A stretch of DNA of 64,000 nt from an uncultured delta proteobacterium (GTDB lineage: Bacteria; Myxococcota_A; Polyangia; Fen-1088). This document shows, in pieces, positions 1-64,000 of this stretch (position 1 is its first letter; each line of letters starts with the position of its first letter). Location of the stretch: the NCBI GenBank assembly GCA_963767925.1, contig CAVYGB010000009.1, positions 192,001 to 256,000 on the forward strand, written 5' to 3'. The notes below the pieces were generated by a model that saw nothing but the letters and a program-made list of their open reading frames with translations, was not told the DNA's origin and ran no database searches. Made by a program: the position numbers and the translations under genes.

Positions 1-190
1 CGTCGACCGCCAGCTCGGTCCGGTTGATGTCCCGATCGGCCTCGATCATGCGCTGGGCCAGCCCGATCTCGCGATCCTCGAGCGCCCGGTGGGCCCCCCC
101 GAGGATGGCCTCGAGCTGGCTGCTCATGTGCGTCACCAGGTCGGAGATCCGCTCGAGCTCCGCGTCGAATTCTCTGTCGATGTGTTTCAT
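1..190 (-). CDS. phoU: Phosphate signalling complex protein PhoU, 5' part; runs off window edge
   Basis: Manual translation from ATG at 190: MKHIDREFDAELERISDLVTHMSSQLEAILGGAHRALEDREIGLAQRMIEADRDINRTELAVD, typical PhoU first repeat. Confidence 0.8.
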   Translation of the reverse strand, partial: MKHIDREFDAELERISDLVTHMSSQLEAILGGAHRALEDREIGLAQRMIEADRDINRTELAVD

Positions 191-3100
191 CGGAGGTTGC
201 CCGCATCCTGCCCCCCCACCCGCGACGCCACGGAGACACCCCCGCCACATCTTGGTGACGCCTCCAGGTCACCAAAGTGTCCCTCTCCCCCTCCACCCCC
301 ACCCGCCCCCTCGCCACACCGCCCCTCCCGTGCACCTTGCTGCTCGATCCCAGGGCCCTCGCTGACGTCGCGCCGATCCTCGCCACAGCAAGCGGGTCCG
401 CTGGGGCCGAGCGGGGCGGCCGGTCGGGGGCGGCGCCAGCGCCGGAGGCAGCGGGCGAGCGCGAGGGCCAGGGCGGACGCGATCGGGGCGAGCGAGCCGG
501 TGGGGGCCGAGGGGCCGCCGAGCTGGCAGCCGCAGCCGCCGTCGCTGGCCGGGACGGCGCTGTCGCCGTCGGGGGGCAAGTCTTTCGACGTGTCGGGGGC
601 GGCGTCGGGCCTGGGCCAGGCGTCGGGGGCGGGGTGGCCCGGGATCCGGTCGGCCCCCGCGTCGGGCAGGTCGGCGCCACCCGCGGTCGCCGGCGCGCAC
701 GGAGACTCGGTGACGAACGGCAAGGGGGCGTCCGGCGATGGGGGCGTGTCGCCCGCGTCGCCGGCGACGGCGTCCCCTGCGTCGGCGCGGCTGTCGTTCC
801 CGCTGGCGTCGGTGACGCCCGCGCCGTCCCCGTTCCCGTCCCATCCACCGACGTCGGGGGTCGCGGCTCCGTCCGGGGCCTCACCATCGGCGGCCGCGTC
901 CCGGTCGACCGGGGCCGGGTCGAGGTCGAGGTGGACGGTCACGGCCCCGGCGACTCCCAGCTCCAGGAAATACTCGCCCACCCCGTGCGGTTCGGGCGCC
1001 ACCGCGCTCGTCGCGACCGTGGCCCGGGGCGCCCGGGGCGCGCCGAGGCAGAGGCAATCGGTGGTCCGGCCGGCGGCCAGGTCGACGCTGGCGGTCCGGC
1101 CGGTCCCCCGCACGGCCAGGATGCGCCGCTGCGAGCCGGTGATGGCGAGGTCGGGAGGACCCGGCAGCGGGCTCACCTCGAAGCCCGGGGCGGGTGAGCC
1201 GAACACGAGCCGGCCGCAGGTCTCGTCCCCGGACGGGGCGTACTGGTCGGCGCCGAGCACCACGTGGCCGGGCGGGGGCACGAGACAGAACCGCGTGAAC
1301 AACCCCGGGCTGGCCAGATCGATCCGCAGGGACCCCGGGCCGGTGGTCAAGGTGGCGAGGGCCTTCGACAGGTAGGTCACCCGGGGGATCGCCGCGGCGC
1401 CGTCTCCGGTCGCGGCCACCACGGTCAACGCCGCCTCCGCGGCGGGCGGCAAGATAATGGTATCGGCGCTGAAGGCGGGGTGGCGGGCGCCGTTCACCGT
1501 CACCTCGACGATCGGTCTGGTCGTGTGGAGGCGCAGGCCCATGCCCGCCAGGTGCACCCGCTGCTCGCTGGTGAGCCGCGACAGGTCCAGCGCGGTCGTC
1601 ACCACCCCGGCGCTGGTCTGCGCGGAGAGGGACGTGCGCTGGGCCAGGTGGATCTTGGCGGTCAGCTCGCCGATGCCGGGCGCGTAGACGCGCTCGCGGG
1701 CGAAGTGCGCGCGGGTGTCCGCGAAGAAGGTCGCCAGCGGCTGATCGATGGGGCGGCGGTGGGGAGGCGCGTTGTGGAGGGCGTAGTCGTGCCACATCTG
1801 GCTGTAGAGGGCGCCGCGCCCGACGCGTTCCTGGTAGTAGCGCAGGAGCTGGCGCTGGTAGGTCGTCGCTTCGGAGACGCGGTAGTCCCAGTCCGGCTCG
1901 TAGAACCACAGGTAGTCGGGGACCGGGCTGTCGCCCAGCAGCGCCACCGGCGCGGTGCCCGCGGGGAGATCGAACGCCGATACCCCGGAGGTGTAAGGAA
2001 CCCGCGTCTCGAAGCCGTGGGTGAAGAAGGTGTCGATGCCCTTGAAGAACCGGCGGTAGTCGACCCAGTCGATCCCGATGCCCGGGTTGATGAACACCTT
2101 CACCGGGGGCGAGGACGGGGACGCGCGATGGCTCCGGAAGTGGCTCTGGACGATCGCCACCGACTGCCCGACCTCCACGTCCCAGGCGGGATCGCTCAGC
2201 TCGACGCTCATGTTGTAGGGGTGGTTGTGCGAGTGGGAGGCCAGCGCCCCGCCCAGGCGCTCGAGCTCGGGGGCCAGGGGCAGAAAGCCGGCCCACCGGG
2301 ACTCCTGGGCGAAGGCGCTGACGATGGCGTAGGCGGTGGTCACCCCGGTCTCGCGCCCCAGCCGCACCAGGTGATCGAGCGCGGCGGCGGTGGCGACCGG
2401 CGAGTCGCTGCGATCCGCGTCCAGGCGCACGACGGCGGTCATCGGCGCGTGCGAGAGCAGCAGCCCGACGCTGGGCCCGTCGGGTGAGAGCAGCCAGGTG
2501 GCGGCGTCGACGAGGCGGGGCAGCAGCAGGTTGTCGAAGAACCCGCGCGGCAGCTCGTTGCGGAAGGGGGTGGCCACGCCAGCGTCGTTGGCGTAGGTCG
2601 AGATGGCCAGCACCCGGCCCGGGCTGACGCCGCCGCCGCCATCCGGCCGGGTGGTGACCAGGTAGGGGAACGTCGCCGCCCCGTGCGCCACCTCCAGCAG
2701 GACGTGCGAATCAGGCTGGGACCCATCGGCCAGCCGCACGATCTCGATCCCGCTGGCCAGCCCCTGGGTCAACACGGTCCCGGCGGCCCAGCCCGGCCGC
2801 GACGCCAGCGGGTGCGCCCCGGCGCCGGCGCGCACCACCCAGTCGGTCACGTTCTGCCATCCGACCGCCAGCAGGTTCAAGATGGGGGCGGTGTCCGCCG
2901 AGCCGCGGTACACCAGCGCGCTCGACCCGGCCGCCGGTGGCCCGAAGCTCCCGAGGGGACCGTCGAGCAGCACCGACCCGCTCAGCGCCAGGTGCGCCCG
3001 GAGAAAGGCGGCCAGGGCCGGCATGGTCGCGCTCTGCAGGACCATGCAGGTGCTGAACCAGACGCTGCTGTAGGTGCCGGCCGGCCGGGCCAGCAGCTCG

Positions 3101-3324
3101 TCCAGCATCACGGTCTCGTAGGGCGTCCCCACCAGCCCGGCCAGCCCGACCAGCGCCTGGCTGCTCATCTGGGCGTACCGCCGCATGTCCCGCACGTCAT
3201 AGGTGTCGCGGCACAGGACCACCGCGACCTTCGGGGCGTATTCGGCCTCGACCCGGGGTGCGGACAGCACCAGCGACAGGGCAAGGGCGGCCGACACGGC
3301 AAGGCCCAGCGGGCGATGTCGCAT
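187..3324 (-). CDS. Secreted, MYXO-CTERM-anchored protein with polysaccharide deacetylase (NodB/CE4-like) domain
   Basis: Signal peptide MRHRPLGLAVSAALALSLVLSAPRVEA; CE4-like motifs RLDAD, ASHSHNH, MWHDY; Asp/Ala/Gly/Pro stalk; DGGCGC-hydrophobic-RRWRR signal. Start chosen at ATG 3324. Confidence 0.65.
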   Translation of the reverse strand: MRHRPLGLAVSAALALSLVLSAPRVEAEYAPKVAVVLCRDTYDVRDMRRYAQMSSQALVGLAGLVGTPYETVMLDELLARPAGTYSSVWFSTCMVLQSATMPALAAFLRAHLALSGSVLLDGPLGSFGPPAAGSSALVYRGSADTAPILNLLAVGWQNVTDWVVRAGAGAHPLASRPGWAAGTVLTQGLASGIEIVRLADGSQPDSHVLLEVAHGAATFPYLVTTRPDGGGGVSPGRVLAISTYANDAGVATPFRNELPRGFFDNLLLPRLVDAATWLLSPDGPSVGLLLSHAPMTAVVRLDADRSDSPVATAAALDHLVRLGRETGVTTAYAIVSAFAQESRWAGFLPLAPELERLGGALASHSHNHPYNMSVELSDPAWDVEVGQSVAIVQSHFRSHRASPSSPPVKVFINPGIGIDWVDYRRFFKGIDTFFTHGFETRVPYTSGVSAFDLPAGTAPVALLGDSPVPDYLWFYEPDWDYRVSEATTYQRQLLRYYQERVGRGALYSQMWHDYALHNAPPHRRPIDQPLATFFADTRAHFARERVYAPGIGELTAKIHLAQRTSLSAQTSAGVVTTALDLSRLTSEQRVHLAGMGLRLHTTRPIVEVTVNGARHPAFSADTIILPPAAEAALTVVAATGDGAAAIPRVTYLSKALATLTTGPGSLRIDLASPGLFTRFCLVPPPGHVVLGADQYAPSGDETCGRLVFGSPAPGFEVSPLPGPPDLAITGSQRRILAVRGTGRTASVDLAAGRTTDCLCLGAPRAPRATVATSAVAPEPHGVGEYFLELGVAGAVTVHLDLDPAPVDRDAAADGEAPDGAATPDVGGWDGNGDGAGVTDASGNDSRADAGDAVAGDAGDTPPSPDAPLPFVTESPCAPATAGGADLPDAGADRIPGHPAPDAWPRPDAAPDTSKDLPPDGDSAVPASDGGCGCQLGGPSAPTGSLAPIASALALALARCLRRWRRPRPAAPLGPSGPACCGEDRRDVSEGPGIEQQGAREGRCGEGAGGGGGGEGHFGDLEASPRCGGGVSVASRVGGQDAGNLR

Positions 3325-4016
3325 GGGGAAACCAACGGCAGGTGCGCCGCGAATCTCGAGTACCCACCCCTCCGACCCCCCCCGCTGCAGCAGGCCCCTC
3401 TCCCACCCGTGCAGAAGAGCGACGACACCGAAGTCGCCGCCCCGCCTCATCTCCTCCTCTCTCTTCACTGCATCGAGGACGCGGTGAAGCGGGCGACCTT
3501 TCCGGCCGGCAGAGGCCGGATGTTCGACTGGGGCGGGGTGTCGGCGTCCCAAGAAAAAATCGAAGCAAGCCTCACCGAGAAAACAGCCCTCGATCTCCAG
3601 AACGAGGCGCTCTCATTGTCCACGTCCACCGCCCACGGCGATCGCCCGCGATCTTCCCGGTTAGGTGTTCGTGTCGTTCAATCGACCGGGATTTGCTGCT
3701 TCAACGGGCAACGATAATGATGAAATTCATTTTCTTAATCACATTGGCGGCGGGTTTGCCAATCACCGGGAGACGTCGCTGTGGGATCGAGCACCCGTGG
3801 ACGCCGAGATTGTCCCTATGGCCTACCGATCGTTGTGGGCTTTTCCCTGATTTGCGGCCCGGCCGGCAGGGATCCATGGGGCTTTCCAGCGTGGGTAAAA
3901 CGTTGGTCTGGACGGGGGCCGGCGATCGGCTCGATAATAGCCTCGCTTTGTGGGGTCCCTAATCAGCCAACGTTGGCCCCGCTCCGGCAGGGCCAATCCA
4001 GCTACGGAGGCAGCTC

Positions 4017-5846
4017 ATGTTCCCACGGCTCCTTGTGCTCACCGTCGGATCGATCGCTTGTTTGTCGTCCGTCGGGACGCCGGCTTTTGCCAGACCGTCT
4101 CGGGTGAACCAGATACCGAATGGATCCATCCGCGGGTGCTTGAACTGCCACGTCAGCCCCGAGGCGGGTGGCCCGCGCAACCCCTTCGGTCAGCAGATCG
4201 AATTCGGGTTCTTGAATCCACCCGGGCCCACCGGGGTCGTGGTCTGGGGCGCGTCGCTCGCCGGCCTCGATGCCGACGCCGACGGCGCGACCAACGGCGC
4301 CGAGCTTCAGGATCCAACCGGCGCCTGGAGCGTCGGCCAGCCGCAGCCGGGGGACCCCGCGCTGGTCAGCAATCCGGGCTTCGCGGAGTCTGACCAGACC
4401 ACCTTCGCCCCGATCGCCCCCCTCAGCGGTGTTTCGCTCAGGCTGAGGCTGATCGCCGACGGGCTGAACGCCCCGCTGGAGGCGAAGATGGCGCCGGGCG
4501 AGCCCGGACGCTTCTATGTGGTGAGCCAGGGCGGGCAGGTGACGGCCGTCGATCGACGCACGGCCGCGAAGACGCCGTTCGTCGACGCGGGCAACCGCCT
4601 GGTTCCGGTGGGCATCCTGGGGCCGGGGAGCTTCGACGAGCGCGGGCTGCTGGGGCTGGCGTTCCATCCCCGCTACCGGACGAACGGAAAGTTCTACCTC
4701 TACACCTCCGAACCGGTCGCGGGCGCGCCGACCTTCCCGACCACCTTGCCGGCCGGGGCCACCGCCGACCACCAGAACGTGGTCTCGGAGTGGCGGGCCA
4801 ACTCCCCGGGCGACCCGGCGGCGGGCGCGACCTTCGTCAAGGAGCTGATGCGCATCGACTGGCCGCAGTTCAACCACAACGCCGGTGATCTGGAGTTCGG
4901 CCCCGACGGCAAGCTCTACATCGCGACGGGCGACGGCGGCGGCTCCGACGACCAGGACGGTGACCAGAGCATCAACCCGCCCCCGGGTGTGATCGGCCAC
5001 CCCAATGGTGGCAACGCCCAGAACCTGAACGTCGTGCTGGGGAAGATCCTCCGGGTCGACGTCGACGGGAACCCGCCGAACGGGCGCTACCGCATCCCGA
5101 CGGACAACCCCTTCGTCGGTGTGCCCGGCGCGGCCGGCGAGGTGTGGGCCTACGGCCTGCGCAACCCCTTCCGCATGTCGTTCGACAGCGAGACCGGGCA
5201 CCTGTTCGCCGGCGACGTGGGCCAGAACGACATCGAGGAGGTCGACTTCATCGTCAAGGGGGGCAACTACGGCTGGAACAAGAAGGAGGGCACCCTGTGC
5301 TTCTTCCTCAACGGGATCTTGCCCGGGTTCGCTTCGCTGACCTGCCCGCCCGGGGTGCCCAGCGGGCTGATCGACCCCATCGCTCAGTTCGATACGCGCA
5401 TCGAGGGGTTCTCGGTGATCGGCGGCTTCGTCTACCGGGGCAACCGCTTCAAGGAGCTCAAGGGCCGGTACGTCTTCGGTGACTACTCGCGCATCTTCAG
5501 CTTCCCCAACGGTCCCGACAACTACGGCCGCCTCCTGTACCTGGAGGAGAAGAACCTCAGCGTGCCCGGGCTGAAGACCATCAAGGAGTTCAAGGGGCTG
5601 GCCGACGAGGCCACCCGGATCGGGCTGACGGACACCACCCGGCCGCCGCAGGCGTTTCCCCAGACCCTCTCGCTGATGGGGTGGGCCGAGGACCGCCAGG
5701 GCAACCTCTTCGCCCTCGGCAGCCGGAGCGGGCGCACCTTCGACCTGGAAGGTAATCGGCGCCAGGACGGCTTCATCGTCCTGCTCCGCCCGGACGACGG
5801 CGACGACGGCGACGAGCTGGAAGACGGCGACTGCTCGAAGGACTGA
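4017..5846 (+). CDS. PQQ-dependent glucose/sorbosone dehydrogenase-family protein with N-terminal temptin-like CxxCH domain
   Basis: ERGLLGLAFHP, NHNAGDLEFGPDGKLYIATGDGG, GKILRVDV, AYGLRNPFRMSFD, GGNYGW; signal peptide; CLNCH; GGAGG RBS. Confidence 0.85.
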   Translation: MFPRLLVLTVGSIACLSSVGTPAFARPSRVNQIPNGSIRGCLNCHVSPEAGGPRNPFGQQIEFGFLNPPGPTGVVVWGASLAGLDADADGATNGAELQDPTGAWSVGQPQPGDPALVSNPGFAESDQTTFAPIAPLSGVSLRLRLIADGLNAPLEAKMAPGEPGRFYVVSQGGQVTAVDRRTAAKTPFVDAGNRLVPVGILGPGSFDERGLLGLAFHPRYRTNGKFYLYTSEPVAGAPTFPTTLPAGATADHQNVVSEWRANSPGDPAAGATFVKELMRIDWPQFNHNAGDLEFGPDGKLYIATGDGGGSDDQDGDQSINPPPGVIGHPNGGNAQNLNVVLGKILRVDVDGNPPNGRYRIPTDNPFVGVPGAAGEVWAYGLRNPFRMSFDSETGHLFAGDVGQNDIEEVDFIVKGGNYGWNKKEGTLCFFLNGILPGFASLTCPPGVPSGLIDPIAQFDTRIEGFSVIGGFVYRGNRFKELKGRYVFGDYSRIFSFPNGPDNYGRLLYLEEKNLSVPGLKTIKEFKGLADEATRIGLTDTTRPPQAFPQTLSLMGWAEDRQGNLFALGSRSGRTFDLEGNRRQDGFIVLLRPDDGDDGDELEDGDCSKD

Positions 5847-5867
5847 GCGGCCCGCCCGACCAGGCCA

Positions 5868-6030
5868 CCCCCCTCACCCTCCCCTCTCCCCACGGCAGAC
5901 CGCGGGGAGAGGGCAAACGGGCAACGGGTAGCCCAACCACGGCGGATCTGCCCATGATGTGATCACCGCTCGCATGAGGATTGTTCGCCCTCGCCCCGCG
6001 GCAGCGGGGAGAGGGCGGGGAGAGGGGGCT
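5868..6030. repeat. Inverted pair of REP-like palindromic repeats between convergent genes
   Basis: CCCTCACCCTCCCCTCTCCCC...GGGGAGAGGG followed by GTTCGCCCTCGCCCCGCGGCAGCGGGGAGAGGG; similar copies at 35621 and 43488. Confidence 0.7.
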
Positions 6031-6035
6031 GGGCG

Positions 6036-6749
6036 TCAGCCGACCAGGGCGAGCTTGAAGTCGGAGGTGGTGAAGGCGCCGGTGAGGACGGCGTGGGGGG
6101 CGCCGACGGTCATCGTCGCGGTGGCGTCCAGCAGGTCGAAGCGGCTGAGCGTTGTCGACATCAGGATGCGGCGCACGCCCGGTTGTTTGCTCGCGAGGTG
6201 CTTGAGGAGCTCGCGACCGTCGTCGGCGCCGAGGTAGAGGTTCACGATCGCGGTCCGGACCCGGGCGGCGATTTCCAGCACCTGGATCGCGTCCATGACC
6301 GAGGTCACCGCGAAAGAGGCGAACCCACAGCGCTGCGCCCGCTCGCGCAGGTTGCGGCAGGTCTGCTCGCTTCGATCCACGAAGACCACGTAGGCCTTTC
6401 GCATCTCTTCCAGCGCGGCCGCCACGACGGTCTGGATCGCCTGCTGATCACCTGCGGCCACGCCCAGGAAGACCACCGCGAAGACGGTCCGGTCGTGCTG
6501 GCGCCCCTCCCGGATCACCAGGGCGGGCGTCCGGATGAGCTCGCCGGTCGGGAGGGAGAAGGTCAGGGTCATCTCCTCACCCACCTCGACGGGACGGGCG
6601 CCCAGGAACAACGCGCCGTTCGCCGAGATGTTGACGGCCCGAAACTGCCCCAGCTTCGAACCGTCCCTGACCGCCGCCGCGCTGACCGCGATGGGGGCCC
6701 GTTCGTGCTGTCGCCTCTGATCGCTGACGGATTCGCCGAGCACCTTCAC
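6036..6749 (-). CDS. PilZ domain protein with C-terminal atypical receiver-like domain
   Basis: QRRQHERAP (RxxxR) and NISANG (D/NxSxxG) PilZ motifs; REC-like C-terminus with IVNLYLG in place of phospho-Asp. Confidence 0.7.
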   Translation of the reverse strand: MKVLGESVSDQRRQHERAPIAVSAAAVRDGSKLGQFRAVNISANGALFLGARPVEVGEEMTLTFSLPTGELIRTPALVIREGRQHDRTVFAVVFLGVAAGDQQAIQTVVAAALEEMRKAYVVFVDRSEQTCRNLRERAQRCGFASFAVTSVMDAIQVLEIAARVRTAIVNLYLGADDGRELLKHLASKQPGVRRILMSTTLSRFDLLDATATMTVGAPHAVLTGAFTTSDFKLALVG

Positions 6750-6938
6750 CTCAGGAAACGTTTTCTCTCAGCATGCATGGAGCCTGAACAAAGGCGACGG
6801 TGCCGCCCCACCGGCACCCCACCAATACAGGTTCTCCCCGAGGCGTGCGGCGTGTAGCGGAAGACCACACCTGCCGGTACGCCCACCTGTCCGCGTCGCT
6901 CCCGTGCACATTCGGCGCGTGGCTCAGGGGGCCGGCGA

Positions 6939-8033
6939 TCAGGGGACGGCGCCCAGGCGAGGGAAGACCGCCGTGAAGGTGGTGCCCGCCTCCAGCGACG
7001 ATCGCACGGAGGCGCGGCCACCGTGGGCCCTGGCGATCTCGTTCACGATGTAGAGGCCGAGGCCGACGCTGCGGGCCGGGTTGGCGTCCAGGGCACCGCG
7101 GGTCATGGGCTGAAACAGGCCCGGCTGAGCCTCGGGCGGGATCGGCGGGCCGAGGTTGTGAACCTCGACGGAGAAGGCGTCGGGCTCGACGCGCGAGCGC
7201 ACCGTCACCAACTCGCCGGGCTGGCCGTATGCGACGGCGTTGGACACCAGGTTGCCGATGAGCTGGGCCAGGCGGTTGCTATCCGCCGAGCAGAGGCCGC
7301 TGCCCGCGCGGACGTGTCGCAGGAGGCCGGGGTGGGAGAGGGCCAGCTCCTCGACGGCCTCCCCGACGGCCTCGTGCAGGTCGATCGGGGCGAGCGCGAT
7401 CTGGAGGCCCTTGCCGAGGCGGGCCTGGGTGAAGTCGAGCAGGTCGGCGATGAGGTGGGTGGCCCGCTCGGTGGAGCGGGTGATCCGGCTCAGCGTGCGC
7501 TGGTGGCTGGCGCTGAGATCCCCCCGAGCCAGCAGGGCCGCTCCCATCTGGATGCTCGAGAGCGGGTTGCGCAGATCGTGGCTCACGATCCCGACCATCT
7601 GCTCGGCGAAGACGGCGCGGTCCTTGGCCTCCGCCTGCAGCCGGGTGGCCTCGGCTACCAGCTCCTCGAGCCGCTTGCGCGAGAGCACCAGCTCCCGCTC
7701 GTATTTGTCGCGGTCCCGGGCGATGAAGGCGGCGATCTCGCAGACCCGGGCGCCCTGGTGCTCGCGGAGGAGGGCGTTGAACACGACGGGGATGGTGGTG
7801 CCGTCGCGGTGGAGCAGCTCGAGCTTCACCTCGGAGACGGAGCCTTGCATCTGCAGCAGGGGCGCCCAGTGCGTCTGATGGAAGATGCGCCCGCCCATGG
7901 TGAGCAGGTCCTGGAACCGGCGCTTCCCCACCAGCGCGTCGGCCGGCCGATCGATCCAGTTGCAGAACAGGCGGTTGACCCGGAGGATGGTCCCGTCGGC
8001 GGCGGTCTGGAGCAGGCCGCAGGGCGACGCCAT
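6939..8033 (-). CDS. PAS-domain sensor histidine kinase (RsbP-like PAS)
   Basis: DLLTMGGRIFHQTHWAPLL PAS; SHDLRNPL H-box; NLVSNA, GLGLYIV boxes; true start may lie slightly upstream. Confidence 0.85.
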   Translation of the reverse strand: MASPCGLLQTAADGTILRVNRLFCNWIDRPADALVGKRRFQDLLTMGGRIFHQTHWAPLLQMQGSVSEVKLELLHRDGTTIPVVFNALLREHQGARVCEIAAFIARDRDKYERELVLSRKRLEELVAEATRLQAEAKDRAVFAEQMVGIVSHDLRNPLSSIQMGAALLARGDLSASHQRTLSRITRSTERATHLIADLLDFTQARLGKGLQIALAPIDLHEAVGEAVEELALSHPGLLRHVRAGSGLCSADSNRLAQLIGNLVSNAVAYGQPGELVTVRSRVEPDAFSVEVHNLGPPIPPEAQPGLFQPMTRGALDANPARSVGLGLYIVNEIARAHGGRASVRSSLEAGTTFTAVFPRLGAVP

Positions 8034-8084
8034 CGAGCACCTCGAGCTGCTCGGGCGACAGCGGGCCCGGCCCGGAGGAGCTGT

Positions 8085-8892
8085 TCAGAGCCCTTCCTTG
8101 CGCAAGAAAGCGTCGATCGCCGCCGAGCAGGCGCCGGGCGAGCTGAGGTGGGGGCAGTGGCCGACGTTGTCGATGACGCTGAGGGTGCTGTGGGGGAGCG
8201 CGCGCTCGAGGTAGTCGCCGACCGTGAGGGGCGCGATCATGTCGTCGTTGCACTGGACGATGAGGGTCGGCGTGCGCAACCTGGGCAGCTCGGCCCGATG
8301 GTCCGAGAGGAAGGTGGTCCGGGCGAAGCGCCGGGCGATCTCGGGGTCGGTCCGGCAAAAGCTGTTGATCAGCTCCTGCGCTCAGCTCCGGCTGGTCGGG
8401 CGCCCCCATGATGGCGGGGGCCATGTTGCTCGACCAGCCCAGGTAGTTGCTCTCCAGGGTGTCGAGCAGCGATTCGATGTCCTGGCGGGTGAAGCCCCCC
8501 ACGTAGTCCCCGTCGTTGATGTAACAGGGGGAGGGGCCAATCATGAGCTGCGCGCCGAAGCGGCCGGGCGCCTTGAGGTCGGCCAGCATCCCGATCATCG
8601 CGCTCACCGAGTGGCCCACGAAGAGGGCGGGGCCCTGCCCGAACTCCTCGACGATCTCCAGCACGTCGTCGGCGTAGCCCTGCAGGGAGTCGTATTTCTT
8701 CGGGTCGTAGGCCGAGAGGTCCGACGCCCCGCTGCCCACGAGATCGAACAGGACGGTGCGGTAGCGGCCGGCGTAGGCCGGGGCCAGCAGTCGCCACATG
8801 TTCTGGTCGCAGCCGAAGCCGTGGGCGAAGAACACGGTAGCTGGCCCGCTGCCGGCCACCCGAACGTTGTTGCGAGCCTGGACCGTTGTCAT
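8085..8892 (-). CDS. rsbQ: RsbQ-family alpha/beta hydrolase, one frameshift near 8378
   Basis: RNNVRV, AHGFGCDQNMW, GHSVSAMIG, GPSPCYIND; continues ELINSFCRTDPEIARRFA...GHCPHLS in next frame after an apparent 1-nt insertion. Confidence 0.8.
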
Positions 8893-8976
8893 CGGGGGCA
8901 AGATAACGCGAAAAGGCCAGCGCGAAAGCGCCATCCCGAAAAGACCAGGGGAAGAGCCGCCCCGACCGGCTGCGTC

Positions 8977-9462
8977 TCAGCGGGCGGTCTTGTCCTTTTG
9001 CCAGCGCTCGAGCTGGCCGCGGGCGGTCTGGCGGGCCCGGGCCATCTGGGCGTCGTGGTCGTCGCGCTTGGCGGTGAGCTCGATGACGTAGCCGCTGGGA
9101 TCGCGGAAGTAGATCGAGTCGATGAAGTCGTGGTCGGAGATGCCCCGGGGAGACATCCCGGCCTGCTTGCCCTTCTCGAACATTGCCAGCAGGTCGTCGC
9201 GGCTGACCTCGACGGCGATGTGCAGGTCGAAGTCGTGCTGCTCCTTGAAGTCGAAGGGGCGGTCGGGCGCCTCGAAGAACGCCAGGCAAGACCCGTCGTC
9301 CATCCCGTAAAACGAGTGCAAGGTGTGCGTGGGGCGTCCGCTCTTGGTCTCGGTGATCTCGAAGGCGTTGACCAGGGGCAGACCCAGGAAGTCCTCGTAG
9401 AACCGCCGCGTCTCCTCGGAGTCGCGGCAGCGGTAGGCGTTGTGGTGCAATCCCTTGATCAT
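8977..9462 (-). CDS. VOC/glyoxalase family protein
   Basis: LHHNAYRCRDSEETRRFYEDFLGL, LHIAVEV, SIYFRDPSGYVIEL. Confidence 0.85.
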   Translation of the reverse strand: MIKGLHHNAYRCRDSEETRRFYEDFLGLPLVNAFEITETKSGRPTHTLHSFYGMDDGSCLAFFEAPDRPFDFKEQHDFDLHIAVEVSRDDLLAMFEKGKQAGMSPRGISDHDFIDSIYFRDPSGYVIELTAKRDDHDAQMARARQTARGQLERWQKDKTAR

Positions 9463-9665
9463 GATCAGATCGCGTTGAAGGGTTGGGCCTTCACGGTCCA
9501 CGAGACGCCGGCTCGGCGCGCAGACGATCAGCGCGCGGGTGGCACCCAGCTCGCCCAGCCGACCGGCCAGGCGGGCCAGCCCCTGGCGGGCGACGATCCT
9601 CTCCCGGCTGTGCGCCCATCTCGGTCCGCATCATGGCAGGACTGGCCCGGCGACACCACCGGCGC

Positions 9666-10694
9666 TCAGCCGCGCCGGGGGGGGCCCGGCGCGCGGGACG
9701 ACTCGGGGTGCACCTGGTGGCGGTTGCGTCCCTCGCGCTTGGCCACGTAGAGCGCCTCGTCGGCCATGGCGATGAGGCGGGCGCCGACCGCGCTCGGGTC
9801 GGGGACCAGGGTGGCCACCCCCTGGCTGATGGTGACGAGCGGTCCGGCCTCGGGGTGGCCGTGGGGCAGGGCCAGCTCGGCCAGCTTGTCGCGGATGCGG
9901 ACGGCCACGTGGGCGCTGCCGTCCACCGGCGTGTCGGGCAGCAGGGCCACGAACTCCTCACCTCCGTAACGGGCGGCCAGGTCGGCGGTGCGGGAGAGCG
10001 CCTGCCGGAGGCAGGAGGCCACCTGGCTCAGGCACGCGTCGCCCTTGAGGTGGCCCTGGGCGTCGTTGAACTTTTTGAAGTGGTCGACGTCCATCAGGAC
10101 CATCGACAGCGGGGCGCCGGTGCGGCAGGCGCGTGCCCACTCGCTGGCCAGCACCTCGTCGAAGTGGCGCCGGTTGGCCAGCCCGGTCAGCCCGTCCTGG
10201 TTGGACAGGCGCTCGAGGGCGGCGTTGCTCTCCTCGAGCCGCTTGCGCAGGTCGTCGAGGGCCCGGTAGGCCTCGTCCCGCTCGCGCTGGAGCAGGTAGG
10301 TGCGGGAGTGGGCCCGGATGCGCGCGGTCAGCTCGATCTTGTCGGGGATCTTGACCAGGTAGTCGGTGGCGCCCTCGCCGAAGGCCCGGCTCTTTTCCAG
10401 CGGTTGCTCCCTGGACGACAGCACGATGACCGGGATGTCGGAGATCTGGGGCTGCCCGCGGTACACCCGGAGCAACTCGAGGCCGTCCACCCCCGGCATC
10501 ATCAGATCCTGGAGGATGACGGTGGCGCCCACCGAGCGGATGAGGTCCACCGATCTGGCCGGGTCGGAGCAGTAGTGAAAGCTCATGTCGGTCTGGTCGG
10601 CCAGCATGTAGCGCAGCGTCTCTCCGACGATGGCCTGGTCGTCGATCATCACGACGACGATCTTGCGCGGCGGCATCGCCTCCGGGCGGGGCAT
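9666..10694 (-). CDS. wspR: WspR-like response regulator diguanylate cyclase (REC-GGDEF)
   Basis: IDDQAIVGE, FHYCSDP, VILQDLMMPGVDG, DYLVKIPDKIELTARIRAHS; RTAD I-site and GGEEF. Confidence 0.8.
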   Translation of the reverse strand: MPRPEAMPPRKIVVVMIDDQAIVGETLRYMLADQTDMSFHYCSDPARSVDLIRSVGATVILQDLMMPGVDGLELLRVYRGQPQISDIPVIVLSSREQPLEKSRAFGEGATDYLVKIPDKIELTARIRAHSRTYLLQRERDEAYRALDDLRKRLEESNAALERLSNQDGLTGLANRRHFDEVLASEWARACRTGAPLSMVLMDVDHFKKFNDAQGHLKGDACLSQVASCLRQALSRTADLAARYGGEEFVALLPDTPVDGSAHVAVRIRDKLAELALPHGHPEAGPLVTISQGVATLVPDPSAVGARLIAMADEALYVAKREGRNRHQVHPESSRAPGPPRRG

Positions 10695-10805
10695 CGCTGC
10701 AGGCTTCGACGGCCCGCGCCCGATCCTTGAGGGGCTGCTCGCCCCGCGCTCAAGCCGGGGATCGATTCCACCGACCGAGTCAGCGTCAAAAGCACCGAGG
10801 CCCAC

Positions 10806-11291
10806 TTGGCAACGCTGGCACCGCCCGAACCAGGCTCTACTCGATTTCTCATCGTCCGGGCTGCGGACCGGCTGTGTGGGCTACCGCTGGCCAGCGTCGT
10901 GGAGATCATGCGCCCCCTGCCGCTGCAGGAGCTGGCGGGGCTGCCGGCCTACCTGTGTGGCCTGGCGGTGGTGCGGGGCGAGCCGACCCCGGTTGTCGAT
11001 GTGTCGACCCTGCTCACCGGCGTCGCCGACGGCCGCATCGGCCTCTTTCTCAGCATGCGTTCGGAGGGCCGCCCGTTCGCCCTGGGGGTCGAGGCGGTGC
11101 TGGGCATGCGGGCGGTCGAGCAGGCCAGCCTGCGCGCCTTGCCCGAGCTGCTGGAGCCGGCCCGCGACCTGGTCGACAGCGTCGGCGCGGTGGGGGCCGA
11201 GCTGCTGACCGTCCTCCGCTCGAGCCGGGCCTTCGCCGACGATGTGTGGGCGGGGGTGGAGCGGGCGGCACAACGCTCGGCGGGGCCATGA
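10806..11291 (+). CDS. cheW: CheW-family coupling protein
   Basis: GLPLASVVEIMRPLP, GLAVVRGEPTPVVD; overlaps cheR start. Confidence 0.8.
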   Translation: MATLAPPEPGSTRFLIVRAADRLCGLPLASVVEIMRPLPLQELAGLPAYLCGLAVVRGEPTPVVDVSTLLTGVADGRIGLFLSMRSEGRPFALGVEAVLGMRAVEQASLRALPELLEPARDLVDSVGAVGAELLTVLRSSRAFADDVWAGVERAAQRSAGP

Positions 11292-12847
11292 CCGACGCCG
11301 ACCGCGCAGCGCTGGAGCGGTTCCGGTCGTTCGTCGCCGAACGGATGGGCTGGGAGATCCCCGACGAGAAGCTGCCCGAGCTGCACGAGCTGCTGCGCGC
11401 CCGCATGGCGGCCACCCGGGCCGACGGCTTCGAGAGCTACCTGCGCCGCCTGGTCGCCCCCGACACCACCGCCGACGAGATCCGGGAGGTGGCCCGGTTG
11501 CTCACCGTGGGGGAGAGCTACTTCTTCCGCAACCTGCACCACTTCCAGGCGCTGCTCGAGGTGGTGCTGCCCGCCCGGGCCGCGGTCCGCCCCCGCACCC
11601 GGGGGCTGACCGTGCTGTCGGCGGGGTGCTCGTCGGGGGAAGAGGCCTACACCATCGCCATGTTGCTGCGCGAGCACCCGGCCTTGACCGGGCACCTGCC
11701 CCCGCCGGCCATCACCGGCATCGACGTGAACCCGACCGTGCTCGACAAGGCCCGGCGCGGCCGCTACACGGAGTGGTCGTTGCGGGCCACCCCGCCCGCC
11801 GCCCGGCAGCGCTGGTTCCGCCGGGAAGGCGGCGAGCTGGCCCTCGACGACAGCCTCCGCAGCATGGTGCGCTTCGAGCTCGGCAACCTGGCCGACAACG
11901 CCACCGGTCCGGCGGCGCCAGCCAGCCTGGACATCATCTTCTGTCGCAACGTCTTCATCTACTTCTCGCGCGAGACCATCCGCAACGCGGTGGACTGCTT
12001 CGCCCGGGCCCTGGAGCCGGGGGGGTACCTCTTTCTCGGCGAGGCCGAGTCGCTGCGCGGGATCTCCACCGCCTTCGAGCTGTGCCACACCCACGAGACC
12101 TTCTATTACCGCCTGCGCGGCAAGCCCGAGCGCCGGGGCGCCGCTCCGCCGCCGGTCACGCCGGCGCCCGAGTGGCTGGCCCGCCCGCAGCCGGCGGCGC
12201 CCGCCGCCGCCGAGGTCCCCGGCAACGAGGCCTGGATGGACGCCATCGGCAAGGCCTCCCGCCGGGTGGCCTCGCTGAGCAAGGGGGCGGCGCGCGCGCG
12301 GGCGGGTGAGCCGGCGGCGCCGCGCGCGCGTGCTCGCCCGGCGGCCTGGGACCTGCAACCCATCCGGGCCCTCGTCGAGCAGGAGCGGGAGGCGGAGGCC
12401 CTGGCCGCGGTGGCGGCCTTGCCGAAGGAGGCCCAGGCCGATCCCGAGGTGAAGCTGCTGGCGGCCGCGCTGCAGACGAACCGGGGCGATCTGGCGGCGG
12501 CCGAGCGCACCTGCCGCGAGCTGCTGGCCCTCGACGAGTTCAACGCCGGGGCCCACTACCTGCTGGCGGTCGGCTGCGAGCAGCGGGCCGCGCTGGCCCA
12601 GGCCCTCGAGCACGACCGCATCGCCACCTACCTCGACCCGGCCTTCGCCATGCCCCGCCTGCAGATGGGGCGGCTGGCCCGCCGGTCGGGCGATCTGGCG
12701 GTGGCCCGGCGCGAGCTGCTCCGCGCGCTGGAGCTGCTCGAGGCCGAGGACGCCAGCCGCCTGGCCCTGTTCGCGGGCGGGTTCTCCCGGGAGGGGCTGC
12801 GCCAGATCTGCCGCACCGAGATCGGCGCCTGCGGAGGTGCCCCCTGA
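11288..12847 (+). CDS. cheR: CheR methyltransferase with C-terminal TPR (WspC-like)
   Basis: LTVGESYFFR, SAGCSSGEEAYTIAM, DIIFCRNVFIYF, LEPGGYLFLG; TPR tail with YLDPAFAMP. Confidence 0.9.
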   Translation: MTDADRAALERFRSFVAERMGWEIPDEKLPELHELLRARMAATRADGFESYLRRLVAPDTTADEIREVARLLTVGESYFFRNLHHFQALLEVVLPARAAVRPRTRGLTVLSAGCSSGEEAYTIAMLLREHPALTGHLPPPAITGIDVNPTVLDKARRGRYTEWSLRATPPAARQRWFRREGGELALDDSLRSMVRFELGNLADNATGPAAPASLDIIFCRNVFIYFSRETIRNAVDCFARALEPGGYLFLGEAESLRGISTAFELCHTHETFYYRLRGKPERRGAAPPPVTPAPEWLARPQPAAPAAAEVPGNEAWMDAIGKASRRVASLSKGAARARAGEPAAPRARARPAAWDLQPIRALVEQEREAEALAAVAALPKEAQADPEVKLLAAALQTNRGDLAAAERTCRELLALDEFNAGAHYLLAVGCEQRAALAQALEHDRIATYLDPAFAMPRLQMGRLARRSGDLAVARRELLRALELLEAEDASRLALFAGGFSREGLRQICRTEIGACGGAP

Positions 12848-12876
12848 GCGCAGGCGAGCCGCGCGCCGCCGCCGGC

Positions 12877-13371
12877 GTGCTGGCCCTGCGGCGGGCCTTC
12901 GACGAGGGCTTCTCCGCCCCGGCCACGGCGGGGACGGCGCTGCAGGTGGACATGCTGGCCATCGGGGTGGCCGAGCAGAACCTCATCGTGCGGCTCGACG
13001 AGGTCGGGCGCATCGCCCGCCTGCGCAAGCGGGTCCCGGTGCCGGGGGCGCGCCCGCAGCTCCTGGGCCTGGTGGCGATCCAGGATCGCCTGCTCGCGCT
13101 GTTCAGCCTGGCCGCCCTGCTGGGGCAGCGGGGCAGCGAGGCCGAGCCCTGGCTGCTGCTGCCGGCGGGCGACCAGCCGGTGGCCCTGGCCTTCGATCGC
13201 TTCGACGGCCTGGTCCGGGTCGGGCAGGCCGCCCTGGCCCGGGGCGACGGGGCGGAGGGCGACCGGTCGCTGGCTGGCGGGCTGGTGCGGGTGGGTGACC
13301 TGGTGCGGGGGGTGCTCGATCTGCGGGCGGTGCTCGAGGAGATCGGGCGGTCGTCCGGCGGGGCGGGGTGA
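12877..13371 (+). CDS. cheW: Second CheW-family protein
   Basis: [29 protein letters not shown]; operon position; start uncertain. Confidence 0.75.
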
Positions 13372-13388
13372 GGAAAAGGAGCCAAGGC

Positions 13389-14855
13389 ATGGACGGGTCG
13401 TGGTCGGTAGGAAGAAAGATCACCGGGAGCTTCGCGGTGGTGCTGGCGCTGGGGGCGTTCGTCGGGGCGGTGGCCATCGTGGCCACCGGATCGATCGTGT
13501 CCCACCAGGACCGCACCGCGCGCGAGCAGCAGGCGATGGTGGAAACCGTCCGCTTCGAGGCCCTGGTCCAGGCCAAGGTGTCCGAGGGGCGGGGGTACAT
13601 GCTGATCGGTGACCCGGCCATGTTGACCCGGCTGCAGGCCTACGAGGACCAGGGCAGCCGCCTGCTGACCGAGCTGCGCACGGGGGCTGACGATCCGGAG
13701 CTGCACCGGCTGATCGACGCCGTCGACCAGATGGACAAGGATCACACCGCCTTCACCTCCCGCTTGCTGGAGGCGCACAAGGTGGCCGGCGGCTCGGTGG
13801 CGGCGGTGCGGGAGCTGCTGCGCGAAAAGGCGCTCCGGGTCGAGCGGCTGACCGCCGCGATCCGCGCGGTGGTCGAGCAGGAGGAGCGCACCCTGGCCAG
13901 CGAGGAGAAGGCCAACGCCGCCAGCGTGTCGAGCTGGCGCACGGTGTTGCTGGTGTCCACCTGTGCCGCCATCCTGCTCGGCATCGCGCTGGCGAGCGTG
14001 CTCCGGCGCAGCCTGATCCGGGAGCTGGGGGTTGCCGTGCAGAACGTGCGCAACTCGTCGACCGAGCTGCAGGCCGCCGCCAACCAGCAGGCCACCGCCT
14101 CCAAGCAGCAGGCGGCGGCGACCAACGAGACCACCACCACCTTGCGCGAGCTGTCGGCGACCGCCCGCCAGATCGCGGAGAGCGCGCAGCGGGTGTCGGA
14201 GATCGCCGGGCAGACCACCGACGCCGCCCAGGAGGGGGATCGCACCATCCAGCGGGCCCAGGACGCGCTCGGCAGCATCAAGCGGCAGGTCGACCAGATC
14301 GTGAGCCACATGCTCGACCTCGGCAAGAAGTCGCAGCAGGTGGGGGGCATCCTCGACGTCATCAACGAGCTGGCCGAGCAGACGAACATCCTCGCCATCA
14401 ACGCCACCATCGAGGCGGCGGGGGCGGGCGACTCGGGGCGCCGGTTCGCGGTGGTGGCCGACGAGATCCGCAAGCTGGCCGACCGGGTGGGCGGCTCGAC
14501 CAAGGACATCCGGGTGCTGATCGACGAGGTGCGCACCGCCGTCAACACGACCGTGATGGCCACCGAGCAGGGGACCAAGGCGGTGGACTCGGGCATGCGC
14601 CAGGTGGGCGACGTGGCCGCCGCCTTCGGGCGCATCGCCGGCATGGTCGGGACGACGACCGAGGCGGCCAGGGAGATCGAGCTGTCGACAAAGCAGCAGA
14701 CGACCGCGGTCGACCAGGTCAACACCGCCATGGTCAACGTCTCGCAGGCGGCCAAGGAGACCGAGGCCTCGGCCAGCCAGACCCTGGCCACCGCCTCGCA
14801 GCTCGCCGGGCTGTCACGGGATCTGAACCGCCTGGTCCAGACCACGGCGGCCTAG
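13389..14855 (+). CDS. Methyl-accepting chemotaxis protein, two TM segments, CHASE3-like periplasmic domain
   Basis: [56 protein letters not shown] before ATG 13389. Confidence 0.9.
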
Positions 14856-14870
14856 CCGGTCCGGCCACCG

Positions 14871-17087
14871 ATGGGCAAGGACCCGTACAAGTACTTCCGG
14901 ATCGAAGCGCGCGAGCTGCTGGAGGGGCTCACCCAGGGCGTGCTGGCGCTGCAGGAGCGTCCGGGCGACAAGGAGCCGCTCGCCAGCCTGCTGCGGCTGG
15001 CCCACACCCTCAAGGGGGCCTCCCGGGTGGTCAAGCTGACCGCGATCGGGTCGGCCGCCCACGACATGGAGGAGCGGCTGGCTCCCCACCGCGCGGCCGG
15101 CGACGCCGTGCCGATGGCCACCACCCAGGAGCTGTTTCGCCTGATCGACGCCATCACCGGCGAGGTGAACGTCATCGCCGCCCCCGGGGCCGAGGCGCCC
15201 GCGCCGGCCGCCAGGGCGCCGGTCGCGGCGGGCAAGGGGCCAGCGGCCGGGGCCGCCGCGTCCGGGCCCAGCGCGGCGACCGACGCGGTGGCGGCTGGGG
15301 CGGCGCCCCGGTCCCTCCCGTCGGTCACGACCAAGATGACGGTTCCCGAGCGGCCGGCGGCGCCCGCCCCGACGCCCCCGCCTGCCGCGCCCGCCCCGGC
15401 CGCGCCTCTGCAGATCGCCGACACGGTCCGGGTCGAGATCGCCGACGTGGACGCGATCCTCAGCAGCCTCTCGGAGGCCACCGCCCAGGTGTCGGCCCTG
15501 CGCCAGGGGGCGCTGGCGGGCAAGCGGGTGCGCGACCTGGTCAACGCCCTCGGGCTGGCCCTGGGCCGGGCGCCGCCGGGCGCGCTCGAAAGCGTGCGGG
15601 GGCTGCTCGGCGATCTCACCGCCGCCTCGACTCAGAGCGAGCGGCCGCTGGCCGCGGGGGTCGACCGCCTCGACCGCGAGCTGGGTCAGGTGCGCGACAA
15701 GGTCAGCCAGCTCCGGCTGTTGCCCGCCCAGACCATCTTCGCCCCGCTGATCCGGGCGGCCAACGACGCCGCCGATTCGCTGGGCAAGCGGATCGAGGTC
15801 AGCAGCGCGGGCGGGGAGGCCCGGCTGGAGGCCCACGTCCTGTCGCGGGTGCGGGCGGCGCTGCTGCACATGGTGCGCAACGCCGTGGCCCACGGCATCG
15901 AGCCGGCGGCGGCCCGCCTGGCCGCCGGCAAGCCCGCCGCCGGCCGGGTCGAGATCCGGGCCCAGCGCCGGGGCAACGAGGTCACCTTCGTCTGCCTCGA
16001 CGACGGCCGGGGCATCGACTGGGAGGCCGTGCGCCGGACCGCCGTCGAGCGCGGCCTCTGCCCGCCCGAGCAGGTGGGGACCCTCGACACCCGGCGGTTG
16101 ACCCAGGTGCTGCTGGGCGGGGGGGTCAGCACCACCCGGGTCGTCGACGAGGTCTCGGGCCGCGGCGTTGGCCTCAACGTCGTCGACGAGGTGGTACGCG
16201 AGCTGCGCGGGACCTTCGTCCTCGAGAGCACCCCGGGGGCCGGCGCCCGCTTCGCCCTCACCATCCCCATCTCCATGTCGGCGCTGACCGCCATCGCCCT
16301 CGAGGTGGGCGGGCACCGGGTCTGGCTGCCGCTCGAGGCGGTTGGCCACACCGTGCGCGTGCCGGCCGACCAGATCGTCCGCTCGAGCGACGGGGAGACC
16401 ATCTTGTACGAGGAGCAGGCCATCCCCTTCGCCGCCCTCGACCGGGTGCTGAACCTCCCCTCCCCGACCGGGGCGGCCAGCTATTCGGCCGCCCTCATCG
16501 AGGTGGACGGCCGCTGCGCCGCGGTCGGCGCCGAGCGGCTGGGCGAGGTGGCTACCATCGTGGTGCGGCCCATCCCTCCGGTGGCCGGCGCCCCCGCCCT
16601 GGTGGGCGGCGCGACCCTCGACGCCGAGGGCAACCCGGTGCTGGTGCTCAGCCCGGCCGGCCTGGTCGAGGCGGTGACCGCCGCCCGGGCCCGCCGGGAG
16701 GAGGCGCCCCGCAAGGTGGAGAAGCAGCCCATCCTGGTCATCGACGACTCGCTCACGACCCGCATGCTCGAGCAGAGCATCCTCGAGGCCGCCGGCTACG
16801 AGGTCGACACCGCGGTCTCCGCCGAGGACGGGCTCAAGAAGGCCAACGAGCGGCGCTACGGCCTGTTCCTCGTCGACGTCGAGATGCCCGGCATGAACGG
16901 CTTCGAGTTCGTGGCCCACACGAGGGCCCAGCCTGCGTTTCGTGACATCCCCGCCATCCTCGTGACGTCGCTGTCGTCGGCGGAGCACCGGCGGCGGGGC
17001 GCCGAGGTGGGCGCCTATGCCTACATGGTGAAGGGGGAATACGACGAGGGGAGGCTGCGGCAGCTCATCCGCAGCGTGATCGGGTGA
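14871..17087 (+). CDS. cheA: Hybrid CheA kinase with C-terminal receiver (WspE/FrzE-like)
   Basis: AHTLKGAS Hpt; HMVRNAVAHGIE, DDGRGID, SGRGVGL; CheW domain; IDDSLTTRMLEQSILEAAGY receiver. Confidence 0.9.
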   Translation: MGKDPYKYFRIEARELLEGLTQGVLALQERPGDKEPLASLLRLAHTLKGASRVVKLTAIGSAAHDMEERLAPHRAAGDAVPMATTQELFRLIDAITGEVNVIAAPGAEAPAPAARAPVAAGKGPAAGAAASGPSAATDAVAAGAAPRSLPSVTTKMTVPERPAAPAPTPPPAAPAPAAPLQIADTVRVEIADVDAILSSLSEATAQVSALRQGALAGKRVRDLVNALGLALGRAPPGALESVRGLLGDLTAASTQSERPLAAGVDRLDRELGQVRDKVSQLRLLPAQTIFAPLIRAANDAADSLGKRIEVSSAGGEARLEAHVLSRVRAALLHMVRNAVAHGIEPAAARLAAGKPAAGRVEIRAQRRGNEVTFVCLDDGRGIDWEAVRRTAVERGLCPPEQVGTLDTRRLTQVLLGGGVSTTRVVDEVSGRGVGLNVVDEVVRELRGTFVLESTPGAGARFALTIPISMSALTAIALEVGGHRVWLPLEAVGHTVRVPADQIVRSSDGETILYEEQAIPFAALDRVLNLPSPTGAASYSAALIEVDGRCAAVGAERLGEVATIVVRPIPPVAGAPALVGGATLDAEGNPVLVLSPAGLVEAVTAARARREEAPRKVEKQPILVIDDSLTTRMLEQSILEAAGYEVDTAVSAEDGLKKANERRYGLFLVDVEMPGMNGFEFVAHTRAQPAFRDIPAILVTSLSSAEHRRRGAEVGAYAYMVKGEYDEGRLRQLIRSVIG

Positions 17088-18189
17088 GCGCGGCCAAGAT
17101 CCGGGTCCTGGTGGCGGAGGACTCCCTCACCATCCGCAAGCGGCTGTGTGAGGTGCTGTCCTCCGATCCCGCCCTCGAGGTGGTGGGCGAGGCGGCCGAC
17201 GGGGCCCAGGCGGTGCACCTGTGCCGCACGTTGCGCCCGAGCATCATGACCCTGGACATGATGATGCCGAAGATGAACGGCCTCGCCGTCACCGAGGAGG
17301 TGATGGCCTACGCCCCCACGCCGATCCTCATCGTGTCGGCCTCCGCCAACCGGGGCGAGCTGTTCACCACCTTCGAGGCGCTGGCCGCCGGCGCCGTCGA
17401 CGTGCTCGACAAGCCGAGCGGCGACGAGGCGGCCGAGGCCTGGGAGCGCAAGCTCATCGCCCGGGTCAAGCTCGTCTCCCGCATCAAGGTGATCACCCAC
17501 CCCCGGGGCAAGCTGCAGCCGCGTGAGCCGCAGGCGCCGGCGGTCAGCAGCAGCAGCGCCAGCCTGCCGATCGCCGGCGGGGTGACCTTTGAGTCGATCT
17601 CCGGGGGTCCGCGCCCCCGCCTGGTGGCGATCGGCGCCTCGACCGGCGGCCCCAGCGCCATAACCACCGTGCTGCGCCAGCTCCCCGCCAGCTACCCGCT
17701 GCCGATCCTGTTCGTGATCCACATCGGCCAGCCGTTCGGGCAGTCCTTCGCCGAATGGCTCGACAGCCAGTCGCCCATCCGCGTCCGCATGGCGACCGAC
17801 CGCCAGCCCTTGCCCCAGCCGGGCCAGCCCATCGTCCTGGTGGCGCCCCCCGACAAGCACCTGACCGTCGAGCGGGGCTACCTCCGGGTGCAGGGGGGGC
17901 CGGAGCGCCACTCCTGCCGCCCCTCGGTCGACGTGATGTTCGAGTCGCTGGCCCGGGAGATGGGGCGCGACGTGGTGGCCGGTCTGCTGACCGGCATGGG
18001 GCGCGACGGCGCCGACGGGCTGCTGGCCCTGCGCAAGGCGGGGGCCCTCACCCTGGCCCAGAACGAGGAGACCTCGGTGGTGTGGGGCATGCCGCGCGAG
18101 GCGATCGAGCTCGGCGCCGCCCGCTACGTCGTGGGGCTGGACGAGCTGGCGGCCAAGCTGGTGCAGATCGCCAACGGGAGCCCGCTGCC

Positions 18190-18193
<4 letters not shown>
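17084..18193 (+). CDS. cheB: CheB methylesterase response regulator
   Basis: REC plus [30 protein letters not shown]. Confidence 0.92.
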
Positions 18194-21669
<3,476 letters not shown>

Positions 21670-21859
21670 CTCCGAGCGCGCCTGGCGCGGGTCGCATCAT
21701 CCCGGCACCGCCCGCAGGGACCCGGCAGGCACGACCTGGCTGTCGTGCTTCGGTTGCTGACGCAAGCCAACAGCCGGCGCGTTCGGCGGCCTACCGGCTG
21801 GATCCTCTCTTGCTGATCAGCTGATCACCTCGCAGTGACCAGTCCGTCATCGGGATGCC

Positions 21860-22440
21860 CTTGGGTGTCAGCGGCGGTGGGCACCGACACAACCGCAGGT
21901 GGGATCGCCAGACGCGGACGCGGGCGATGCAGGAGAAGACGCCTCGCCGGATCTCTTCCCGGCGGATCGAGCATCGGAAGACGTGAATCCAGGCCCGGAT
22001 GAACGCCAAGCGGATGCTGGAGACGATGATGGTCTGAGCCTGCAACAATGCGCCCCTTTCACAGAGGCCCGGCCGGCTGCGTTCGCTCATCATCCCCACA
22101 ACGCCCTGACCATGGAAGGCGGTTGGGCCCCCCAGGATTTCTCCGGCCCCGGACGGGTCACGGTCATCAACCGCTCCGACAGAATTGACTTCATCGGGTC
22201 GAATTGATGACCTCAGGTGCCTGTCCTGACCTTCCTGACAAAAAACCGTACCTGTACATTCTTCGGCCGAACGTCGATTGGGGCCTCCAGCTGGGCGATG
22301 AAGTGAAGGTTAGCCTGATAGGGAACGGTGTCTTTACCGACCTTTGGCGGGCAGGCATGAATGGAGCCGTCGTCTTTGATGAAGGAGGAAACCTCACCGA
22401 AGAGACAAAACTCCTCCGGAACCATCCGTCGCCAAGCTGA
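21860..22440 (+). pseudogene. Disrupted hypothetical lipoprotein in lower-GC segment
   Basis: ALGC lipobox-like motif in frame upstream of ORF 21899, DAG-rich stalk; split over ORFs 21899-22207 and 22204-22440. Confidence 0.3.
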
Positions 22441-22448
22441 AGTGCTCG

Positions 22449-22770
22449 ATGAAAAGACCCGCGCTACGACGTACACGGTCCTTGCCTGCCAGCGGAGCGG
22501 CGTCGGCCTCGCTGGCTGGACGCCGGACGCCGGTCGGTTCGAGTATCCCGGCCGAGGCCCTTCCGGCCGCGCTTCGCGACCTTTTCTGGAGTTACGACTT
22601 CGCGCAGTTGCGGCTTCCGGACGATCTCGACCTCGTCATGCTCCACGTCCTCAACTACGGGAAGCCCTCCCATCGTCGGTGGCTAGAGCAGCGCTTCGGT
22701 GACGTTGGCATCCGCCGCTGGATCCTCCGGCAGCGTGGCAGAGGACTGACCGTCAAGCAGATGTCTCGGT
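22449..22770 (+). pseudogene. DUF6922-like small protein, C-terminally disrupted
   Basis: LRDLFWSYDFAQL...VMLHVLNYGKPSHRRWLEQRFG pattern; ORF then runs antisense into next gene. Confidence 0.55.
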
Positions 22771-23217
22771 CTAGTTGTCTGCGGCGGCGTCCCTGTTCCC
22801 GCCGCCGAAACAACCTCGGAGCGGAACGCCCAGGCACCGACCCTCCGCGCACCGTGCCTCGTTGTGTCCGCAGTCGAAATGTCCGGTTGTCCGCCGACAG
22901 CCAGCGCGCGAGAAGTCTTCGCGGAGGCTTCCGGCAGACGACCTGGCAAAAGCCGCTCGGTTCACTGTCGCCCTGCAGGTGTCGTCGATGTTTTCGGCCT
23001 TGTAGAGCGCTTCGCAGGTGTCGTTGTTACCCGCCATCAAGAGACAGTCCGAGTCTCTTGCGCAGGAGCGATCCATCGCGGCGACCGTTCGCCTCCATTC
23101 CGCTTCCAGGTCGGAACAATCCTGGTTCCTGCAGGAAGTCTGGCCTGCAAGCACAAGCCAAACCGTGAGGCTGGAGATCGTGGCGCGATAGGATCGTCTC
23201 ATCGATAGCCCCATCCT
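22771..23217 (-). CDS. Cys-rich hypothetical secreted/lipoprotein
   Basis: Hydrophobic N-terminus; SCARDSDC and ARCAEGRC motifs typical of myxobacterial Cys-rich proteins; start uncertain. Confidence 0.45.
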   Translation of the reverse strand, partial: RMGLSMRRSYRATISSLTVWLVLAGQTSCRNQDCSDLEAEWRRTVAAMDRSCARDSDCLLMAGNNDTCEALYKAENIDDTCRATVNRAAFARSSAGSLREDFSRAGCRRTTGHFDCGHNEARCAEGRCLGVPLRGCFGGGNRDAAADN

Positions 23218-23601
23218 GTCCTCGGGCCGCACGTTGGCTGGGTGAATCACATGACCACATCCCAGTAGATGTGCGACTGCGAATCCAAGGAGAGCGAAGC
23301 GAAGGCGCATCCAGCCCGATCCTTAGCCTGGCGGAGACTCCAGAGAGCTCGACAGCTTCGAATCTCGAATGTGCTGTTCCCGGGGCATTTCCGTGCAAGC
23401 CAGGAGTCGGTGGCGGTAGCCGGATTCCTTCAGGGTGGGCCTTCGGGTCCTGGCGATCGTGGCTCTCCCTGGAACCTCGCACGAGCCCGCAGCAGCGGGC
23501 GGGGCAGGGTGGGGGGTGGGCTTGCCCTACCCGGGGCGGGGGCTGTGCGGGTGGGGCCTTCGGTCGGGGCGGGGATCGTCCGAAAAGGGGGACGGGGCCA
23601 C

Positions 23602-24438
23602 ATGCCGGGGCAGCCATCTTCGAGCCATGCGGATGAACCGTCGGGAGTGGGCGGGCAGGGGCGGCGGCGGGCGCCCGATGAGGCCCTGCGCCTGCTGGTG
23701 CGGCACCAGTGGGTGCGCGAGCACGACACGCCCCGGGTCACGGTGCTGGCCGGGGCGCCGCGCAGCGGCCGGGCCCTGTGGGAGGAGTGGCTGGCGCTCG
23801 CCGGTCGCCCGCGTCCGGCCCACCCCGTGTTCGAGCAGCCGGCGCGGGTGGACGGGGCCTGGCTGGATCGCACGGCCCGCCGCGCGGTCGAGCTGGCGGT
23901 AGCGGCCCCCCGGGCGCCGATTGCCCTCGCCGTGGCGCCCACTCTGCTCGATGGCTGGCTGGGCACCCGGGAGGATCGCCTGGCCGCGGTTGTGCGCGAG
24001 GGGATCGTCCGCCTGCGTGGCACCACCCGCCGCACCCGACCGGTGCGGGTCGCGGCGCCCGGCGGGGACCCCCGGTTTCTCCGCAAGGCCCGCAGCCTGG
24101 GCGAGCTGACCCTGTTCGAGGCGCTGGAGGCCACCCCGGCGACCCGGGGTCGCTTCGAGCTAAACGCCCTCATCAGCGTCGACTTCGGGGGGCGCCCCGC
24201 CGAGGTCGACCTGCTGTCGCGGGCCGACGAGATCGCCATCGAGATCGACGGCTACCACCACTTCACCGACGAGCGCGGCTACCGCCGCGACCGGCGCAAG
24301 GACCTGGTGCTGCAGGCCCATGGCTACGCCGTCCTTCGCTTCCTGGCCACCGACGTCCAGAGCAACACCCGCGATGCCGTCCGCACGGTCATCGAGCTGA
24401 TCGGCCAGCGCCGCCGCCACAGGAGGATCCAACGATGA
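23602..24438 (+). CDS. DUF559 (Vsr-like PD-(D/E)xK) endonuclease domain protein with N-terminal extension
   Basis: ARSLGELTLFEAL, EVDLL, IAIEIDGYHHF, YRRDRRKDLVLQAHGYAVLRF. Confidence 0.85.
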   Translation: MPGQPSSSHADEPSGVGGQGRRRAPDEALRLLVRHQWVREHDTPRVTVLAGAPRSGRALWEEWLALAGRPRPAHPVFEQPARVDGAWLDRTARRAVELAVAAPRAPIALAVAPTLLDGWLGTREDRLAAVVREGIVRLRGTTRRTRPVRVAAPGGDPRFLRKARSLGELTLFEALEATPATRGRFELNALISVDFGGRPAEVDLLSRADEIAIEIDGYHHFTDERGYRRDRRKDLVLQAHGYAVLRFLATDVQSNTRDAVRTVIELIGQRRRHRRIQR

Positions 24439-25604
24439 CCGAGACCCCGCAGCTCTCCAGCGAACACCCGCCCCTGCCGGCCGCCGCGCCCGACGTGATC
24501 CCGCAGCGCCTCGACGATCTGATCGTCGTGCGCCTGGCCTCGCTCAAGGAGCCCGACTCGCCGAAGGACCTGGCCCGCACCCTGCGCGCGCTGGCCCCGC
24601 TGGGCTACAGCGACGCCGACTGGCGCGCGCGCATCGAGGAGGCGCTGGCCCGGCTGCAGGCGGCCGGGATCGTCGACGGGCGCCGGAAGGCGCCGGGCGC
24701 GGAGGCCAGCCTGGCCCGGATGGGCCTGCGGCCAGCCGACGCCTGGCGGTACATCCAGGGCCGCTTCTTGCCGGGGATCGGCCTGGGGATCGAGCCCCAC
24801 GACAAGGCCACGCACGACCGTCTCACCAAGCCCGAGCACTGGGCCGCCGCGGTGGTCGCGCGCGTGCACGGCCTCTGGCGCGAGGGGCGCGTGCCCTCGT
24901 TCCCCGACACCTGCGACGCCCTGGTCTGGCGCTCGTTCCAGCTCACCGGCAAGCCCAAGCGCTCCCCCAACCAGGTCCGGGCCTACGTCCTGGCCCGCAT
25001 GCTGGGCCAGCCCGGCCCCTCCGCCGAGCGCCTGATGTGTTACCTGGCCGCCCGCGACGTGGGCGCCGTCCGCGCCGACGCCATCAAGCTGCGCGAGGCC
25101 CTCTGCCGCCGCTGGCTCGCCGGCGCCGACTGGCCGCCCGCCGACCGCCCCGCCGCGCCGGCCGCGTCGCCGCCGCCCCGCCTGGCGACCGTCCCCAACG
25201 TCGCCCTGGTGCCGCCGCTGGCGCCGGCCGGTGGGACCCCGCCGGTCGCGTCCATCTCCTCGGCCGGAGAGGCCGCTGCTCAGCCCGCCGCCGGAAGGCC
25301 GCTGGCCCTCCCCGAGTTCGCCGCCATCGTTCGCCAGGCGGCGGCCCGCGCCACCGAGGGCGTCTTCGGCCGCTACAAGGTCTTCATCGCTCCCCTGTGG
25401 CGCGCCCTGCGCACCCACCCGGCCCTCGGCGACCTCTCCCTCGACGCCTTCAAGCGCGAGCTGGTAGCAGCCAACCGCGCCGGCCTCCTCACCCTGGCCC
25501 GGGCCGACATGGCGGCCGTCCTCAGCCCGCGCGAGATCGCCGAGTCGGAGACCCGCCACCTCGAGGCCGAATATCACTTCGTCGAGCGGGAGGAGACGCC
25601 GTGA
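24435..25604 (+). CDS. Hypothetical protein (389 aa), possibly winged-helix-like domains at both ends
   Basis: AGGAGG RBS; ATGA overlap with upstream gene; GC3-rich codon usage; C-terminal FGRYKVFIAPLW...FKRELVAANRAGLLTLARAD...YHFV. Confidence 0.75.
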   Translation: MTETPQLSSEHPPLPAAAPDVIPQRLDDLIVVRLASLKEPDSPKDLARTLRALAPLGYSDADWRARIEEALARLQAAGIVDGRRKAPGAEASLARMGLRPADAWRYIQGRFLPGIGLGIEPHDKATHDRLTKPEHWAAAVVARVHGLWREGRVPSFPDTCDALVWRSFQLTGKPKRSPNQVRAYVLARMLGQPGPSAERLMCYLAARDVGAVRADAIKLREALCRRWLAGADWPPADRPAAPAASPPPRLATVPNVALVPPLAPAGGTPPVASISSAGEAAAQPAAGRPLALPEFAAIVRQAAARATEGVFGRYKVFIAPLWRALRTHPALGDLSLDAFKRELVAANRAGLLTLARADMAAVLSPREIAESETRHLEAEYHFVEREETP

Positions 25605-28600
25605 GCCCGGCGCGGGAGCCGATCGCCGCGGCCGACCTGGACCGCTGGCTGAACGCCGCCGTCCAGCGCATGAACGCCGCCCTGACCGGCGCCCGGCGCG
25701 ACGAGGTCATCGCCGCCCTGAAGAAGGAGCTGGGCGTCGACGCCTCGTTTCGCCTGATGGCCTCCCTGTCGTTGCTGTCCGACTGCCTGCGCGTGGCCCA
25801 CCTGGCCATCGAGGCCGACGGCCAGGCCGACCCCGAGGAGATCGTCCGCGTCTCCCCGGTCGTCGCGGTGGCGGCGCCCCGCTATTTCCAGGTGGTCTCC
25901 GGCTACGAGCCGTTCGGCGAGGTGGAGCCCGGGTCCTCCCACGTGGTCGAGTTCCTGCGGGCCCACAAACACGACCCGGGCCCCTTCGGCAACGGGAGCA
26001 CGAGTGAATGGCGCGGCTTGCAGCTGTGCGAGCGGGTGGGCGACCTGGCCCGGGACGAGACGCTGGTCCGCGACCACGAGCGGATGCTGGTGCGGATCAT
26101 GGAGACCGTGTTCGCCGGCCGCGACACCGAGGTCGAGCGGAGCGCCCACCAGGAGCTGGCGGATCTCTTCGAGCGCACGCGCAGCGCCGGCCGCGACCCC
26201 CGCGTCTCCGCCTTCTGCCGCCCCGACGGCCCCGAGGTGTTCTCCTCCGTGGCTCACGGATCCCAGGTCTTCCAGCGCGACCCCTTCGACGTCGAGTCGA
26301 TCCACGGCGAGGCCCGCTCCGCCTTCATGACCCAGATCGAGCGGGTGATCGCCCCCCGCAGCGCGGGCGCCGGCCACGGGCGCCTGATGCTGGTCAGCGG
26401 CCGGGCCGGCAGCGGCAAGACCCACCTCCTGCGGGCCTTTCGCACCGCGGTCCACGAGGTCGGCCTGGGCTACGTCGGCTACCTGCAGATGTCCTCCGAC
26501 GTCGGCGACTACGCCCGCTACGTCCTCATCAAGCTGATCGACTCGCTCGAGCGCCCCTACGATCCCCCGTCGGTGTCGGAGCCGGCCCTGCTCTGCCTGT
26601 CCGACAGCCTTGTCGAACACGCCGGCGCGCTCCCCCGGGCGGCGGTCGACCGCCTGCGCTCGGCCGAGATCCCGCCGGCGGAGCTGTCGACGTTCGTCGG
26701 TGGCCTCGTCGATCGGCTATCCCGGGTGCCGGCGCTGGCCAGCGCCGACAGCGATCTGCTGCAGGCCCTCCTGCTGCTGCAGCGGCGGGATCCGGCCGTG
26801 CAGCGCCGGATCGTGAAGTTTCTGCGCTGCGAGTCCCTGACCGCGCACGAGCAGCAGCTCCTCGGGGGCCTGGCGTCCCGCCTGCAACCGGAAGATCCCG
26901 GGCGCACCATCGAGCAGATCGGCCAGCTCGCCTTCGCCCTCGACGGCAAGGCGCTGGTTCTGCTTGTCGACCAGATCGAGGACGCCATCCCCGACGCCAG
27001 CAACCACGCGCGGATCCAGCGGGCGATCAACGTGCTCCGCCGGATCGCCGACGCCGTCCCGTCGACCCTTGTCGTCCTGGCCTGCCTCGACGACATGTAC
27101 GAACGGATCCGGGGCAAGCTCGAGCCGTCGGTCATCGACCGGATCGAGCGCGATCCCCCGCCGGTGCGGCTGGTGGCCCACCGCAGCCGGGCGGAGATCG
27201 AGAAGATGCTCGTGGTCCGCCTGGAGCACCTGTACGAGGCGCTCGACGTCTCCTGGCGCGACGAGGAGCCGCTGTTTCCCTTCAACGCCGATCAGCTCGA
27301 CGAGCTGGCCAACCAGCGGGCCCGCGACTGCCTGGCGTTCTTCCACAAGTACCAGCAGCAGTGCATCGCCGCGCGCGACCTGGTCACGGCTCCGCTGCCG
27401 CCGGTGGCGGGAGATCCATTGGCCCCTACCGAGAAGTTCGACTTCGATCGCGCCTGGAGCGATGCCCTGGTGGCGACGACCTCCGGACCGGACGACGATC
27501 TCGACCTGCTACGCACCATCGAGCGCGGGCTCCTGGCCGGCAGCGACGAGGCTACAGTCGAGATCGCCACCCGGTTGACGACCGAGTCGGCGCCCCGGCT
27601 GTCGCTCAAGTTCGGAGATCGCCCGCTGTCGCCGCGGGTGATCGAGCTGTGCAACAAGCAGGCGCAAGGCGGCGGCCTGGGCGGGCAGCTCGAGAAGCTG
27701 CGCAAGAGCGTCAAGCCGGGCGAGATCGCGGTGGCCCTGCGGACCTCCGGGTTCTCCTTCGGGTCGAAGACGGCGGTGGCGCGGGCGGTGGGCGAGTTGG
27801 TCAGGGCCGGCGGCCTGGCCGTCACGGTGGAGGACGGCGACCTCCGCGCGATCGCCGCCCTCGAGGCCTTCACGGCCGCCCACGGCGGCGAGCCGGGTTT
27901 TCGGGAATGGCGACGCCGGGCGCGGCCTCTGACCGGCTCGAACCTCTTCCAGAAGCTCCTCGATATCGAGGGCGTGCGGCCGGTCGCGCCGCCCCCCGTT
28001 TTGGGCGACGGTCAGAAGCGAGTCTCCGGTAACCCCGCCCCCACCTCCTCGGCGACCAACGGCCACCCACCGATCGTGCATCCCGAGGCAACGCCGCCCG
28101 GCCGGCAGATCCGCCTGGGCGCCACCCTCACCATGCGCGCGGACCCGGTCACCCTCGACGTCGAGGCGCTGAAGATGCACGCCGCCTTCCTGGGCGGCAC
28201 CGGCAGCGGCAAGACCACCCTGGTCCTCAACGTCATCGAGCAGCTCCTGGAGCGGGGCGTCTCCGCCCTCATGGTGGATCGCAAGGGCGACCTCGCCCGT
28301 TACGCCAGCGCCGCCTGGTGGGACGAGGTCCCGGCCGACCCCGAGGCGGCCCGCCGCAAGGCCGCCCTGCGCGCCCGCGTCGACGTCGACCTCTTCACCC
28401 CGGGCGACGCCAGCGGCCGGCCCCTGCGCATTCCCCTGATCCCGCCCGGGATGGCCGAGATGCCCAGCCAGGAGCGCGATCAGATGGCCAAGATCGCCGC
28501 CAGCGGCCTGGCCGCGATGCTCGAGTACCGTAAGGGCGCCGGCTACAAGTTCCGGGAGGCCATCCTCAAGAAGGCCATCGAGCTGCACGCCGACAACGGT

Positions 28601-29389
28601 CCGGCCTCCCTGCGCGACCTGCAGGACACCATCTCCCGGCCGGATCCCGAGCTGATCGCCCAGGTCGGCAACCTGACCAAACACTTCAGCAAGCTCGCCG
28701 AGGACCTCGATTGGCTCGGCATCCAGCGGGGCAGCTTGCTCTCCGGGGACGGCGAGGTCCTCGACCTCTCCACCTTGCTGAAGCCGCAGCCGGGGCGGTC
28801 GCGCCTGGTGATCATCAGCGCGGTGGCCTTGACCGAGGCGTCGATCCTGCAGTTCTGGGTCTCCCGGCTGCTGGTCGAGCTGGCCCGCCTGGTGAAGCGC
28901 GACCCCAGCCCCACCTTGCGGGCAGTGGCCTTCTTCGACGAGGCCGACCTGTACATCCCGGCCGTCTCCTCGCCGCCCACCAAGGAGCCGATGTTCGATC
29001 TGCTGCGCCGGGCCCGGTCGGGTGGGGTGGGGATCCTGCTCGCCTCGCAGAACACCGGCGACTTCGACTACAAGGCCCGGGACAACATCAACACCTGGTG
29101 CCTGGGCAAGATCGCCCAGGACCGGGCCATCGAGAAGATGCGCAACCTCCTGTCGGGTTACCCCAACGTCGCCACCCGCCTGGCCAGCCAGAGCACCGGC
29201 AGCTTCTTCCTCCTCAACCCCACCCTGGTCCCCGCCACCCGCGAGCTGCGCGCCGACCGCTCGCTGATGAAGACCGAGCAGCTCCCCGACCACGAGGTAG
29301 CCGCCATCGCCCAGGCCAGCCGCCCCACCCCCCCACCCCCCACCGGCCGCCCCAGCTCCCGCCAAACCCCCACCCGCCGCGCCGCCTGA
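25601..29389 (+). CDS. Dual P-loop ATPase: TerB-like N-terminus, AAA/STAND-like ATPase, C-terminal HerA/DUF87 ATPase
   Basis: GTGA overlap; GRAGSGKTHLL plus VLLVDQIE; HAAFLGGTGSGKTT, VDRKGD, FFDEAD, RRARSGGVGILLASQ. Confidence 0.85.
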   Translation: MSPAREPIAAADLDRWLNAAVQRMNAALTGARRDEVIAALKKELGVDASFRLMASLSLLSDCLRVAHLAIEADGQADPEEIVRVSPVVAVAAPRYFQVVSGYEPFGEVEPGSSHVVEFLRAHKHDPGPFGNGSTSEWRGLQLCERVGDLARDETLVRDHERMLVRIMETVFAGRDTEVERSAHQELADLFERTRSAGRDPRVSAFCRPDGPEVFSSVAHGSQVFQRDPFDVESIHGEARSAFMTQIERVIAPRSAGAGHGRLMLVSGRAGSGKTHLLRAFRTAVHEVGLGYVGYLQMSSDVGDYARYVLIKLIDSLERPYDPPSVSEPALLCLSDSLVEHAGALPRAAVDRLRSAEIPPAELSTFVGGLVDRLSRVPALASADSDLLQALLLLQRRDPAVQRRIVKFLRCESLTAHEQQLLGGLASRLQPEDPGRTIEQIGQLAFALDGKALVLLVDQIEDAIPDASNHARIQRAINVLRRIADAVPSTLVVLACLDDMYERIRGKLEPSVIDRIERDPPPVRLVAHRSRAEIEKMLVVRLEHLYEALDVSWRDEEPLFPFNADQLDELANQRARDCLAFFHKYQQQCIAARDLVTAPLPPVAGDPLAPTEKFDFDRAWSDALVATTSGPDDDLDLLRTIERGLLAGSDEATVEIATRLTTESAPRLSLKFGDRPLSPRVIELCNKQAQGGGLGGQLEKLRKSVKPGEIAVALRTSGFSFGSKTAVARAVGELVRAGGLAVTVEDGDLRAIAALEAFTAAHGGEPGFREWRRRARPLTGSNLFQKLLDIEGVRPVAPPPVLGDGQKRVSGNPAPTSSATNGHPPIVHPEATPPGRQIRLGATLTMRADPVTLDVEALKMHAAFLGGTGSGKTTLVLNVIEQLLERGVSALMVDRKGDLARYASAAWWDEVPADPEAARRKAALRARVDVDLFTPGDASGRPLRIPLIPPGMAEMPSQERDQMAKIAASGLAAMLEYRKGAGYKFREAILKKAIELHADNGPASLRDLQDTISRPDPELIAQVGNLTKHFSKLAEDLDWLGIQRGSLLSGDGEVLDLSTLLKPQPGRSRLVIISAVALTEASILQFWVSRLLVELARLVKRDPSPTLRAVAFFDEADLYIPAVSSPPTKEPMFDLLRRARSGGVGILLASQNTGDFDYKARDNINTWCLGKIAQDRAIEKMRNLLSGYPNVATRLASQSTGSFFLLNPTLVPATRELRADRSLMKTEQLPDHEVAAIAQASRPTPPPPTGRPSSRQTPTRRAA

Positions 29390-29499
29390 CCCCGGGTCTC
29401 CCGCGGAGCGGGTCGTCGCGGTGCAACCGGAGTCGCTCCGCAGGTGCCCTCGTGGTCATGTGCACGAAGACCGGCTTTCACCCCTGATCCACGTCTCCG

Positions 29500-29806
29500 G
29501 ATCGGCTCAAGGGGCGAAAGGACCCAGGTCTTCGTGAGCGCGGCCTCTGCGTGGGAGATCGCGACGAAAGTCCGACTGGGGAAGCTCGTCTGGAAGCCCT
29601 CCGAGTCGGTGCAATCGTATTGTTCGAGTCAGAGTTTCGACCTCCTGCCCGTGACGTTCGCCCACGGCGAAAAGGCCGGGGCCTGGCCCCAGCCGCACGG
29701 CGATCCGTTCGTTCGGATGCTCGCCGCGCAGAGCGCCCTCGAGAACCTTCCGCTGGCGACCGACGATCCGAAGGTCGAAGGATTCGGGGTCGAGACGATC
29801 TGGTAG
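29500..29806 (+). pseudogene. vapC: VapC/PIN toxin remnant, N-terminus missing
   Basis: VFVSAASAWEIATKVRLGKL, HGDPFVRMLAAQ, LATDD; lacks N-terminal LLDT motif; DPFDR is DPFVR; no antitoxin. Confidence 0.75.
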
Positions 29807-29808
29807 CG

Positions 29809-30270
29809 CTACTGCTTCTGGGCCACGGGGGTGGGGGGCTTCAGCTCGGTGGATTGGCGGGCGATCATTTGCCAGCCGCGGGGGGTCTTGGCCCAGACGC
29901 TGAGGGTGACGAGGTTCTGGTGGAGGACGGGGGCGCCCTTGGGGTGCTTCTCGTAGCGGGCCTTGCCGGTCACGACGGCGGTGTCGCCGCGCACGTCGAC
30001 CTTCGTGTCGCTGAGCTCGACGGCCTTGTAGACGGTGGTGCTCTTCATGACGTGGTCGGTGGCCTGGGTCTTGTTCTCCACCAGGCCGATCGAGTGGCCG
30101 TAGCTGAGGGCGGAGTGGAAGACCTTGTCGAACTTGGCGGCGTCCTTGGTCAACATGGCCTGGCGCCAGGTCTCCAGCGCGGCCAGGACCTCCTTCTCCT
30201 CGGGGGAGCCGGCGAGGGCCGGGGAGACAGTCAGGGTCAGCAGGGCGAAGGCCAGGACGAAACGCCTCAT
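29809..30270 (-). CDS. Secreted NTF2-like (DUF4440) protein
   Basis: Signal peptide; LSYGHSIGLVENK, VRGDTAVVTG, WAKTPRGWQMIARQS. Confidence 0.8.
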   Translation of the reverse strand: MRRFVLAFALLTLTVSPALAGSPEEKEVLAALETWRQAMLTKDAAKFDKVFHSALSYGHSIGLVENKTQATDHVMKSTTVYKAVELSDTKVDVRGDTAVVTGKARYEKHPKGAPVLHQNLVTLSVWAKTPRGWQMIARQSTELKPPTPVAQKQ

Positions 30271-30690
30271 GGGGAGCTCCTTGGGCAGGGTGGACCTGGC
30301 GACCATCCGCGTCGCGCAGGGAAGGGGCCACTCTAGAAGAATCGCCCGCCGCCGACAATGAGGCGCACCTGGCCGTCGGGCCGGGTAGGGGGGCGTGGGC
30401 CGGGGGCGCCGCCGCCGGGACAGCCCCCCCGAGGCGGCCGGGCCATGTCGGTGGGGCGCGCGCACCGCAGGGGGCGCCGTGGCCTGCGCCGGTGACACGG
30501 ATCGGTCGAACCCCCGCGGAGCCTTGCCCGCCACGGCAGCGCGGCGTCGCCCGGCGCTGGCGCTGGCATGTCCTTCGCTGAGACGGCAGCGCCACGGTGG
30601 CCGGCCGCGCGTCGGTCCACACGTCGCGACGGAAACCCGGTGGATCGTCCGGATCGGTGGGCGGCCGAGCTCGAACCAGGGAGGAAAGAT

Positions 30691-32643
30691 TTGCGAACAC
30701 GTTCAGGCGTATTGCTGGTGCTGGTGCTGGCGCTGGGGCTGACGGCGGGGATGGTCCTGCCCGAACGCGCCCCCGCCATGAGCAACCCGACCGCCGCGCA
30801 CTGGATCGGCGCTGCGGCTGCGCTCGATCCCAGGGGGGGCTGGAGCTTCGTCGCCGGCGACTTCAACGGCAGCGGCCGCGACGACGTCGCCGGCTATCAC
30901 CCCAACGGAACGATCTGGGTGGGACAGAACGGCGGCACCAGCTTCGGCTTCGGCGGCACCGCCTGGGCGACCGGCCTGACCCCCGCCACCGGCTGGAGCT
31001 TCCTGGCCGGCCGCTTCGCCGGCGACGCAAAGGCCGACGTCGTCGGCCACCACCCGGGCAACGGCACCATCTGGGTGGGTCGCAGCACCGGCACCACCTT
31101 CGACTTCGGGCCCGCCGCCTGGGCCACCGTGAGCACGGGCGGGAGCTGGCGCTTTGTCGCCGGCAACGTCGCCGCCGATGGCGCCGGCGGCGAGCACACC
31201 GATCTGATCGGCTTTTACTGGGCCAGTGGCGGCGCCCACGACGGCACCTTGTGGCTCGGCATCAACGTCGACGCCACCCCCCCGCGCTTCGACTTTTACC
31301 AGTGGGGCGGCGCCCTCCCGGGCAACGCCGCCACCTGGCCGAACCTCCGCTTCGTCGCCGGTGACTTCGCGGGCGACGCGAAGGTCGACGTCCTCCGCTA
31401 CGACCCCGGCACCGGCGAGCTCTGGGTGGGGCAGAACACGGGCGCCGGCCACCCCGCCTGGACCGCGCCGAGCTGGGGAGCGACCGCCTGGTACGAGCTG
31501 CAGGCCCCCGAGCCCCTGGCCGGCTGGACCTTCGTGGCCGGCAACTTCGACGGCGCCGGGAAGGACGATCTGCTCGGCCACGATCCGGCGAGCGGCCGCC
31601 TCATGCTGTTCATCAACACCGGCAGCAAGTTCCTCGCGAGCTGGGAGGACACGCTGGCCCCCCACGTCCCCCAGAGCGGCCAGCCCGCCTCCGAGGCCCC
31701 GATCTGGAGCCTGGTGGCCGGCAACTTCCAGGGCGCGGCCGCCGACCCCCGCACCGACGTCGTGGCCTACGCCGCCCCCGGCAGCGCCGGGGTGGCCCGG
31801 GATCACCTCACCGGCGACGACTACGCCGGCCGGCTCTACGTGATGAGCCCCGGCGTCGCCCGGATCGGCATCCCGCTCTACAAGCACCCCACCCCGGGCA
31901 GCTTCTGGGACACCTTCGCCAGCAGCGATCTGACCGCCCGCTTCGCCGTGCACAACCCCAGCGGCCCCGAAGAGGCGCGCCAGTGCCCCCCCGACCCCAA
32001 CAACCCGCCGAGCTGCGCCTACCCCAAGACCCGGATCTACGCCCCCGACGACGCCATCATGCGGGGAGAGTTCCTGGCCCAGCGGATCGCCTCCCGCCGG
32101 GCCGGCAAGACCATCCTGGGCTACGTCTCGACCAACTACGGCTTCGACGACGACGCCTCCGACCCCACGCCCTACCTCGACGTGATCAAGGCGGTCATCG
32201 ACCGCCACTACGCCCACTACCAGGTCGACGGCATCTTCCTCGACGAGGCCTCCACCGACTGCGCGAAGAAGACGACGCTCTACCAGCCGCTGCACGACTA
32301 CATCAAGACCAGGGGCGGCGCCGGCCTGGTGGTGCTGAACCCCGGCACCGACACCAACGAATGTTTCATGTCGGCCGCCGACATCATCGTGGACTACGAG
32401 AGCGCGACCTACGCCACCTACCAGGCGGCGAGCGACGCGGCCTGGACCCAGGACCACGCCCCCGGCCGCTTCTGGCACATCTTGCCGGGCGAGAGCCTCA
32501 GCACCAACATGCAGGCCGCGCTGGCCCTCAGCAAGACGCGCAAGGCCCGCTGGATCTACATCACGAGCTGGGACGACCCCAACCACTACAAGAAGGCCCC
32601 CGCCTACTGGGGCCAGCTCCTGCTCGACGCCGCCCTGCCGTGA
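30691..32643 (+). CDS. Secreted FG-GAP/VCBS-repeat protein with C-terminal spherulin-4 (GH135-like) domain
   Basis: GAGGA RBS plus TTG; repeats WSFVAGDFNGSGRDD; ILGYVSTNYG, VDGIFLDEA, VVLNPGT, ADIIVDYE. Confidence 0.8.
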   Translation: MRTRSGVLLVLVLALGLTAGMVLPERAPAMSNPTAAHWIGAAAALDPRGGWSFVAGDFNGSGRDDVAGYHPNGTIWVGQNGGTSFGFGGTAWATGLTPATGWSFLAGRFAGDAKADVVGHHPGNGTIWVGRSTGTTFDFGPAAWATVSTGGSWRFVAGNVAADGAGGEHTDLIGFYWASGGAHDGTLWLGINVDATPPRFDFYQWGGALPGNAATWPNLRFVAGDFAGDAKVDVLRYDPGTGELWVGQNTGAGHPAWTAPSWGATAWYELQAPEPLAGWTFVAGNFDGAGKDDLLGHDPASGRLMLFINTGSKFLASWEDTLAPHVPQSGQPASEAPIWSLVAGNFQGAAADPRTDVVAYAAPGSAGVARDHLTGDDYAGRLYVMSPGVARIGIPLYKHPTPGSFWDTFASSDLTARFAVHNPSGPEEARQCPPDPNNPPSCAYPKTRIYAPDDAIMRGEFLAQRIASRRAGKTILGYVSTNYGFDDDASDPTPYLDVIKAVIDRHYAHYQVDGIFLDEASTDCAKKTTLYQPLHDYIKTRGGAGLVVLNPGTDTNECFMSAADIIVDYESATYATYQAASDAAWTQDHAPGRFWHILPGESLSTNMQAALALSKTRKARWIYITSWDDPNHYKKAPAYWGQLLLDAALP

Positions 32644-32729
32644 TCCGGAGGCGATCGGGTGGACGCTGCCGGTCCTGGCCGGTCGAGCGGACGCAAGTTG
32701 CGTGGCTGCCGCCGCATCGAGCCCAGCAC

Positions 32730-32757
32730 TTGACTCCGGCGGTCGCCGCCGTAGGCT
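32730..32757 (+). promoter_or_regulatory. Possible sigma70-type promoter with palindromic spacer
   Basis: TTGACT-N16-TAGGCT; spacer contains CGGCGG-TCG-CCGCCG. Confidence 0.3.
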
Positions 32758-32813
32758 AGGCTGCTCTCTCGATATCCAGCCGTACAGCTCATCTTCGATC
32801 GTCGAGACCGCCC

Positions 32814-33119
32814 GTGACCAGATTCTTCGCCGCCTTCCTGCTGCTGCAGCTCCTCGGTCAGGCGACTGGTGCGATGTATGCGGCCGAGGAGATGATGTGC
32901 GACGAGACCTCGGAGGGCGACGGTCACGAGGAGGATTGCACCCCTGGCTGCGAGCAGTGCCTGTGCTGCCCGCATCCTCGGCTGCTCCTGCTGCGGACCC
33001 CCGGGGACTTCACCGTGCCGGAGGTGGAAGAGTTCGTCTTTTCACCGCCAGAGCGGCTCATCACCGAGCCCGAGCCGAACGAGATCATGCACGTCCCCAA
33101 GGCCGGACGGTCTGCCTAG
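32814..33119 (+). CDS. Small secreted Cys-rich putative metal-binding protein
   Basis: Signal peptide; CDE...DCTPGCEQCLCCPHP; ends EIMHVPK. Confidence 0.6.
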   Translation: MTRFFAAFLLLQLLGQATGAMYAAEEMMCDETSEGDGHEEDCTPGCEQCLCCPHPRLLLLRTPGDFTVPEVEEFVFSPPERLITEPEPNEIMHVPKAGRSA

Positions 33120-33213
33120 GTAGTCGTCCCTTTCACGCGTCTGCGTGCGCGGAGCCCGGAGCGGTCCGTCCGCGAGCCGCAGGCGCATGTCCTGTCCGCC
33201 TCGAGGAGAACCA

Positions 33214-33855
33214 ATGCTCAAGATCCGTCCTGTCGCCCTCACCTTGTCCGTCTTCGTTGCCGCCGGCTGCGCCTCGTCTCGATCCGTCACCCACGGCACC
33301 ATCACCACGCTGAGCGCCGCTTCGTCCTCGGACTCCCCACGCTGTGAGCACCGTGTGCCAAGGGAGGTTTGCACCCGATGCAATCCCGCCCTCGTGGAGA
33401 AGTTCAAGGCGGCGAAAGACTGGTGTGTCGAGCACGCCGTGCCTGAGTCCCAGTGCTTCGAGTGCCATCCCGATCTGACCTTCGATCCCTTGCCCCCGCT
33501 GGCGCCGAACGCGGATCTGAAGGAGCTATCCAGGGAGGGCGAAGACGTGCCCTCGCTCGAGGCGCACGTGGTGCCGGGAAAGGTGACGCTGTTCGACTTT
33601 TACGCCGTCTGGTGCGCGCCCTGCCGGAAGATCGACGCCCACGTGTACGCCCTGCTCGCCAGCCGTGGCGACCTCGCCCTGCGCAAGCTCAACGTGGTGA
33701 GCTGGGAAACGCCGCTGGCGGCGCGCTACCTGAAGAACATTCCCAACCTCCCGTACATAGTTGTTCATGGGAAGGATGGCCGCCGGGTCGATGCGGTGGC
33801 CGGACTCGACCTGCCCGCGCTCGATCGGGCGATCGCCAGGGCAGGTGCCCGGTGA
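33214..33855 (+). CDS. Lipoprotein: Cys/His metal-binding repeats fused to thioredoxin domain
   Basis: GAGGAG RBS; AAGC lipobox; CEHRVPREVCTRCNP and DWCVEHAVPESQCFECHP; DFYAVWCAPC. Confidence 0.75.
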   Translation: MLKIRPVALTLSVFVAAGCASSRSVTHGTITTLSAASSSDSPRCEHRVPREVCTRCNPALVEKFKAAKDWCVEHAVPESQCFECHPDLTFDPLPPLAPNADLKELSREGEDVPSLEAHVVPGKVTLFDFYAVWCAPCRKIDAHVYALLASRGDLALRKLNVVSWETPLAARYLKNIPNLPYIVVHGKDGRRVDAVAGLDLPALDRAIARAGAR

Positions 33856-34871
33856 GACGCCTCCTCGTCGTTCTGGCCCTGGTCCTCGGAAGCCTCCCCG
33901 GCCGGGTGATGGCCTGCGCGGGGTGCCGGAATCCCAACCTGCCGATCACGCGCTTGTCGACCGTGCACCTGGCCCCTGGTGAGGTGCGAGCGAGCGCCGT
34001 GGTGAGCGCGACAACCCTGAATGTCGTGCACGAGGCCGGGTGCGCGGACCCTCTCGACTGTCAGGAGGTGCCCATCCAGCCCCGCTTCCACCATGACCTG
34101 GACATCATCCCGGGCGAGCTCCGGGCCGTCGTCGAGCTCGGGATCAGCCCCGCCTGGGGAATCGAAGCGCAGCTCCCCTTCCGGGTGGCCCGGACCTCCG
34201 TCCGCTACTCCGACCTGGACGGTGCGCCCTACCACCCCCTCGACCCGGAGGTGCACCACCGCAACGAGACGCTCGCGGGCGTCGGGGATCCCTGGCTGCT
34301 GGGCCGCTGGGGTCGGAGCTTCGGCGGAACGGCGGTGACGGCGCGAGCCGGAACCACGGTCCCTCTCGGCAACACCGAGGTCGACCCCTTCGAGCTCGGG
34401 GCCCAGGGGAAGCGGCATCAGCACATCCAGTTCGGCAATGGCACGTTCGACCCCATTTTCATGCTGGATCTCTCCCGCAAGCTCGGCCCGGTCGACCTGA
34501 GCAGCTACGGACAGGCGCAGCTCACGGTCCACGAAAGCTCGAAGGGCTTCCGGGCGGGCAACCGCTACTTCGCCGGCCTGCAGACCGGCGCCGTGGTGGC
34601 CGCCAGGGTCACCGCCACCCTCGGCCTCGACCTCCTCTCGGAACGGCCGGAGCGCTGGGGAGGAATCATCCAGCAGGACGGGAACCTCGGGCGGACCGAG
34701 CTCCTCGGGGGCCTCGCGCTCAGCCGCCCCTTCGGTCGCACGACCGGCAGCCTCGTCGTGCGCTTTCCCCTGTACCGCCACATCGTGGAGGGCGATGCCG
34801 CCCGGGGCAGGCTCTCTTCGCCCCTCATGCTGAGCCTCGTCCTGAGCCGCACCTTCCGGAGCCCGGGCTGA
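33852..34871 (+). CDS. Probable outer-membrane beta-barrel (transporter-like) with N-terminal CxxC
   Basis: GTGA overlap; signal peptide then ACAGC; HHRNETLAGVGDP, HQHIQFGNGTFDP; C-terminal LSRTF. Confidence 0.6.
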   Translation: MRRLLVVLALVLGSLPGRVMACAGCRNPNLPITRLSTVHLAPGEVRASAVVSATTLNVVHEAGCADPLDCQEVPIQPRFHHDLDIIPGELRAVVELGISPAWGIEAQLPFRVARTSVRYSDLDGAPYHPLDPEVHHRNETLAGVGDPWLLGRWGRSFGGTAVTARAGTTVPLGNTEVDPFELGAQGKRHQHIQFGNGTFDPIFMLDLSRKLGPVDLSSYGQAQLTVHESSKGFRAGNRYFAGLQTGAVVAARVTATLGLDLLSERPERWGGIIQQDGNLGRTELLGGLALSRPFGRTTGSLVVRFPLYRHIVEGDAARGRLSSPLMLSLVLSRTFRSPG

Positions 34872-34896
34872 TAATCTCCGCCAGGACCACGACGCC

Positions 34897-35601
34897 ATGA
34901 CACGCCTCCTGCTGCTGAGCACCTCGACCGTCTTCGGCCTCGGCTACCTCGACCACGGCGAGGGCCTCATCCGCCAGACGCTGGCCGGGGTGAGCCGCGT
35001 GCTGTTCGTCCCCTACGCCCTGCACGACCGGGACGGCTACGCCGCCAAGGCCCGCACCCGGTTCGCCGCCATGGGGTTCGATCTCGACTCGATCCACGAG
35101 CAGCCCGACCCGGTCGCGGCGGTGGCGGGCGCCGAGGCCCTCTTCATCGGCGGCGGCAACACCTTCCGCCTGCTGGACGCGCTCCAGCGGGCCGGCCTGC
35201 TGGGCCCGATCCGCGCGCGGGTGGCGGCCGGCCTGCCCTACCTGGGGGCCAGCGCGGGATCCAACGTGGCCGCTCCGACCATCATGACCACCAACGACAT
35301 GCCCATCGTGCAGCCCGCGTCGTTCGAGGCGCTGGGCCTCGTCCCCTTCCAGATCAACCCCCACTACCTCGATCCGGATCCCAGCTCCCGGCACATGGGC
35401 GAGACCCGCGAGGAGCGCATCAACCAGTTCCTCGAGGAGCACCCGACGCCGGTGGTGGGCCTGCGCGAGGGGGCCATCCTGCGCGCGGGCAAGGGGGCCC
35501 TGGTCGTCGAGGGGACCGCCGGGCTGCGGCTGTTCCGGCGTGGTGAGGCCCCCCTGGAGTTATTGCCCGGAGCGGACCTGCGCGCGTACCTGATGCCCTA
35601 G
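34897..35601 (+). CDS. pepE: Dipeptidase E
   Basis: FIGGGNTFRLL, GASAGSNVA, TTNDMPIV, QINPHY, HMGETREERI. Confidence 0.93.
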   Translation: MTRLLLLSTSTVFGLGYLDHGEGLIRQTLAGVSRVLFVPYALHDRDGYAAKARTRFAAMGFDLDSIHEQPDPVAAVAGAEALFIGGGNTFRLLDALQRAGLLGPIRARVAAGLPYLGASAGSNVAAPTIMTTNDMPIVQPASFEALGLVPFQINPHYLDPDPSSRHMGETREERINQFLEEHPTPVVGLREGAILRAGKGALVVEGTAGLRLFRRGEAPLELLPGADLRAYLMP

Positions 35602-35620
35602 CGCGCGAAGCGGGTCGCTC

Positions 35621-35763
35621 GGAGCCCCCTCACCCCTCCCTGCCCCCGCTACGCGGGGCGAGGGAGAATGGACAACGGTAGGCCGAGAAAAATGGGGAGA
35701 TAACTCCGCCAGTGTTCGCCCTCGCCCCGCGGCAGCGGGGTACAGGGAGGGGTGAGGGGCTCC
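35621..35763. repeat. Inverted pair of REP-like repeats between convergent genes
   Basis: GGAGCCCCCTCACCCCTCCCTG...CAGGGAGGGGTGAGGGGCTCC; shares GTTCGCCCTCGCCCCGCGGCAGC with the copy at 5984. Confidence 0.75.
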
Positions 35764-35791
35764 GGAGGGCGCCGGTCGCCTGCCAGGGGCT

Positions 35792-36667
35792 TCAGGGGCG
35801 GGAGATGCGGGCGCGGAGGAACTCCACGGCGATGGGGCCGTCGCGGGCGATGCCGTTCTTGGCCCGGGCCTCGATGCTCATGCCGCCCTGGAAGCCCATC
35901 CGGTACAGGCTGGCGAAGAACGGGTAGTAGTCGTATTCGGAGGCGTCGAGGGGGAAGACCCGGCCGTCGGGGTTGGCGAAGTGGAAGTGCCGGATGTGGG
36001 CCCGGGCCCGCAGCAGGATCGCCGGATCCTCCTTCTCGATGGCCAGGTGAAAGAAGTCGACCATGAGCTGGAAGCTCGGGTGCCCCACGGCCTGCACCAG
36101 CTCGAGCGCCTCGGCGGTGGTGTTGAGGATGTTGCTCTCCTGCCGGCGCAGGGCCTCGACCGTGACCACCAGGCCGCGGCTGGCCGCCTCGGGCGCCAGC
36201 AGCTTGCCGAAGGCGACGAGCTGCCGGAAGGCCTCCGGCCGCGAGAACCCCTCGGGGACGTTGCGCGCCGCCGGGCTGCCGAACACGATGATCCTCACCC
36301 CGAAGCGCCGCACCCGATCGAACGCCCCCCGGACGTATTCGAGCTGCTGCGCTGGATCCACCTCCGGCCCGGTGACCCGCACCTCCTTCGGCAGAAAGCC
36401 GTTGGCCACCGGGGTCGGCAACCCCACCGCGCGGTGCTGGATCAGCGCCGCCTCCAGCTCGATCGGCGTCAGGCGGGCGATTGTCGACACGCCCAGCTCG
36501 ACGTAGTCGAAGCCCGCCGCCTTGGCCTCGGCCAGCCCCGCCACCCCCGTGCACAGCCCGATGCGCACCTTCGGGGGCGGCCCCGGCGGCTCCGGGCGAT
36601 GGGCGCAGGCCCCCAGCAGACCCAGGCAACCGAAGAGGCAACCGAGGACAATCGACGAACGCCTCAT
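35792..36667 (-). CDS. Sugar phosphate isomerase/epimerase (xylose-isomerase-like TIM barrel) with lipoprotein signal
   Basis: AGFDYVEL, IVFGSPAAR, VEALRRQESN, VDFFHL, HFHFA, MSIEA; LGAC lipobox. Confidence 0.8.
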   Translation of the reverse strand: MRRSSIVLGCLFGCLGLLGACAHRPEPPGPPPKVRIGLCTGVAGLAEAKAAGFDYVELGVSTIARLTPIELEAALIQHRAVGLPTPVANGFLPKEVRVTGPEVDPAQQLEYVRGAFDRVRRFGVRIIVFGSPAARNVPEGFSRPEAFRQLVAFGKLLAPEAASRGLVVTVEALRRQESNILNTTAEALELVQAVGHPSFQLMVDFFHLAIEKEDPAILLRARAHIRHFHFANPDGRVFPLDASEYDYYPFFASLYRMGFQGGMSIEARAKNGIARDGPIAVEFLRARISRP

Positions 36668-36768
36668 GCGACAGACCCCTTCCGCTTCCACTTCCACCCG
36701 TACCGCGGCGTGACTCCCCGAAAGTGTAATGACTCCCGGGGGCGCGGGATAGAGCCGGATTCCAGTTG

Positions 36769-36790
36769 TACCTGTGCATGGGTTCAGGTA
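36769..36790 (+). promoter_or_regulatory. LexA (SOS) box, Myxococcus type, upstream of dinB
   Basis: CTGTGCATGGGTTCAGG (36772-36788) matches 15/17 positions of the recalled M. xanthus consensus CTRHAMRYBYGTTCAGS; dyad TACCTG-N10-CAGGTA. Confidence 0.7.
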
Positions 36791-36808
36791 CCTTGATCGG
36801 CAGGTGTC

Positions 36809-38102
36809 ATGGCGACGGCGTCGGAGCTCGCGCGTTCGGGGCCACTGCCGCAGCCTCGGGTCTGCTGCCTCGACCTCGACACGTTCTTCGTGTCGGTCGA
36901 GCGGGTGCTCGATCCCACCGCTGGAGGGCAAGCCGGTCGTGGTGGGCGGCCGGCCCGGGCAGCCGCGGCGTGGTCACCGCCGCCAGCTACGAGGTGCGCC
37001 GGCTGGGGGTGAAGTCGGGCATGTCGCTGATCGAGGCGGGTCAGCTCGCCCCCGACGCGATCTACCTGCCCACCCGCGGGGACACCTACGAAAAATACGC
37101 CGACCAGGTGCGGGAGATCGCCCGCCGCTTCGCCCCCACCGTGCGTCGTCGCCAGCATCGACGAGATGTTCCTCGACCTCACCGGCTGCGAGCGCCTTTA
37201 CGGCCACAGCGGCGACGAGAACGGGGACGTCGCCATCGAGCGCGCGGTCCTCGACCTCACCGGCGCCATCGACGGCGAGCTCGGGCTGCCGGCGAGCGCC
37301 GGCCTGGCCACCAGCAAGGTGGTGGCCAAGGTGGCCTCCGCTCTGGCCAAGCCGCGGGGCGTGATGCTGGTCCCCGCGGGGGTCGAGCGCGGCCGTGCTG
37401 GCGCCCCCTGCCGGTGCGGTCCTTCCCCGGCATCGGGCCGGTGGCCGAGGGCAAGCTGCACGCCGCCGGCTTTCACACCCTGGGCGCCATCGCCGCCGCG
37501 CCCCTGGCCGAGCTGCAGAAGATCTTCGGCGCCTGGGCGACGGCCATCCGGCGGGGCGTGCAAGGGCCAGGGCGGCGGCGTCGCTCGGGCGCGAGCGCCC
37601 GGCCTTCTCCGAGCACGACCCGGAGGGCGAGACGGTCGGCAGCATCTCGAACGAGCGCACCTTCCGGGAGGACGTGTCGCGACCCCGCCTCGATCGAATC
37701 GGTGCTGTGCGGGCTGTGCGAACGGGTGTGCTGGCGCGCGCGCAAGCGCCACATCAAGGCGCGCACGGTCACCCTCAAGCTCCGCTACGCCGACTTTCAC
37801 ACGCTGACCCGCTCGCGCACCGTCTCGCCCGACCAGCTCCGAGCTCGAGCTGTACCCCGTCGTCAAGGAGATGCTCGACCGAGGCCCGCACCCGCCCGCT
37901 GGCGGTGCGCCTGCTCGGCATCCAGCTCTCCAACCTGGGGGTCTTCGAGCAGCTCTCGCTGTTCGACAGCCACGAGCGCATCAGCACGGTCGTCGACGAC
38001 ATCCGCGCCCGCTACGGCTTCTCGCTGGTCGGCCTCGCCACCCAGCTCGGCGGCGACGGCAAGACCCTGGTCGGCCGCCGCTCGGCCGGCCGCAGCCGCT
38101 AG
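36809..38102 (+). pseudogene. dinB: DNA polymerase IV, about ten frameshifts as sequenced (possibly artefactual)
   Basis: LDLDTFFVSVE, GKPVVVGG, GVVTAASYEVR, ASIDEMFLD, AKVASALAKPRG, PGIGP, SISNERTF, TVTLKLRYADF, VRLLGI spread across three frames. Confidence 0.9.
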
Positions 38103-38111
38103 TCCAGGGGA

Positions 38112-38276
38112 CTAGCGCACCGCTCTCGAAATAGCGTCAAGGCTGCGCCGACGATCCTGCGCCCCCGCTTCGTTGCTCCTCCTCGGAATATGCCGGATAT
38201 TCGTCGTCGTCGCGCCTCGCGGGGGCCGCAGGCTTGTCGGCGGATCCTTGACGCTATTTCGAGAGCGGTGCACCAG
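38112..38276. repeat. Palindromic MITE-like element
   Basis: Perfect 26-bp inverted repeat 38117-38142 / 38246-38271; inner imperfect arms and central GAATAT...ATATTC hairpin. Confidence 0.75.
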
Positions 38277-38545
38277 GACATCCTGGTTCTGGGCTGCGCA
38301 CCATCAGGCGGCGGGGTCCCGGAGCGGTCGGAGGCGATTCCCTGCCCCTGACACCTTCGTCGCCACATCGCTGTTGCGACCGATCCGGGCCCCGCCGGAA
38401 TGCTGCTGGGTGACTCACGACGCACGATCCACGCACGCTCCCCGCACCCGATCTCCCCACACCCCGCGCCACTCGACCTCACGACCAACCCACCCCTCAC
38501 GTCGAGCCGCGCCCCCACCCCGAAGACCTTCAGCACTCCACCTCG

Positions 38546-38925
38546 CCTGGGCTACTCAGTTGTGACCCGACACTTGCTTCCGCCGGGCTATTCAGTTTTT
38601 TGCATGCGGCCGCAAGCGGCCGGGCTCTTTTGTTGTCGCCGGCGGCTCACGCCGCCTGGCTATTCGGTTGTCGCCCGGGCACGTGCTTCACCCGGGCTCT
38701 TTTGTTGTCGCCGGCGGCTCACGCCGCCTGGCTATTCGGTTGTCTGGCGGCATGTGCGGCCGAGCTATTCGATTGTTGCCCGGGCAAGGGTCCTGGCCGG
38801 GCTATTCGGTTGTTGCCCGGGCAAGGGTCTCGTCCGGGCTATTCGGTTGTCGCCCGGAGTCACGGTCCGGGCTATTCGGTTTTCTGCCCGGGCCTCGATG
38901 TCGCCCGGGCTATTCGGTTGTGACC
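38546..38925. repeat. Array of 11 degenerate hairpin units, period 33-38 nt
   Basis: Consensus CCGGGC-TATTCGGTTGTC-GCCCGG; cores start at 38549, 38585, 38622, 38657, 38694, 38729, 38762, 38799, 38836, 38869, 38907. Confidence 0.85.
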
Positions 38926-39086
38926 GAGAGTATTTCAAGCCCCGTGCCAGGACCGTCCGAGCCTCGAGATCCCGGCATCGCGGCCAGCAACGGCGCGGGA
39001 TCGCCCCGACGGGTCGATCGAGACCTCCGCCGTTCGGTTACGGCGAGCGGCGACCCGGCACCCAGCGGTAACCCTGGAGCTTCGAT

Positions 39087-39377
39087 TCACCGCGGTCCCA
39101 TCAGCTTGACCAGCTTGTTGTAGACGCCCATCACCAGCAGGGGGCCCGGCCACATCCCGAAAAAGCGGCTGACCTTCCGCCGGTCGCTCAGCTCGAACGC
39201 CAGCGACGCCACCATCGCGCTGAGGGCCACCGCCAGGAAGAAATCGGACGGGATCTTGGCGGTTTGCTGCTCCAGCAGCCGGGTCAGGGAGCCCTCGCGG
39301 TGCTCGGGGCGCAGCACGGGCGGCTCGGGATGAGCGGTCCGGTTCGCGCGCGGATTCATCTCTAGATCGTCGGGCAT
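39087..39377 (-). CDS. Small conserved-looking membrane protein
   Basis: EHREGSLTRLLEQQTAKIPSDFFL...LLVMGVYNKLVK; GAGGTGGAG RBS. Confidence 0.7.
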   Translation of the reverse strand: MPDDLEMNPRANRTAHPEPPVLRPEHREGSLTRLLEQQTAKIPSDFFLAVALSAMVASLAFELSDRRKVSRFFGMWPGPLLVMGVYNKLVKLMGPR

Positions 39378-39402
39378 GGTCTCCACCTCGATGTTCAGGG
39401 CC

Positions 39403-39418
39403 AGCAAGGCGTGTGCCC
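39403..39418 (-). promoter_or_regulatory. sigma54 -24/-12 promoter
   Basis: GGGCACA-CGCC-TTGCT (GG-N10-GC) on minus strand, 26 nt upstream of ATG 39377. Confidence 0.6.
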
Positions 39419-39452
39419 CGACTGGCCCCAACGCGCCGCTGCGTGGAGGATC

Positions 39453-39468
39453 CGGCCCCTCGCTTGCA
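39453..39468 (+). promoter_or_regulatory. Possible sigma54 -24/-12 promoter
   Basis: CGGCCCC-TCGC-TTGCA (GG-N10-GC), 14 nt before ATG 39482. Confidence 0.4.
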
Positions 39469-39481
39469 GTCGAGTCGGATC

Positions 39482-40099
39482 ATGTCTGCTGCTACCGACG
39501 CCGCCGCCGCCAAGTTGCAATGCGATCTTCTCGCCGCCCACATGGGCGTGGGCCCTTTGCTGGAACGGGACTACTGGGCGGTGATCGCCGGGTGCCGCGC
39601 ACGTCCTTCGCAGATCGTGGCCGACCTGAGCCGGCGCTTTCCTCAGTATCCGCCGTCCGCGCTGGTCACCTTCTCCCGTTCGGCTGCCACCCGCGGGACA
39701 CCCCTCGAGGTGGGTGAGGAGCTCGATGTCGACATCAAGGGGGCCGGGAGCTGCCGGGTGCGGGTCGTGTCGCGCGAGCCCCAGACCCTGACCCTGGCCA
39801 CCCTGAGCGGGCACCCCGAGGCGGGGCGGATCACCTTCGGCGCCTACCGCAACACAGACGGCGAGGTCCTGTTTCACATCCGCAGCCGCGCCCGCTCCGC
39901 CAGCGGCATCACCTACATCGGCTTTCTCACGGCGGGTGAGGCGATGCAGACGAACACCTGGACCGACTTCGTCGAAGCGGTGGCCCTCAGCTTCGGCGAC
40001 GGCGTGAAGGGGTACGTGCACGCCGAGACGCGGTCGATCGAAGACGAGGACGATCCGGGGCGGCTCTGCGCGCCCACCTACCGGGCGGAAGGCGACTGA
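39482..40099 (+). CDS. DUF1990-like protein
   Basis: GVGPLLERDYW, LATLSGHPEAGRITF, FHIRSRARS. Confidence 0.65.
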   Translation: MSAATDAAAAKLQCDLLAAHMGVGPLLERDYWAVIAGCRARPSQIVADLSRRFPQYPPSALVTFSRSAATRGTPLEVGEELDVDIKGAGSCRVRVVSREPQTLTLATLSGHPEAGRITFGAYRNTDGEVLFHIRSRARSASGITYIGFLTAGEAMQTNTWTDFVEAVALSFGDGVKGYVHAETRSIEDEDDPGRLCAPTYRAEGD

Positions 40100-40100
40100 G

Positions 40101-40850
40101 GTGGAGGCGCCGGCCTGGCGCTTCGGCCGCGGCTGGGACGAGTCGGAGCTCCGGCGCCGGCTGGCCACCCTCGGCGAGCTGCCGGTGACCGCGGGCGCGG
40201 CCGCCGGCGGCGCCCATTACCACTCCGAGGCGATCGTCTCGATCGAGCCGCCCGGCCCCGCCCTGCCCGACGGGCCCTTCGCCCGGGCCCGCGAGCTGGT
40301 GCAGGGCTACGCGTTCTCCGATCCCCGCATCGTCACCGCCCACTTCGACCCCGACCGCCCGCTCGAGGGGCGCCCGATGTTGCTGGAGATCAAGGTGCTG
40401 GGCCTGCGGTACCTCAGCCCGGTTGTCGTTGTCGAGGTGCGCGAGCGGCCGGGCCCTCGCCACAGCCGCTGGGGGTTTCGCTACGACACGCTGGCCGGCC
40501 ACCTCGAGGCGGGCTCGGAGTGGTTCCTGCTGACGAAGGACCACGCCAGCGGGACGGTGACCTTCCGCATCGAGGCCACCTGGAGGCCAGGGCAGTTCCC
40601 CAACTGGTGGAGCCGTCTCGGCTTTCACCTGCTGGCCCGCCGCTACCAGCGCGCCTGGCACCGCCTGGCCTACCTGCGCCTGCGCGCGCGCCTCGACGCC
40701 CGCGGCCTGCCGCCGCTGCCCGCCCACCTGCTCCAGGCCGGCGCGCCCTGGCCGGCGCCGCCCATCGCCGATCTGGCCGGGCCGCAGGCGCCGCCCGAGA
40801 TCGCCATCGCCGAGGTCACCGACTCGACAGGAGGACACGTCCCACCATGA
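40101..40850 (+). CDS. DUF1990-like protein
   Basis: YAFSDPRIV, WGFRYDTLAGHLEAGSEWF. Confidence 0.65.
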   Translation: MEAPAWRFGRGWDESELRRRLATLGELPVTAGAAAGGAHYHSEAIVSIEPPGPALPDGPFARARELVQGYAFSDPRIVTAHFDPDRPLEGRPMLLEIKVLGLRYLSPVVVVEVRERPGPRHSRWGFRYDTLAGHLEAGSEWFLLTKDHASGTVTFRIEATWRPGQFPNWWSRLGFHLLARRYQRAWHRLAYLRLRARLDARGLPPLPAHLLQAGAPWPAPPIADLAGPQAPPEIAIAEVTDSTGGHVPP

Positions 40851-41323
40851 GATCCCCCGCAACGAACCTTGTCGGCCTCGCGCCGGCGGCTGCCCTCGGG
40901 GCGCTGGCCGGGTTGCGCTCGATGGTGCCGCTGGCCCTGGTCAGCCGCAAGCTCGCCGCCAGGCGAGCCTGGCTCCCCGGCCCGCTGGGCCTGCTGGCGG
41001 ACCGGCGGGTCGCGGGCGCCCTCACCCTGGCCGCGGCGGGCGAGTGGGTCGCCGACAAGACGCCCTTCGTGCCGGCGCGCACCCACCCCCTGCCGCTCGG
41101 CGGCCGCCTGCTGGCGGGCGCGGCGGTGGGCGCGGCGGTCGGATCCACTTGTCGGGCGTGGGGAGCGCTGGCCGGCGCCCTCGGGGCCCTGGCCGGCAGC
41201 TTCGCCGGCTACCACCTGCGCCGGGCGGCCACGCGCCTGCTCCGCCACGACCTCCCCGCCGCGCTGGCCGAAGACGCCCTCTGCCTCCTCGCCACCCGGG
41301 CCCTGCTCGCCCGCCTGCCCTGA
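40847..41323 (+). CDS. DUF4126-like membrane protein
   Basis: AGLRSMVP, GEWVADKTPFVPART, ALAED; ATGA overlap. Confidence 0.65.
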   Translation: MRSPATNLVGLAPAAALGALAGLRSMVPLALVSRKLAARRAWLPGPLGLLADRRVAGALTLAAAGEWVADKTPFVPARTHPLPLGGRLLAGAAVGAAVGSTCRAWGALAGALGALAGSFAGYHLRRAATRLLRHDLPAALAEDALCLLATRALLARLP

Positions 41324-41400
41324 GCAAGGCCGGTTAGGGACCTCCGGCGCGGCGCGACCGTGGGTGCCCAACTCGGCCGCATTGGTGCTAGCGTCGCGGC

Positions 41401-43467
41401 GTGGAACATCGCTGGGACGACACGCAGGCGGTTGCCGGGGTGGGCGACGATCTGACGGCGCTCATCTATCTGTCGAACCTGGTGGGCGCCGACGCCGCCC
41501 TCACCCAGCCCGGCGGCGGCAACAGCTCGGTGAAGCTGCGCGAGCCCGACGCCGCCGGCCGCCTGGTCGACGTGCTGCGGGTCAAGGGCTCGGGCACCGA
41601 CCTCGCCACCATCGGCCGCGGCGGGTTCACCGGGCTGCGGATGAGCGAGCTGGCCGGCCTCGGCGACCGGGGCGAGCTGACCGACGAGGCGATGATGCGC
41701 TTCCTCCAGGCCGGGATGCTCGACGGGCGGGAGCCGGCCCCCTCGGTGGAGACGCCGCTGCACTCGGTGTTGCCCTACCGGTTCATCGTCCACACCCACG
41801 ACTTCGCCACCCAGGCGCTGACCGACACGCTTCGTCCCGAGGCGCAGGTGGCCGAGGCCCTCGCCGACGAGGTCGTGTACGTCGACTACGTCCGCCCCGG
41901 GTTCCCGCTGGCCCAGGCGGTGCTGCGCCTGGGGAAGCTGGCCGATCGCGCGCGCGGGCTGGTGCTGGGCCGCCACGGCCTCATCGCCTGGGGCGACTCG
42001 GCCCGAAACTGCTACGACAACCTGCACCGGCTCATCAACCGGGCCGAGGCCTTCGTTGGCGAGCGCAGCCGGGGCGGCCGTCCCTTCCGCAGCGCGACCG
42101 TGCCGCTGCTCCCCGAGCAACGGCAGGCCGCGGCCCGCACGGTCCTGCCGGTGCTGCGCGGCCTGCTGTCCCGGGGCGCCTCGGGGACCACCCGGCCGGT
42201 GGTCCTGCACCACGACGACTCGCCCGAGGCGCTGGCCTTCGTGGGCGACGCGCGCGCCGCCGAGCTGGCCCCCCGGGGGATGGCCACCCCCGAGCACATC
42301 CTGCGCTGCGGGCGCCTGCCCCTGCTGGTCCCCGCCGATCTCGCCGCCGCCTCGCCCGCCGAGATCGAGGGCCACCTCGCCGCCGCCCTCGACGGCTACG
42401 CCCGTGAGGCCCGGGCCACCTTCGATCGTCACAAGCCGGCGGTCGAGATGCTCGAGCCCACCCCGCGGGTGGTGCTGCTGCCCGGCCTGGGGCTGGTGAC
42501 GGCCATGAAGGACAAGGCCGGCGCGCGGGTCGGCAACCTCTGCTACCGGCACGTGGTGCGGGTGATGGAGGCGGCCGAGGCCCTGGGCGGCTTCCGCTTC
42601 CTCGACGAGGGCCAGGCCAGCGAGTTCGAGTACTGGCCGCTCGAGCTGCACAAGCTCAAGCAGCCGGGGCGCGAGCTGACCGGCCAGGTCGCCCTGGTCA
42701 CCGGCGCCGCCAGCGGCATCGGCCGGGCCATCGCCGAGCGGCTGGCCGCCGAGCAGGCCCACGTCGTCCTCACCGACGTGCGCGGCGAGGCGGTGCGCGA
42801 GGCGGCCGCCGCCATCGCCGCCACCTGCAAGGACCCCCACCGGGTGCGCGCGGTTGTCGCCGACGCCACCCGCGCCGCCGACGCCGCCGCCGCCGTGACG
42901 GAAGCCGTGCTCGCCTTCGGCGGGCTCGACATCCTGGTGGCCAACGCCGGCTTCATCGAGGCCGGGCCGATCGACACCATCAGCGAGGAGGCCTGGGACC
43001 GCCACTTCGAGGTCAACGTGAAGGGCTACTTTCTCGCCGTGCGCGAGGCGGTCAAGGTCATGAAGGCCCAGCGCAGCGGGGCCATCCTGCTGAACGCCTC
43101 GAAGGGCGCCTTCGCCCCCACCGTGGACAACGCCGCCTACGCCAGCTCCAAGGCGGCGGTGGCGGCCCTGTGCCGCAACCTCGCCGCCGAGCTCGGCCCC
43201 CACGGCATCCGGGTCAACGCCCTCAACGCCGACTTCGTCGACACCCCGCTGATGCGGGCCCTGATCGAGCAGCGGGCCGCCCACAAGGGCATCACCCCCG
43301 CCGCCCAGGAGGAGGAGTACCGCCGCCGCAACCTGCTCGGCGTGGGCCCCATCCCCAGCGCCGCCGTCGCCGAGGCGGCCCTCTTCCTGGTCTCGCCCCG
43401 CTCCCGTTACACCACCGGCGCCGCCTTCCCGATCGACGGCGGCATCAAGGAGGCCATGCCCCGCTGA
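41401..43467 (+). CDS. Bifunctional class II aldolase / short-chain dehydrogenase (rhamnulose-1-P aldolase/SDR type)
   Basis: GGGNSSVK, VKGSGTDL, PSVETPLH, HTH, FEYWPLE; TGAASGIG, ANAG, YASSK. Confidence 0.9.
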   Translation: MEHRWDDTQAVAGVGDDLTALIYLSNLVGADAALTQPGGGNSSVKLREPDAAGRLVDVLRVKGSGTDLATIGRGGFTGLRMSELAGLGDRGELTDEAMMRFLQAGMLDGREPAPSVETPLHSVLPYRFIVHTHDFATQALTDTLRPEAQVAEALADEVVYVDYVRPGFPLAQAVLRLGKLADRARGLVLGRHGLIAWGDSARNCYDNLHRLINRAEAFVGERSRGGRPFRSATVPLLPEQRQAAARTVLPVLRGLLSRGASGTTRPVVLHHDDSPEALAFVGDARAAELAPRGMATPEHILRCGRLPLLVPADLAAASPAEIEGHLAAALDGYAREARATFDRHKPAVEMLEPTPRVVLLPGLGLVTAMKDKAGARVGNLCYRHVVRVMEAAEALGGFRFLDEGQASEFEYWPLELHKLKQPGRELTGQVALVTGAASGIGRAIAERLAAEQAHVVLTDVRGEAVREAAAAIAATCKDPHRVRAVVADATRAADAAAAVTEAVLAFGGLDILVANAGFIEAGPIDTISEEAWDRHFEVNVKGYFLAVREAVKVMKAQRSGAILLNASKGAFAPTVDNAAYASSKAAVAALCRNLAAELGPHGIRVNALNADFVDTPLMRALIEQRAAHKGITPAAQEEEYRRRNLLGVGPIPSAAVAEAALFLVSPRSRYTTGAAFPIDGGIKEAMPR

Positions 43468-43487
43468 GGGCCCGCGCCCCGCTGCCC

Positions 43488-43532
43488 GTTCGCCCTCGCC
43501 CCGCGCAGCAGCGAGGGGGTGAGGGGGCTCCG
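43488..43532. repeat. Single degenerate REP-like copy between convergent genes
   Basis: GTTCGCCCTCGCCCCGCGCAGC...GGGGTGAGGGGGCTCC. Confidence 0.65.
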
Positions 43533-43558
43533 CGAACCCCGTCGGGTGTTCTCGGCCC

Positions 43559-44371
43559 TCACTTCGTGGTGATCAGCTCGTCGGAGGTGGGGTTCTCTTC
43601 GACGTAGACGTCCTTGTACTCGTCGTACAGGCCGTTGTTGTGGATCTGGATGCAGAAGGGGCCCTTGGCGCCGACCAGGGCGGGGTCCTTGAAGGCGAGC
43701 ACCTCGATCGCCTGGCAGCTCGTCTTGCCCTCGATCTCGCAGCAGGCCGCCTTGAAGGATCCCTGCGAGCCCTTCACCAGGACCTCGCAGCGGTGCCACT
43801 TCGTGTCGTCGAACTTCGGGCGCGGATCCGGCCGCTGGTACAGCGTGGGGTTCTTCTTGGGATCGCCCCCCTGGCCGGTCTGCCGGTAGTCCCAGGCCCC
43901 GCCGTGGGGCGGCTGGAGCTGCACGCCGTACAGGCCGCGCGGGAACTTCGGCGCCGCCTCGTCGGGCTTCTTGCCCAGGAAGGTGACCGAGGGACGGTGG
44001 CCCTTGCCCGGATCGGCCCCGATCTGGCGCAGCGAGAAGAACAGCCGGTAGTCGCCGAGCTCCTCGCGCGTCCACAGGTGCGACCCGGGCCCGGTGCTGG
44101 CGATGGCCCCGTTCTTCACCACGAACGACCCGGGCTTCTCCATCGCCCAGCCGTCGAGGCTCTTGCCGTCGAACAGCGACCGGCAGTTCGTGCAGGCGGC
44201 CGGCGGGGGAACGGGAGGGGCGGGCGGCCCCGGCGGCGCCGCCGGCGGTGCCACCGCGGCCGCCATGGACGCCGGCTCGTTCGATCCACCGGCGGCCCCG
44301 TGGCCGCCGCAACCGGCAAAGGACGTCAGGACGACCGCGATCGAGAGCCGCGCTGGGAAGGAGGTGGGCAT
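43559..44371 (-). CDS. DUF1080 (3-keto-disaccharide hydrolase-like) lipoprotein
   Basis: FAGC lipobox; SLFDGKSLDGW, KWHRCEV, KGPFCIQIHN, EYKDVYV; GAGGAGG RBS. Confidence 0.75.
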   Translation of the reverse strand: MPTSFPARLSIAVVLTSFAGCGGHGAAGGSNEPASMAAAVAPPAAPPGPPAPPVPPPAACTNCRSLFDGKSLDGWAMEKPGSFVVKNGAIASTGPGSHLWTREELGDYRLFFSLRQIGADPGKGHRPSVTFLGKKPDEAAPKFPRGLYGVQLQPPHGGAWDYRQTGQGGDPKKNPTLYQRPDPRPKFDDTKWHRCEVLVKGSQGSFKAACCEIEGKTSCQAIEVLAFKDPALVGAKGPFCIQIHNNGLYDEYKDVYVEENPTSDELITTK

Positions 44372-44512
44372 CGCCCTCCTCTTAACATGCCCTCGACGCC
44401 GGGCGCCCCGGCACCAGCTTGAACGAACTGTGCAAGGCGCGGGTCTGGGCAATTCGTTCAAGTGCTCCGCTCGACGCGGCCGGATCCCTGAACTTTTTTG
44501 GGCGCTGGCGCC

Positions 44513-44527
44513 TGGCACGCTGGTTGC
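44513..44527 (+). promoter_or_regulatory. sigma54 -24/-12 promoter of exporter operon
   Basis: TGGCACG-CTGG-TTGC, exact TGGCACG-N4-TTGC. Confidence 0.7.
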
Positions 44528-44540
44528 CGCCGGGAACCCC

Positions 44541-45407
44541 GTGATCCGCCCCGACCTCCGGCGACGCGGCCGGTCGCTGCTCCGCCTGCTGCTGGTCGTG
44601 CCGGTCGCGTCCATCGCCCTGTCGGGTTGCCAGCGCCGCCCGCCCGTCGAGCGGGCCGCGCTGCCCGCTGCCGCCGGGCCGGTCGCCCGCGCCACCAGCG
44701 CCGAGCCCGACCCTGGCTTCGTGGGCGTGGTTGTCGCCGGGGAGGCCGCCGAGATCGAGGCCCGCGTCGAGGGGCGCATCGAGGCGGTGTTCGTGCAGCC
44801 GGGCCAGACCGTCGTGCGCGGCGCCCCCATCGCTCGCCTCGATCACCAGGCCGCCACCCACGAGCTGGCCGCCGCCCGCGCCGCCCTGACCGACGCCTCC
44901 CGCCGCTACAGCCGGCGCCGCCGCCTGGCCCGGGTCAGCCGGGCCATCGCCGCCGAGGAGCTGGACGGCGTGCGCCGCGAGCTGCTGCAGGAGCGGGCCC
45001 GGGTCGCCCGCCTGCAGGAGGTGAAGGCCAACGCCCTCGTCACCGCCCCCTTCGACGGCACCGTCGTCTCCTGTTACCTGTCGGCCGGCGCGCTGGCTGG
45101 CCCCGGCCGCCCCATCGCCCGCCTGATGGGCCGGGCCGAGCCGCGCGTGCGCTTCGCCATCCCCGAGGAGCGCGCCGCCGCGGTCGCCCTCGGCAGCCCC
45201 GTCCACATCCGGGTGGTGCCCGGCGGGCGCACCCTCGCCGGGACCGTCTCGGGCGTCAGCCCCGAGGTCGACGCCTCCTCACGCATGATCTACGCCGCTG
45301 CCACCCTGGTCGATCCCGGCCCGCCGACCGCCGGCCTCACCACCGGCCTCGTGGCCCGGGTCTACCCCGCCGCCAGCGGGGGCCCCGTCCCCACCGCCCC
45401 TCGCTGA
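44541..45407 (+). CDS. Periplasmic adaptor / membrane fusion protein
   Basis: LSGC lipobox; IEARVEGRIEAVFVQPGQTV, VTAPFDGTV, VSPEVDASSRM. Confidence 0.8.
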   Translation: MIRPDLRRRGRSLLRLLLVVPVASIALSGCQRRPPVERAALPAAAGPVARATSAEPDPGFVGVVVAGEAAEIEARVEGRIEAVFVQPGQTVVRGAPIARLDHQAATHELAAARAALTDASRRYSRRRRLARVSRAIAAEELDGVRRELLQERARVARLQEVKANALVTAPFDGTVVSCYLSAGALAGPGRPIARLMGRAEPRVRFAIPEERAAAVALGSPVHIRVVPGGRTLAGTVSGVSPEVDASSRMIYAAATLVDPGPPTAGLTTGLVARVYPAASGGPVPTAPR

Positions 45408-45410
45408 GCC

Positions 45411-46364
45411 ATGCCCGAGCCGCACGCCGCCCCCGGTCTGTTCCGCCGCGACGCCTTGCAAGCCTTGCAGGACGGGGCCCAGGCCGGCGCCCCCCTGGCG
45501 CTGTCCCCGCGCTGGGCGACCTTCACCTACCGCTTCCTGGTCGGCGTCGCCGCCGCCGGCGTGGCCTACGTCGTGCTGGCCCAGGCCGGGGAATACGCCC
45601 AGGGCCCCGCGGTGGTGCGGGCCCAGGGCGGCCTCGATCTCGCCAGCGCCACCGGCGGGCTGGTGCTCGCGGTCGACGTGCCCGCCGGCGCGCGCGTGCA
45701 GGCCGGGCAGGTGCTCGTGCGCTTTCACGCCGATGCCGAGCGCCAGGAGATCGCCCGCCTCGACAACGAGTTCGAGCTGCAGCTCGTGCGCATCCTCCTG
45801 CACCCCGGGGAGGAGGCCACCCGCCAGTCGCTGGCCAGCCTGCGCGCCGCCCGCGGTCTGGCCAGCGCCCGCCTCGAGCAGCGCCAGCTCGTCGCGCCCC
45901 ACGCCGGCACCGTCCGCAACCTGCGCATCCGCCCCGGCCAGCACCTGGCCCCCGGCGAGCTGGCCCTCACCCTCGTCGACGAGACCGACGCCCCCTTCCG
46001 GGTGGTGGCGCTGCTGCCGGGGTCCTTCCGCCCGATGCTGCGCCCGGGCATGCCCCTGCGCTTCTCCCTCGACGGCTACCCCCAGGCCCGCAGCGAGCTG
46101 GTGGTCGACAGCGTCGGCGACGAGGCGGTGGGGCCGCAGGAGGTGCGGCGCTACCTGGGCCACGAGCTCGGCGACACCCTGGCGGTGACCGGCTCGCTGG
46201 TGCTGGTCCACGCCCACCTGCCCGAGCGCACCTTCGACTTCGAGGGGCAGCGCTACCGTTATTACGACGGGATCCCCGGGCGGGCCGACGTGCGCGTGCG
46301 GACCATGCGCCTCGTGTCGATGTTGTTCCCGGGGCTGCGCGAGCTGGTGCACCGTGGCCCCTGA
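45411..46364 (+). CDS. HlyD-family secretion protein
   Basis: LFRRDAL N-terminus, TM segment, lipoyl-like halves, LRPGMPLRF. Confidence 0.8.
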   Translation: MPEPHAAPGLFRRDALQALQDGAQAGAPLALSPRWATFTYRFLVGVAAAGVAYVVLAQAGEYAQGPAVVRAQGGLDLASATGGLVLAVDVPAGARVQAGQVLVRFHADAERQEIARLDNEFELQLVRILLHPGEEATRQSLASLRAARGLASARLEQRQLVAPHAGTVRNLRIRPGQHLAPGELALTLVDETDAPFRVVALLPGSFRPMLRPGMPLRFSLDGYPQARSELVVDSVGDEAVGPQEVRRYLGHELGDTLAVTGSLVLVHAHLPERTFDFEGQRYRYYDGIPGRADVRVRTMRLVSMLFPGLRELVHRGP

Positions 46365-48582
46365 ACGTTTCGCCGCCCTCGGCCGGCTGGGGCGGCTGGG
46401 GCGCGAGGTCCCCTTCGTCCCCCAGCTCAACGCCATGGAGTGCGGCGCCGCCTGCCTGGCCATGGTGCTCGGCTACCACGGCAAGGAGGTCAGCCTCGAG
46501 CAGGTGCGCGACAACTGCCCGGGCGGCCGCGACGGCGTGCGGGCCCGCGACCTGCTCGACGTGGGCGGCCGCTTCGGCCTGAGCGGCCGGGCGGTGAAGG
46601 CCGATCTCGACCAGCTCGCCCTGCTGCCCGCCGGCTCGACGATCTTGCACTGGCAGTTCGAGCACTTCGTCGTGCTGGCCTCGGTCGACCAGCGGGGGGT
46701 GGAGATCGTCGACCCGGCCAGCGGCCGGCGGCGCATCCCCCGGGACGAGCTGAGCCGGTCCTTCACCGGCGTGGCGCTGACCTTCACCCCCACCGATCTG
46801 TTCACCCGCGAGAAGCGGCGGGGACGGCTGGGGACGGCGCTGTGGCAGCTCGTGCGGCAGACCGGCCTGTTGCAGCGGATCTTGCTGCTGTCGCTGGTGC
46901 TGCAGCTCTTCGGGCTGGCCCTGCCGATCTTGACCGGGCAGGTGATCGACCGGGTGTTGCCCCGGGGCGACGTCGACCTGCTGGCGGTGTTGCTGGCCGG
47001 CCTGGCCATGCTTGTCGTGTTCCGCACCCTGGGCGACTTCCTGCGCGGCCACCTGCTGCTGCACCTGCGCAGCGCCGTCGACGCCCGCCTCACCCTCGGC
47101 TTTCTCGATCACCTGGTCTCGCTCCCCTACGGCTTCTTCCAGCTCCGCAGCGCCGGCGATCTCATGATGCGCCTGCACAGCAACACCCTCGTGCGCGAGC
47201 AGCTCACCGCCACCGCGCTGTCCGGCCTGCTCGACGGGGGGGCGGTCATCGTGTACCTGGCCATCCTCGCCACCGGCAACCGGGCCATGGCGGCGGTGGC
47301 CCTGGGGGCGGCGCTGGTCGAGGTCCTGGTCTTCCTGCTGGTGCGGCGGCGCCAGCGCGACCTGGCCACCGCCGTGCTCAACGTCGAGGCCCGCGCCCAG
47401 AGCTACGAGGTCGAGATGTTGACCGCCATGGAGACGCTCAAGGCCAGCGGCAGCGAGCCGCGCGCGGTGGCCCACTGGTCCAACCTCTACGTCGACCAGC
47501 TCAACCGCCAGATCGCCCGCGACCGGCTCACCATCGGCGTGAGCTCGCTGGTGGGCGCCGTGCGCCTGGCCGGGCCGCTGCTGGTGCTGGCGGTGGGCGC
47601 CGGCGAGGTCCTCGGCGGGCGGCTCACCCTCGGCGGCATGCTGGCCCTGGCGGCGGTGGCCGGCGGCTTTCTCGAGCCGCTGTCCGAGCTGGTGCAGACC
47701 CTGCTCGGCCTCGAGACGGTGCGGGCCTACCTGCACCGGGTCAACGACGTCCTGGAGGCGGAGCCCGAGCAGCCCGGCGACGGCCAGCCCCGCCGCCCGG
47801 CCCCCCGCCTGACCGGCCAGATCACCCTCGAGCGGGTCTCCTTCCGCTACGGTCCCCACGGCCCCCCCGAGCTGGAGGACGTGTCGCTGGAGATCCCGGC
47901 GGGCAAGCTGGTGGCCATCGTGGGCCCCTCCGGATCGGGCAAGACCACCCTGGCCCACCTGCTGCTGGGGCTGCACCGCCCGCTGGCCGGGCGGGTCCTG
48001 TTCGACGGGCTCGACCTCGCCACCCTCGACCTGCGCTCGCTGCGCCAGCAGATCGGGGTGGTCAACCAGAGCTTCGCCCTGTTCGGCGCCACCGTGCGCG
48101 ACAACATCAGCCTGTCGGACCCCGGCCTGCCGCTCGAGGCGATCGAGGCGGCCGCCCGCCGGGCCTGCGTGCACGAGGAGATCGCCGGCCTGCCGCTCGG
48201 GTACCAGACCCCCTTGCTCGACCGGGGCGCGGGCCTGTCGGGCGGGCAGCGGCAGCGGGTGGCCCTGGCCCGGGCCCTGGTCCAGCGCCCGGCGGTGCTG
48301 CTGCTCGACGAGGCCACCAGCGCCCTCGACGCCGTGACCGAACGCCGGGTGCACGCCTCGCTGGAGGCGCTGGCCTGCACCCGCGTCGTCATCGCCCACC
48401 GGCTCTCGACCGTGAAGCGCGCCGACCTGATCCTGGTCATGGAGCGCGGGCGCATCGTCGAGTCGGGCACCCACCGCGGCCTGGTCAATCAGGCCGGTCC
48501 CTACGCCCGCCTCGTCGCCGCCCAGCTCGCCAGCAAGGACGAGGGCGACGCCCTCTCCATCCCGCCCCTCAGCGCCCTGTGA
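46354..48582 (+). CDS. Peptidase C39-containing ABC transporter (PCAT)
   Basis: QLNAMECGAACLAM, HWQFEHFVV, VDPA triad; TM domain; GPSGSGKT, LSGGQRQR, LLDEATS. Confidence 0.92.
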   Translation: MAPERFAALGRLGRLGREVPFVPQLNAMECGAACLAMVLGYHGKEVSLEQVRDNCPGGRDGVRARDLLDVGGRFGLSGRAVKADLDQLALLPAGSTILHWQFEHFVVLASVDQRGVEIVDPASGRRRIPRDELSRSFTGVALTFTPTDLFTREKRRGRLGTALWQLVRQTGLLQRILLLSLVLQLFGLALPILTGQVIDRVLPRGDVDLLAVLLAGLAMLVVFRTLGDFLRGHLLLHLRSAVDARLTLGFLDHLVSLPYGFFQLRSAGDLMMRLHSNTLVREQLTATALSGLLDGGAVIVYLAILATGNRAMAAVALGAALVEVLVFLLVRRRQRDLATAVLNVEARAQSYEVEMLTAMETLKASGSEPRAVAHWSNLYVDQLNRQIARDRLTIGVSSLVGAVRLAGPLLVLAVGAGEVLGGRLTLGGMLALAAVAGGFLEPLSELVQTLLGLETVRAYLHRVNDVLEAEPEQPGDGQPRRPAPRLTGQITLERVSFRYGPHGPPELEDVSLEIPAGKLVAIVGPSGSGKTTLAHLLLGLHRPLAGRVLFDGLDLATLDLRSLRQQIGVVNQSFALFGATVRDNISLSDPGLPLEAIEAAARRACVHEEIAGLPLGYQTPLLDRGAGLSGGQRQRVALARALVQRPAVLLLDEATSALDAVTERRVHASLEALACTRVVIAHRLSTVKRADLILVMERGRIVESGTHRGLVNQAGPYARLVAAQLASKDEGDALSIPPLSAL

Positions 48583-48587
48583 GCCGC

Positions 48588-49163
48588 TCAGAGGCCGTCG
48601 AACAGGCCGGCCAGCAGCTCGACGACCGTGCCTGCCGCCGAGCCGATCCCCTCCAGGGCGGCGGCGCCGTCGGGCAAGAGGCTGAGCGGGTCCAGGTTCG
48701 AGACGTCCAGCCACGACCTGGAGGTCCCCCGGGCCGCGATGGGGGGGACGCCGGACGCGCCCTTCTGCCGCCGGATCGCCACCAGGGCGCCGAGCTCGCC
48801 GGCGTCGAGCCAGACCGCGCGGCAGGACCGGCAGACGTCGATGGTCAGCGCCTCGACGGTTACCCGCTCCATCGCCGCCGCGCAGGCCGCGCAGGCGATG
48901 AGCTGGCTCGCGCACTTCGAGCAGGCGCCGCCGGGCGCGAGGATGGCCCGGCAGCCGCGGCAGCGGGGCGCCGCTTTCCCCACCTGCAAGATGTGGTGGC
49001 CGAACCCGTGGGTGTGTCCCGCCTGGGCCACCGCCTCGAGCCCGGCGAAAACGCCCAGGCAGGCGCGGCACGACCAGATCGCCGCCGGGCCGCTGGTCCC
49101 GACGGGGGCCAGCCGGCCGCCGCCACACCCCGGGCAGGGCGGACGTGCCCGGGGATCAAGCAC
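48588..49163 (-). CDS. Zinc-ribbon (zf-TFIIB-like) repeat protein
   Basis: Six CxxC pairs; TIDVCRSCRAVWLDAGEL. Confidence 0.7.
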   Translation of the reverse strand: MLDPRARPPCPGCGGGRLAPVGTSGPAAIWSCRACLGVFAGLEAVAQAGHTHGFGHHILQVGKAAPRCRGCRAILAPGGACSKCASQLIACAACAAAMERVTVEALTIDVCRSCRAVWLDAGELGALVAIRRQKGASGVPPIAARGTSRSWLDVSNLDPLSLLPDGAAALEGIGSAAGTVVELLAGLFDGL

Positions 49164-49226
49164 CGTTCGCCCCCCGCGCCGCGCCCGACCGCTCCATCCT
49201 CACTACAAGGATAGCTCCCGCGGGCG

Positions 49227-49853
49227 TCAGCGCACGATGGTGGCCGACTTGACCGCGTCGAGGGCGGGGAACTCGCGCTCGAGGTAGACGTTTCCGTCGG
49301 CCTCTATCCACTCCTGGTCGGGCCCCGCGCCTTCGGGCGGTCCTTCTCCGTACCCGTTGTGGAGGCGGTCGACAACGTCCATCCCCGAGACGACCTTGCC
49401 GAACGGGGAGAAGCCGCTGGCGTCGAGGCGCTTGTTGTCGACCAGGTTGACGAAGACCTGGGTGGTGCGCGTGTCGGGCCCGGAGGTGGCGAAGCTGACG
49501 AAGCTGCGCAGGTTGGCCTGCTCGACCGGGTCGTCGGGGATGCGGGCCTCGACCCAGCGCTTGCTCACCGCCGGCTGCCCGTGGATCCCGAACTGGACCA
49601 TGAAGCCCTTGATGGCCCGGAAGAACTTCACCCCGTCGTAAAAGCCCGCCCCCACCAGGTTGTAGAAGCGATCCGCCCCGTGCGGCGCCCAGGCCCGCTG
49701 GACCTCGATGACGAAGGTGCCCTTGGTCGTGGCAAAGCGCGCCTGGAACACCGGCGGGGCCTGCGCGGTGAGCTTGCCCGGCTCGCGCAAAGGCGAGGAC
49801 GACCCCGCACAGCCGAGCGCCAGGGCCGTCAGCACCATGAGCAGCGTGCGCAT
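49227..49853 (-). CDS. Cyclophilin-type peptidyl-prolyl isomerase lipoprotein
   Basis: WAPHGADRFYNLV, FFRAIKGFMVQFG, RTTQVFVN, FSPFGKVVSGM. Confidence 0.9.
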   Translation of the reverse strand: MRTLLMVLTALALGCAGSSSPLREPGKLTAQAPPVFQARFATTKGTFVIEVQRAWAPHGADRFYNLVGAGFYDGVKFFRAIKGFMVQFGIHGQPAVSKRWVEARIPDDPVEQANLRSFVSFATSGPDTRTTQVFVNLVDNKRLDASGFSPFGKVVSGMDVVDRLHNGYGEGPPEGAGPDQEWIEADGNVYLEREFPALDAVKSATIVR

Positions 49854-50168
49854 GGCGGATACCATCGCACACCGGTCCGGCGCAGGGCCACCCCTCTCGC
49901 GTCAGGCAAGGCGCGGCTCCCGCCGGCGGCGGCCGCGCGCGCCGGCTCGGGGTACCCCCTGCCGGCGCTCGGGGACCCGCCCCCACATGCGCGGAAGCGG
50001 GCGACACCCGCTCTAGACATCCGCCGCGAGCGGCGCTCGAACCGGCCGGCGCCTCGCTCGGGACTGCCCTGGGCGCGCGCGATCGCGGTAAGATCGAGAC
50101 GGCCGCAGCGACGGTCGGTCGCCTGGGCAGCGCTTCAACATCCAGCCCGTGGGAGGGACGTGACGGAC

Positions 50169-54232
<4,064 letters not shown>

Positions 54233-54236
<4 letters not shown>

Positions 54237-54625
54237 AGCGCATCCTGCTGGTCGAGGACAACTTCGCCAACCGCATATTGATCGGCGACCACCTGCGACG
54301 GGTGGGCCACGAGGTCCGCGAGGTCGAGACCGCCGACGAGGGCATCGCCCTGGCCCTCGCCGAGCCCTTCGACCTGGTCGTCATGGACGTCCAGCTCCCC
54401 GGCACCGACGGCCTCACCGCCACCCGCCTCCTGCGCGCCAACCCGACCACGAAGACCCTCCCCATCCTCGCCGTCACCGCCCACGCGATGCGCGGCGACG
54501 AGCAACGCATCCTGGCCGCCGGCTGCAACGGCTACGCGGCCAAACCCATCGCCTACAAAGAATTCCTCGCCCAGGTCAGCCAGCTCCTGACGGCGGCGAC
54601 CCCTGCCGGCGAACCCCGCCCGTAG
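54233..54625 (+). CDS. Single-domain response regulator (DivK-like)
   Basis: ILLVEDN, MDVQLPGTDG, TAHAMRGD, KPI; ATGA overlap. Confidence 0.9.
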
Positions 54626-54748
54626 CGCCACCGCGCGCGGCGAGCACGTGCCGCCTTTTGCACGGAGACGGGGCCTGAGGATGTCGCCTCGCGTCCAGGG
54701 TAAGCAAGTATCCGAGTAGCTGTGGGGCGGTCGGGTCACTGGATTGAC

Positions 54749-55702
54749 ATGAAAATACGATCACTTCGTCAATTCCTGCCCGAGGTGCTCAAGTCGGAGT
54801 GGTCCTCGCTCCGCGGGGCGGCCGCCGTGGCGACTCTGGGCGCCGCGATGTTCGTAGTCGCCTGCGTCCCGCAAGACAGCCGGAACTCCAACCAGGGCCC
54901 GGCCCCGCTGCCCCCGGTGGTCTATCCGCCGAGCCCGCCGGCGCCGGCCCCCGCCCCGACCCCCGCGCCCCCTCCGGCGCCTGCCCCGTCCGGCGCGCCC
55001 GTGGCGCCGCCGGCCGCCCCCCCGGGCAGTCCTCCGGTCGTGGCCCCGCCCGCCGCGCCTCCGGCCCAGATCCCGAACTCGGCCGAGGTGACCCTCGTCG
55101 TGGGCGACGAGGACGAGCTCAGCCAGGGCGACGAGGAGCTGAGCGACCTGCTCGAGGATCTCGGCTTCGACGTCAACGAGGTCGCCGATGACGAGGACAG
55201 CGACGAGGCCGAGGACTCCGACCTGGTCGTGATCTCCGGCAGCGTCTCCGCCGGCCAGCTCGAGGACGAATACAGCAACTTCCCGGTCCCCGTCTTGCTG
55301 CTCGACAGCGGGCTCACCGGCGACATGGGCATGACGACCGACGGGCTCGGGGACTCCGGCCAGGACGGCGCCGAGGAGGTGGACATCACCCTCGCCAGCC
55401 ACCCGATCGCCACCGGGTTCAACGGCCGGGTCGAGGTCGTGGACGACCGCGCCCAGCTCCAGTGGGGCATCGCGCCGGCCGGCGCCCAGGTGATCGCCAG
55501 CCTCGCGGGCGACCCGGCCCGGGCCACCATCTTCGCCTTCAACCGGGGCGACCAGATGGCGAGAGGGCAGGCGCCCGAGCGCCGCGTGTCCTTCTTCGCC
55601 GGCGACGCCGCGGCGGAAGACCTGAGCGACGACGGCGAGCAGCTCTTCGAGAACGCCGCGCTCTGGGCCTGGTCCGGCCAGGTGGCCGTCCAGCCCGACT
55701 GA
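54749..55702 (+). CDS. Acidic lipoprotein with Pro-rich linker
   Basis: VVAC lipobox, PAP linker, D/E-rich globular domain. Confidence 0.6.
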
Positions 55703-55799
55703 CCGCCGCTCCTATCAGCGTCCGTCACCCTCCGACCGGGCCCGGCCTCGGCTTTTCAGCCAAGGTTCGGCCCGGTCGAGTTATTTTGCGCCCCAGGAC

Positions 55800-56987
55800 A
55801 TGACGACCGACCTCGACAGCCGCGACGACCGCCAATATTTGATGGAGATAACCCGGCGCCCCGACGTCGTGATGGTCGAGGGGCACGGCTCCTGGCTCAC
55901 CGACGCCCGCGGCAAGCGCTACCTGGACTTCATCCAGGGCTGGGCGGTCAACTCCCTGGGTCATTCGCCGCCCGCGATCGCCGAGGCCATCGCCCGCCAG
56001 GCCACCCGCCTGCTGAGCCCCAGCCCGGCCTTCTTCAACGACCGGGCCATCGAGCTGGCCCGGCTGATCGCGGCCCACAGCTTCGGCGAGCGGGTCTTCT
56101 TCACCAACTGCGGGGCCGAGGCCAACGAGGGGGCGATCAAGCTCGCCCGCAAGTGGGGCAGCACGCGCAAGGGCGGCGCCTACCAGATCGTGACCATGGA
56201 GAACGGCTTTCACGGCCGCACCCTGGCGACCATGTCCGCCTCGGGCAAGCCGGCCTGGCGCGACCTCTACGAGCCGAAGGTCCCCGGGTTCGTGAAGGTG
56301 CCGCTCAACGACCTGGCCGCCGTCGAAGCGGCCCTCACCCCCCAGACCGTGGCGGTCATGCTCGAGCCGATCCAGGGAGAGGCGGGCGTGTACGCCGCCA
56401 GCGACGAGTTCCTGCGCGGCCTGCGGGAGCTGACGACCAGCCGCGGCCTGCTGCTGATCTTCGACGAGATCCAGACCGGCATCGGACGCACCGGCAGCCT
56501 GTTCGGCTACCAGCAGACCGGCGTCGTCCCCGACGTGATGACCCTGGGCAAGGGCCTCGGCGGCGGCGTCCCCATCGCCGCGCTGGTCGCCCGGGCGGAC
56601 GTCTGCTGCTTCGAGCCCGGCGACCAGGGCGGCACCTTCAACGGCAACCCGCTGGTCTGCGCCGCCGGCATCGCCGTGCTCACGGAGCTCCTCCGCCCCG
56701 GCTTCCTGGAGGACGTGCGCGCCTCCGGCCAGTACCTGCAAGAGCAGCTCACCGCCCTCTCGGCCCGCCACGCCCAGGGCGCCGTCCGCGGCCGCGGCCT
56801 CCTCCTCGCCCTCGCCCTGCAGGGCATCTCCGCCCCCGCCGTCGCCGAACGCGCCGCCGCCGCCGGCCTCCTGGTCAACGCCCCCCGCGAGGACTCCCTC
56901 CGCTTCGTCCCCGCCCTGAACGTCTCGCGCGGCGAGATCGACGCCTGCCTGTCGATCCTCGACGGCGTCTTTTCATCCCTGCGCTGA
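55800..56987 (+). CDS. argD: Acetylornithine aminotransferase
   Basis: [49 protein letters not shown]. Confidence 0.9.
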
Positions 56988-57016
56988 GCGCCGCCCGGAG
57001 GAGCGGCCGCGCCGGG

Positions 57017-57640
57017 TCAGCGGGTGCTGCGCAGCCAGGTCTTGATGCACTCGATCTGGTCGGGCGACAGCGCGGGGCCGACCGCGGGCATGCGGTTGCC
57101 GCAGATCCCGGGCGCGTTGGTGATCTTGTCGATCAGGTAGCCGCCGAGGCTGGGCTCGGTCACCACCAGGGTCTGCCTGCGGCAGGTGAGGGCGGTGTAA
57201 GAGAGCCGCGACCGCACGCCGGGCATCGTCACCTCGAAGCTGGTGAGGTTGGAGCCGCGCGTGTTGTGGCAGCTCCCGCAGCGGGGCAAGAGGATGTTGT
57301 TGGGGACGTAGTCCACCGTGTTGCAGGGCGCCCCCAGGGGATTGAACGCTCCGAGACCGGCGTCGACGCGCCCGCCATCGCGGCGGCCAGGCGCATCCCG
57401 GCGCACCGGCGCATCGACGGCGCGTCCCGCGTCCCGCCGCCCCCCATCGAGCCGGCCCCCGGCGTCGAGCCGCCCCGCCACCGCCCCGCCCCCCGAGCCC
57501 GAAGCCCCCGCCACCGCGCCCGGCATCCCTGGAGCTCCCGCAGCGCCGCCAGGCGCCTCGTTCTCCGGAAACCCGAAACAACCACCCAGGATCGTCATCG
57601 CGGCCCATACGCAGGCAAAACCGGCAGCTCGGCGTTTCAC
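57017..57640 (-). CDS. Lipoprotein with monoheme c-type cytochrome domain
   Basis: LGGC lipobox; CGSCH; CGNRMP distal Met; IKTWL. Confidence 0.65.
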   Translation of the reverse strand: MKRRAAGFACVWAAMTILGGCFGFPENEAPGGAAGAPGMPGAVAGASGSGGGAVAGRLDAGGRLDGGRRDAGRAVDAPVRRDAPGRRDGGRVDAGLGAFNPLGAPCNTVDYVPNNILLPRCGSCHNTRGSNLTSFEVTMPGVRSRLSYTALTCRRQTLVVTEPSLGGYLIDKITNAPGICGNRMPAVGPALSPDQIECIKTWLRSTR

Positions 57641-57950
57641 GAGGCCCTCCTGCGCTCCATGTCCTTCGTTCCTGACTGTGTATGTGTCCGGAGCACGTGG
57701 CGACGTTCAACCTTCGCGAGCCGGTCGCATTTCCCCCGCCGCCATGCCAAAACCGCGCAAGAAACGCGCGAAATCGGCGCGAGATCGCGGAATGCCCCTG
57801 AGCGCGGTGCGCCCCACTGTCGCGACATCGGAACGGCCGCTTCGCGCACCGAAGGGGAAAACAGAGGGAACCAATCGCGGGAATGGCCCGAGCGCGGAGG
57901 GTCCATTGTTGCGCGTCGAAACCGCCCTCCGCAGCGAAGGAGAAAGAGCC

Positions 57951-58574
57951 ATGAACCCAATCGGTGACCTCCCGGCGCCCCGGGCCCAGCTCGGAACCCC
58001 GCACGCCGGCCACGCATCGACACCAGCCCGCAGCGGCTGGCGCGCGCTACAAGGCTGGCCCACCCTGGCCGGGATCGCCTTCGGCGCCTTCGTCGCCTAC
58101 GGCCTGTCCCGGGGCAGCGAGCTGGCGCCGGTCCTCGCCGCCTCCGGCCTCGTGTACCTCGCCGCCGCCGCGCTGAGGAAGCCGTCCGCGGCCTGGCCGG
58201 TGTTCTTCGTCTCGGTCGCCATCATCACCGCCGCCAGGTTCGGTTTGACCGGCATCGACGCCACCTGGCTCCTGCTCGCGCTGGCCGGCGTGACCACCGC
58301 CTACGGCCTGATCCGCGGCGCCACCCGGCCAGCGGGAGGCCTGCCCCTCCAGGCGCTGGCCATGGTCGCGTTCGGCGGCGCCGCCGCCCTCGCCCTGATC
58401 ACGAAGGGGCCGGCCGGCGCCTACCTCGTCGCCGCCGGCCTGCTGGCCCACGCCGCCTGGGACGTCCACCACCACCGCATCAACAAGGTGGTCATCCGCT
58501 CGATGGCCGAGTTCTGCGTCGCCCTCGACCTCCTCCTCGCCGCCGCCATCGTCATCGTGACCGCCCGCTCCTGA
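57951..58574 (+). CDS. Hypothetical multi-pass membrane protein
   Basis: AGGAG RBS; hydrophobic; HAAWDVHH...AEFCVALD. Confidence 0.6.
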   Translation: MNPIGDLPAPRAQLGTPHAGHASTPARSGWRALQGWPTLAGIAFGAFVAYGLSRGSELAPVLAASGLVYLAAAALRKPSAAWPVFFVSVAIITAARFGLTGIDATWLLLALAGVTTAYGLIRGATRPAGGLPLQALAMVAFGGAAALALITKGPAGAYLVAAGLLAHAAWDVHHHRINKVVIRSMAEFCVALDLLLAAAIVIVTARS

Positions 58575-59104
58575 TGGCGCCAGCGGCGCGGGTGAACCAT
58601 CGTCGCGAGGCGCGCATCCGGGCGCCGGGTCCGGCGGTGGCCCTCGCGCTCTCCCTGTCCTTCGCCGCGGCCGTGGCGATCGCCTTCCGGGTGGCCTGGA
58701 ACCCGCCGGCTGGTTTCTACGCCTACAACGTCCCCATCGCCGTCCCCTTCGCCGCGTTCTTCCTGGACCGCTGGTCATCGCTTCTCCGCGGTGGCGCTCA
58801 TGAGGTCGCGTCAGCGCGAGGGCAGCGGCAGGCGTTGGCGATCGACGCCGCCATCCTCATCCTGGCCCTGCTCCGGGTGGCAGCCCCCCCGCTCCCATTC
58901 GCCTCCGGCCACACCCTGTTCGCCGCCTACGCCGCCGCCACCTCCCAGAGCTGGGTCCTGCGCGCGACCGCCGCCCTCGTCCTCGCCCACGTCGTCTACC
59001 TGAAGGTTTTCGTCACCGGCGGCTTCTGGTCCATGGCCGCCGGCCTGGCCATCGCCGCAGCCGCCACCCTGCTTCGCCGCCACCTCACCCGCCCCACTTC
59101 GTAG
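58574..59104 (+). CDS. Hypothetical membrane protein
   Basis: TGATG coupling; hydrophobic; SGH motif. Confidence 0.5.
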   Translation: MAPAARVNHRREARIRAPGPAVALALSLSFAAAVAIAFRVAWNPPAGFYAYNVPIAVPFAAFFLDRWSSLLRGGAHEVASARGQRQALAIDAAILILALLRVAAPPLPFASGHTLFAAYAAATSQSWVLRATAALVLAHVVYLKVFVTGGFWSMAAGLAIAAAATLLRRHLTRPTS

Positions 59105-59113
59105 CCGCGAAGC

Positions 59114-59590
59114 TCAGCCCGCAAAAGCGGGTAGGGCAGCGTCCTGCCATTCGTCGAAGTCGCCCGCTGGGAAGATGTGCCCGGCCACGTGCGCGAGGAA
59201 GTGGTCGCGTTCCAGGTCGACGTTGTCGTAGGTGGCATCGGCGCGCGAGAAGAGGCCGCGCAGCCAGTGGCGGTACGAACACCGATAAACGACCACGCCG
59301 CCCTCGCTGACCGTGAACTCGGAGGCTCGCCCCCCCTCGAGCCGCCGAAACGAACAGCTCAGGTCCTTCCGGTCCAGCCGCCAGGCCCGTGAAGCCGCCT
59401 GGAAGACCAGCCCCGCATCCCAGCGATAGAGACAGAAAAACACCTTGCCGTGCTCGCGCGTGCGCTCCGTCGCCCCGAACCCACTGAGGGGCAAGCTAAC
59501 CCCGAGCCGCACCACCCTGCGCGTGTAGCGCCCCGTCTCGCGATCGAACGCGTAGGCCAGCCGCGACGTCTTCCAGGATCCCAGCAACAT
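59114..59590 (-). CDS. Hypothetical protein
   Basis: Protein-like composition; start uncertain. Confidence 0.45.
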   Translation of the reverse strand: MLLGSWKTSRLAYAFDRETGRYTRRVVRLGVSLPLSGFGATERTREHGKVFFCLYRWDAGLVFQAASRAWRLDRKDLSCSFRRLEGGRASEFTVSEGGVVVYRCSYRHWLRGLFSRADATYDNVDLERDHFLAHVAGHIFPAGDFDEWQDAALPAFAG

Positions 59591-59689
59591 GCCCGCCCCG
59601 ATGATACCGTCATTCACAGAACCTCGGGAGGCACCCCCCAGCGGTCGGCGCCGGCCGATGTCCTGGCAGACGAACGGCGTCTTCAATCT

Positions 59690-60210
59690 GGGTGTAGATC
59701 TCATATTTACATGAAATCATTCAGTAATTTGGCGCACGACGTCTCACCCGGTGACAAAATGCCCGCCCGAGCGTGGGCGTAATTGATGGGGCAGAGCCTG
59801 CCGGAGTACTTCGAGGTTGCTCAACAACAAAGCCCTCGGAGGATGCCCCAATGGCAGGTTCTCAAATCTCGGCCTCGGTCGCAAAGTCCTAATCAGCCCT
59901 GGAAGCCCTGCTGGAGTTCGTCGAGGAGCGGCGGCACGCCCGCGGTCCGGTGATGGACCTGGAGGAGTTCGAGCGCCAGGCGCGGCGGCGCTTCATGGCC
60001 GCCGAGGCCGAGTTCGTTGGCGAGGAACTGGCCCGCTTCGACGTCAACGTTCCGGTGGTCCAGATCGACGGCGTTGCGCACCGGCAGGTTCTGCGCTGCA
60101 CGCAGGCGTACATGACGGCCGCGGGGCCGGTGACCGTCGAGCGCTCGCTGTACTCGACCCGGCAAGACGGCGAACGGGCTGTCGCCGCGATGGAGCTGCG
60201 AGGCGGCGTG
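59690..60210 (+). mobile_element. ISKra4-like left end and truncated transposase
   Basis: GGGTGTAGATCTC end-like sequence then AT-rich stretch; DLEEFERQ...YMTAAGPVTVERSLY...MELRGG. Confidence 0.55.
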
Positions 60211-60254
60211 AGGCGACAGGGGCCAGGCCCCCCGCGCCGCACGCGCCAGGCGGC

Positions 60255-60500
60255 ATGAGACCGCGACGAGAGGCTGTCCACGCGTCTCCGGCGTCGCGGA
60301 AGCTTCGACCACCGGGGGGCCGGCGTCTATTCCAGGCGCAAGGTGATCGTCGAGCCCGTCTTCGGGCAGATCACGAAAGGCCCGAGGCTTCAGGCGCTTT
60401 CTTCTACGCGGTCTGACCAAGGCCCGCGGTGAGTCGGTCGCTGATCGCTCTCACCCACAACCTGCTCAAACTCGCTCGACTGACTCCAGCCCGCCGAGGT
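60255..60500 (+). mobile_element. IS1182-family transposase C-terminal remnant, frameshifted
   Basis: YSRRKVIVEPVFGQI / ARGFRRFLLRGLTKARGE / LIALTHNLLKL. Confidence 0.8.
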
Positions 60501-60599
60501 TTGGGCCTGCGTCTCGGCGGCCGACCAGCCCGCTCCGAGAAGCTTCGTCCTTCGGGTTGGGCAAGCCGCGACCGCCCCTTCGCGAGTCGTGGGTCGGGG

Positions 60600-62126
60600 T
60601 CAGGCGAGGAAGAGCTTGTAGGCGCGGTTCTGGCTCTCGTCCCAGTGGCGGTAGCCGAGGGTGGCGAGGAAGCGGCGGAGGGCGGCCTTGTCGCGCGGGG
60701 GCACCTGCAGGCCGACCAGCACCTGGCCGTGGTCGGAGCCCTGGTTGCGGTAGTGGAAGAGGGAGATGTTCCAGTTGGGCGACATGCTGGCGAGAAAGCG
60801 CATCAGCGCCCCGGGGCGCTCGGGAAACTCGAAGCGGTAGAGGTGCTCGTGCGCGGCCAGGGTGGCGCGGCCGCCGACCATGTGGCGCAGGTGCTGCTTG
60901 GCCAGCTCGTCGTCGGTGAGATCCAGGGTGGAGAACCCCGCCTTCTCGAACGAGCGCGCCAGCACCGCGGCGTCTCCGGGGCGGGCGAGCTGGACGCCCA
61001 CGAACACGTGCGCCGCCGTGTTGTCCGCGATGCGGTAGTTGAACTCGGTGACGTTGCGCCGGCCCACCAGGGTGCAGAGCTGGCGGAAGCTGCCCCGCTC
61101 CTCGGGGATGGTCACCGCGAAGACCGCCTCGCGCTTCTCGCCCACCTCGGCGCGCTCGGCCACGAAGCGCAGGCGATCGAAGTTCATGTTCGCCCCGCAG
61201 GTGATGGCGGCGACCGTGCGCCCGGCCAGGGGCGTGCGCTCGGCGTAGGCCTTGGCGCCCGCCACGCCCAGCGCGCCCGCGGGCTCCAGGATCGAACGGG
61301 TCTCCTGGAACACGTCCTTGATCGCCGCGCACAGGGCATCGGTGTCCACCTTCACCACCTCATCGACGTAGCGCCGGCACAGCCGGAAGGTCTCCTTGCC
61401 CACCAGGCGAACCGCGGTCGTGTCGGAGAACAACCCCACCTGGGCCAGCTCCAGGCGCCGGCCCGCCGCCAGCGAGCGGGCCATGGCGTCCGAGTCCACC
61501 GTCTGCACCCCGATGATCTTGACCTCCGGCCGCAACGCCTTGACGTAAGCCCCCACCCCCGAGATCAGCCCGCCGCCGCCGATGGCCACGAAGATCGCGT
61601 GCAGCGGCCCATGCTCCTCGGGATGGTGCTGGCGCAGGATCTCCATCCCCACCGTCCCTTGCCCGGCGATGACGTCGGGATCGTCGAAGGGATGCACGAA
61701 GGTCAGGCGCTGCTTGCGCTGCAGGGTCAGCGCCCGCGCGTGGGCATCGGAGTACGAATCGCCGTGCAGCTCCACCACCGCGCCCAGCGCCCGGACCGCG
61801 TTGATCTTCACCTCGGGCGTGGTCAGCGGCATGACGATGACCGCCCGGCACCCCAGCTTCTGCGCCGCCAGCGCCACCCCCTGCGCGTGGTTCCCCGCAC
61901 TGGCCGCGATCACCCCCCGCCCCCGCGCCGCCGGGCTGAGGTTGATCATCTTGTTGTAAGCCCCCCGCAGCTTGAAGCTGAACACCGGCTGCAGATCCTC
62001 CCGCTTGAGCAGGAGCCTCCCCCCGATCCGCGCCGAGAGCTGCGGCGCCAGCTCGAGCGGCGACTCGATGGCAACATCGTAGACGCGGGCATTCAGGATG
62101 CGACGGAGATAATCGAGAGCAGGCAT
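60600..62126 (-). CDS. ilvA: Threonine ammonia-lyase, biosynthetic
   Basis: KREDLQPVFSFKLRGAYNK, ASAGNHAQGV, GANMNFDRLRF, FEFPERPGAL. Confidence 0.95.
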   Translation of the reverse strand: MPALDYLRRILNARVYDVAIESPLELAPQLSARIGGRLLLKREDLQPVFSFKLRGAYNKMINLSPAARGRGVIAASAGNHAQGVALAAQKLGCRAVIVMPLTTPEVKINAVRALGAVVELHGDSYSDAHARALTLQRKQRLTFVHPFDDPDVIAGQGTVGMEILRQHHPEEHGPLHAIFVAIGGGGLISGVGAYVKALRPEVKIIGVQTVDSDAMARSLAAGRRLELAQVGLFSDTTAVRLVGKETFRLCRRYVDEVVKVDTDALCAAIKDVFQETRSILEPAGALGVAGAKAYAERTPLAGRTVAAITCGANMNFDRLRFVAERAEVGEKREAVFAVTIPEERGSFRQLCTLVGRRNVTEFNYRIADNTAAHVFVGVQLARPGDAAVLARSFEKAGFSTLDLTDDELAKQHLRHMVGGRATLAAHEHLYRFEFPERPGALMRFLASMSPNWNISLFHYRNQGSDHGQVLVGLQVPPRDKAALRRFLATLGYRHWDESQNRAYKLFLA

Positions 62127-62230
62127 GAGGCGAGCCGAAGCAAACGGCGCCCCCACGCTACCACGCCGCGCCGCCCACCCCCCACCTCCGTCGCCGAGGC
62201 GGCCGCCCCGAGCCCCGCCCCGCTCAGGCG

Positions 62231-62400
62231 TCACGACACCTTCCGCCTCCGCTCTCTCTGAATTCTCTCGGCGAGGAAGATCTTCAGGAGCGACTGATAG
62301 GGAACGTCGCGTTTGTTTGCCAGGGCCTTCAGCTCATCCAGCATCGAAACCCGGCAGGCGAAGAGATATGGACTCCGTCGTCGGTCTGAGGTTCGGCAAG
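62231..62400 (-). pseudogene. CopG/BrnA-type antitoxin fragment
   Basis: LPNLRPTTESISLRLP / VSMLDELKALANKRDVPYQSLLKIFLAERI; frameshift near 62351; N-terminus absent. Confidence 0.7.
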
Positions 62401-62442
62401 GTCGGCTGCACAGCCCGATCCCAGGAAGGTCTCCCGGCGAGG

Positions 62443-62706
62443 CTACTCGCGGGGCCGTACCGGTATGCACAGCTCACAACGGACCAGGCCATTCATCGGG
62501 AAGTCCGAGCGTCCTCCTCGGCCCCTGTCGAACGGAATGCGGTCATCGAGCTGAAAGCCACTTCGAGGCAGCCAGTCCTCGAAGAACCTCTGCCACGCGA
62601 CAGGAACCTCGTCCGGCGTACCCACGAAGTCGGTAACAGCATACGTCCCGCCGGGCATGTCTGTGATGCCCATATCCGGATCCACGTCGAGATCGTGAGG
62701 TATCAC
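62443..62706 (-). pseudogene. GyrI-like effector-binding domain fragment
   Basis: MPGGTYAVTDF, WQRFFEDWLPRSGF, ELCIPV. Confidence 0.65.
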
Positions 62707-62740
62707 GATGGCCGCGTCGTAGCGACACAGCGCTGGCTCC

Positions 62741-63180
62741 CTGCCGGAGTCGAACGCGATCCTGTGCTATCTGGCCGAGGGGACGCCGTTCTTCTCGGGC
62801 GACCCCTTCGAGCGCGCGCTGGTCTTGCAGTGGCTCTTCTTCGAGCAGAACCGCATCGAGCCGGTCATCGGGACCGCCCGCTACTGGCTGCTCACGGGCC
62901 GGGCGGCCTCGCGGCGCGAGGCGCTCGCGATAAAACAGGCGCAGGCGGCCGACGCGCTGGCCGTCATGGAGCGGCACCTGCGCGACCGCAGCTTCCTGGT
63001 GAGCCAGCGCTACACCATCGCCGACCTCGCCCTCTATGCGTACACCCACCTGGCGCCCGAAGCCGGCGTCGACCTGGACCCGTACCCCGCCGCGCGCGCC
63101 TGGATGGATTGCGTGCGCGCCCAGCCCGGTCAGGTCGCCGACGTCGCCCCGTATCCGCCCCACGCTCGCTTCACCGGTAG
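62741..63180 (+). pseudogene. Glutathione S-transferase lacking N-terminus
   Basis: LPESNAILCYLAEGTP, LQWLFFEQ, YTIADLALYAYTH; in-frame TAG at 62720. Confidence 0.75.
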
Positions 63181-63220
63181 CGGGCGAGAACGCCGCCCGC
63201 TTCGCGCCCGGCCCCGCCGC

Positions 63221-64000
63221 TCACGGGAGGTCGTGAATCCCGTAGATGTAGTTGGGGACGGTGGCCAGGGGCTTCCAGGCCGACGGGTTGGTCGCATCGT
63301 AGACGGTGGTCTCGGAGAAGTCCGTGGCCACCGTGGTGACGAACGGAATCGAAGCGCCGCCCACCTTCAAGGGGCCGGCGCCGAATAGGGGAGGCCCGGA
63401 CCCACCCCCGGGACGTCGGCGAGAGCCGGCGCCTCGCCCCCCAGCTTCAAGCTGTGGTGCTCCCACCCCGCGGCCCGGTAGGCGGAGTCGACATTCTGGG
63501 CGGTGAGCGGAGCCGCCGACCGGTACACAAGGGTGTACGCGGTGCCGTCCGCCCCGGCCATCAGGGCTCCGACCGGGCGCCCGGCGAGCTCGTACAGGTC
63601 GACGTAGTAGTCGGGATCGAAGCCGTTCGCGCCGGACCGGATGCGCACCATGCAGGGATGGAACTTGGGGTCCCCGCCCAGCCCCGCCTCGTACATGATG
63701 GCGGCCCAGGTGTGGGAGGCGAGGTAGATGTTTCCCGCCGCGTCCCGCGCGGTCCACGACAGATACCCGCAGCGGGACTGCTTGTCGTAGACCACCGTGT
63801 CGTTCGTCGTGTCGATGATGGCGACCTTGGACAGCGGGCTCGGGCTGTCGTCGCTCCGGTCGAAGGCGAACGCCACCACGATGCGGCTGCCGTCGATGTT
63901 CTTGTACCAGGCGTAGGTCGCCTTCATCCCGGGCTCCGCGATCTCGGTCAGGGGAAAGCTCCGGACGATCTCCATCTTCTCGGGATCGATGACGATGACC
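63221..64000 (-). CDS. DUF4374/MxcI-like lipoprotein, 3' part, frameshift near 63380
   Basis: VAIIDTTND, SRCG, GNIYLAS, CMVRIRSGANGFDPDYYVDL; C-terminus continues in the 63221 frame. Confidence 0.55.
   Translation of the reverse strand, partial: GHRHRSREDGDRPELSPDRDRGARDEGDLRLVQEHRRQPHRGGVRLRPERRQPEPAVQGRHHRHDERHGGLRQAVPLRVSVVDRAGRGGKHLPRLPHLGRHHVRGGAGRGPQVPSLHGAHPVRRERLRSRLLRRPVRARRAPGRSPDGRGGRHRVHPCVPVGGSAHRPECRLRLPGRGVGAPQLEAGGRGAGSRRRPGGGSGPPLFGAGPLKVGGASIPFVTTVATDFSETTVYDATNPSAWKPLATVPNYIYGIHDLP

Follow-up and report, generated by a model that had tools for sequence, protein, structure and literature searches.

Three co-directional genes on the + strand (g1, 23602-24438; g2, 24435-25604; g3, 25601-29389) make up the locus, which is present in single copy in the source genome. 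In a third-position GC frame plot, the coding frame switches at ~23600, ~24435, and ~25600, and these positions fit three + strand genes encoding proteins of 278 aa (g1), 389 aa (g2), and 1262 aa (g3). The g1/g2 junction reads caggaggatccaacgATGAcc and the g2/g3 junction cgggaggagacgccGTGAgc. The frame plot and the junction reads agree with the first-pass annotation, which had described a co-directional trio with ATGA and GTGA overlaps and ribosome-binding sites before g2 and g3. An overlap of 1 or 4 nt was found at 7 of 11 g1/g2 junctions, taking the nearest start codon, and at g2/g3 in all 12 loci examined. The three genes are translationally coupled and co-inherited. As read from the sequence, g1-g2-g3 are one operon, and its genes are real, since g3 has 332 homologues (E ≤ 1e-3 among 8000 scored candidates) and the g2 profile matched 2494 representative clusters. 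No sigma-70-like promoter was found at the triad, nor any terminator-like site beyond chance, and there is no tRNA gene nearby. The features are:

23602..24438, + strand: g1, 278-aa nuclease (frame plot; Pfam DUF559)
24079..24396, + strand: g1 predicted DUF559/Vsr-like restriction-fold endonuclease domain, aa 160-265 (Pfam; conserved residues)
24418..24438, + strand: g1/g2 junction, with AGGAGG, a 7-nt spacer, and a 4-nt ATGA start/stop overlap
24435..25604, + strand: g2, 389 aa, modelled as two winged-helix-like domains, a helical middle domain, and a disordered linker (AlphaFold, VIA-align)
24483..24818, + strand: g2 N-terminal winged-helix-like domain, aa 17-128
25137..25295, + strand: g2 predicted disordered linker, aa 235-287 (pLDDT <50; gapped in alignment)
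25302..25601, + strand: g2 C-terminal winged-helix-like domain, aa 290-389, with a conserved HLEAxYHFVER tail at its end
25587..25604, + strand: g2/g3 junction, with GGGAGGAG, a 5-nt spacer, and a 4-nt GTGA start/stop overlap
25601..29389, + strand: g3, 1262-aa fusion protein (Pfam, PADLOC, NCBIfam, alignment, model)
25601..26176, + strand: g3 all-helical N-domain, aa 1-192 (eight helices, pLDDT ~83-93)
26177..26293, + strand: g3 highly conserved segment, aa 193-231 (predicted disordered, pLDDT 25-41)
26306..27370, + strand: g3 predicted Orc/Cdc6-clade AAA+ ATPase, aa 236-590
27443..27970, + strand: g3 middle alpha/beta domain, aa 615-790 (model)
28109..29230, + strand: g3 HerA/FtsK-type ATPase, aa 837-1210 (Pfam DUF87 and HerA_C above cut-offs)

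Domain content of the three proteins

The product of g1 is a predicted DUF559/Vsr-type restriction-fold nuclease in which acidic and histidine residues are conserved. Residues 160-265 match Pfam DUF559 (PF04480) at 33.8 bits, against a gathering cut-off of 20.6, and E201, D203, E214, D216, G217, and H220, which include the EIDG motif, do not vary among all 10 aligned sequences, forming the D...ExDG...H pattern expected of DUF559. The score and the invariant motif bear out the earlier call of an intact DUF559/Vsr-like endonuclease gene. The g1 family profile also aligned weakly with 98 residues of the DUF559 structure 3hrl (E 0.059), and DUF559 is present in every one of its nearest ESM Atlas clusters; PHROGs gave no match to g1. 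Many DUF559 proteins are stand-alone. By contrast, g1 adds a conserved ~110-aa N-terminal domain (~aa 26-135) of no assigned family and is fixed in an operon with two further genes; its homologues could be aligned over aa 26-274 in nine loci. One ESM Atlas neighbour of g1 is labelled AbiJ-NTD3; at a score of just 0.79, it offers no more than a lead.

We found no family for g2 in Pfam, NCBIfam, PADLOC, or PHROG, and a Foldseek search of its model against the PDB returned nothing at E ≤ 0.001. In the AlphaFold model (mean pLDDT 74), the protein appears as two winged-helix-like domains, with winged-helix-like matches at both ends (VIA-align), and is likely to bind DNA. Thus, of the earlier description of an unknown 389-aa protein, the length (from the frame plot) and the lack of a family stand, while "unknown" gives way to the twin winged-helix-like architecture of the model. 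The linker is Pro/Ala-rich and varies in length among homologues. Judged by tblastn identity, which is ~30-45% over long matches for g2, ~43-48% for g1, and 45-58% for g3, g2 appears to be the fastest-evolving member of the triad. A complex prediction for g1 and g2, each supplied as an alignment, scored 0.01 against a mark of 0.32, which counts neither way.

The g3 protein runs from a helical N-domain through an AAA+ ATPase of the Orc/Cdc6 clade, an alpha/beta middle domain, and a Pro-rich linker to a HerA/FtsK-type ATPase. The N-domain is absent from some homologues, with variants of 1042-1063 aa (for example, at locus L010) beginning near aa 195. Its profile found no PDB match below E 0.16 and only chance-level matches in Pfam, and aa 1-245 had no usable match in the ESM Atlas. 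The N-domain contains AIEADGxxDxxE, which we take to resemble TerB-like or EF-hand-like metal-binding motifs; 3 of 12 members matched EF-hand_5, at E 0.068, and a metal site of this kind was not adopted. In the adjoining conserved segment, the invariant residues include D199, R201, R207, D209, P211, V213, F214, D227, P228, and D230.

The first ATPase carries a Walker A motif, GRAGSGKTH (G267-H275), and a Walker B motif, VDQIED (D457, Q458, E460), and matches Pfam AAA_22 and AAA_16 over ~aa 243-428. Its best fold matches are ORC, Cdc6, TnsC, MuB, and Hda, together with a BrxC-like fold, and on its model we assign it to the Orc/Cdc6 clade specifically. Against the PDB, Foldseek returned nothing at E ≤ 0.001 for the model of aa 1-830, while AAA+ match probabilities were still high. 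That the Walker B motif has D-Q, not D-E, suggests slow hydrolysis. The second ATPase has Walker A GGTGSGKT (~865-872) and Walker B FFDEAD (1111-1116), matches the PADLOC mad8 model (E 4.3e-24, profile positions 18-288 of 314), and, in a profile search of the PDB, finds YjgR, archaeal HerA, and the defence-associated HerA chains 8wiv, 8xau, and 7f6d. Both Walker motifs of both ATPases are invariant or nearly so among 31 homologues. Pfam, the PDB profile search, and the Walker motifs all uphold the earlier claim of two complete ATPase domains, the second of HerA/FtsK type.

Between the two ATPases, the modelled middle domain consists of a helix (633-651), three strands (655-660, 666-671, and 679-683), a further helix (692-703), and a strand (709-714). 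There is no conserved acidic triad among its invariant residues, and its profile had a single PDB match, at E 0.83; the fold search barely sampled this domain. No relationship to the g1 family was found (hhalign probability 0.1). We regard the middle domain as a candidate for an inactive restriction fold, which may carry a helical or winged-helix part at its end.

Conservation and genomic context

The first-pass annotation had proposed a check of neighbourhood conservation, and the same gene order recurs: all 12 related loci for which upstream DNA is available have g2 directly upstream of g3, and in 9 of 10 g1 in turn precedes g2, so that the genes are co-conserved. Homologues of g2 and g3 were found on shared contigs. 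One related locus is without g1; at locus L022, the ORF that precedes g2 is unrelated to g1. Among the 40 closest relatives, none has a full-length g3, and the matches in five of them are all limited to the HerA domain. In a sample of 400 genomes of the phylum, g3 was matched (E ≤ 1e-50) in at least five, a number to be read as a floor. The flanks differ in all 11 related loci, with no conserved synteny. In a genome of the same genus (G001), g1 and g2 lie elsewhere, beside Hsp70 and DnaJ genes, and g3 is a 58-codon stub; since g1 and g2 are intact there, the pair is at least tolerated alone. The triad is rare and accessory, shifts position between genomes, and decays.

Within the window, by which we mean the whole 64,000-nucleotide stretch analysed, the neighbours of the triad are a chemosensory cluster, a DUF4440 gene, and a PIN-domain fragment, with no defence systems. 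Strong, near-full-length PADLOC matches occur within 8 kb in 4 of 11 related loci, as compared with 0 of the 27 other window ORFs that served as a control. These neighbours are BrxL (E 3e-122), type IV methyl-directed REase (8e-218 and 1.5e-176), PD-Lambda-1 (5e-127), a ZorD/DpdE-type SNF2 protein (1.7e-124), and PDC-S48 (8e-91). The remaining 7 of 11 loci have no strong defence neighbour. As to the defence-island enrichment looked for, strong defence genes thus lie near the triad in four related loci, but not in the window or the other seven. Four further kinds of PADLOC match were discounted as generic: at L013, a Ser/Thr kinase matched the PD-T4-6 and mad6 models; at L009, an aminotransferase matched SspA and DndA; at L024, an ABC-type ATPase matched mad3; and at L015, an AAA ATPase matched IetA. 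The window control ORFs gave similar matches, including one to mad3 at 3e-33. Transposase genes adjoin the triad in two related loci, and no transposase, integrase, or relaxase is conserved beside it in the 11 loci or the window. Terminal direct or inverted repeats flanking the triad in the window are not convincing, the best arms being 18-38 nt at 70-90% in DNA of 72% GC.

Relation to described systems and possible function

PADLOC returned no named system for the triad, as had been expected; the mad8 and HerA models matched at domain level only, in the second ATPase. The closest counterparts are the "HerA/FtsK capture systems", predicted by comparative genomics as conflict systems (PMC10853773, NAR 2024) and restated in a later paper (PMC12839542, NAR 2026). 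As the main texts describe them, these combine an Orc/CDC6 AAA+ ATPase, HerA/FtsK, an active restriction-fold nuclease, and winged-helix proteins (PMC10853773, PMC12839542). They may include an extra fast-evolving gene with two to four wHTH domains, have an inactive restriction-fold domain, called invariable, between the AAA+ core and a C-terminal wHTH, and draw their active nuclease from one of two families (PMC10853773). On this description, the triad has in common with them the Orc/CDC6-family AAA+ ATPase, the HerA/FtsK ATPase domain, mobile and variable gene neighbourhoods, and domains distributed over one or several polypeptides, and predicted g2 corresponds to the wHTH module or the extra fast-evolving wHTH gene. 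For the inactive restriction-fold insert, the g3 middle domain shows only a compatible alpha/beta topology, lacking the acidic triad. The triad nuclease is of DUF559/Vsr type; the words "Vsr" and "DUF559" are absent from both main texts, which do not name the two nuclease families by them. The first-pass annotation had proposed the combination as a candidate undescribed system. PADLOC has no system model for it, but it is not wholly undescribed: the class, which the triad matches well, has been described in silico (PMC10853773, PMC12839542). The triad is probably a new member of the predicted Orc/CDC6-HerA/FtsK capture class. In the literature searched, we found no experimental evidence for any Orc/CDC6-HerA system.

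Other systems share less with the triad. In Pseudomonas aeruginosa, MAD7-MAD8 is an ATPase-nuclease module of MADS, an eight-gene operon that also encodes a methylase, a kinase, and a specificity subunit (PMC13662399; bioRxiv 10.1101/2023.03.30.534895). The likeness is confined to the mad8-like domain of the second g3 ATPase: none of those three genes lies in or beside the triad, and neither g1 nor g2 matched a mad model at E ≤ 0.1. Sir2-HerA, DUF4297-HerA, and HerA-NurA likewise encode a nuclease-type effector alongside a HerA-family ATPase, but Sir2, DUF4297, and NurA are absent from g1 and g2, and, unlike in these pairs, the HerA of g3 is fused behind an Orc/Cdc6 ATPase, after the Pro-rich linker. 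In g3, the PADLOC and NCBIfam HerA models cover no more than the surroundings of the P-loop and score well under their cut-offs (NF042943 HerA_antiphage, 12.9 bits; NF040937, 15.3 bits; cut-off 800 each), and no HAS-barrel was identified in the g3 sequence. The BrxC/PglY-like fold of the first ATPase recalls BREX, but PglX, PglZ, BrxA, and BrxB are absent around the triad; similarly, the TnsC/MuB-like AAA+ recalls Tn7 and Mu, but neither TnsA nor TnsB lies alongside, no DDE transposase is conserved there, and no convincing element ends were found.

The reading that we favour, and consider probable, is that the triad is an accessory anti-invader module, directed at phage or plasmid DNA, that captures and cuts its target in the manner of the predicted Orc/CDC6-HerA/FtsK class. 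In this model, g2, possibly aided by the helical g3 N-domain, would recognise or localise to foreign DNA; the Orc/Cdc6 module would be an ATP-dependent DNA-loading or assembly switch; the HerA/FtsK domain would oligomerise into a ring and translocate the captured duplex; and the g1 nuclease would cleave it, docking via its own N-terminal domain, so that the ATPase protein may activate or feed the nuclease. A more specific version is tentative: a self-contained, modification-independent defence in which the twin winged-helix reader and the Orc/Cdc6 loader place a HerA/FtsK ring that feeds DNA into the Vsr-family nuclease.

It is unlikely that the triad is instead an abortive-infection or suicide module, in which a STAND-like Orc/Cdc6 protein senses a cue, oligomerises, and frees the nuclease on any DNA, the host's included, as the fold matches of the first ATPase belong to the initiator clade and not to STAND, and a fused HerA/FtsK translocase with a twin winged-helix partner would better fit the handling of a DNA substrate than pure signalling. 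We give an equally small chance to mobile-element machinery for target choice, DNA transfer, partition, or packaging. A TnsC/MuB-type AAA+, an FtsK-like pump, and a TnsA-like nuclease could make up such a machine, but the loci and the window show no conserved transposase, integrase, or relaxase, and the single-copy triad has neither convincing flanking repeats nor a nearby tRNA. HerA/FtsK ATPases act elsewhere in repair and segregation (HerA-NurA, FtsK), and Vsr-type nucleases act in very-short-patch repair; these roles speak for a housekeeping DNA repair or chromosome-processing machine, akin to HerA-NurA end resection or FtsK segregation. This reading, raised earlier as a repair or partition alternative, is very improbable because the distribution of the triad is patchy: full-length g3 is missing from all 40 closest relatives, the five matches in 400 phylum genomes, a floor, are few, synteny is not conserved, and g3 is deleted in the same-genus genome. 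The NCBIfam HerA equivalog scores, such as 15.3 bits against 800, also lie far below their cut-offs.

If the anti-invader reading in its specific, modification-independent form is true, the triad would be a distinct subtype, and DUF559 nucleases would gain a role as effectors of translocase-driven immunity. The triad would then provide a function for one branch of DUF559, a very large family that is mostly uncharacterised, and for the g2 winged-helix family, which has thousands of metagenomic members. If inactive, it would join the rare accessory operons of Myxococcota-like bacteria. Orc/CDC6-HerA/FtsK capture systems are so far a comparative-genomics prediction, the idea being that an ATPase of the replication-initiator type works together with a DNA pump to intercept foreign DNA. 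Compact and with clear mutable motifs, the triad is well suited as a candidate for testing that idea at the bench for the first time: the first ATPase offers K273, D457, and E460, the second ATPase K871 and E1114, and the nuclease D203, E214, and D216.

Operon structure and linkage of the three genes

Because the G+C content of the window is ~72%, long spurious ORFs are frequent. Using a third-position GC frame plot, we found that the coding frame on the + strand changes at ~23600, ~24435 and ~25600, giving three genes.

23602-24438, + strand: g1, nuclease gene (278 aa)
24435-25604, + strand: g2, twin winged-helix-like gene (389 aa)
25601-29389, + strand: g3, two-ATPase fusion gene (1262 aa)

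The g1/g2 junction is an ATGA overlap preceded by AGGAGG, and the g2/g3 junction is a GTGA overlap preceded by GGGAGGAG. Together, frame plot and junction sequences bear out the coordinates and description of the three genes in the first-pass annotation.

We retrieved 19 related loci, from Kofleriaceae, Haliangiales, Myxococcales and 'Deltaproteobacteria' MAGs. Local tblastn placed g2 immediately before g3 in every one of the 12 loci whose upstream DNA is retained, and g1 ahead of g2 in 9 of 10 with sufficient sequence. The overlap between g2 and g3 is 1 or 4 nt in 12/12 loci, and that between g1 and g2 in 7/11. The one locus without g1, L022, has only short ORFs in the 7 kb upstream of g2 (positions 1-7000), where G+C is 0.64-0.68 compared to 0.70-0.76 elsewhere in the locus, as if this were decayed or foreign DNA.

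Domain architecture of the encoded proteins

Residues 160-265 of g1 match Pfam DUF559 (33.8 bits; cut-off 20.6), and the closest ESM Atlas clusters are all DUF559. The g1 family profile aligned end to end, albeit weakly (E 0.059), with the DUF559 structure 3hrl. In an alignment with nine homologues from related loci, which covers almost all of g1, E201, D203, E214, D216, G217 (EIDG motif), H220, R228, D230, K233 and D234 are invariant. An N-terminal domain of ~110 aa (motif QWVRxHGTPRVTVL), which has no family assignment, is as conserved as the nuclease part.

No family in Pfam, NCBIfam, PADLOC or PHROG matched g2. Fourteen homologues share two conserved blocks, and the linker between them varies in length. 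In the AlphaFold model (mean pLDDT 74; ~90 in the N-terminal block), residues 17-128 form a helix-helix-helix-hairpin unit, after which a helical domain extends to residue 230; a disordered linker (aa 235-287) then leads to a second unit (aa 290-389), small and of alpha/beta type. Foldseek returned no significant match to this model. Against 1.84 billion representatives, the g2 profile matched 2494 clusters at E ≤ 1e-3, of which 523 remain at E ≤ 1e-30. We scanned 15 longer matching proteins (498-693 aa; P0160, P0192, P0198 and P0215-P0277) and found two to four stretches matching the g2 C-terminal winged-helix-like unit. Ten of the 15 also carry a response-regulator receiver domain (E ≤ 1e-3), which reaches the Pfam cut-off in four. 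Thus, the repetition of this unit and its company with receiver domains suggest a portable, probably DNA-binding, output module, possibly a two-component output domain that has not been described before.

Both ATPase domains of g3 have Walker A and B motifs that are invariant or nearly so among 31 sequences. The first, an Orc/Cdc6 domain, has the Walker B motif VDQIE, in which the Gln after the Asp is invariant in these sequences (aa 457-460, window 26969-26980). Since D-Q-I-E resembles the engineered, hydrolysis-deficient E-to-Q state, this ATPase may, by analogy, be a slow switch. The second (aa 837-1210) is of HerA/FtsK type: it matches Pfam DUF87 and HerA_C, most of the PADLOC mad8 model (E 4.3e-24) and, in the PDB, YjgR, archaeal HerA and defence-associated HerA. 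The source genome also encodes a second, distant HerA-like ORF of 538 aa (L002, G000:C8:960274-961245), with 28% identity to the g3 HerA domain.

Ahead of the first ATPase, g3 has an eight-helix domain (aa 1-192) for which searches of ESM Atlas, PDB and Pfam returned no known family. Variants of 1042-1063 aa that start near residue 195 lack it (L010, P0041, P0043, P0057, P0087 and P0114); in L010, a g2 homologue is still directly upstream. Residues 193-231 (window 26177-26293) are among the most conserved stretches of g3, yet are predicted to be disordered (pLDDT 25-41); they could serve in regulation or in binding a partner. Between the ATPases is an alpha/beta domain (aa 615-790) without conserved acidic residues. 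Its secondary structure is predicted to run helix, three strands, helix, strand, which would be compatible with a restriction-endonuclease fold.

Distribution, defence neighbours and possible function

The triad is present in one copy in the source genome. Among its 40 closest relatives, none has full-length g3 and five match in the HerA domain only. A sample of 400 genomes from across the phylum contains at least 5 with a g3 match at E ≤ 1e-50. A relative of the same genus (G001) retains part of the triad.

L032 (G001:C18), 5656-7646, - strand: intact g1 and g2 homologues; g3 stub

These homologues are 60% (g1) and 45% (g2) identical and keep the ATGA overlap, while g3 is a 58-codon stub with 31 residues still alignable. 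The pair is flanked by Hsp70/DnaJ-type genes and a DUF5990 gene, a different site from the chemosensory neighbourhood in the window. Rarity in relatives, relocation and the stub therefore indicate, from sequence comparison, that the module is accessory, changes position and decays.

Flanking genes differ across all 11 loci examined, two of which (L009 and L023) have transposase genes next to the triad. Scanning the 11 loci with PADLOC (E ≤ 1e-8), we found that four have strong, near-full-length matches to defence genes no more than 8 kb from the triad.

L014: BrxL; second mad8-like gene
L017: ZorD/DpdE-type SNF2; PDC-S48 exonuclease; NERD helicase
L019: type IV methyl-directed REase; SoFic
L023: PD-Lambda-1; type IV methyl-directed REase

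In L014, the triad is followed at a distance of 3.5-8 kb (15237-19779) by the BrxL gene and a separate gene for a 387-aa mad8-like ATPase (E 3.6e-31, match reaching the model end), which points to a system of BREX or MADS type in this island. Weaker matches in two more loci were of a generic ATPase kind and were discounted. As a small control, 27 other window ORFs gave three generic-type matches and no strong one. The association with defence genes is suggestive.

The first-pass annotation had not recognised the combination as a named system. No PADLOC system fits the triad, and MADS shares with it only the mad8-like ATPase domain, but the class had already been predicted. The closest description, in the passages of PMC10853773 on mobile neighbourhoods coupling HerA/FtsK to an Orc/CDC6 ATPase, lists as core Orc/CDC6, an inactive REase inserted before a C-terminal wHTH, an active REase of two families, HerA/FtsK and wHTH, in one or several polypeptides; a subset carries an additional fast-evolving gene with 2-4 wHTH domains. 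There, Orc/CDC6 is proposed to place the apparatus on DNA and HerA/FtsK to intercept the selfish element. The corresponding passages of PMC12839542 restate the class. By that description, the triad has four of six class features. The remaining two concern the inactive REase insert, for which the g3 alpha/beta domain is a candidate, and which of the class's families the nuclease may belong to. The terms 'Vsr' and 'DUF559' are absent from the main texts of both papers, and no experiments on such a system turned up in full-text literature searches. The triad is best filed as a novel member of this predicted, experimentally untested defence class, for which it offers a compact test case of moderate interest.

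Comparative analysis establishes the domain identities, conserved catalytic motifs, operon coupling, co-inheritance and accessory distribution of the triad. A model built on these is that g2 would read, or localise to, foreign DNA, the Orc/Cdc6 module of g3 would act as an ATP-driven switch in loading or assembly, its HerA/FtsK ring would translocate duplex, and the Vsr-type nuclease g1 would cut the translocated duplex. We consider such a capture-and-cut defence module the probable function, with some reserve. That the same proteins instead work by abortive infection is unlikely. We find it doubtful that the triad serves a mobile element's own life cycle. Housekeeping repair is very improbable. 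The first reading of a nuclease-ATPase operon is confirmed as an observation, and its interpretation, a translocase activating a nuclease against phage or plasmid DNA, or a repair or partition machine, is supported in part.

Surroundings of the triad in the window

A PIN-domain ORF begins 55 nt downstream of g3, and a complete chemosensory cluster lies upstream of the triad.

10731-21669: chemosensory cluster, complete
29444-29806, + strand: PIN-domain ORF (120 aa)

The PIN match is limited to profile positions 29-113 of 120 (E 8.7e-6), no antitoxin gene precedes the ORF, and the other triad loci have no counterpart; by sequence, it looks like a VapC-type fragment. The ~1.9 kb (21700-23600) that separate g1 from the hybrid kinase gene have a G+C of 0.66, compared to ~0.72-0.75, and a weak coding signal; the sole family match there is a below-threshold one to DUF6922 (ORF 22449-23168). 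This stretch may be a remnant of whatever delivered the triad. The chemosensory cluster comprises genes for CheW, an MCP with CHASE3, CheA-CheW-REC and CheB, plus one for a hybrid histidine kinase of 1304 aa that has an Hpt domain and five receiver domains. Farther upstream, there are PilZ, GGDEF and PAS-kinase genes.
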